Shown here: positions 1 to 24,000 of the stretch, one piece after another
Numbering within the stretch: position 1 is the stretch's first letter
Layout of the letters: each line of letters begins with the position of its first letter
DNA from: Tepidibacter thalassicus DSM 15285
Lineage (GTDB): Bacteria > Bacillota > Clostridia > Peptostreptococcales > Peptostreptococcaceae
Assembly (NCBI RefSeq): GCF_900129915.1
Contig: NZ_FQXH01000022.1
Coordinates: 1-24,000 of the forward strand
Reading direction: 5' to 3'
Length of the DNA stretch: 24,000 bases
Made by a program: the position numbers and the translations under genes
Notes under the pieces: generated by a model
Database searches by the model: none
The model's input: the letters and a program-made list of their open reading frames with translations, nothing else
What the model was told of the DNA's origin: nothing

Positions 1-22
1 GTATAAAATTATTATGAGACAT
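1..22 (-). CDS. Probable 5' end of a leftward gene leaving the window (MSHNNFI...); product unknown
   Basis: Minus-strand ATG (complement of 20-22) preceded by AAAGGAG (complement of 32-38) at 9-nt spacing. Open to the window edge, but only 7 codons are visible. Confidence 0.35.
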
Positions 23-102
23 GAGAAATCACTCCTTTTATGATTTTTTTGTGGTGATTAAATTATAACTAAGTGATTCTCTCTTGTCTCGTTTTTTTAT
101 AC

Positions 103-134
103 AAAAAATTAGTGTTAGTTTTCACCAACACTAA
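103..134 (-). terminator. Hairpin plus T-run in minus orientation (TTAGTGTT 109-116 / AACACTAA 127-134, A6 at 103-108 on the + strand)
   Basis: 8-bp inverted repeat with a 10-nt loop, followed by TTTTTT when read on the minus strand. It lies upstream of the putative leftward gene start, so it could be a leader attenuator. Confidence 0.4.
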
Positions 135-154
135 ATATTATAGACCCTAATTTT

Positions 155-182
155 AAAGGTATAAGCTTGAGCTTATACCTTT
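155..182. other. Perfect 12-bp inverted repeat AAAGGTATAAGC-ttga-GCTTATACCTTT (hairpin or operator palindrome)
   Basis: Read directly from the sequence. It sits in the divergent intergenic region ~25 bp upstream of the -35 proposed for the ABC operon. Function unknown. Confidence 0.6.
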
Positions 183-207
183 AATTGTATAATTATGACA
201 AAAAAGG

Positions 208-236
208 TTTACATCTAGGATAATATGTGGTAATAT
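208..236 (+). promoter_or_regulatory. Sigma-A-type promoter for the ABC importer operon
   Basis: TTTACA (208-213), 17-nt spacer, TAATAT (231-236), with a TGn extended -10 at 228-230. Confidence 0.5.
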
Positions 237-266
237 TTAGCTGGGAAATAAATAACAAGGTATTAA

Positions 267-347
267 TCATGAAGGTTTTTATCTTGATGAATGTCAGCCA
301 TGAAGGCATTAAGTCTATTTAGAGACTGTGCTTTTGTGGCTTTTTTT
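267..347 (+). promoter_or_regulatory. 5' leader attenuator: small hairpin (267-274/283-290) plus a long imperfect terminator hairpin (296-341) with a T7 run (341-347)
   Basis: Segment 283-289 (CTTGATG) can pair with either 268-274 or 299-305, both CATGAAG. The outer terminator stem AGCCA/TGGCT and inner stem AGTCT/AGACT are followed by TTTTTTT. The structure lies between the promoter and the SD of the first gene. Confidence 0.5.
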
Positions 348-379
348 ATTAATTACAAAAGGGAAAGGGAGATGAACTT

Positions 380-1945
380 ATGAAAAAGAGATTTTTAGTT
401 TTAGTTCTTTCAATTGCGATGATTGTTGCATTAACTACAGGATGCAGTAGCACTAATAATAAAGCTGAAGAAAAAGAAGGAACTAAAGAAAAAACGTTAA
501 TTTATGGAAGTGCAGCAGATTATACGAGAATAAATCCTGCACTTGATGAGCATGCAGAAATACATAAATTGATATTTACAGGTCTTACAAAGCATAATGA
601 AAAAAATGAAGTAGTTCCGGATCTTGCTGAAAGCTGGAATTTTGATGAAAGTACTAATACATATACTTTTAAACTTAAAAAAGGGGTAAAATGGCATGAT
701 GGAAAGGAATTTACAGCTGATGATGTGAAATTTACAATAGAGGCTATTAAAGATCCTAAAAATAATTCGGAAATTGCTACAAACTACGAAGAGATAAAAG
801 ATGTAGAAGTAGTTGATAAATATACTGTAAAACTTCATTTAGATAAGCCGTGTGTACCTATACTTGATTATTTAAGTGTTGGAATGCTTCCAAAACATTT
901 ATTAGAAGGAAAGGATTTAAATAATGATTCATTTAATCAAAATCCAATAGGGACAGGACCTTATAAATTGGATAAATGGGAAATGGGACAATATATACAG
1001 TTAAAAGCAAATGAAGATTATTACAATGGAAAGCCGAAAATAGATAAAGTAGTATTTAAAATAATATTAGATGAAAAAACGAGAGCTATGCAGTTGAAAT
1101 CTGGAGAAATAGATTTAGCTCAGCTTGAACCAAAAGATATTAGTGTATTTGATGATGTAGAGGGAATAAAGTTGTACAAAGAAAAAACTGCAGATTACAG
1201 GGGAGTAATGTATAATTTTAGAAAAGATTTATTTAAAGATAAAGCTGTTATAAAAGCTTTAAGTTATGCAGTTAACAGACAAGAGATAGTTGATAGTGTG
1301 CTTAATGGAATGGGTAAAGTAGCTTATTCTCCACTTCAAATGGGACCTTACAATAATGAAAATGTTGAAAAGTATAAATTTAATATTGAAAAAGCAAAGC
1401 AAATATTAACTGAAGATGGATGGAAATTAGGAACTGATGGAATACTTGAGAAAAATGGTAAAAAGTTATCTTTTAAGTTGACGTGTTTTGAAGGGGATCC
1501 AGTCAGAATAAATATGGCTAATGTAGTAAGTCAGCAGTTTAAACAAATAGGAGTAGATGCTAAAGTAGATATACAATCTGAAATTGATTGGGATAATTTG
1601 GATGCTTTCTTAATAGGATGGGGTAGTCCATTTGATCCAGATGATCATACATATAAAGTATTTCACAGTTCTCAAATAGAAACTGGAATGAATTTAAATG
1701 CATATTCAAATTCAAAAGTTGATGAACTTTTATATAAAGCGAGAACTACACTTAAAGATGAAGAAAGAAAAGTATATTATATGGAATTTCAAAAAGAATT
1801 GGCGTTAGATCCTCCATTTACATTTTTAGCATATATAGATGCTGTATATGGAGCTAAAGAAAATATAGTTGGAATTAAAGATACTGTATTAGGTCATCAC
1901 GGTGTAGGTTTCTTATGGAATATAGAAGAGTGGGATATTCAATAA
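380..1945 (+). CDS. ABC transporter substrate-binding lipoprotein, family 5 (oligo/dipeptide/nickel/opine type)
   Basis: SD AAGGGAG 8 nt upstream. Lipoprotein signal with lipobox LTTG|C. The 521-aa length and sequence are typical of DppA/NikA/OppA-type SBPs, and two cognate permeases follow. Confidence 0.9.
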   Translation: MKKRFLVLVLSIAMIVALTTGCSSTNNKAEEKEGTKEKTLIYGSAADYTRINPALDEHAEIHKLIFTGLTKHNEKNEVVPDLAESWNFDESTNTYTFKLKKGVKWHDGKEFTADDVKFTIEAIKDPKNNSEIATNYEEIKDVEVVDKYTVKLHLDKPCVPILDYLSVGMLPKHLLEGKDLNNDSFNQNPIGTGPYKLDKWEMGQYIQLKANEDYYNGKPKIDKVVFKIILDEKTRAMQLKSGEIDLAQLEPKDISVFDDVEGIKLYKEKTADYRGVMYNFRKDLFKDKAVIKALSYAVNRQEIVDSVLNGMGKVAYSPLQMGPYNNENVEKYKFNIEKAKQILTEDGWKLGTDGILEKNGKKLSFKLTCFEGDPVRINMANVVSQQFKQIGVDAKVDIQSEIDWDNLDAFLIGWGSPFDPDDHTYKVFHSSQIETGMNLNAYSNSKVDELLYKARTTLKDEERKVYYMEFQKELALDPPFTFLAYIDAVYGAKENIVGIKDTVLGHHGVGFLWNIEEWDIQ

Positions 1946-2913
1946 TGAGTAGATTTATTGTAAAAAAAATTAAACAAACTGTAATAACAATTTTTATATT
2001 ATCCCTTGGAGTGTTTATGATTTCCCATTTAGCTCCAGGGGATCCTCTTGTTTCTGTATATGGAGATGGAGTTGAAAGGCTTTCAAGTGAAGCGAGAATG
2101 AATGTTATTAAAAATTTAGGTCTTGATAAGCCTTTAATTTACCAATATGCTATTTGGATTAAAAATGCTTTAAAAGGGGATTTAGGATATTCATATAAAT
2201 ATAAAATGCCTGTTAAAGATGTGATAAAAATTCATTTTTTTAATACATTTTGTTTAATGGGGTTTTCTATTTTATTTATATTATTATTATCTGTAAGTTT
2301 AGGATTAATTACTGCATTAAATGAAGGTAAATTATTGGATAGGATTATAACTAGATTTAGTACTCTGCTTTATTGTATACCTGGTTTTTGGATTAGTTTA
2401 ATTTTGATATTGGTATTTTGTACTAATCTAAAGATTTTTCCATCTTCTGGAGTATACGATATAGGAAAGGAAGATGATATTTTAAATAGGCTATATCATT
2501 TAATACTTCCGTTAACAGTTATAGTAATAGGACATTTAGGATATTATTCAAATTTTGTAAGAAATAAAATTTTAGAGGAATTAAAAGAGGATTATATAAT
2601 ACTTGCTAGAGCCAAGGGGCTTTCTAAATTTGAAATAATATTGAAACATCCTTTAAAAAAAGTGATGCCGTCAATTATTATATTAATGTCTTTATCTCTT
2701 AGTCATTTAATTGCGGGAGGTTTTGTAGTAGAGTATATATTTTCGTATTCTGGGATTGGAAAATTAGTGTTTGAATCTGCAAAATATCACGATTATCCAT
2801 TGCTTATGGGTACTGTAATTTTAACTGGAATTATAGTTGTATTGGGAAGTTTAATATCGGATATTCTTTCAAGTTTAATAGACCCAAGATTAAAAGAGAA
2901 GGGGATGGATTAA
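1945..2913 (+). CDS. ABC transporter permease (DppB/NikB/OppB-like)
   Basis: Multi-TM protein with the EAA-loop region YIILARAKGLSKFEIILKHPLKKVMPS. The ATG at 1945 overlaps the upstream stop (TAATG). The ORF-track start at 1915 is an in-frame upstream extension. Confidence 0.9.
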   Translation: MSRFIVKKIKQTVITIFILSLGVFMISHLAPGDPLVSVYGDGVERLSSEARMNVIKNLGLDKPLIYQYAIWIKNALKGDLGYSYKYKMPVKDVIKIHFFNTFCLMGFSILFILLLSVSLGLITALNEGKLLDRIITRFSTLLYCIPGFWISLILILVFCTNLKIFPSSGVYDIGKEDDILNRLYHLILPLTVIVIGHLGYYSNFVRNKILEELKEDYIILARAKGLSKFEIILKHPLKKVMPSIIILMSLSLSHLIAGGFVVEYIFSYSGIGKLVFESAKYHDYPLLMGTVILTGIIVVLGSLISDILSSLIDPRLKEKGMD

Positions 2914-2914
2914 A

Positions 2915-3805
2915 ATGGATTTTACTCCTATAGGTGTTTTGAGAGAAAATAAGAAAGAAGACAAAAAAATATGGTCTTTTAAAAAACTAAATTTAAAACA
3001 AAATATATTTATCTCTCCACTTGTTTTATTTATAATAACACTTTTATGTATATTAGCACCTTTAATTACTCATGTAGATCCAACGTATATGGAGTTGTCT
3101 AAGGTGTTTGTATCTCCATGTAGAGAAAATATATTTGGAACAGATCATCTAGGAAGAGATATATTTTCGAGAGTTTTATATGGAGGAAGAATATCTATTA
3201 CTATAGGAGTATTGTCTATGATTATATCTACAGTGTTTGGAGTAATTTATGGAAGTGTAAGTGGATATTTTGGAGGAATTATAGATGATTATATGATGAG
3301 ATTTATAGATATTATGATTAGTATTCCTTCGTTGCTTGTTATGACATTAATTCAATCTATACTTCAAAGTAATAAAGTAGGCAGTATAGTGCTTGTAATA
3401 GCTGTAACTAGTTGGATGAATATAGCTAAAATTGTGAGAAGTGAAGTGTTAGAATTAAAACAAAGAGAATTTGTACTTGCGTCTAAGGTTATGGGAGCTG
3501 ATTTTATTCATATAACAAAAAAACATCTTATACCTAATTTTATTCCAGCTATTATTTATATGTCTACTGTGAATTCTGCAAATGCAATTATGGCAGAAAC
3601 TACATTGAGTTTTTTAGGGTTAGGACTTCCGGTAGAAGTTCCTTCTTGGGGAAGTATGTTAATGGATGCGCAAAATAGTATTCTTTTAAATAAATGGTGG
3701 GTAGCGTTATTTCCTGGAGTGTTTATGGTAGCTACAATATTTGGTATAACGAATGTAGGAGAGTATATAAGAGTTAAAAATAATAAGAAATTTAATAATA
3801 TATAA
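2915..3805 (+). CDS. ABC transporter permease (DppC/NikC/OppC-like)
   Basis: Starts 2 nt after the previous stop. N-terminal OppC_N-like region, EAA-loop FVLASKVMGADFIHITKKHLIPNFIP, multiple TM segments. Confidence 0.9.
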   Translation: MDFTPIGVLRENKKEDKKIWSFKKLNLKQNIFISPLVLFIITLLCILAPLITHVDPTYMELSKVFVSPCRENIFGTDHLGRDIFSRVLYGGRISITIGVLSMIISTVFGVIYGSVSGYFGGIIDDYMMRFIDIMISIPSLLVMTLIQSILQSNKVGSIVLVIAVTSWMNIAKIVRSEVLELKQREFVLASKVMGADFIHITKKHLIPNFIPAIIYMSTVNSANAIMAETTLSFLGLGLPVEVPSWGSMLMDAQNSILLNKWWVALFPGVFMVATIFGITNVGEYIRVKNNKKFNNI

Positions 3806-3893
3806 AATATTAAAATCAGTATAAAACACTTGATTATTCTGAAAATATATGATATTATATTAACGAAAATAAAAATAATAATTTAAAATAAAG

Positions 3894-3946
3894 CCATGAA
3901 GGTTTTTGAGAATTGAATTCTCGATGCTTCATGGTTTATTTTATTT
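3894..3946 (+). terminator. Intrinsic terminator of the ABC operon
   Basis: CCATGAAG (3894-3901) pairs with CTTCATGG (3927-3934). A nested GAGAAT/ATTCTC stem lies inside, and the T-rich tail tttattttatttg follows. Confidence 0.7.
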
Positions 3947-4015
3947 GTAACCCCTTATCAGTATATTTATGATACCTCTAAAATATAGATTTTAAATAAA
4001 CTCATAATTCTCAAT

Positions 4016-4044
4016 GGCCCTCCAAAAATAGGGCTTATTTTTTT
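4016..4044 (+). terminator. Second plus-oriented terminator (GGCCCT/AGGGCT stem plus T-run), abutting the 3' end of the convergent gene
   Basis: GC-rich 5-6-bp stem (4016-4021 / 4030-4035) with an 8-nt loop, followed by tatttttttg. The T-tract is present only in the plus orientation. Confidence 0.5.
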
Positions 4045-4048
4045 GTAG

Positions 4049-4387
4049 TTATTTAGAGTTTAATTTTGACTCTATTGAATTGTTTATTTCTTCAAATACT
4101 CTATACATCATGTCGTTGAAATCTTTTGTCGATTTTAAAAATATATTTACTTCTTTTATTTGAGATAGATTTTGAAATTTTCTATTGAGTTCGTTAAGTT
4201 TAAATTGAATATCTTTTTGAGTTTTTTTTGAACTGTATATTTCCATTTGTTTTTTTCTAAAATCATCTACTTTTTTCTTTAAATCTTTATTTTTATCAAT
4301 AGCTGCTTTGGCTTTTTTTAGCTGTTTAAATTCACTTGTGTTTATAATAGAATCGATAAATTCTTTGGTTTTTATTTTCCCACTCAT
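4049..4387 (-). CDS. YlbF/YmcA (UPF0342, Com_YlbF)-like regulatory protein
   Basis: Small helical K/E/Q-rich protein whose pattern (IINTSEFKQLKKAKAAIDKNKDLKKKVDDFRKKQ...) is typical of the YlbF/YheA family. ATG at 4387 with AGGAG 8 nt upstream. The ORF-track start at 4396 is a GTG inside the SD. Confidence 0.6.
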   Translation of the reverse strand: MSGKIKTKEFIDSIINTSEFKQLKKAKAAIDKNKDLKKKVDDFRKKQMEIYSSKKTQKDIQFKLNELNRKFQNLSQIKEVNIFLKSTKDFNDMMYRVFEEINNSIESKLNSK

Positions 4388-4524
4388 TAAAAACACTCCT
4401 TTAAAATAATATACAATATTATATTCGAGAAAATTTTATATGTTACTGATTTTTATATTTTTTTCTTCTAATGTTAAGTAAGTGTTCATATAATTAATGT
4501 ATAAAGATTGGGAGGTGATACTGT

Positions 4525-4953
4525 TTGAATATCAAATGGAATACTAAAGCTGTGCTGTATAGTATAATAGCATTAATACTTGTAATTGGGGGATTTTTAG
4601 TAGTACCTAAATTTCTAGGAGAAAAAGGAGAACCTGTTGAATTTACGCTGGTTGAAAGAGATGAGATACCTGAAAAAATTTTAGATGTAATGCAAAAATA
4701 TGTGGATGAAGAAAGGGCATTAGCGTGTAAAATACAGGATAAAATATATGTAATAGCAACAAGAGGAGAGAGAAAAGATTATGGAGTAGAAATAGAAAAA
4801 ATAGAGATGGTAAAAGATGAAGATAAAGTTACAATGAAGGTTTATTCTGTCTATAAAAAACCTGAAAATTCTCATCCGTACATAGTCGTAGAAACTAACT
4901 TAAAAGAACTTCCTGATAGAGTAGAATTAATAAGTAGAGTTGAAGAAGAATAA
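4525..4953 (+). CDS. Small N-terminally membrane-anchored protein, possibly with a PrcB_C-like domain
   Basis: TTG start 6 nt after GGAGGTGA. One N-terminal TM helix (AVLYSIIALILVIGGFLVV). The C-terminal pattern ATRGERKDYGVEIEKIE...SHPYIVVE resembles PrcB C-terminal domain proteins as I remember them. Confidence 0.45.
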   Translation: MNIKWNTKAVLYSIIALILVIGGFLVVPKFLGEKGEPVEFTLVERDEIPEKILDVMQKYVDEERALACKIQDKIYVIATRGERKDYGVEIEKIEMVKDEDKVTMKVYSVYKKPENSHPYIVVETNLKELPDRVELISRVEEE

Positions 4954-4961
4954 CATAAAAG

Positions 4962-4990
4962 GCTGCTGATAAGATATGTCAGCAGCTTTT
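4962..4990 (+). terminator. Intrinsic terminator
   Basis: GCTGCTGA (4962-4969) pairs with TCAGCAGC (4979-4986); TTTT follows. Confidence 0.75.
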
Positions 4991-5062
4991 ATGTTTGGGT
5001 ATAAGGTTATTTTATATTTTTTTGGGTAAAATAAAATATAAAATAATTAAAGGGGGATAATT

Positions 5063-7414
5063 ATGGATTTTAAAGTTTCTATTGATAATTTGAAAAAAAG
5101 GTGTAATTTAGATAATTTTGACTTTAATACAACAGAAGATTTAAATCCGTTAAAAGGAATTATTGGACAAGAAAGAGCAGTTCATGCCATGGATTTTGGT
5201 CTTAAGATGAAAAAAAGGGGATACAACATATATGTTTCAGGACTTAGTGGAACAGGAAGAAGAAGTTATACTTATTCTTTAATTGAAAAAATAGCAAAGT
5301 ATAAAAGAGATAATAAAGATTTTGTATATGTGTATAATTTTAAAATTCCAAATGAGCCAATAGCTTTAGTGTTTGAAGCTGGAGATGGAAAAGAGTTTAA
5401 AAAAGATGTAGAAGAAATGGTGGAAAAGCTCAAGGGAGAAATTCCTAAGATCTTTGAATCAAAAGAATATGAGGAAAAAAATGCATATATAGTAGAACGA
5501 TATGAACAAATGACTCAAAGGGTAATAAAGGAATTAAATGAATTTGCAGAAAAGAGGGGATTTACTTTTCAAATAACTCAAAGAGGGTTAGTGAGTATTC
5601 CGCTAAAAGAAGATAATACTCCTATGCTTGATGAAGAATATAAAAATCTTTCATCTCAACAACTCAGTGATATAAGAGAAAAAGCAAATGAATTGAATAA
5701 GGATATAACTGATTATATAAATAAGATGAAGGGATTAGAAGAAGAGTTTAAAAATAAGTTATCTGATTTGGATAAACAAGTGGGGGAAGCTGTTGTAGAT
5801 TTTTATGTACAGTACTTGATAGATAAATATGGATATAATGAAAAAATATTAACTTATCTTCATGATATGAAAGAAGATATTGTTGAACATATATCTAAAT
5901 TTAAAAAAAATGAAAGTGAAGAAAAAAATATGTTCTCTTTTTTGCAAAAAGACGATAATAAATTTTTTTTAAGGTATAAAGTGAATTTGTTTATAGATAA
6001 TAGTGAATTAAAAGGGGCTAGTGTTGTAAATGAAACTAATCCTACTTATTATAATTTGACAGGAATGATAGAGTACAAAAATGAAATAGGTGTTCTTACT
6101 ACTAGTTTTTTAGAGATAAAGCCTGGAGCTATTCATAAAGCTAATGGAGGTTTTTTGATATTAAATGTTAATGACTTGTTTTCTCATCCATTTGCTTGGC
6201 AGGCTCTTAAAAGGACATTAAAAACAGGAAAAGTAACAATAGAAACATTAAATAAGCAATACGGTTATATAGTTACATCTTCATTAAAACCTGAACCTAT
6301 AGATATAGATGTAAAAGTTATATTAATAGGAGATAGTTATACTTATAATTTTTTGTATTCATTTGATGAAGATTTTAGAAAATTATTTAAGATAATGGCT
6401 GATTTTGATGTTGAAATAAATAGAGATGAAGAAAATTTGTATAAAATAGCTAGATTTATAGCAACTCATTGTGAAAAAGAAGGATTAAAGCATTTTGATA
6501 AAGGTGCAATTGAAAAAGTAATAGAGTACAGTTCTAGGATTTGCGAAAACAAAGAAAAATTGAGTGCTAGGTTTAATCAAATAGTTGATATATTATATGA
6601 AGCAGATGCATTGAGTGATGAAAATTCAAAATATGTAACAAGTGTAGATGTTCAAAAGGCGATAGAAGGAAAAAGATATAGGAATAATAAATATGAAGAG
6701 AAATTAAATGAAATGTTTAAGGATGGAACTTTAATTATTGATATAGAAGGAGAAAAAGTTGGACAAATAAATGGACTTGCTGTAATGGGAACTGGTGAAT
6801 ATTCATTTGGAAAGCCATCTAGAATAACGGCATCGACATATAAAGGAAAAAAAGGGATTATAAATATAGAAAGGGAGATAAAACAAAGTGGAAATATTCA
6901 CGATAAGGGAGTTTTGATATTAAGTGGGTATTTAGGTGAAAGATATGGTAAAGAAAGGGCTCTTTCTTTAAATACTTCTATAACTTTTGAACAAAATTAT
7001 TCTGGTGTAGATGGAGATAGTGCATCGAGCACGGAATTATATGCAATAATTTCGAGTATTGCCAATATTCCTATAAAGCAGTATATAGCAGTTACAGGTT
7101 CGGTAAGTCAAAAGGGAGAAATACAACCAATTGGTGGAGTTAATGAAAAAATAGAAGGATTTTTTGATGTTTGCAAATTAAAAGGGCTTACGGGAAAGCA
7201 AGGGGTTATGATTCCAAGTCAAAATGTGAAAAATTTGATGCTTAAAGATGAAGTTATTAAAGCTGTTGAGAAAGGTGAATTTCATATATATGCAATATCA
7301 CGAATAGAAGAAGGGCTTGAAATTTTAACAGGACTTTCCATAAGTGAGATTGATAAAAGGGTAAATGATTCTTTAGAAAAGTTAACTAAGGATGATGATA
7401 AGAAGGATAATTAA
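5063..7414 (+). CDS. Lon-like protease (COG1067-type: AAA-like N-domain plus S16 Lon proteolytic C-domain)
   Basis: 783 aa. P-loop-like GLSGTGRRS. C-terminal Lon protease motifs GVDGDSASSTELYAIISS (catalytic Ser) and GGVNEKIEGFF (catalytic Lys). SD GGGGGA upstream. Confidence 0.85.
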   Translation: MDFKVSIDNLKKRCNLDNFDFNTTEDLNPLKGIIGQERAVHAMDFGLKMKKRGYNIYVSGLSGTGRRSYTYSLIEKIAKYKRDNKDFVYVYNFKIPNEPIALVFEAGDGKEFKKDVEEMVEKLKGEIPKIFESKEYEEKNAYIVERYEQMTQRVIKELNEFAEKRGFTFQITQRGLVSIPLKEDNTPMLDEEYKNLSSQQLSDIREKANELNKDITDYINKMKGLEEEFKNKLSDLDKQVGEAVVDFYVQYLIDKYGYNEKILTYLHDMKEDIVEHISKFKKNESEEKNMFSFLQKDDNKFFLRYKVNLFIDNSELKGASVVNETNPTYYNLTGMIEYKNEIGVLTTSFLEIKPGAIHKANGGFLILNVNDLFSHPFAWQALKRTLKTGKVTIETLNKQYGYIVTSSLKPEPIDIDVKVILIGDSYTYNFLYSFDEDFRKLFKIMADFDVEINRDEENLYKIARFIATHCEKEGLKHFDKGAIEKVIEYSSRICENKEKLSARFNQIVDILYEADALSDENSKYVTSVDVQKAIEGKRYRNNKYEEKLNEMFKDGTLIIDIEGEKVGQINGLAVMGTGEYSFGKPSRITASTYKGKKGIINIEREIKQSGNIHDKGVLILSGYLGERYGKERALSLNTSITFEQNYSGVDGDSASSTELYAIISSIANIPIKQYIAVTGSVSQKGEIQPIGGVNEKIEGFFDVCKLKGLTGKQGVMIPSQNVKNLMLKDEVIKAVEKGEFHIYAISRIEEGLEILTGLSISEIDKRVNDSLEKLTKDDDKKDN

Positions 7415-7438
7415 GTTAAATCTTAATTATCCTTTTTT
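7403..7438. terminator. 13-bp hairpin spanning both convergent stop codons, with a T-run on the plus strand
   Basis: AAGGATAATTAAG (7403-7415) pairs with CTTAATTATCCTT (7422-7434); TTTTTT runs through 7438. The Lon-like stop is at 7412-7414 and the cyclo-ligase stop at 7416-7418. Confidence 0.6.
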
Positions 7439-8003
7439 CTGTTACTATGTAATTTAGTTTTGCATCATGTTCTTCTTTTGGTATATTATTAAATACTTGG
7501 AGTTCAAATGCTATTCCAATTGTTTTAGCATCTTTTCTTAAGGTTTTTAAAAATCTATCGTAGTATCCTCCTCCGTATCCTAATCTATAACCGTTTATAT
7601 CATAGGCAACTGCAGGAACTATAACAATATCTATTTCGTTGTTATTTACAGGTCTTATGTATTCTTGTTTTGGTTCTCTTATACCGTATGTTCCTATTTT
7701 TACTTCTTTTTGTATGTCTTTTATTTCGGATAATAAAAGTTTTTTTTCTGATACTACACTTATGGGAACGACGACTTTTTTTCCATTTGATATTAAATAA
7801 TTAATAATATCATCTGTTTTTACTTCATTATTGAAATCGAGGTATGCCATAATGGTATTGGCATTTTTTATTTCGTTTAATGATATTAGATTTTCGAATA
7901 TTTTTTTTGATTTTTTCAATATTAAATCGTTATTTTGTTCTTTTCTTATTTTTAGTACATTTTTCCTAAATTCTTTTTTCACTGTATTTATCTCCTTTCT
8001 CAT
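7416..8003 (-). CDS. 5-formyltetrahydrofolate cyclo-ligase (MTHFS)
   Basis: Family motifs GIREP and DIVIVPAVAYDINGYRLGYGGGYYDRFL. The real start may be the GTG at 7982, which has AAAGGAG 9 nt upstream; the ATG at 8003 lacks an SD. Confidence 0.85.
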   Translation of the reverse strand: MRKEINTVKKEFRKNVLKIRKEQNNDLILKKSKKIFENLISLNEIKNANTIMAYLDFNNEVKTDDIINYLISNGKKVVVPISVVSEKKLLLSEIKDIQKEVKIGTYGIREPKQEYIRPVNNNEIDIVIVPAVAYDINGYRLGYGGGYYDRFLKTLRKDAKTIGIAFELQVFNNIPKEEHDAKLNYIVTEKRIIKI

Positions 8004-8063
8004 TTTTGTTTAATTTAGACAAAACAAGATAAAAATCCTTTAATTTGGATTTTGTTCTGTTAA

Positions 8064-8093
8064 TTGAAGTTTGGGTATATTTCTTGTTATAAT
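8064..8093 (+). promoter_or_regulatory. Sigma-A-type promoter for ftsEX
   Basis: TTGAAG (8064-8069), 18-nt spacer, TGtTATAAT extended -10 (8085-8093). Confidence 0.5.
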
Positions 8094-8115
8094 ATAGTAG
8101 TCGGATTTTAAATAT

Positions 8116-8820
8116 ATGACTGGAGTTGATATAGTGATAGAATTTAAGGATGTAAATAAGAGTTATAAAAATGGTAAAGTAGCGCTTTCTAATATAAATT
8201 TAAAAATAGATAAAGGGGAGTTTGTGTTTTTAGTAGGATCTTCTGGAGCTGGAAAATCTACATTTATTAAATTACTGTTAAAAGAGAAAGAAGTAACTAC
8301 TGGAAAGATAATAATAGAAGGGCAAGATATTACGAAAATTCCTAGAAGAAAAATTCCTCAATTTAGAAGAAATATAGGAGTTGTATTTCAAGATTTTAGA
8401 TTGCTTCCAAATAAAACTGTTTATGAAAATGTAGCATTTGCCATGGAGATAATAGGTCAAAGCAGTAAAAATATAAGAAGGAGAGTTCCTTTTATACTTG
8501 GTATGGTAGGTTTAAGTGATAAAGCTAAATTTTATCCGCATGAGCTTTCTGGAGGAGAACAGCAAAGGGTAAGTATAGCTAGAGCCATAGTTAATAAACC
8601 TTCTCTTTTAATTGCAGATGAACCTACTGGAAATTTAGATCCATCTACTGCAAAGGAAATAATGAATCTTCTTATGGATATAAATAGAAGAGGGACAACT
8701 ATAATAATGGCTACCCATGCAAAAGATTTAGTCGATAAAATGAGAAAAAGGGTTATTGCACTTGATAAAGGAAAAGTAGTAAAGGATGAAGAAAGGGGAA
8801 CTTATAATTATGATAAATAG
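8116..8820 (+). CDS. ftsE: Cell-division ABC ATPase FtsE
   Basis: Walker A GSSGAGKST, signature LSGGEQQRV, Walker B LLIADEPT. It overlaps the downstream ftsX. The GTG at 8134, behind a GGAG, is an alternative start (IEFKDVNKSY...). Confidence 0.9.
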   Translation: MTGVDIVIEFKDVNKSYKNGKVALSNINLKIDKGEFVFLVGSSGAGKSTFIKLLLKEKEVTTGKIIIEGQDITKIPRRKIPQFRRNIGVVFQDFRLLPNKTVYENVAFAMEIIGQSSKNIRRRVPFILGMVGLSDKAKFYPHELSGGEQQRVSIARAIVNKPSLLIADEPTGNLDPSTAKEIMNLLMDINRRGTTIIMATHAKDLVDKMRKRVIALDKGKVVKDEERGTYNYDK

Positions 8821-9700
8821 CATAATGTACAATATAAAGGAAGGTGTTAAAGGGGTAGTTAGAAATCCCACCATGGCAGTTGTATCAATAGGGTCTGTTG
8901 CTGCATCTTTATTTATACTTGGAATTATATTTAGTATAGTTTTAAATGTGAATAATTTTACTATGCTTATTCAAAATCAATTTGATAAGGTACAGGTTTA
9001 TTTAGAAAAAGATTTGTCTTCGCAGGATATATTTAATTTAAAAAATCAAATTGAGGAAATTGATGGTGTGAAGGATGTAACTTTTGAATCTAAAGAAGAT
9101 GCACTGAATAAAATGAAAAAAAGATGGGGTAAAGAATCTTATCTTTTAGAGGGATTAGATAATCCTCTTCAAAATTCTTATATAATAGAAGTTGAGGAGT
9201 TGGAAGATATAGGTAAGGTTGCAGAAAAATTGAAAAAATTTAACGGAATAGAAGACGTAAGATATTATAGAGATGTAGTTAAAAAACTTATGAAGTTTTC
9301 TGATTTAGTAAAAACTTCGGGTATTTTTATAATTGTATTGCTTGCTTCTTTATCTTTGTTTATAATTTCAAATACAATAAAATTAGCACTTCATTCTAGA
9401 AAAAAAGAGATAAATATAATGAAATATATAGGGGCTACAGATTGGTTTATAAGAGGACCTTTTATAATAGAAGGTATAATACTTGGAGGTTTAGGAGCTT
9501 TACTTGCATTATGTGTTACTTATTTTGGATATGATTATTTTTATAATAAATTTAGTGTACCTTCTTACTCTGTATTTTCGATTTATATTTTGCCTATTTC
9601 TAGTATAGTAGATAGTTTGTTTTTAATATTTATGGTAATGGGAATAGGTATAGGAATAATAGGTAGTATTATATCTTTAAGAAGGTATTTAAAAGTTTAA
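8810..9700 (+). CDS. ftsX: Cell-division permease-like protein FtsX
   Basis: N-terminal NIKEGVKGVVRNPTMAVVSIGSV, a large extracellular loop, then three C-terminal TM helices. It overlaps the ftsE stop. The ORF-track start at 8786 is an alternative. Confidence 0.85.
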   Translation: MINSIMYNIKEGVKGVVRNPTMAVVSIGSVAASLFILGIIFSIVLNVNNFTMLIQNQFDKVQVYLEKDLSSQDIFNLKNQIEEIDGVKDVTFESKEDALNKMKKRWGKESYLLEGLDNPLQNSYIIEVEELEDIGKVAEKLKKFNGIEDVRYYRDVVKKLMKFSDLVKTSGIFIIVLLASLSLFIISNTIKLALHSRKKEINIMKYIGATDWFIRGPFIIEGIILGGLGALLALCVTYFGYDYFYNKFSVPSYSVFSIYILPISSIVDSLFLIFMVMGIGIGIIGSIISLRRYLKV

Positions 9701-9733
9701 TTTTTTTTAAAGCTGAGGCAAAGGAGGGAAGGG

Positions 9734-10861
9734 ATGAGGAAAATAGTTTTTGTTTTGTCAGTTTTAATGGTATTTACTTCATTTAATGTATTTGCAGATA
9801 ATTTATCTGATTATCAAAAGAAATTGAATGATGCAAAAAAAAGCATGAATAATATAAATAAGGCGTTAAATGAAAATAAACAAGCTCAAAAAAGTGTTCA
9901 ACAAAAGATTAATAAATTAAGTACTCAAATAGGTGAAAAAGAAAATAGTATTAAAAAACTTCAATCGGAATTAAACAAAACTAAAAGTGAAATACAAAAA
10001 ACTACGAAAGAAATAGAAAAATTAGAAAATAAAATTAAAGAAAATGAAGAACTTTTAGGAAAAAGACTTAGAGTAATGTATAAGACATCTAATATCAGCT
10101 ATATTGAGATTTTATTGAATTCAAAAGATATATCGGAATTTCTTTCAAATTTGGATATGATTAAAAAAATTGTAAATTACGATAAAAATTTATTGGCAGA
10201 ACTTGAAGAAGATAAAAAAGTTGTAGAGTATAAAAAGCAAGAACTTGTAAATAAGGAAAATAGAATGGTTTCTTTAAAAAGAGAAATAGAATTTGAAAAG
10301 GGTAGACTTGTTGTTTCAAGAGGAGAGAAAATCAGGTTAAAACAACAATTAAAATTAGATCAAATTAAAATGGAAAGGGATATAGATGAACTTAACAGGT
10401 ATGCTAAATCTTTAGAAACTCAAATTAAAAAATTACAATCAAAAGGTGATTATATAGGTGGAATAATGGCTTGGCCAGTTCCAGGAAGAACTAGGATTTC
10501 ATCTCCTTTTGGTATGAGGTATCACCCTATTTTAAAGAAAAAGAAAATGCATACAGGTATAGATATTCCAGCACCAGTGGGAACGAATATAGTAGCTGCT
10601 AATGATGGTAAAGTTATTAGTGCTGGGTGGCTTGGTGGATATGGAAAAGCTGTTATTATTGACCATGGCGGTGGAATAGTAACTCTTTATGGCCATAATT
10701 CTAAGCTTTTAGTTTCTGAAGGGGACAAAGTAAAAAGAGGACAAGTTATAGCAAAAGCTGGTTCTACGGGAAATTCAACTGGTCCACATCTTCATTTTGA
10801 AGTTAGAAAAGATGGAAAATACGTTAATCCTTTGCCATGGGTTAAATCAAAAAAAAGGTAA
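9734..10861 (+). CDS. Secreted coiled-coil M23 peptidoglycan metalloendopeptidase (PcsB/EnvC-like FtsEX partner)
   Basis: Signal peptide, ~200 aa of heptad-like K/E/Q/L-rich sequence, and a C-terminal M23 domain with HTGID (HxxxD) and PHLHFE (HxH) intact. Confidence 0.85.
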   Translation: MRKIVFVLSVLMVFTSFNVFADNLSDYQKKLNDAKKSMNNINKALNENKQAQKSVQQKINKLSTQIGEKENSIKKLQSELNKTKSEIQKTTKEIEKLENKIKENEELLGKRLRVMYKTSNISYIEILLNSKDISEFLSNLDMIKKIVNYDKNLLAELEEDKKVVEYKKQELVNKENRMVSLKREIEFEKGRLVVSRGEKIRLKQQLKLDQIKMERDIDELNRYAKSLETQIKKLQSKGDYIGGIMAWPVPGRTRISSPFGMRYHPILKKKKMHTGIDIPAPVGTNIVAANDGKVISAGWLGGYGKAVIIDHGGGIVTLYGHNSKLLVSEGDKVKRGQVIAKAGSTGNSTGPHLHFEVRKDGKYVNPLPWVKSKKR

Positions 10862-10936
10862 CAATTCTTTATTCGTTATAAAAAGTATATATTAAACATA
10901 TAATATTTATAGATTTTTCAAAAGGAGATGTAGTTT

Positions 10937-12091
10937 ATGATATCTAAAAAAAAGGCTATTATTTGGGGGAGTATATTGGTTTTAATTACCTCTCTTATAA
11001 CTGTAAATGTTCAATTGGTATTAGGAGATAGGGTATTAGTTTCAAGAGAAGTTTTTGATGAATATAACAAATTTTCTAAAATGTATTCATTAAAAAAAGT
11101 AATAGAAAAAAACTATTATACAAAAGTAAAAGAGGAAGATTTGGTAAATGGAGCTATTAAAGGATTATTTGAAGGTCTTAATGATCCATATTCTCAGTAT
11201 ATGACAAAAGAAGAATTTAAAGATTTAATGGAATATACTGAGGGATCTTATAGTGGAATAGGTGTAATTGTTACACCTGGAGAAGATGGATTTATTACAG
11301 TGGTATCTGCTATAGAAGATACACCGGGATTTAGAGCAGGTATTAAACCTGGAGATAAAATAGTAAAGGTCAACGGAAAAAATGTTACAGCTAAAGAGAT
11401 GGATAAAGCTGTATCTATGATGAAGGGTAAAGCTAAAACAAAAGTTACACTAACTATTGCAAGAGAAAATAAAAAAACTTTTGATTTGACTATAAAAAGA
11501 GAAAAAATAAGACTTAAAACAGTTAAGTCTCAAGTTCTTGAAGATAATATAGGATATATAAGAATAACAATGTTTGATAAAAAAACTGCCGATGATTTTA
11601 AACAAAATTTAAAAGAGTTACAGTCTAAGAATATCAAAGGATTGATTATAGATTTAAGAGATAATCCTGGAGGACTTTTAGATCAATGTAAAGAAATAGC
11701 AGACGAATTGTTAGGTGAAGGGATTATAGTTTATACAAAGGATAATAAGGGAAATAAGGAATATTTAAAATCTGATTCTAATAAAATAGATATTCCTCTT
11801 GCGTTGCTTGTAAACGAAGGTTCTGCTTCAGCATCTGAAATTTTATCTGGAGCTGTAAGAGATAATAAAGCTGGAGTTCTTATTGGAACTACTACATTTG
11901 GCAAAGGATTAGTTCAAACCGTAAAAGATCTTAGAGATGGAACAGGATTTAAATTGACAATAGCTCAGTATTTTACTCCAAATGGAGAATATATACATGG
12001 AAAAGGAATAAAGCCTGATATAGTAGTTGAAAAAGTGGAAGATCAACTTCCAAAAGCAATAGAATATATTAAAAGTAAAATAGGACAATAA
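10937..12091 (+). CDS. S41 carboxy-terminal processing protease with a PDZ domain
   Basis: N-terminal TM anchor, PDZ region (GIKPGDKIVKVNG), and S41 motifs NEGSASASEILSGA and TFGKGLVQT. Confidence 0.85.
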   Translation: MISKKKAIIWGSILVLITSLITVNVQLVLGDRVLVSREVFDEYNKFSKMYSLKKVIEKNYYTKVKEEDLVNGAIKGLFEGLNDPYSQYMTKEEFKDLMEYTEGSYSGIGVIVTPGEDGFITVVSAIEDTPGFRAGIKPGDKIVKVNGKNVTAKEMDKAVSMMKGKAKTKVTLTIARENKKTFDLTIKREKIRLKTVKSQVLEDNIGYIRITMFDKKTADDFKQNLKELQSKNIKGLIIDLRDNPGGLLDQCKEIADELLGEGIIVYTKDNKGNKEYLKSDSNKIDIPLALLVNEGSASASEILSGAVRDNKAGVLIGTTTFGKGLVQTVKDLRDGTGFKLTIAQYFTPNGEYIHGKGIKPDIVVEKVEDQLPKAIEYIKSKIGQ

Positions 12092-12119
12092 AAAATGGCT
12101 GTAGCACAGCCATTTTTTA
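12090..12119. terminator. Bidirectional terminator shared by convergent genes
   Basis: AAAAAA-TGGCTGT-agc-ACAGCCA-TTTTTT, with symmetric A and T tracts. Confidence 0.8.
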
Positions 12120-12124
12120 TTGTC

Positions 12125-12373
12125 TTAACATGGATTAGAGTGAAAATATTCTATGTGTTTTATATTTTTCTTTTTAACTTCTTTATACTGCCATCTTCTT
12201 TCACAAGGATCCCATCTACATAAATAACAATATTCTCTATCGTATTTTTTTATATATGCTAAATAATTGAAACCATTTTTATGATATACATATGCAAATT
12301 TGTTAATTTTTTTTCTGTAAGTATAGTCTTCAGCTTCTATTGTATTTGAAAAATAATCATACATATAATTCAC
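12125..12373 (-). CDS. Hypothetical Tyr/Cys-rich small protein (82 aa)
   Basis: AAGGAG just upstream of the ATG, and terminators on both sides. 14 Tyr and 4 Cys (CYLC...C...C-terminal C). I recognise no family. Confidence 0.55.
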   Translation of the reverse strand: MNYMYDYFSNTIEAEDYTYRKKINKFAYVYHKNGFNYLAYIKKYDREYCYLCRWDPCERRWQYKEVKKKNIKHIEYFHSNPC

Positions 12374-12452
12374 TCCTTAGAATAATTAAATTTTCTTGCA
12401 ATATATTTTATTAAAAATCATATTAAATGTGATTTTTGAAATGAAAATTTTT

Positions 12453-12492
12453 AAAATAAAAAAAAGACTTCCAGGGTGATGGATGGAAGTCT
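12453..12492 (-). terminator. Intrinsic terminator of the activase operon
   Basis: AGACTTCCA (12466-12474) pairs with TGGAAGTCT (12484-12492). Read on the minus strand, T8 then aTTTT follows. Confidence 0.8.
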
Positions 12493-12573
12493 TTGAAATG
12501 AGGTGTTGCGTAATTGTCTGTTCATTAATATTATCGGATATTTATATAGGATATTTAATGTAATTTTTAGAAT

Positions 12574-13557
12574 TTATTCAAATGAGCAAGCTACATTTAG
12601 ATTACTCCATTTACCACATTTATCTCCCCATCTAGCAACTAATTCATCATCTCTATAAATTCCAATAATTTCGCATACATTTGGGCAGTTATCACATTCA
12701 AACCCTTTTACTTTAAAGTTTTTGTCTGTTATATTAAATCCTAAAAAATTACTTTTTTCTTTGTTTTTTACTTTTTCTTTGGCAAGTAGAGCTGCTCCAA
12801 TGGCGCCCATGACATTATGATATTTAGGAACGTGTATTTCATATCCAAGAGCTTTTTCAAAAGCTTTTTTTATTCCGATATTAGCTGCAACTCCTCCTTG
12901 AAATACTATAGGAGGTTGTATATCTTTTCCTTTTGCTAAATTGTTCAAATAATTTCTAACTAATGCTTCGCATAATCCATTTATTATATCCTCTTGACTA
13001 TATCCGAGTTGTTGTTTATGGATCATATCGGATTCTGCAAATACAGCACATCTTCCTGCTATTCTAACTTGAGTAGTAGAATTAAGTGCTAATTTACCAA
13101 ATTCTTCTATAGGGATTCCAAGTCTTGATGCTTGTCGATCTAAAAAAGAACCTGTTCCAGCGGCACATACTGTATTCATTGCAAAATCACTTATAACGTT
13201 ATTTCTTAATAGTATAATTTTTGAATCTTGTCCACCTATTTCTAAAATGGTTTTAACACCTGGAACGAAGTTTAATGCAGCAATTGCATGAGCGGTAATT
13301 TCATTTTTTACAATATCTGCTCCTACCATAACACTAGCGAGTTCTCTTCCACTTCCAGTTGTTCCAACTCCAGAGATTTGTATATTATCTAGATTTTTTA
13401 GAGATTTTTTTATTTTTCCTAAACCTTCTTTTAATACGTTAATCGGGTTTCCCATAGTTCTTATATATAGTTTTTCTAATAAATTATTATTTTCATCTAT
13501 AATTACTATATTGGTACTTACTGAGCCTACATCAATTCCAAGATAAACATTTTTCAT
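12574..13557 (-). CDS. BcrAD/BadFG/HgdC-family ATPase (acyl-CoA dehydratase-type activase) with a Cys-rich C-terminal extension
   Basis: GIDVGSVSTN phosphate-binding start. NTVCAAGTGSFLD and AGRCAVFAESD match the cluster-ligand segments of HgdC-type activators. Extra tail FECDNCPNVCE...KCGKW...C. SD AAAGGAG. Overlaps the upstream gene by 26 nt. Confidence 0.85.
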   Translation of the reverse strand: MKNVYLGIDVGSVSTNIVIIDENNNLLEKLYIRTMGNPINVLKEGLGKIKKSLKNLDNIQISGVGTTGSGRELASVMVGADIVKNEITAHAIAALNFVPGVKTILEIGGQDSKIILLRNNVISDFAMNTVCAAGTGSFLDRQASRLGIPIEEFGKLALNSTTQVRIAGRCAVFAESDMIHKQQLGYSQEDIINGLCEALVRNYLNNLAKGKDIQPPIVFQGGVAANIGIKKAFEKALGYEIHVPKYHNVMGAIGAALLAKEKVKNKEKSNFLGFNITDKNFKVKGFECDNCPNVCEIIGIYRDDELVARWGDKCGKWSNLNVACSFE

Positions 13558-14647
13558 TGTTAATAAACTCCTTTCTTCTTGAAAGTAAATCTATAAAAGC
13601 CTCTATTCGAGTTAAATATCCAGCTTCACCTGTCATTTCATCTAATATTAGAGATAGAATAGGAATACTTTTTTCGTTTTCTATAGTTGGAAGAATGCTT
13701 TGTGCTACAATTTCGGGCATACATGTAAATGGCAGTAGGTGAATGACGCCATCATAGTTTTTTTGACTATATCTAACTGTATTTCCTATAGTTTGTTTAG
13801 CGTGGCCTCCTATTTGTTTACTTAAATATGGTTTTGCAGCTTTGTGAATGTCTTTTTTTTCAGAATGTATAAATGGAAGAAAGTCCATTTGCTCTTTTAA
13901 AAATTCACTGGAGTTTATAGATTTGTGTACTTCAATTCCCATATTACCTAATTTTTTTTCAATATTGAAATTTACGAAAGGTTCTACAATTGTGTATATT
14001 TCTCCTACAATTCCTATTTTTAGGACATTTTTGTTTTTGTCAATTTTTATTTTTTTTAGTTTTTCTTTATTTTTTTCTATAATTTTGATAGTTTCTTTAA
14101 ATCCTTTTGAGTTATTTATATCTCTTTCGAATTGAGAGTATATTTTATCTACTTCTCCTTTGATTATTTCTCTTGGTCTTATTGTATTTACAATATTGTC
14201 AAATTCATCAACTTCAAATAGTATTTTTATGCCTTTTTTAAAAGCAGATAAAATTTTAAAGTAATTATTCGTGTTGGATACTTTTTTTAGTTTTTGAAGA
14301 AAATCTTTTATTTCTTCTAGTGTTCTAAAAGGTTCTACGGAAATCATTTCAACATTGTAACCTAAATCGTTTAATATTTCTCTTTGAAGTGTACTGTATA
14401 GTCCTAATCTGCAAGGTCCACATCCGCTTATCATAAAAATAGTGTCTGCTCCTTTTTTAATTCCTTCTATATAATTTCCCATATTAATTTTAAAAGGCAT
14501 ACAAATAAGTTCTGGTGAATATTTTGTACCAATCTCGAGAGTATTTTTACTGCATTTTGGAGGAGTTATTACCTCGACATTTAATTCTTCAAACATAACT
14601 TTGATAGCTATGTATGTATTACCCATGTGTGGGAACGTTACTTTCAT
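13532..14647 (-). CDS. Activase-associated Cys-rich protein (DUF2229 / HGD-D-like), subunit 2
   Basis: 371 aa, paralogous to the upstream 313-aa product. Motifs ELICMPFK, SGCGPCRLG, LPFTCMPE, and tail LDEMTGEAGYLTRIEAFIDLL. GGAGGG SD. 29-nt overlap with the upstream gene. Confidence 0.75.
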   Translation of the reverse strand: MKVTFPHMGNTYIAIKVMFEELNVEVITPPKCSKNTLEIGTKYSPELICMPFKINMGNYIEGIKKGADTIFMISGCGPCRLGLYSTLQREILNDLGYNVEMISVEPFRTLEEIKDFLQKLKKVSNTNNYFKILSAFKKGIKILFEVDEFDNIVNTIRPREIIKGEVDKIYSQFERDINNSKGFKETIKIIEKNKEKLKKIKIDKNKNVLKIGIVGEIYTIVEPFVNFNIEKKLGNMGIEVHKSINSSEFLKEQMDFLPFIHSEKKDIHKAAKPYLSKQIGGHAKQTIGNTVRYSQKNYDGVIHLLPFTCMPEIVAQSILPTIENEKSIPILSLILDEMTGEAGYLTRIEAFIDLLSRRKEFINNEKCLSWN

Positions 14648-15560
14648 TTTTATCCCTCCATTTAATCATATCTATAAAAGCTTCAATTCTTGTATTTAAA
14701 CCTCCTTCTCCTGTGTGTTCATCTAAAGTTAGAAGCATAAAAGGAATATCACTTTCTCTTTTTATATATCTTTCTATTGTGTCTGCTACAACAGAATCAA
14801 TTCCACATCCAAAAGATGATACATAGATAATTCCATTGACAATTTTATTCTCGATTAAATAAAGTGTAGTTCCGATGAGTTTTCTAGCAAATGTCCAAAA
14901 TATTTTTCCTTTATATTTTTTGGCATATTCATTGATATAAATATCGTCTATCATTTGAGGAGTTAATACATCAATTTCATTTAAATTTATTTTGTTTATT
15001 GTATTCATATTTACGTAAGTATCGTATAAGTTATATGTATGTCCCATAAGCATAATTTTTTTATTATTTTTATTGGGGATATTATTTAACATATTTTTTT
15101 TATATTCTTCAAATTTTAAATATGCTATATCGTAGGCACGTGATATAGTATTAAAATCAGTTGAGAAATATTTTCCTATTTCATAAATAGTTTCATTTAA
15201 ATTGTCTTTTGATTTTATAAAATTAATTTCAGTATTAATGATTTCTGGTAAATCTTTTATTGAATTTTTAATCATTTCTGGTAGACCGCAAAATTTTGGA
15301 CAAATATGTTCACCTTTAAATAAACTCATTATTCTAGGTATAAAAATATAATCAACTTTATCTTTTAAATTTAATACATGTCCGTGAAATAATTTAACGG
15401 GTAAACATGCATCATCTACTGTATTTTGTACTCCTTCGTTGAGAATTTTTTTATTTGTATTTTCAGATATTATAACTTGAGCACCTAATTCCTCGAAGAA
15501 AGTTGTCCATAAAGGAGCGTATTCATGAAAAAGAAGTGCTCTAGGTATTCCTATTTTCAT
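14619..15560 (-). CDS. Activase-related protein (DUF2229-like), subunit 1
   Basis: 313 aa. Motifs DDACLPVK, HICPKFCGLPE, SSFGCGIDS, and tail LDEHTGEGGLNTRIEAFIDMI. AGGAGG SD 8 nt upstream of the ATG. Confidence 0.75.
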   Translation of the reverse strand: MKIGIPRALLFHEYAPLWTTFFEELGAQVIISENTNKKILNEGVQNTVDDACLPVKLFHGHVLNLKDKVDYIFIPRIMSLFKGEHICPKFCGLPEMIKNSIKDLPEIINTEINFIKSKDNLNETIYEIGKYFSTDFNTISRAYDIAYLKFEEYKKNMLNNIPNKNNKKIMLMGHTYNLYDTYVNMNTINKINLNEIDVLTPQMIDDIYINEYAKKYKGKIFWTFARKLIGTTLYLIENKIVNGIIYVSSFGCGIDSVVADTIERYIKRESDIPFMLLTLDEHTGEGGLNTRIEAFIDMIKWRDKNESNVPTHG

Positions 15561-15695
15561 AAATTCATCCTCCTAATCTATTATCAGTTTGATATTATTG
15601 ACAAATATTATAAATTTATTCATTTTAAAATATTAGATTAAATCTTTTTTTCTGTGGTATTATTAGATAAGTAACTAAAATTAAGGAGTGAAAAA

Positions 15696-16892
15696 ATGAT
15701 TGATTTAACTAAGCTTTTAAGTAAAACTGATATAGAAAAGGATTGTATAAGATATTCAAAGGATTGTAGTAAAGCTAAAAGTGGAGTACGAAAAGGCATG
15801 GGTCCTGTTGTGGTATGGAATATAACTAATATATGTAATTTTAAATGCAAGCACTGCTACTCAAATGCAGTTTCGTATAAAAGTGAAGAAGAGTTAAGCA
15901 CTAAAGAAGTAAAAAAGGTTATAGATGATTTAGCTAGTATAAATGTGCCAGTAATATTATTATCTGGAGGAGAGCCTCTTATGAGGAATGATATATTTGA
16001 GATTATAAAATACATAAAATATAAAGGTATTAGAGTGAGTCTTTCAACTAATGGAAGTCTTATAACACAGGATACTGCTAGAATATTAAAAGATTTAGGT
16101 ATTGGTTATGTGGGCATTAGTTTGGATGGGACTTCTAAAACTAATGATTATTTTAGAGGAGTTAATGGAGCATATGATAGGGTTGTGAATGCCATAAAAA
16201 ATTGTAAAGAAGTAGACCAAAAGGTGGGTCTTAGATTTACTATTCAAAAGAAAAACTATAAAGAGGTAAAAGATATTTTAAAATTAGTAGATGAAATGGA
16301 TATTCCAAGAATTTGCTTTTATCATTTAGTTCCTAGTGGAAGAGGTCAAAGTATAATTGATGATATGTTATCTCATGATGAAATTAAATATGTTATAGAT
16401 GTTTTATATTATTATGTAAAAAATATGGTGAATGAAAATAAAAATATTAAAGAGATATTAACAGTTGCAAATTTTACAGATGGTGTATATGTGTATCTAA
16501 AGGAAAAAGATGCTAATCAAAAAGAAAGGATATTAGAGCTTTTAAAAAGAAATGGTGGAAATAGATCAGGAAGTGCAATTGCAAATATTGACTATAGGGG
16601 AAATGTATATCCAGATCAATTTTTTAAAAGCCATATATTAGGAAATGTAAAAGAGAACTCTTTTTCTGAAATATGGAATGGAGAAAATATATTTTTAAGT
16701 GAACTGAGGAATAAAAAAGAAAAAGTAAAGGGAAGATGTAAAAGCTGTAAATATCTTGATATATGTAAAGGGAATTTAAGAGCTAGAGCTTATGGATATT
16801 ACGGTGATATTTGGGCTGAGGATCCTAGCTGCTATCTTACAGATAAAGAAATTGGGGTGAAAAATAATGATTATATCATGGAACATGACTAA
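15696..16892 (+). CDS. ahbC: Radical-SAM enzyme, NirJ1/AhbC-like (Fe-coproporphyrin III synthase candidate)
   Basis: CNFKCKHC CxxxCxxC motif, GGEPL SAM-binding motif, C-terminal CKSCKYLDICKG...C cluster motif. AAGGAG SD. In a cassette with a second radical-SAM gene and two siroheme decarboxylase-type genes. The AhbC versus AhbD assignment is tentative. Confidence 0.65.
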   Translation: MIDLTKLLSKTDIEKDCIRYSKDCSKAKSGVRKGMGPVVVWNITNICNFKCKHCYSNAVSYKSEEELSTKEVKKVIDDLASINVPVILLSGGEPLMRNDIFEIIKYIKYKGIRVSLSTNGSLITQDTARILKDLGIGYVGISLDGTSKTNDYFRGVNGAYDRVVNAIKNCKEVDQKVGLRFTIQKKNYKEVKDILKLVDEMDIPRICFYHLVPSGRGQSIIDDMLSHDEIKYVIDVLYYYVKNMVNENKNIKEILTVANFTDGVYVYLKEKDANQKERILELLKRNGGNRSGSAIANIDYRGNVYPDQFFKSHILGNVKENSFSEIWNGENIFLSELRNKKEKVKGRCKSCKYLDICKGNLRARAYGYYGDIWAEDPSCYLTDKEIGVKNNDYIMEHD

Positions 16893-17859
16893 AAACTGTA
16901 ATTTATATTGCAAGCATTGCTATAGAGATGCAGGTCCTAATGAAAAGCAAAAGGATGAATTAGATACTAAGGAAAGTAAGGAATTGATTAAAGGAATAGC
17001 TAAAGCAGGATTTAAAATATTAATTTTTAGTGGAGGAGAGCCACTTCTTAGAGAAGATTTGTTTGAGTTGACAGAATACGCTCACTCATTAGGTCTTATA
17101 GTTGGACTTGGAACTAATGGAACTTTGATTACAAAAGAAATTGCGAAAAAATTAAAGGAAAGTAAAGTTCGTGCAGTAGCAATAAGCTTAGATAGTTTAG
17201 ATGAAAATAAACATGATGAATTTAGACAAGTTAAAGGTAGCTTTAAGGATTGTATAAGAGGAATTAAAGAAAGTATAAATGCAGGACTTAAAGTTCAAAT
17301 AAATACTACTGTAACTAAATCTAATTATGAAGAGATAACTAAAATTACTGATTATATTTCATCTCTTGGTGGACATTCTCATCATCCATTTTTTCTTGTA
17401 GAAGTAGGACGCGGGAAAAATATAGGGAAAGAAGGTTTAAATAAAAAAGAATATAAAGAAATTATAAATAGAATACTTGATAAGCAGAAAAATACTCATA
17501 TAGAATTAAAGCCAACTTGTGCTCCACAGTTTATGGTAGAGGCTAAAGAAAAAGGGATGGATATGAGGTTTAGCAGAGGATGTATTGCTGGAATTAAATA
17601 CTGCTGTATACTACCTAATGGAGATGTTCATATTTGTCCATATCTGCCTATAAAGGTTGGAAGTGTTAGAGAAAAGCCTTTTGATGTTATATGGGAACAA
17701 AGTGAAATTTTTAATAAGCTTAGAGATTATAAAAATTATAAAGGTAATTGTGGATCTTGTAAAAATATAAATATTTGTGGAGGGTGTAGAGCTAGAGCTT
17801 TTAGTAAAACTGGAGATTATCTTCAAGAGGATACTTTTTGCTTAAAGGGGGACGATTAA
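16867..17859 (+). CDS. ahbD: Radical-SAM/SPASM-like enzyme, NirJ2/AhbD-like (haem synthase candidate)
   Basis: CNLYCKHC motif and GGEPL. Full auxiliary-cluster region GCIAGIKYCCILPNGDVHICPYL plus CGSCKNINICGGCRARAF...C. GGGGTGA SD. 26-nt overlap with the upstream gene. Confidence 0.65.
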   Translation: MIISWNMTKNCNLYCKHCYRDAGPNEKQKDELDTKESKELIKGIAKAGFKILIFSGGEPLLREDLFELTEYAHSLGLIVGLGTNGTLITKEIAKKLKESKVRAVAISLDSLDENKHDEFRQVKGSFKDCIRGIKESINAGLKVQINTTVTKSNYEEITKITDYISSLGGHSHHPFFLVEVGRGKNIGKEGLNKKEYKEIINRILDKQKNTHIELKPTCAPQFMVEAKEKGMDMRFSRGCIAGIKYCCILPNGDVHICPYLPIKVGSVREKPFDVIWEQSEIFNKLRDYKNYKGNCGSCKNINICGGCRARAFSKTGDYLQEDTFCLKGDD

Positions 17860-17860
17860 A

Positions 17861-18316
17861 ATGGATTGTATAGATTGTAAAATTTTAAATGAAGTTCAAA
17901 ATGGAATATCTATTCAAAAAAGACCTTTTAAAAAAATAGCAGATAATTTAGGTATAAGTGAAGATGAGGTTGTAAATAGAATTAATAACTTAAAGGAAAA
18001 AGGATATATAAGGAGGTTTGGAGGAATATTTGACAGCCAAAATTTAGGAGTTGCAAGTACGCTTGTTGCTATGAAGATTGAAAAAGATATAGATTATGTA
18101 GCAAATATTGTGAGTGAATATAGTGGAGTAACTCATAATTATCAAAGAGAGGATGAGTACAATCTTTGGTTTACATTAATGGCTTCATCTAATGGAGAGC
18201 TTGAGAATATATTGAAAGAAATAAAAGAGAGAACAGGAGTACAGGATATTTTAAATCTTCCTTCAGTTAATAAGCATAAGGTTCATGTACATCTTAATTT
18301 TGACAATAAAGGGTGA
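17861..18316 (+). CDS. ahbA: Siroheme decarboxylase subunit (NirD/L/G/H-AhbA/B family, AsnC fold)
   Basis: N-terminal wHTH (RPFKKIADNLGISEDEVVNRINNLKEKGYIRRFG) followed by VTHNYQREDEYNLWFTL, which matches the NirDL/Ahb signature. The A versus B label follows gene order only. Confidence 0.7.
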   Translation: MDCIDCKILNEVQNGISIQKRPFKKIADNLGISEDEVVNRINNLKEKGYIRRFGGIFDSQNLGVASTLVAMKIEKDIDYVANIVSEYSGVTHNYQREDEYNLWFTLMASSNGELENILKEIKERTGVQDILNLPSVNKHKVHVHLNFDNKG

Positions 18317-18325
18317 TTTTATTTG

Positions 18326-18802
18326 ATGGATAATATAGATAAAGATATTATAGTTTATTTATCTCAAGATATAGAAGTAACTAAGGATATTTATGAGGAT
18401 TTGAGTAAAAAATTTAATATATCTGAAGAAGATCTTATTAAAAGGTTAAAAAGATTAAATGAAAGTGGTTATTTAAAACGTATTGCTCCCGTTATGATTC
18501 ATCAAAAAAGTGGTTATAACAGTAACGCCATGGCAGTTTGGAATATACCAAAAGATAATTTAAAAAAATTTATAGACATAATTAAGGGTATTAATAATAT
18601 AAGTCATATTTATGAAAGAAGAACAGATGAGAAATGGCCTTATAATTTATATACAATGATTCATGGAAGAAATAAAAAAGAAGTAGAGAATATAATAAAT
18701 TATTTATTGCAAAAAATAGAAGTTAAAGATTTTAAGGTGTTATATACAATTAAGGAATGGAAAAAAACGAGTCCGAATTTATCAAAACTAATAAAAAAAT
18801 AG
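18326..18802 (+). CDS. ahbB: Siroheme decarboxylase subunit (second AhbA/B-family paralogue)
   Basis: ISHIYERRTDEKWPYNLYTMIHGRNKKE...FKVLYTIKEWKK matches the second Ahb/NirH-type subunit pattern. ATG at 18326; the TTG at 18323 is an alternative start. Confidence 0.7.
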   Translation: MDNIDKDIIVYLSQDIEVTKDIYEDLSKKFNISEEDLIKRLKRLNESGYLKRIAPVMIHQKSGYNSNAMAVWNIPKDNLKKFIDIIKGINNISHIYERRTDEKWPYNLYTMIHGRNKKEVENIINYLLQKIEVKDFKVLYTIKEWKKTSPNLSKLIKK

Positions 18803-18967
18803 TTATTTCTCGGGAAATATATTAGAATACATGGAAATTATATTTTGTATTTAATATTTTGCTGATTATTGAAAAATGAATTTGACATAATTAAGACAAA
18901 AAAATACTTTATTTTTACCAATTAATAGTATAAAATGGATATGTAACCAATAAAAAGTGAATATAAA

Positions 18968-19215
18968 TTATAGGTTCTTTATGATTAAAAGGGAAGAACG
19001 GTGAAAATCCGTCACAGCCCCCGCTACTGTGATCATCAACGAAACCTCAATTGTCCACTAGTTAAAAACTGGGAAGGTGAGGGAGTAGATAGGATGTAAG
19101 TCAGGAGACCTGCCTATAATTTTTCAATTGCTATTTCGGAGGGAAATATGCATGGATATAGGTAATTACTACCTATTCATAATGCAATTAAGACTCCGTT
19201 AGGAGTCTTTTTTTT
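18968..19215 (+). promoter_or_regulatory. Cobalamin (B12) riboswitch with intrinsic terminator expression platform
   Basis: Aptamer ~18968-19120 with GGGAAGAACGGTGAAAATCCGTCACAGCCCCCGCTACTGT, CCACT...GGGAAGG and the B12 box AAGTCAGGAGACCTGCC. P1 is TATAGG/CCTATA. The terminator is AAGACTCC-gtta-GGAGTCTT plus T-run (19190-19215). Confidence 0.93.
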
Positions 19216-19233
19216 AGAAAAAAGAGGGGTGTT

Positions 19234-20298
19234 ATGGAAAATAGAGTTGACGTAATTAGTAATTTTAACGATAAAAAAAAGAAATTGATTGTAGTGGGTA
19301 GTGTTTTGTTTACATTTATAGTATTTTTGCTTGTATTGTCGGTTAATTTAGGAAGAGCTGATATTAGTATAAGTGAAGTAATAAAAATAATTTATGGAAA
19401 AATTACGTTTGATGAAAAAATTTTAGGTGATATAAGTAAATCGAAAATTGCTATAGTTTGGAATATAAGGCTTCCAAGAATTTTAATAGCGATATTTGTT
19501 GGATGGGGTCTTGCGGTTTCTGGAACTGTTTTTCAATCTTTATTAATGAATCCATTGGCAGATCCTTATACAATAGGGGTTTCAACAGGGGCAGCATTTG
19601 GAGCAGTTATTGCTATATATATAAATATATTTATATTAGAAAACCCTATACCCATAACTCCTTTTGCATTTTTAGGAGCAATATTTACACTTTTTCTTGT
19701 AATAAAAATTGCAAATAAGAATGGATATATGAGTTCATCAAATTTAATAATTTCAGGAATTATTGTAAGCTCTATATTATCTGCTGGTATAAGTTTTTTA
19801 AAAAGTGCATCTGGGGAGCAGGTTTCAGCTATAATATATTGGCTTATGGGAAGTTTAGATTCGAGATCTTGGAATCAGGTGATTTTGAGTTTTCCTGTGA
19901 TTATGATTTTGACATTTGTATGTATATATTTTTCAGAGGATTTAAATATACTTGCTTTAGGAGAATGCCAAGCTAGATCTCTTGGAGTAAATACAAAAAA
20001 AATTAGAAGTATATTTTTGATAAGTGCATCATTGATTACTGCAGTTTGTGTTTCTGTAAGTGGAATAATAGGATTTATAGGTCTTATAGTTCCCCACATG
20101 TTGAGATTTTCTTTAACATCAGATAATAAATCGCTTATTCCATTATCAGCACTTTTGGGTTCACTTTTACTTTTATTTGCTGATAATATATCAAGGGTTT
20201 TGTTTAATGTTGAAATTCCCGTGGGAGTTATAACAACGTTGTTTGGAGGACCTTTTTTTATATATATATTTATTAGCAAGAATAAAAGTATACAATGA
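19234..20298 (+). CDS. FecCD-family ABC permease (BtuC-like corrinoid/iron-chelate importer)
   Basis: ~10 TM segments. FecCD motifs (WNIRLPRIL, DPYTIGVSTGAAFGA, GIIGFIGLIVPHMLR). First gene behind the B12 riboswitch. Confidence 0.88.
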   Translation: MENRVDVISNFNDKKKKLIVVGSVLFTFIVFLLVLSVNLGRADISISEVIKIIYGKITFDEKILGDISKSKIAIVWNIRLPRILIAIFVGWGLAVSGTVFQSLLMNPLADPYTIGVSTGAAFGAVIAIYINIFILENPIPITPFAFLGAIFTLFLVIKIANKNGYMSSSNLIISGIIVSSILSAGISFLKSASGEQVSAIIYWLMGSLDSRSWNQVILSFPVIMILTFVCIYFSEDLNILALGECQARSLGVNTKKIRSIFLISASLITAVCVSVSGIIGFIGLIVPHMLRFSLTSDNKSLIPLSALLGSLLLLFADNISRVLFNVEIPVGVITTLFGGPFFIYIFISKNKSIQ

Positions 20299-20315
20299 TT
20301 TTAGAAGGTGGTTAG

Positions 20316-21071
20316 ATGCTTAAGGTCCAAAATGTTAGTTTTAGTTATAAAGATAAAGTTGTTCTTGATGATATAAGTTTTTCAATGGGGAAGGGAAAAT
20401 TTTTATCTATAATAGGACCAAATGGTTCAGGAAAAACTACTCTTTTGAATTTATTGACTGGATATTTAGAAAAGAAAACTGGAAGTATAAAATTTTTGGG
20501 TAAAGAAATAAAAAATTATTCAGTTGAAGAACTTTCAAGAAATTTTGCAATAATAAATCAAAATACAAATATAAGGTTTCCCTTTACATGTCTTGAAATA
20601 GTGATGATGGGAAGAAATCCATTTAGAGAAAGAATGAAAAAGTTAAGTGAAAATGATATGGAGATAGTTTATAAATCTATGGAAATTACTGATACTTTAA
20701 AATTTTCAGATTCACTTATAACTCAAATAAGTGGAGGAGAATTTCAAAGGGTTATGCTTGCTAGAGCTTTAAGTCAAAAACCAAGTATTTTATTTTTAGA
20801 CGAGGCTTTTTCTGCCATGGATATTTCGCAGAGAATTAAATCTTTAAAGTTAATTAAGGGTTTAGTAATAAAAGAGGGTTTAACTGTTGTATCAATAATA
20901 CATGATTTAAATCTTGCTTATATGTTTAGCGATGAAGTTTGTGTTTTAAAAGAAGGAAAGATGGTAGCGTTTGGAAAGTGCAGTGATATAATGACTGCAG
21001 ATTTTATCAACGAAGTATTTGATATAAATGTAGATAGAATTGATAATAGAGGATTTTTAATAATGCTTTAA
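20316..21071 (+). CDS. ABC ATPase (BtuD/FepC/HmuV-like)
   Basis: Walker A GPNGSGKTT, signature ISGGEFQRV, Walker B ILFLDEAFS, H-loop IIHD. Confidence 0.9.
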   Translation: MLKVQNVSFSYKDKVVLDDISFSMGKGKFLSIIGPNGSGKTTLLNLLTGYLEKKTGSIKFLGKEIKNYSVEELSRNFAIINQNTNIRFPFTCLEIVMMGRNPFRERMKKLSENDMEIVYKSMEITDTLKFSDSLITQISGGEFQRVMLARALSQKPSILFLDEAFSAMDISQRIKSLKLIKGLVIKEGLTVVSIIHDLNLAYMFSDEVCVLKEGKMVAFGKCSDIMTADFINEVFDINVDRIDNRGFLIML

Positions 21072-21133
21072 AACTCTTTGAAGAGTTTGTTATATAAATT
21101 TTATTAAAATATAAACAAGGGAGGAGATTTACT

Positions 21134-22039
21134 ATGAAAATTAAAAAAAGCTTAACTTTATTGTTGAGTTTGTTGTTGTTAGGGGGGATTTTAGCAGGAT
21201 GTTCTAGTGCTGGAGCTGCTGAAGAAGAGGTTAAAAAGGATCCAAATAAAAAAGCTGTTCTCGTAGTAAGTTTTGGTACGAGCTATGCAGATACTCGTAA
21301 AGTTACAATTGAGGCTTGTGAAAGCAAAATAGACAAAGCTTTTCCTGATTATGAGATGAGAAGAGCTTTTACTTCAGATATTATAATCAAAAAACTTAAA
21401 GAAAGAGATAAAATAAAAGTTGATACTCCAAAAGAAGCTTTAACTAAATTAAAAAAAGAAGGTTTTTCAGAAGTTATAGTTCAACCTCTTCATGTTATTA
21501 ATGGAGCAGAATATGATGATTTAATTGCAGAAGTTAATAATTTTAAAAATGATTTTGATAAATTAGTTGTTGGAAATCCATTGCTTACAAGTATTGAAGA
21601 TTATAAAAATTTAGTTGAGGCTTTAAAAACTCAAATGCCAGAGCTTAAGGATAATGAAGCTGTTGTATTTATGGGTCATGGAACTCATCATTATTCAAAT
21701 TCTGCTTATGCATGTCTTGATTATATGTTTGAAGATATGGGAATAAGAGCTTATGTAGGTACAGTTGAGGGATATCCAACACTTGACAATGTAATTAAAA
21801 AATTAAAGAGAGATAATGTAGAAAAAGTAATATTGATGCCATTAATGCTTGTTGCAGGAGACCATGCTAATAATGATATGGCAGGAGATGAAGAGGATTC
21901 TTGGAAAAGCGTACTTAAAAAAGAAGGATTTGTGGTTGAAGCTTATTTACATGGTTTAGGTGAGAATGAAAAAGTACAAGATATGTATGTTCAGCATGCA
22001 AAAGAAGCAGTAAATTCTCAAGAGAAAACTGAAAAATAA
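21134..22039 (+). CDS. cbiK: CbiK-family class II chelatase homologue carrying a lipoprotein signal peptide (extracytoplasmic)
   Basis: From residue ~40 it looks collinear with Salmonella CbiK as I remember it (VLVVSFGTSYADT, RAFTS, MGHGTHH, LMPLMLVAGDHANNDMAG, DSWK, GLGEN). The N-terminus MKIKKSLTLLLSLLLLGGILAG|CSS is a canonical lipobox signal. Confidence 0.85.
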   Translation: MKIKKSLTLLLSLLLLGGILAGCSSAGAAEEEVKKDPNKKAVLVVSFGTSYADTRKVTIEACESKIDKAFPDYEMRRAFTSDIIIKKLKERDKIKVDTPKEALTKLKKEGFSEVIVQPLHVINGAEYDDLIAEVNNFKNDFDKLVVGNPLLTSIEDYKNLVEALKTQMPELKDNEAVVFMGHGTHHYSNSAYACLDYMFEDMGIRAYVGTVEGYPTLDNVIKKLKRDNVEKVILMPLMLVAGDHANNDMAGDEEDSWKSVLKKEGFVVEAYLHGLGENEKVQDMYVQHAKEAVNSQEKTEK

Positions 22040-22050
22040 TAAATATTAAT

Positions 22051-22088
22051 ACAAATAATCATCAGTTATTTCGCTGATGATTATTTGT
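22051..22088 (+). other. Perfect 15-bp stem / 8-nt loop hairpin between the cbiK-like and btuF-like genes
   Basis: ACAAATAATCATCAG (22051-22065) pairs with CTGATGATTATTTGT (22074-22088). No T-run follows, and the SD GGAGG lies 6 nt downstream. Confidence 0.7.
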
Positions 22089-22105
22089 ATGTTGGAGGAA
22101 TGAAT

Positions 22106-23557
22106 ATGAAAAAAATGGAAAATAAATTAGTTCTATTGTTTACTATATTAATTTCCTTAGTAGTATTTACAGGATGTAGTAGTGTATCTGATAGTGAGAA
22201 AGCTGGTAATAAAGAGTATTCTATAAATTTTGTAGATGATTCAGGAAATGAAATAAATATGAACGAGCCTGCAAAAAAGATAATATCTCTTTATTCTGCT
22301 CATACAGAAAATTTATTTGCACTTGGGCTTGATGATGAAATAATAGGTGTTGGAACCAGTGATATATATCCAGCTAAAGCACTAGAAAAAGAAAAGTATG
22401 ATTATAGATCAGATCCTGAAAAAGTTATAGCAGCAGAACCTGATTTAGTTTTAATTAGACCTTTTATAAAAAGGTCAAAACCAGAGTTTGTAGATGCTCT
22501 TGAAAAGGCTGGTTTAAATGTAGTTTCACTATATCCTGAAAGCTTTGATAAATTTGATGATTACATAAAAAAATTAGGTATGCTTACTGGGAAAACAGAT
22601 AGAGCTGAGCAATTGCTAGAGGATTTTTATAAACAAATTGAAGAAATAAAAAGTATAACAAAAGATATAAGTCCAAAAGTTAATGTTTATTTTGAATCAT
22701 CTGAAAATGGATATAAGACTGTAACAGTTGATTCTATGCCTGCTAAAGCAATAGAAATAGCAGGAGGATTAAATATAGCAACAGATGCAAAACCTAAAAA
22801 AGAAGGAAGTTCAATAGCTGTTTATGGAGCAGAAAGAATACTTGAAAAAGCTGATAAAATTGATGTGTTTGTTTCTCAAAATGGAGTTATGAATGCAGGA
22901 GGTAATAAGCATTCAATAGTTATAAGACCGGGATTTGATTCTATTAAAGCAATTAAGAATAATAGAGTTTATATTATAAATCAAAAAATCATATCAAGTC
23001 CTACATTTAGATACTTAGAGGGGGTAAAAGAGCTTTGTAGAATGTTTTATCCTGAGGTGTTTGATGATATATCAAAATTTAGTTTGGATGAAGAAATTAC
23101 AAGAGATAAGATGGCAGAGATTATAGTTAGATTTAAAAACAAGGGTATATTTGTTCCTACTTCAAAATACTATAGAAAAGAGCATAAGGGACATACTTAT
23201 GGATTGTTTAAAGATGTAGATATAGACAATGAATATTTTAATTTTATAGAAACAGCAGTGACTTCTGGTTATATGAAAGGATTTAAGGAAAATGATGAAG
23301 AATATTTTTATCCTAAAAATAAAATTTCACGAGAAGAGTTTGCGAGTATATTATTTATGATAGGAGATTTAGAAAAGAAAGAGAATAACAATGTGCATAT
23401 TAAAGATTTAGATAAAGTAAAAAATGCAAAAATAGTTCAAATTGTTGTAGACAATAAATTGATGGAACTTGAGAATGGGAATTTTAATCCAGAGAGAAAT
23501 GTTACAGGGAAAGAAGTAGTTAAATCTCTCGAAAAATTGAGAGAAAAAACAAAATAA
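22106..23557 (+). CDS. BtuF-like (class III / PF01497-type) substrate-binding lipoprotein with SLH-like C-terminal repeats
   Basis: ATG at 22106, 7 nt after GGAGG. Lipobox FTG|CSS. N-terminal ~300 aa are periplasmic-binding-protein-like (KKIISLYSAHTENLFALGLDDEIIGV, AAEPDLVLI). The C-terminal ~160 aa contain FKDVDIDNEYFNFIETAVTSGYMKGF...FYPKNKISREEFASILF (SLH-like) flanked by two degenerate copies. The ORF-track TTG start at 22085 lies inside the hairpin. Confidence 0.8.
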   Translation: MKKMENKLVLLFTILISLVVFTGCSSVSDSEKAGNKEYSINFVDDSGNEINMNEPAKKIISLYSAHTENLFALGLDDEIIGVGTSDIYPAKALEKEKYDYRSDPEKVIAAEPDLVLIRPFIKRSKPEFVDALEKAGLNVVSLYPESFDKFDDYIKKLGMLTGKTDRAEQLLEDFYKQIEEIKSITKDISPKVNVYFESSENGYKTVTVDSMPAKAIEIAGGLNIATDAKPKKEGSSIAVYGAERILEKADKIDVFVSQNGVMNAGGNKHSIVIRPGFDSIKAIKNNRVYIINQKIISSPTFRYLEGVKELCRMFYPEVFDDISKFSLDEEITRDKMAEIIVRFKNKGIFVPTSKYYRKEHKGHTYGLFKDVDIDNEYFNFIETAVTSGYMKGFKENDEEYFYPKNKISREEFASILFMIGDLEKKENNNVHIKDLDKVKNAKIVQIVVDNKLMELENGNFNPERNVTGKEVVKSLEKLREKTK

Positions 23558-23569
23558 ATGGGTGAAAAA

Positions 23570-24000
23570 ATGAGTGAAATTATAAATATAGAAAATGTTA
23601 CTAAAAAATACGGGGATTTTATTGCAGTTGACAAACTCAATTTGAATATAAAAAAGGGAAGTTTTATTGGTTTGCTGGGGCCAAATGGAGCAGGCAAGAC
23701 TACTCTTATAAGTATATTGATAGGTCTTTTAAAACCAAGTGATGGTAAAGTTTTTATAATGGGTCAAGAAATGAGTAGAAATAATGTTTTTTTAAAAAAA
23801 CAAATAGGCATAGTTCCCCAGCATATAAATTTGGATAAAGATCTTACTGTTAAAGAAAATCTTATATTAGCTGCTAAATTATTTAGGATAAAGGGAAAGG
23901 AGAGGGAGATACAAATAGAAAAACTTCTTGATTATATGGATCTTAAGAAAGTAGAAAATCGGATAAGTAGAAATTTATCTGGTGGAATGAAAAGAAAATT
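23570..24000 (+). CDS. ABC-2/DrrA-type ABC transporter ATPase, 5' partial (runs off the window)
   Basis: My own translation gives MSEIINIENVTKKYGDFIAV..., Walker A GPNGAGKTT, Q-loop VPQ, signature LSGGMKRK. No stop before 24000. An in-frame ATG at 23558 is an alternative start. Confidence 0.85.
   Translation, partial: MSEIINIENVTKKYGDFIAVDKLNLNIKKGSFIGLLGPNGAGKTTLISILIGLLKPSDGKVFIMGQEMSRNNVFLKKQIGIVPQHINLDKDLTVKENLILAAKLFRIKGKEREIQIEKLLDYMDLKKVENRISRNLSGGMKRK

Follow-up and report, generated by a model that had tools for sequence, protein, structure and literature searches.

A split, single-activase relative of anaerobic plasmalogen synthase in Tepidibacter thalassicus, possibly a sporulation-linked lipid ester reductase

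[quoted passage not shown] PlsA/PlsR is CPE1194/1195 in C. perfringens, with single-gene forms in Enterococcus, Listeria and Bifidobacterium; examples of Ger are Tmari_0479 of T. maritima and SHJ90043 of D. alkenivorans. Heterologous expression of PlsA/PlsR yields plasmalogens and that of Ger yields sn-1 alkyl ethers (PMC13159169, PMC12838417, PMC8788747), the latter by anaerobic, ATP-dependent reduction of the ester (PMC13159169), and the two are so far indistinguishable from sequence (PMC13274423). All validated enzymes and alkyl-ether producers surveyed have the feature 'BBD', two tandem activase domains fused to the Red1 module (PMC13159169), and validated PlsA orthologues share 41-55% identity (PMC12838417).

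The window examined here, a stretch of 24,000 nucleotides of the T. thalassicus genome, contains a trio of minus-strand genes for proteins of this kind: gene A (14619..15560; 313 amino acids), a predicted Red1-type Fe-S subunit consisting of DUF2229 and an HGD-D C-terminus; gene B (13532..14647; 371 amino acids), a predicted Red2 (PlsR-like) Fe-S subunit; and gene C (12574..13557; 327 amino acids), a predicted stand-alone HgdC-type activase (ASKHA ATPase) with a PlsA-type linker. The overlaps of 29 nucleotides between A and B (14619-14647) and 26 nucleotides between B and C (13532-13557) are as the initial annotation gave them, and all the peptide motifs that it quoted are found in the translations. 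A strong Shine-Dalgarno sequence stands 8-11 nucleotides ahead of every ATG: AGGAGG for gene A (15569..15574, minus strand, 8 nucleotides upstream of the ATG as read from the sequence), GGAGG for gene B (8 nucleotides from the ATG, within the end of A), and AAGGAG for gene C (within the end of B). The operon has its own intrinsic terminator, as had been claimed, at ~12455..12494 on the minus strand, with an 11-bp stem, a 10-nucleotide loop and a U8 run (dG -13.2 kcal/mol, z = -5.3, none of 200 shuffles folding equally well); a simple terminator scan missed this hairpin because its loop exceeds 8 nucleotides. The genes are contiguous in the order A-B-C in 65 of 80 species and all three are adjacent in 71 of 80, A-B fusion proteins of 690-765 amino acids are found, and A, B and C probably form one functional unit.

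Domain calls, paralogy and cysteines uphold the view that the operon encodes an HgdC-type activase and two paralogous DUF2229/HGD-D-like Fe-S subunits, with Pfam profiles bearing out BcrAD_BadFG in C and DUF2229 with an HGD-D C-terminus in A and B. Gene A matches the full DUF2229 profile (PF09989) at 194.7 bits and only positions 245-342 of HGD-D (PF06050) at 36 bits; gene B matches DUF2229 at 53.6 bits and only positions 281-341 of HGD-D at 24 bits, below the 28.4 cut-off. The two are paralogous, as noted earlier (BLASTP E = 3e-17, 33% identity across the C-terminal 150 amino acids), and both end in a twin C-terminal motif, DExTGExG..TRIEAFxD, of trio-specific invariant residues. Three cysteines of A (C52, C87, C252) are invariant in 82 of 82 orthologues and kept in all 4 aligned PlsA-type Red1 segments, and three of B (C49, C79, C309) are invariant in 76 of 76 orthologues and kept in all Red2 references. 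With C131, C170 and four tail cysteines of gene C, these six are the invariant cysteines of the trio, and two others listed in the initial annotation are not conserved: C91 of A is present in just 21 of 82 orthologues and C76 of B in 51 of 76. The AlphaFold2 model of A alone (pLDDT 90.7), taken with the Cys triad, gives a predicted BCR/HAD-type catalytic fold; its top Foldseek matches in the PDB are all DCCP, HadBC, BzdNO or MbdON (probability 1.00), led by DCCP, which is also the only PDB sequence match of A.

Gene C matches PF01869 (BcrAD_BadFG) at 170.5 bits and TIGR00241 at 197 bits (cut-off 125), and its PDB sequence matches, which cover only residues 5-269, are MbdQ (the best), HgdC (1HUX, E = 5e-38), HadI and DCCP-R, with 134-144 bits for HgdC and HadI. 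Alignment identifies it as an HgdC-type ATPase in which C131 and C170, invariant in 71 of 71 trio activases, correspond to the cysteines that bridge a [4Fe-4S] cluster across the dimer in this family. Four cysteines of the tail (C288, C291, C295, C314), also invariant in 71 of 71, form a CxxCxxxC...C module (12616..12696, minus strand) that is found at the same place in the PlsA-type proteins of Listeria, Collinsella and Fusobacterium. No counterpart was found in the solved activators among the PDB sequence matches of gene C, in agreement with the earlier remark that minimal activators lack the tail, and no Pfam model covers the region. To judge from the alignments, this "extra tail" is the PlsA-type Cys4 linker, otherwise seen only behind the second activase domain (Act2) of PlsA-type enzymes, and it presumably binds an additional metal centre, either Fe-S or Zn.

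Compared module by module, the trio lines up with fused PlsA-type proteins. Gene A matches residues 670-983 (Red1) of Listeria Pls with 28% identity (E = 7e-31), gene B residues 1032-1404 (Red2) with 20% identity (E = 7e-9; 1e-5 to 1e-12 against Red2 of the fused proteins), and gene C residues 317-632 (Act2 and linker, including CxxCxxxC...C) with 32% identity (E = 1e-51). The split (A+Red1)|(B+Red2) was recovered in 200 of 200 neighbour-joining bootstraps. Invariant residues common to the trio and its PlsA-type counterpart number 23 of 40 in A, 15 of 37 in B and 57 of 114 in C, and include every Fe-S cysteine. By these comparisons A corresponds to Red1 and B to Red2 (PlsR), each with three invariant cysteines as in HadB and HadC. 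The description of DUF2229 as a family with no experimentally defined substrate is outdated, since PlsA/PlsR and Ger share the architecture and have defined substrates. "Unknown chemistry" is still formally true of the trio clade; its collinearity with these enzymes allows a substrate class to be proposed.

The PlsA-type references (Listeria, Collinsella, Fusobacterium) have two BcrAD_BadFG domains and DUF2229 (231-286 bits), and their Red modules are 55-58% identical across phyla, whereas group means between the trio and PlsA-type proteins are 24% and 21%; full-length PlsA-type proteins are at least 64% identical among the best 120 matches. The trio's identity to Listeria Pls (20-32%) also lies outside the range of validated orthologues. 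Thus, with 20-32% identity to PlsA-type proteins compared with 55-68% among these, the trio forms a sister clade of its own, with one free-standing activase. The 'BBD' feature is not found: the one activase is unfused and Red1 and Red2 are separate, as in 65 of 80 related loci.

A candidate promoter of the forespore type (sigma F/G-like), GAATA-N17-AATAATA (15593..15621, minus strand), has a -35 element beginning 61 nucleotides upstream of the gene A ATG, and was identified by matching to the consensus GHATR-N17/18-CATxHTA, from which it differs by one mismatch. It is the sole intergenic match to the pattern on either strand of the whole window, in which a sigma-70-like match has its -10 element directly abutting the ribosome-binding site. 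Orthologous loci repeat this arrangement at an equal distance from the start codon. Perfect consensus matches occur in three other loci (L008, L014, L019). An a-priori sigma G regular expression, of low sensitivity in that it recovered 2 of 12 spoVAC promoters, matched 14 of 81 regions upstream of the trio and 9 of 413 controls (p = 9e-7), at a fixed position of -56 to -86, and a widened pattern defined after seeing the data matched 37 of 81 and 10 of 413 (2.4%), respectively. In the Alkaliphilus and Tissierellia groups the pattern is footprint-conserved with variable spacers. Similar-looking promoters (GTATT-N18-AAAAATA) precede SASP genes in the same taxa (L011, L012). Recognition of the trio promoter by a mother-cell sigma factor is a less likely alternative.

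Of 13 loci with spoVA-type genes, 10 have the trio directly 3' of spoVAF, with a same-strand gap from spoVAF to gene A of 26-32 nucleotides in Halothermothrix, Orenia and two metagenome-assembled genomes (L049, L053, L056, L080). In several orders the trio extends a spoVA operon in this way; in the T. thalassicus window it does not. The promoter type and the neighbours in other species suggest that the trio is expressed within the forming spore. No mention of such genes was found in C. difficile sporulation-regulon papers. The trio also occurs in one Asgard metagenome-assembled genome and in Haloplasma, which to our knowledge does not form endospores.

In the window, the trio is divergent from nirJ1-nirJ2-ahbAB and shares a 135-bp intergenic region with nirJ1. 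Only the two Tepidibacter genomes among 81 loci have this neighbourhood, and nirJ/ahb are not conserved neighbours of the trio. This divergence, the sporulation-type promoter, the linkage to spoVA elsewhere and the identity of the tail had gone unmentioned in the initial annotation. In four Alkaliphilus-group genomes the same-strand gene immediately ahead of the trio encodes a PLD-type cardiolipin synthase (cls), a linkage confined to one lineage, and in Monoglobus the trio adjoins dapF and a diaminopimelate (DAP) aminotransferase gene. The window contains no lipid-metabolism genes. No genes for CoA-transferase, 2-hydroxyacid dehydrogenase or ETF/acyl-CoA dehydrogenase were found in the window or among the neighbour clusters recovered as conserved at 80 related loci, in line with the earlier statement that a context of 2-hydroxyacyl-CoA fermentation is absent.

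The best explanation, to which we tentatively assign a probability of about 45%, is that the trio encodes a split, single-activase, sporulation-linked and ATP-driven lipid ester reductase of the PlsA/PlsR-Ger branch of the benzoyl-CoA reductase/2-hydroxyacyl-CoA dehydratase (BCR/HAD) superfamily, its substrate and expression being predicted. If the enzyme works like PlsA/PlsR and Ger, a homodimer of gene C product would be reduced by ferredoxin or flavodoxin, and its hydrolysis of ATP would drive low-potential electrons, probably by way of the Cys4 site, to the A-B heterodimer and its [4Fe-4S] clusters. In the heterodimer, the carbonyl of an acyl ester in a membrane glycerolipid would accept two electrons and undergo protonation and dehydration to give a vinyl ether (plasmalogen) or an alkyl ether. 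Transcription would start at the forespore-type promoter or, in other lineages, read through from spoVA, so the enzyme would act in the developing spore, where it could plausibly remodel the lipids of the inner membrane. Transfer of the substrate from PlsA-type enzymes across 20-32% identity is uncertain, and the absence from the trio of the 'BB' double activase of all validated Ger and PlsA enzymes counts against reading it as an ester reductase.

The same ATP-driven Fe-S reductase/dehydratase machinery might instead act on a different substrate, such as a spore-specific small molecule or an acyl thioester, in which case the homology to PlsA and Ger would reflect shared electron-injection chemistry only. 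The deep split (21-24% identity compared with 55-58% within the PlsA-type clade), the trio-specific invariant residues, especially the twin motif, and the retention of an HGD-D/DCCP-like C-terminus that Listeria Pls no longer matches all fit such a divergence, as do the Monoglobus neighbours and the description of activation-domain-less PlsA homologues as of 'unclear role' in a 2026 paper (PMC13274423). We nevertheless consider it less likely: all modules including the Cys4 linker are common to PlsA/Ger and to no other characterised branch, more than half of the invariant residues of A are identical in Red1, and no conserved neighbour points to an alternative substrate. That the trio is a split housekeeping PlsA/PlsR, a vegetative plasmalogen synthase with coincidental sporulation signals, is distinctly improbable, even though the homology is collinear, Clostridia are classic plasmalogen producers (PMC9702350), and plasmalogens are made by most Bacillota whose PlsA-like homologue has a single activation domain (PMC13274423). 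Clostridia, among them an Alkaliphilus species, very widely have the canonical fused PlsA-type protein in highly conserved form, and extra homologues alongside it have been reported in the 2026 paper (PMC13274423); moreover, control intergenic regions seldom contain the promoter motif, which is positionally fixed upstream of the trio, the sigma-70-like match is crowded against the ribosome-binding site, and fusion to the spoVA operon recurs in several orders.

Two further readings are disfavoured. A classical 2-hydroxyacyl-CoA dehydratase (HgdAB/HadBC/FldBC/LcdAB type) with its activator, serving amino-acid fermentation, is brought to mind by the NCBI name '2-hydroxyacyl-CoA dehydratase' of some homologues, by the similarity of the activase to HgdC and HadI and by the presence of HadBC among the top structural matches of A; it is made very improbable by an HGD-D profile match limited to the last 60-100 residues, identity of 12-14% to HadB/C in structural alignment, the absence of fermentation genes from the window and the conserved neighbour clusters, and the Red1 orthology and Cys4 linker that assign the trio to the PlsA/Ger branch. 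We give equally little credence to the trio being a double-cubane enzyme of the DCCP kind that reduces small molecules, or to its partnering the divergent nirJ1-nirJ2-ahbAB tetrapyrrole genes. Despite the rank of DCCP among the matches of A and the intergenic region common with nirJ1, the double-cubane model NF040772 scores 23 bits (cut-off 350), A and B each have three, not six, invariant cysteines, and the nirJ/ahb neighbourhood is particular to Tepidibacter.

Among known systems, HadBC/HadI and HgdAB/HgdC resemble the trio in having a paralogous heterodimer with a three-cysteine [4Fe-4S] site per subunit and a separate homodimeric ASKHA activator, so that quaternary logic (read here from the genes) and fold (from the model of A) appear to match; they differ in their acyl-CoA substrates, in recycling the injected electron (catalytic activation), in an activator without the Cys4 tail and, for HadBC, in the low structural-alignment identity to A and the fermentation-gene context that the trio lacks. 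DCCP/DCCP-R of C. hydrogenoformans (PDB 6ENO, 7YYL) is the best structural match of A, has a dedicated stand-alone activase and carries out net reductions of very low potential that are coupled to ATP, but it is a homodimer in which six cysteines hold an [8Fe-9S] cluster per subunit, whereas the trio is a predicted heterodimer with three cysteines per subunit. Class I benzoyl-CoA reductases (BzdNOPQ, MbdONPQ, BcrABCD), which include structural matches of A (8s02, 9g87, 9gai), likewise combine two Fe-S catalytic subunits with an ATPase module, and their stoichiometric ATP-driven two-electron reduction would, by analogy, be a further likeness; they differ in having two different ATPase subunits and aromatic thioester substrates, and in lacking DUF2229 and the Cys4 linker. 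Ger, by its published description, shares the vocabulary of BcrAD_BadFG, DUF2229 and HGD-D fragments (BBDHDDH) and differs in having 'BBD', whereas the only B of the trio is unfused. PlsA/PlsR differs in gene and module order (Act1-Act2-Red1(-Red2), compared with three genes Red1-Red2-Act), in possessing Act1 where the trio has one activase only, and in lacking the HGD-D-like twin C-terminal motif, the sporulation-type candidate promoter and the spoVA linkage seen elsewhere. It is like the trio in all of its remaining modules, namely Act2 with the Cys4 linker, Red1 (DUF2229) and Red2 (PlsR), in the same 3 + 3 invariant cysteines of the Red modules and 2 + 4 of the activase and linker, and in the duplication that gave Red1 and Red2.

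The three minus-strand genes A (14619-15560; 313 aa), B (13532-14647; 371 aa) and C (12574-13557; 327 aa) were recovered exactly on re-reading of the window, with overlaps of 29 nt between A and B and of 26 nt between B and C, as in the initial annotation. The Tepidibacter thalassicus origin of the DNA was supported by a 100% protein match on the same contig, and the GC content of the window is approximately 28%. A strong Shine-Dalgarno sequence lies 8 to 11 nt 5' of every ATG of the trio, two of the three being within the preceding gene, and the operon ends at its own intrinsic terminator, as had been claimed (approximately 12455-12494, minus strand; 11-bp stem followed by U8, dG -13.2 kcal/mol, z = -5.3). 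Pfam and NCBIfam agree with the earlier family assignments: A contains DUF2229 and the C-terminal part of HGD-D, the same domains are recognised more weakly in B, and C is an activase of the BcrAD_BadFG/TIGR00241 family; the proposed paralogy of A and B also holds (E = 3e-17). Just past the terminator is an 82-aa Tyr/Cys-rich open reading frame (12125-12373, minus strand), where the source contig annotates a 79-aa gene; its product has no match in Pfam or NCBIfam.

The anatomy was thus described correctly, but the statement that the trio has no assignable substrate is outdated, because the combination of DUF2229 with two fused BcrAD_BadFG domains already has a known function in the literature on PlsA/PlsR and Ger. 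In four papers (PMC13159169, PMC12838417, PMC9702350, PMC8788747), PlsA/PlsR of Clostridium perfringens is characterized by heterologous expression as an anaerobic plasmalogen synthase, and Ger, a "modified PlsA", likewise by heterologous expression, as converting sn-1 esters to alkyl ethers.

PlsA-type references were taken from chromosome-scale PLSDB records mislabelled as plasmids: Listeria monocytogenes (1,475 aa), Collinsella (1,479 aa, adjoining a TetR regulator), Fusobacterium (a two-gene form of 975 and 404 aa) and Acetoanaerobium (1,446 aa). The records NZ_CP030101.1, NZ_CP154629.1 and NZ_CP084075.1 (from Listeria, Acetoanaerobium and Fusobacterium; 2.1-2.9 Mb) are evidently chromosomes, and such entries are a trap for plasmid statistics. 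A Pfam scan of the Listeria, Collinsella and Fusobacterium references found two BcrAD_BadFG domains and DUF2229 in each. At the sequence level the trio and the fused Listeria enzyme are collinear: C aligns with residues 317-632, the second activase module and its linker (Act2; 32% identity, E = 1e-51), A with residues 670-983, the first reductase module (Red1; 28%, E = 7e-31), and B with residues 1032-1404, the second, PlsR-like reductase module (Red2; 20%, E = 7e-9).

In a neighbour-joining tree (64 taxa, 312 columns, Poisson distances, 200 bootstraps), A, B, Red1 and Red2 were monophyletic in 192, 183, 200 and 200 of the 200 replicates, respectively, and the split of A plus Red1 from B plus Red2 was found in all 200, indicating that the duplication that gave rise to Red1 and Red2 had already taken place when the trio and the fused enzymes diverged. 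Identity is 24% between A and Red1 and 21% between B and Red2, compared with 55-58% among PlsA-type proteins of three phyla; invariant residues common to the trio and its PlsA-type counterpart number 23 of 40 for A, 15 of 37 for B and 57 of 114 for C. The 120 best hits of the Acetoanaerobium fused protein are all at least 64% identical to it, with no Tepidibacter protein among them, a result that is uninformative on canonical PlsA in T. thalassicus. The trio forms an old clade of its own, in which the activase is single and unfused.

Several cysteines are invariant in orthologues: C52, C87 and C252 of A (82/82), as are C49, C79 and C309 of B (76/76) and C131, C170 and the tail residues C288, C291, C295 and C314 of C (71/71), but two of the cysteines listed previously, C91 of A and C76 of B, are not conserved. 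The Cys-rich tail of C, rightly said to be absent from minimal activators (it has no counterpart in HgdC, HadI, DCCP-R or MbdQ/P), is included in the alignment with the Listeria enzyme (CDNCPNVCE...GDKCGK versus CNLCSNTCQ...GNRCER), and therefore corresponds to the linker between Act2 and Red1 of PlsA. A 109-kb plasmid of Paraclostridium bifermentans, pHD0315_2-2, encodes a 1,282-aa fused protein (L083, 4189-8037) with two BcrAD_BadFG domains and DUF2229, in which only approximately 44 aa separate Act2 from Red1, without the Cys4 module in the aligned slice; the gene is flanked by a Crp/Fnr regulator and an ABC transporter, with hcp nearby, and its short product may be a third subtype.

An AlphaFold2 model of A (pLDDT 90.7, pTM 0.88) has significant structural relatives only in DCCP, HadBC, BzdNO and MbdON (TM-score approximately 0.5, identity 11-14%); we know of no solved structure of a PlsA- or Ger-type enzyme. 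The parts list of the trio and its homology are established, and its family and class of mechanism can be assigned with high confidence; the predictions for the trio are sharp and inexpensive to test, but all functional claims on it are computational. By family resemblance, C would dimerise around a [4Fe-4S] cluster and be reduced by ferredoxin or flavodoxin, and ATP hydrolysis by C would then drive electrons, probably by way of the Cys4 site, to an A-B heterodimer that would receive them at two [4Fe-4S] clusters, each with three Cys ligands. By analogy with PlsA/PlsR and Ger, the mechanism of which is summarised in PMC8788747, the ester carbonyl of a membrane glycerolipid would undergo two-electron reduction, protonation and dehydration to a vinyl or alkyl ether, a reaction that the genomic context would place in the forespore. 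The chances that a lipid ester is the substrate appear evenly balanced.

The A family is large (4,685 matches among 90% clusters; 2,901 representatives at 50% identity), and almost every member is an unfused protein of 300-370 aa, alongside a few candidate A-B fusions of 690-765 aa. Seven A-matching proteins in that size range (P0151, P0159, P0173, P0179, P0195, P0237 and P0254) align with the whole of A and are of a length that could include B; as candidate natural fusions they would be Rosetta-stone evidence that A and B form a complex. In the regions retrieved around A homologues from 80 genomes, A, B and the activase gene are contiguous in that order at 65 loci and adjacent in other orders at 6, while A and B are without an adjacent activase at 8 and A stands alone at a contig end at 1. 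These loci belong to Clostridia, Tissierellia, Halanaerobiales, Peptococcales, Syntrophomonas, Haloplasmataceae and one Promethearchaeota MAG. In the last (JAFGBS010000027.1; L081, 10001-13085), a 143-kb contig attributed to an Asgard archaeon bears a complete trio, with identities of 38%, 36% and 60% to A, B and C, respectively; either the genes were transferred from bacteria to archaea or the contig was misbinned, and the case recalls the Ger homologues published for Lokiarchaeota. The Wukongibacter baidiensis chromosome (L012, 8185-13271) has a tandem duplication, A-B-activase-A-B, with a YetF pair and spoVAD/spoVAC upstream, Candidatus Frackibacter (L065, 10001-14156) has an additional copy of B after the activase, and several genomes have two unlinked trios (e.g. 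L021 and L022 on one chromosome).

In the window the trio is divergent from a pair of radical SAM/SPASM genes, one nirJ1-like and one nirJ2-like, and from ahbA and ahbB after them, which encode siroheme decarboxylase subunits (15696-18802, plus strand for all four). A link to this Ahb-type tetrapyrrole-modification cluster, or to the cbiK and btu genes beyond it, was discarded because the neighbourhood is found only in the two Tepidibacter genomes among 81 loci. The radical SAM proteins score below every equivalog cut-off (NirJ1 509 versus 650, AhbC 449 versus 650, NirJ2 454 versus 500, AhbD 355 versus 500), and so no product, whether heme b, a heme d1-like compound or another, can be assigned to the cluster. 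Adjoining it, a cobalamin riboswitch (RF00174; 18955-19131, plus strand; 122.6 bits) precedes genes for a BtuC-like permease, an ABC ATPase, the sirohydrochlorin cobaltochelatase CbiK and a BtuF-like binding protein (19234-23557), forming a B12-regulated uptake and chelatase operon. Paired Gate-domain genes downstream of the trio in Tissierellia gave just weak YjiG-like and YlbJ matches, which do not support their identification as spmA/spmB. Three clusters of conserved neighbours (c8, c3 and c4) have no Pfam or NCBIfam assignment and were set aside; they are syntenic with the trio only within Tissierellia, and a terminator stands between c8 and the trio.

Two other contexts are conserved elsewhere. 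At 10 loci (in Halanaerobiales, Peptococcales and several Clostridia) the trio directly follows spoVAF on the same strand, with the full spoVAC-AD-AE-AE1-AF block upstream in 9 of them and only 26-32 nt between spoVAF and A in four; spoVA genes are near the trio at three further loci. In four genomes of the Alkaliphilus group (L008, L009, L014 and L019), A is directly preceded on the same strand, at a distance of approximately 66-300 nt, by a gene for a PLD-type cardiolipin synthase, and the gap contains a candidate sigma G-type promoter (perfect in L008, L014 and L019, with one mismatch in L009).

An a priori sigma G consensus (GHATR-N17/18-CATxHTA, with A also accepted at the first -10 position) was found upstream of A at 14 of 81 loci, compared with 9 of 413 control intergenic regions (p = 9e-7), by a strict pattern that under-detects, having recovered just 2 of the 12 spoVAC promoters and neither SASP promoter; its -35 element always starts at -56 to -86 from the ATG of A. 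Upstream alignments in Tissierellia contain a terminator after the preceding gene and a footprint-conserved [G/A]TTATA-N17/18-[A/C]ATAATA with variable spacers. A pattern widened post hoc by one letter matches 37 of 81 trio loci and 10 of 413 controls. The candidate in the window, GAATA-N17-AATAATA (15621-15593, minus strand), is the sole intergenic match in 48 kb of sequence, and two genes for SASP, which are classic sigma G targets, have GTATT-N18-AAAAATA in the fetched loci. A sigma-70-like match upstream of A (TTGTCA-N18-TAGATT) was dismissed as implausible, since its -10 element directly adjoins the ribosome-binding site. The sigma-factor assignment is a consensus match, not proof. No mention of activase or dehydratase genes was found in papers on the C. 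difficile sigma F/G regulons, nothing relevant in literature on COG3580/3581/1924, and no paper linking the trio genes, or plasmalogens, to clostridial spores. On balance, sporulation control is somewhat favoured, and the joint reading, in which an ATP-driven Fe-S reductase acts on lipid esters under sporulation control, is given a probability of roughly 0.45.

More speculatively, and with the odds against it, many anaerobic endospore-formers may possess a dedicated forespore-expressed paralogue of plasmalogen/ether-lipid synthase, a three-protein, ATP-driven Fe-S enzyme that would convert ester lipids of the spore inner membrane to vinyl or alkyl ethers during maturation. The basis of the low permeability of this membrane is a long-standing question, and ethers in it would add to its unusual impermeability and stability; a precedent is known from Myxococcus, in which ether lipids mark sporulation. 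The literature searched gave no spore-specific enzyme that modifies lipids in this way. If true, the proposal would connect endospore development with ether-lipid chemistry, account for the "extra PlsA homologues of unclear role" in Bacillota genomes, and give a concrete, testable substrate class to approximately 2,900 clusters at 50% identity, for which the labels "acyl-CoA dehydratase activase-related" and "2-hydroxyacyl-CoA dehydratase" are probably misleading.

Homologues of PlsA that lack an activation domain, the role of which is raised as a question in a 2026 paper on ether lipids (PMC13274423), are most likely A and B proteins, and the proposal would address that question. The conserved A-B-activase operon indicates that these homologues do have an activase, which accompanies them as a separate conserved protein. 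According to the Ger authors, all validated Ger/PlsA enzymes have the arrangement "BBD", which the trio lacks. Compared with PlsA and Ger, the trio is a split and deeply divergent system with a single activase and a probable link to sporulation; as three small proteins versus one polypeptide of 1,450 aa, it would be a convenient minimal model for PlsA/Ger biochemistry.

What the first reader, a model, noticed from the sequence alone, without database searches (positions are those of the whole stretch)
21134..22039. Exported (lipoprotein) CbiK chelatase homologue with catalytic His motifs retained
Seen: the N-terminus MKIKKSLTLLLSLLLLGGILAG|CSSAGAAEEE is a canonical type-II signal with lipobox. 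The remainder looks collinear with cytoplasmic sirohydrochlorin cobaltochelatase CbiK and keeps the metal/tetrapyrrole-site segments MGHGTHH and VAGDHANND.

Established (from memory): extracytoplasmic CbiK paralogues exist, namely the periplasmic haem-binding CbiK(P) of Desulfovibrio vulgaris and the haemin-binding lipoprotein IhtB of Porphyromonas gingivalis. Their physiological role is unsettled.

Inference: here the gene is under a B12 riboswitch in a Gram-positive-type genome and lies next to Ahb haem genes. Possible roles:
- a surface corrinoid or porphyrin capture protein
- an extracellular (de)chelatase that salvages metal-free or wrongly metallated tetrapyrroles
- a cobalt-delivery factor

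I do not know of a demonstrated function for such B12-regulated exported chelatases in Firmicutes.
Basis: partly seen in the sequence, partly recalled or inferred. Interest (0 to 1): 0.65.

Follow-up and report, generated by a model that had tools for sequence, protein, structure and literature searches.

The report
Exported B12-regulated cobalt chelatase lipoprotein
A seemingly fully functional copy of the enzyme that puts cobalt into the vitamin B12 precursor is anchored outside the cell membrane, inside a B12-repressed uptake operon, which suggests that in many anaerobes this step, or a closely linked salvage step, happens outside the cytoplasm.

Summary
ORF 21134-22039 encodes a 301-aa protein with a canonical lipoprotein signal (MKIKK, hydrophobic run, LAG|C) fused to a complete CbiK chelatase domain. 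The domain is 50% identical to cytoplasmic Salmonella CbiK, and His182/Glu212/His244 are intact.

It is the third gene of a cobalamin-riboswitch operon: btuC, btuD, cbiK, btuF(SLH), then an ABC-2 exporter. Tepidibacter relatives continue with cbiL.

This is not an oddity:
- 169 of 193 close homologues carry a signal peptide or hydrophobic N-terminus.
- 59 of 80 genome loci have a riboswitch upstream.
- Exported forms sit beside FecCD-type importers (38 of 43); forms without a signal peptide do not (0 of 4).
- No residue separates exported from cytoplasmic forms.

In two independent lineages, loss of the importer genes coincides with clean removal of the signal peptide. The chelatase domain and riboswitch stay intact.

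Best reading (about 40%): an active extracytoplasmic cobaltochelatase whose metallated tetrapyrrole product is imported to feed CbiL. Rivals are a non-catalytic corrinoid capture protein, a haem/porphyrin role, or cobalt hand-off.

The haem-binding histidines of Desulfovibrio CbiK(P) are absent. I found no paper on this in Firmicutes. It is a new variant of a known kind.

The parts
18955..19131 (+). Cobalamin riboswitch aptamer
   Evidence: Rfam RF00174, 122.6 bits against a gathering score of 31.5, full-length model match.
19190..19217 (+). Intrinsic terminator of the riboswitch expression platform (8-bp GC-rich stem plus U-run), 17 nt before btuC
   Evidence: Terminator scan. The MFE fold shows the hairpin, z = -3.1. 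No other + strand terminator was found from here to 24000.
19234..20298 (+). btuC-like FecCD-family ABC importer permease (354 aa)
   Evidence: Pfam FecCD E 1e-94. Best NCBIfam models are BtuC, at 284 and 236 bits, both below the equivalog cut-offs.
20316..21071 (+). btuD-like ABC importer ATPase (251 aa)
   Evidence: Pfam ABC_tran. NCBIfam corrinoid ATPase 237 bits and haem ATPase 233 bits, both below cut-off.
21134..21202 (+). Type II (lipoprotein) signal peptide of CbiK, through lipobox Cys23 (codon 21200-21202)
   Evidence: Sequence MKIKKSLTLLLSLLLLGGILAG|C. Conserved in Tepidibacter orthologues and present in 112 of 197 aligned homologues. Predicted as a helix followed by a low-confidence linker.
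21134..22039 (+). Whole cbiK lipoprotein gene (301 aa): signal peptide, acidic linker (residues 24-39) and chelatase domain (residues 40-293 = 21251-22012)
21677..21865 (+). Segment holding the metal-site residues: His182 (21677-21679), Glu212 (21767-21769), His244 (21863-21865)
   Evidence: They align with Salmonella CbiK His145/Glu175/His207. His/His are invariant in 197 of 197 homologues and Glu in 196 of 197, across exported and cytoplasmic forms.
22049..22090 (.). 17-bp-stem inverted repeat between the cbiK stop and the btuF start
   Evidence: Terminator-like scan hit on the minus strand. Function not examined.
22085..23557 (+). btuF-like class III substrate-binding protein with its own lipobox (LVVFTG|C) and a C-terminal SLH cell-wall anchor. 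The true start is probably an ATG at 22100-22115.
   Evidence: Pfam Peripla_BP_2 E 3e-26 and SLH E 4e-11. The best PDB relatives by sequence are an iron-binding protein (4m7o) and a B12-binding protein (5ysc); E. coli BtuF scores 1e-9 and haem binding proteins are weaker.
23570..24000 (+). 5' part of an ABC-2-type exporter ATPase, which runs off the window. In relatives it is followed by an ABC-2 permease and cbiL.
   Evidence: tblastn shows 78% identity to the T. hydrothermalis gene. Locus L081 gene list and NCBIfam: DrrA-like ATPase, ABC-2 permease, and cobalt-factor II C20-methyltransferase at 319 bits against a cut-off of 274.

Best explanation
The gene encodes a catalytically competent class II (ATP-independent) sirohydrochlorin-type cobaltochelatase. 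It is exported by the Sec/lipoprotein route and anchored on the outer face of the cytoplasmic membrane. It works as the extracytoplasmic partner of the co-transcribed BtuCD-BtuF-type importer, and the operon is switched on when adenosylcobalamin is scarce.

Proposed mechanism:
1. A metal-free tetrapyrrole, most likely sirohydrochlorin, reaches the cell surface. The ABC-2 exporter encoded in the same operon is the candidate route.
2. CbiK inserts Co2+ into it outside the cell.
3. The SLH-anchored binding protein and BtuCD import the cobalt complex (cobalt-factor II).
4. The operon's last gene, cbiL, methylates it, and the anaerobic B12 pathway continues.

The pathway intermediate would thus double as a cobalt carrier.

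Shown here: export signal, intact active site, riboswitch control, operon membership, and evolutionary coupling of export to the importer. Inferred: the substrate, the direction of traffic, and the role of the ABC-2 pump.
For: 1. Active site and fold cannot be told apart from the biosynthetic enzyme.
- 50% identity and TM 0.95 to Salmonella CbiK.
- His/His invariant in all 197 homologues and Glu in 196 of 197; 45 positions near-invariant in both exported and cytoplasmic forms; no position separates the two classes.

2. Exported and cytoplasmic forms interleave in the tree. There are at least 16 switches among 193 sequences, and the two forms reach 84-85% identity. This argues for the same chemistry in both compartments.

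3. Export is coupled to an importer.
- With full flanks, 38 of 43 exported genes have a same-strand FecCD permease within 6.5 kb, against 0 of 4 genes without a signal peptide (Fisher p = 7e-4).
- 59 of 80 loci carry a same-strand cobalamin riboswitch upstream.

4. Two independent natural conversions.
- T. mesophilus lost btuCD (a 3' remnant of btuD remains) and btuF. It also lost exactly the 37 codons of signal peptide plus linker, in frame. It kept the riboswitch, the ribosome-binding site, an 85%-identical chelatase domain, the ABC-2 genes and cbiL.
- A relative of Paramaledivibacter lost btuCD plus codons 1-33 in one deletion, gained a new ATG in the linker, and lost btuF. It kept the riboswitch and the chelatase domain.
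- A useless accessory protein would be expected to decay. Here it was relocated to the cytoplasm instead.

5. Operon logic.
- The set {exported cbiK, binding protein, FecCD permease, ATPase, ABC-2 ATPase, ABC-2 permease, cbiL} recurs in different gene orders in Tepidibacter, a Bacillota MAG and Lachnospiraceae.
- Starting independently from the ABC-2 permease family, 26 of 50 metagenome loci of at least 8 kb have a FecCD importer adjacent, 19 have CbiK and 12 have CbiL.

6. Link to biosynthesis. 34 of 67 exported-cbiK loci contain cbi biosynthetic genes. In several the exported cbiK lies in one same-strand operon with cbiC/D/G/J and cobA-hemD.

7. Precedent for activity.
- From memory (primary papers not held here), CbiK(P) is reported to have cobaltochelatase activity.
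- FetB inserts Co and Mn into a porphyrin in vitro (PMC13065792).
- Desulfovibrio also has a B12 element controlling cbiK-cbiL plus btuCDF, and lacks known cobalt transporters (PMC545781).
Against: - No direct evidence that sirohydrochlorin is ever outside the cell.
- T. mesophilus keeps intact ABC-2 genes although its CbiK is now cytoplasmic. This weakens the proposed exporter role.
- Only 9 of 82 genome loci show the ABC-2 pair next to cbiK.
- In 52 of 80 loci the neighbour is a tandem NEAT-fold surface protein. That protein type is known for capturing external tetrapyrroles, which fits scavenging at least as well.
- I could not search whole genomes, so a second, cytoplasmic chelatase in Tepidibacter cannot be excluded. 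Desulfovibrio has one.
- The two conversion events are only n = 2.
- The transporter components are most similar to B12 importers, though below the equivalog cut-offs.
Confidence: 0.4

Rival explanations
1. Non-catalytic corrinoid capture. The exported CbiK uses its tetrapyrrole cleft, with His ligands to cobalt, to bind external cobamides, cobinamide or cobyrinic-acid-like compounds at the surface. It hands them to BtuF-BtuCD, as the accessory lipoproteins BtuG/BtuH do in Bacteroides.
For: - Riboswitch control and BtuFCD-like partners.
- Tandem NEAT-fold surface proteins, a tetrapyrrole-relay architecture like Isd, occur in 52 of 80 related loci.
- Accessory surface B12-binding lipoproteins are established in Bacteroides (PMC6143338, PMC8941943).
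Against: - There is no sequence divergence from the cytoplasmic enzymes at any position, although cobamides differ greatly from sirohydrochlorin.
- It does not explain the linked cbiL and ABC-2 genes.
- It does not explain why loss of the importer is followed by precise conversion to a cytoplasmic enzyme rather than decay.
Confidence: 0.25
2. Haem or porphyrin handling, as proposed for Desulfovibrio CbiK(P) and P. gingivalis IhtB/FetB. The protein would bind haem, or insert or remove metals in porphyrins at the surface, for iron or haem acquisition or for pigment formation.
For: - Same fold and export as CbiK(P) and FetB.
- FetB makes Mn-protoporphyrin (PMC13065792).
- The Ahb haem genes lie next door in the window.
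- NEAT-fold neighbours in related loci are classically haem binders.
Against: - The CbiK(P) haem-ligand histidines are Asp and Asn here and are not conserved in the lipoprotein class.
- Regulation is by cobalamin, not iron or haem.
- The Ahb adjacency is not conserved in the genus.
- The protein is closer to biosynthetic CbiK than to either haem-linked paralogue.
- The link with cbiL and cbi operons is unexplained.
Confidence: 0.1
3. Cobalt capture without a tetrapyrrole. The His-Glu-His site binds free Co2+ at the surface, and the protein acts as a metallochaperone that feeds a co-regulated importer.
For: - The metal site is invariant.
- In a Negativicutes locus a signal-peptide-bearing cbiK lies beside a second riboswitch driving a Nik/Opp-type metal importer.
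- B12 riboswitches commonly control cobalt uptake (PMC7689651).
Against: - FecCD/class III binding-protein importers carry chelates, not bare ions.
- The whole tetrapyrrole-binding surface is conserved, not only the metal site.
- It does not explain the cbiL linkage.
Confidence: 0.1
4. The N-terminal segment does not lead to export in vivo. It would be an uncleaved anchor or an inefficient signal, and the enzyme is an ordinary, perhaps membrane-tethered, cytoplasmic cobaltochelatase.
For: - In a subgroup with a non-lipobox hydrophobic N-terminus, the n-region has only +1 charge and positive residues follow the hydrophobic core.
- One such gene is the only chelatase in a complete cbi operon, with no importer nearby.
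Against: - The window protein has a textbook lipoprotein signal: n-region +3, LAG|C, and an acidic stretch after the Cys.
- Across 112 lipobox forms, mean n-region charge is +2.4 and the charge after the hydrophobic core is -0.6.
- The signal is lost exactly when the importer is lost.
Confidence: 0.05

Closest known systems
Salmonella enterica CbiK (cytoplasmic sirohydrochlorin cobaltochelatase, PDB 1qgo/2xwp)
   Same: - Closest solved relative: 50% identity, TM 0.95.
- Same His145/Glu175/His207 site.
- Same pathway neighbour, cbiL, in relatives.
   Different: The Salmonella enzyme has no signal peptide and sits in the cytoplasmic cbi operon. The window protein is a lipoprotein placed between importer genes.
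Desulfovibrio vulgaris CbiK(P) (periplasmic, haem-binding; PDB 2xvx-2xvz)
   Same: - An exported CbiK.
- In Desulfovibrio a B12 element controls cbiK-cbiL together with btuCDF (PMC545781), which is the same gene set as here.
- Its physiological role is likewise undetermined (PMC11568245).
   Different: - Only 38-39% identical.
- Per the literature as I recall it, CbiK(P) is a soluble periplasmic protein of a diderm, whereas this is a lipoprotein of a monoderm.
- The haem-ligand histidines are absent here.
Porphyromonas gingivalis IhtB/FetB (PDB 9b86)
   Same: - A lipoprotein with the CbiK fold, encoded with an ABC importer (IhtCDE).
- It has Co and Mn chelatase activity in vitro (PMC13065792; PMC12094164).
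   Different: - 40% identical.
- It is an outer-membrane protein partnered with a TonB-dependent receptor.
- It is linked to haem and Mn-protoporphyrin rather than to cbi genes.
- Whether a riboswitch controls it was not examined here.
Chelatase genes in B12-regulated corrinoid transport loci (CobN-type, as in Dehalobacter restrictus operon-2)
   Same: A chelatase is repeatedly found in riboswitch-controlled corrinoid transport operons, and its role there is unexplained (PMC4285132).
   Different: Those are class I, ATP-dependent, cytoplasmic multi-subunit chelatases. This is a class II single-subunit enzyme placed outside the membrane.
Isd-type haem relay of Gram-positive bacteria (NEAT receptors, IsdE binding protein, IsdF permease)
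   Same: Related loci combine NEAT-fold surface proteins, a class III binding protein and a FecCD permease.
   Different: The loci here are controlled by cobalamin, not iron, and they contain a chelatase. The NEAT-like domains carry HxxxY where the haem-binding YxxxY motif would be. The window operon itself has no NEAT gene.
Siderophore-style export and re-import shuttles
   Same: An exporter and a FecCD importer are encoded side by side, and the ligand would be loaded with metal outside the cell. This is how the system may work, not a membership claim.
   Different: Here metal loading would be enzymatic, and the ligand would be a biosynthetic intermediate that is consumed, not recycled. This is entirely inferred.

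Membership tests
CbiK family, class II sirohydrochlorin cobaltochelatase (Pfam PF06180) | Full-length match to the family profile above the curated threshold | tested here: met
   PF06180: 359 bits against a gathering score of 26.2, profile positions 1-261 of 262.
CbiK family, class II sirohydrochlorin cobaltochelatase (Pfam PF06180) | NCBIfam equivalog SiroCoChCbiK (NF047852) score at or above its cut-off of 400 | tested here: not met
   367.5 bits, below 400. It is close, but the curated 'same function' threshold is not reached.
CbiK family, class II sirohydrochlorin cobaltochelatase (Pfam PF06180) | Metal-insertion residues His145, Glu175 and His207 (Salmonella numbering) | tested here: met
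   His182, Glu212 and His244 are present. His/His are invariant in all 197 aligned homologues and Glu in 196 of 197.
CbiK family, class II sirohydrochlorin cobaltochelatase (Pfam PF06180) | Two-domain alpha/beta chelatase fold | tested here: met
   AlphaFold model pLDDT 93.2. Foldseek to 1qgo: TM 0.95, rmsd 1.5 A.
CbiK family, class II sirohydrochlorin cobaltochelatase (Pfam PF06180) | Cytoplasmic location with the other cbi enzymes | tested here: not met
   A lipoprotein signal peptide is present, with no internal start codon.
CbiK family, class II sirohydrochlorin cobaltochelatase (Pfam PF06180) | Co2+ insertion into sirohydrochlorin | not testable with these tools
   Needs an enzyme assay.
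Bacterial lipoproteins (type II signal peptide) | Positive n-region, hydrophobic core, lipobox [LVI][ASTVI][GAS]C within the first ~35 residues | tested here: met
   MKIKK, SLTLLLSLLLLGGI, L-A-G-C23. Conserved in orthologues. Based on rules only; SignalP/LipoP not available.
Bacterial lipoproteins (type II signal peptide) | Lgt/LspA processing and lipid modification | not testable with these tools
   Needs labelling or globomycin experiments.
Desulfovibrio CbiK(P)-type haem-binding periplasmic chelatase | The two haem-ligand histidines (EEFH and ETAH in CbiK(P)) | tested here: not met
   The aligned residues are Asp and Asn. In the lipoprotein class His occurs at the first position in 6 of 112 sequences.
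Desulfovibrio CbiK(P)-type haem-binding periplasmic chelatase | Export, plus a B12-element operon with btuCDF and cbiL | tested here: met
   for this lineage. PMC545781 for Desulfovibrio.
P. gingivalis IhtB/FetB-type haemin-binding lipoprotein | Lipoprotein with the CbiK fold, encoded with an ABC importer | tested here: met
P. gingivalis IhtB/FetB-type haemin-binding lipoprotein | Partner TonB-dependent outer-membrane receptor (IhtA) and haem/porphyrin substrate | tested here: not met
   No such receptor gene is in the operon. The substrate cannot be tested here.
BtuFCD vitamin B12 ABC importer (the operon partners) | FecCD permease, ATPase and class III binding protein under a cobalamin riboswitch | tested here: met
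BtuFCD vitamin B12 ABC importer (the operon partners) | NCBIfam equivalog cut-offs for BtuC, BtuD and BtuF | tested here: not met
   BtuC 284 against 461 and 236 against 334. BtuD 137 against 281. BtuF 44 against 234. The substrate is therefore open.

The most novel reading that the evidence does not exclude
The first committed step of anaerobic B12 synthesis takes place outside the cytoplasm in a large set of anaerobes. Sirohydrochlorin is pumped out by an ABC-2 exporter and loaded with cobalt by a surface-anchored CbiK. It is then re-imported as cobalt-factor II by a BtuFCD-like importer for CbiL. A pathway intermediate would thus serve as the cell's cobalt carrier and replace a dedicated cobalt transporter. 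In gut Clostridia, NEAT-fold proteins would hold the tetrapyrrole at the surface.
Probability: 0.33. Interest if true: 0.9.

Novelty: new variant of a known kind. Interest (0 to 1): 0.68.

Why it matters
Cobalt insertion is the branch point that commits sirohydrochlorin to B12, and it has always been drawn as a cytoplasmic step. Genome-based predictions of B12 producers count any CbiK as that step (PMC6593275).

If a large share of Clostridial CbiK proteins are surface proteins tied to importers, one of two things follows. Either those predictions mix biosynthesis with uptake, or cobalt enters these cells already bound to the tetrapyrrole. The second case would be a new route of metal acquisition. 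It would also answer the long-open question of what the exported CbiK paralogues of Desulfovibrio and Porphyromonas are for.

The natural signal-peptide-loss variants point to matched Tepidibacter species (T. hydrothermalis, T. mesophilus) in which the question could be tested directly.

The riboswitch-controlled NEAT-fold proteins found alongside would extend a classic haem-uptake domain to corrinoid-related traffic in abundant gut bacteria.

Tried and rejected
- Haem-binding CbiK(P) model: rejected, because the two ligand histidines are absent.
- Class-specific residues separating exported from cytoplasmic forms: none found; the maximum frequency difference was 0.44.
- Cytoplasmic isoform from an internal start: rejected for the window gene, because there is no in-frame start after Cys23.
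- Ahb adjacency as a functional link: not conserved, since an rRNA operon lies upstream in T. hydrothermalis.
- First single-linkage clustering of neighbourhood ORFs merged CbiK, the NEAT-like proteins and the binding proteins, probably through shared acidic linkers. It had to be split by community detection.
- Contexts of the cytoplasmic Crassaminicella forms P0032 and P0052: not on record.
- Lobo et al. 2017 on the cbiK(P) mutant: not held in the library.
- Six literature searches for exported CbiK in Firmicutes, and one for NEAT plus cobalamin, found nothing relevant.
- SignalP/LipoP: not available.
Full report
**The observation**

The ORF lies exactly where stated (21134-22039, + strand, 301 aa) and has a strong ribosome-binding site. 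Its N-terminus, MKIKKSLTLLLSLLLLGGILAG|C, is a textbook lipoprotein signal. Residues 40-293 match the Pfam CbiK profile end to end (E 1.6e-107). They also match cytoplasmic Salmonella CbiK (E 1e-76).

An AlphaFold model (pLDDT 93.2) superposes on Salmonella CbiK at TM 0.95 and rmsd 1.5 A, with 50% identity. That is closer than to the two characterised exported paralogues: Desulfovibrio CbiK(P) at 38-39% identity and Porphyromonas FetB/IhtB at 40%.

The metal-site residues are His182, Glu212 and His244, equivalent to Salmonella His145, Glu175 and His207. No in-frame start codon follows the lipobox cysteine, so the gene cannot also make a cytoplasmic isoform.

**The operon**

A cobalamin riboswitch (122.6 bits, 18955-19131) with an intrinsic terminator (19190-19209) sits 17 nt before a FecCD-type permease gene. 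The genes that follow are:

- an ABC ATPase
- the cbiK lipoprotein
- a class III binding protein, which is itself a lipoprotein with a C-terminal SLH cell-wall anchor
- at the window edge, the start of an ABC-2-type ATPase

No + strand terminator was found between them.

The organism is a Tepidibacter; the closest protein is 87% identical, from T. formicigenes. In T. hydrothermalis the same operon continues with an ABC-2 permease and cbiL. CbiL is the enzyme that uses the CbiK product, and it scores 319 bits against a cut-off of 274.

They lie upstream of the riboswitch, and that adjacency is not conserved in T. hydrothermalis.

**How common exported CbiK is**

Among 193 close homologues, 169 carry a lipobox or another N-terminal hydrophobic signal and only 24 do not. 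Every source name shown for these proteins is plain 'sirohydrochlorin cobaltochelatase' or a close variant.

In 80 loci from one-genome-per-species collections:

- 59 have a same-strand cobalamin riboswitch upstream. Rfam confirmed it in 10 of 13 loci sampled.
- Most have a FecCD permease and an ATPase on the same strand.
- With full flanks, 38 of 43 exported genes have a FecCD neighbour, against 0 of 4 genes without a signal peptide (p = 7e-4).
- Half of the exported-cbiK loci (34 of 67) contain cbi biosynthetic genes. In several Ruminococcus and Ruminiclostridium loci the exported cbiK and its importer are in one same-strand operon with cbiC, cbiD, cobA-hemD, cbiG and cbiJ.

**Is it still an enzyme?**

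Of the three metal-site residues, the two histidines are invariant in all 197 aligned sequences and the glutamate in 196 of 197. Forty-five positions are near-invariant in both classes, and no position separates exported from cytoplasmic forms.

The two classes interleave in a neighbour-joining tree, with at least 16 switches. Cytoplasmic forms are up to 85% identical to exported ones.

The haem-ligand histidines that define Desulfovibrio CbiK(P) are Asp and Asn here.

**Two natural experiments**

- *T. mesophilus against T. hydrothermalis.* T. mesophilus has lost btuC-btuD (the last ~90 nt of btuD survive) and most of btuF. It has also lost, cleanly and in frame, the 37 codons for signal peptide and linker. 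The riboswitch, ribosome-binding site, chelatase domain, ABC-2 genes and cbiL are all intact.
- *A marine relative of Paramaledivibacter caminithermalis.* One deletion removed btuCD together with codons 1-33 of cbiK. A Val-to-Met change in the former linker now provides the start codon. btuF is gone, and the riboswitch now sits directly before a signal-less cbiK. The flanking genes are syntenic.

In both cases loss of the importer went together with relocation of the chelatase to the cytoplasm rather than with its decay. This argues for two things. Export and import are functionally coupled. And the exported enzyme plus importer supplies something that a cytoplasmic cobaltochelatase can also supply.

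**Operon logic**

The set {exported cbiK, binding protein, FecCD permease, ATPase, ABC-2 ATPase, ABC-2 permease, cbiL} recurs in different gene orders in three groups:

- Tepidibacter and a 73%-identical metagenome relative
- a Bacillota MAG
- Lachnospiraceae, where cbiL and the ABC-2 genes are divergently transcribed

I also entered independently, through the ABC-2 permease family. Of 50 metagenome loci of at least 8 kb, 26 place it directly beside a FecCD importer, 19 contain CbiK, 12 contain CbiL and 23 contain a cobalamin riboswitch. An exporter and an importer encoded side by side, with an ATP-independent chelatase between them and the next pathway enzyme at the end, fits a shuttle: tetrapyrrole out, cobalt inserted outside, cobalt complex in.

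Class II chelatases need no ATP, which is established knowledge, so they can work outside the cell. Every lineage identified here as carrying an exported form (Clostridia, Negativicutes, Treponema, Desulfovibrio, Porphyromonas) consists, to my knowledge, of anaerobes, so oxygen-labile sirohydrochlorin could survive outside. Rodionov and colleagues noted that Desulfovibrio has one B12 element controlling cbiK-cbiL and btuCDF, and no known cobalt transporter (PMC545781).

**Reasons for caution**

- Nothing shows sirohydrochlorin outside the cell.
- T. mesophilus keeps its ABC-2 genes.
- Only a minority of loci show the ABC-2 pair next to cbiK.
- I could not search whole genomes for a second chelatase.
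- In 52 of 80 loci the gene next to the exported cbiK encodes a surface protein with no confident Pfam match. It models as two NEAT domains (pLDDT 86; Foldseek to IsdH, IsdX1 and IsdC, TM 0.6-0.72). NEAT proteins classically capture external haem, so in those lineages a scavenging relay is as plausible as a shuttle.
- A subgroup with a non-lipobox hydrophobic N-terminus has a weak n-region. One member is the only chelatase of a complete cbi operon with no importer nearby. Its orientation is uncertain.
- A Negativicutes locus pairs a signal-bearing cbiK with a riboswitch-driven Nik/Opp-type metal importer. This hints at a cobalt theme but a different partner.

**Comparison with what is known**

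Exported CbiK proteins are known from two diderm anaerobes. CbiK(P) is reported (from memory; primary papers not held here) to bind haem and insert cobalt. FetB inserts Co and Mn into a porphyrin in vitro and is needed for Mn-protoporphyrin pigment (PMC13065792). As of 2024-2025 their physiological roles were still described as undetermined or hypothetical (PMC11568245; PMC12094164).

A comprehensive review of cobalt supply for B12 contains no mention of CbiK(P), of a signal peptide or of a lipoprotein (PMC7689651). I found no paper on exported CbiK in Firmicutes, or on NEAT proteins under cobalamin riboswitches.

The window gene is therefore a new variant of a known kind: a lipoprotein form in a monoderm, wired into a riboswitch-importer-exporter-cbiL operon and much closer to the biosynthetic enzyme than to the studied paralogues.

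**Verdict**

| Question | Result |
|---|---|
| Observation | Confirmed |
| Extracytoplasmic cobaltochelatase whose product is imported | about 0.40 |
| Non-catalytic corrinoid capture | 0.25 |
| Haem/porphyrin handling | 0.10 |
| Cobalt hand-off | 0.10 |
| Not exported | 0.05 |
| Interest | 0.68 |

Noticed in passing
L006:5731-6594, L022:5857-6960, L009:2564-2992 and 7033-7674 (52 of 80 related loci; none in the window): A surface-anchored protein (lipobox or signal peptide, often a C-terminal membrane anchor) sits next to exported cbiK under the cobalamin riboswitch. It has no confident Pfam match but models as two NEAT domains, best matching IsdH, IsdX1 and IsdC. It has a conserved HxxxY where haem-binding NEAT domains have YxxxY. 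No paper linking NEAT domains to cobalamin riboswitches was found.
   Followed up: partly
L082 (T. mesophilus) against L081 (T. hydrothermalis); L083/L084 against L085 (Paramaledivibacter): In two independent lineages, deletion of the btuCD and btuF genes coincides with precise loss of the cbiK signal peptide. The riboswitch and chelatase domain are retained.
   Followed up: yes
window 23570-24000; L081:12426-14732; L005:10609-12191; L022:1969-4265; metagenome loci L086-L165: An ABC-2-type exporter pair is repeatedly linked to cbiL and, in 26 of 50 longer metagenome loci, sits directly beside a FecCD-type importer. Its substrate is unknown.
   Followed up: partly
L167:7363-18352: A complete cbi operon (cbiA-C, riboswitch, cbiK-D-E-T-L-F-G, adenosyltransferase, cbiH-J) whose only chelatase has an N-terminal hydrophobic segment, with no importer within 10 kb. 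Whether this subgroup is exported or tethered on the cytoplasmic side is unclear.
   Followed up: partly
L011:5078-6954 (Propionispora) and L004:5977-12365 (Negativicutes MAG): In L011, a tandem pair of cbiK genes, one without and one with a signal peptide, recalls the two Desulfovibrio enzymes. In L004, a signal-bearing cbiK is followed by a second riboswitch and a Nik/Opp-type ABC importer, a candidate cobalt importer.
   Followed up: partly
L034, L040, L044, L045, L051, L058, L061 and others; proteins P0016, P0019, P0023: Many Lachnospiraceae and Ruminococcus forms carry long acidic linkers and a conserved motif, NYxTGDASLDxxRNxDEIGExELLVVSFGTS, just before the chelatase domain. This gives proteins of about 480 aa. 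The function of the motif is unknown.
   Followed up: no
window 22049-22090: A perfect 17-bp-stem inverted repeat lies between the cbiK stop codon and the btuF start. It could be an mRNA processing or stability element, or a partial attenuator.
   Followed up: no
window 15696-18802: NirJ1-like and NirJ2-like radical SAM genes score below the AhbC/AhbD equivalog cut-offs. They are followed by AhbA and AhbB, which score above cut-off. This is a sirohaem-dependent alternative haem-type cluster in a Peptostreptococcaceae genome. It draws on the same sirohydrochlorin branch point as CbiK.
   Followed up: partly
window 380-3805: A Nik/Opp-type binding protein and two permeases (best NCBIfam models are nickel, nickel/cobalt or oligopeptide transporters, all below cut-off), with no riboswitch nearby.
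   Followed up: no
L166:14249-15798 (Caminicella sporogenes): A second cobalamin riboswitch immediately after the cbiK operon precedes an Asp-Al_Ex family permease of unknown substrate.
   Followed up: no
window 12574-15560 (- strand): A BadF/BcrA-type activase gene plus two genes with DUF2229 and 2-hydroxyglutaryl-CoA dehydratase D-component-like domains. They appear unrelated to the finding.
   Followed up: no
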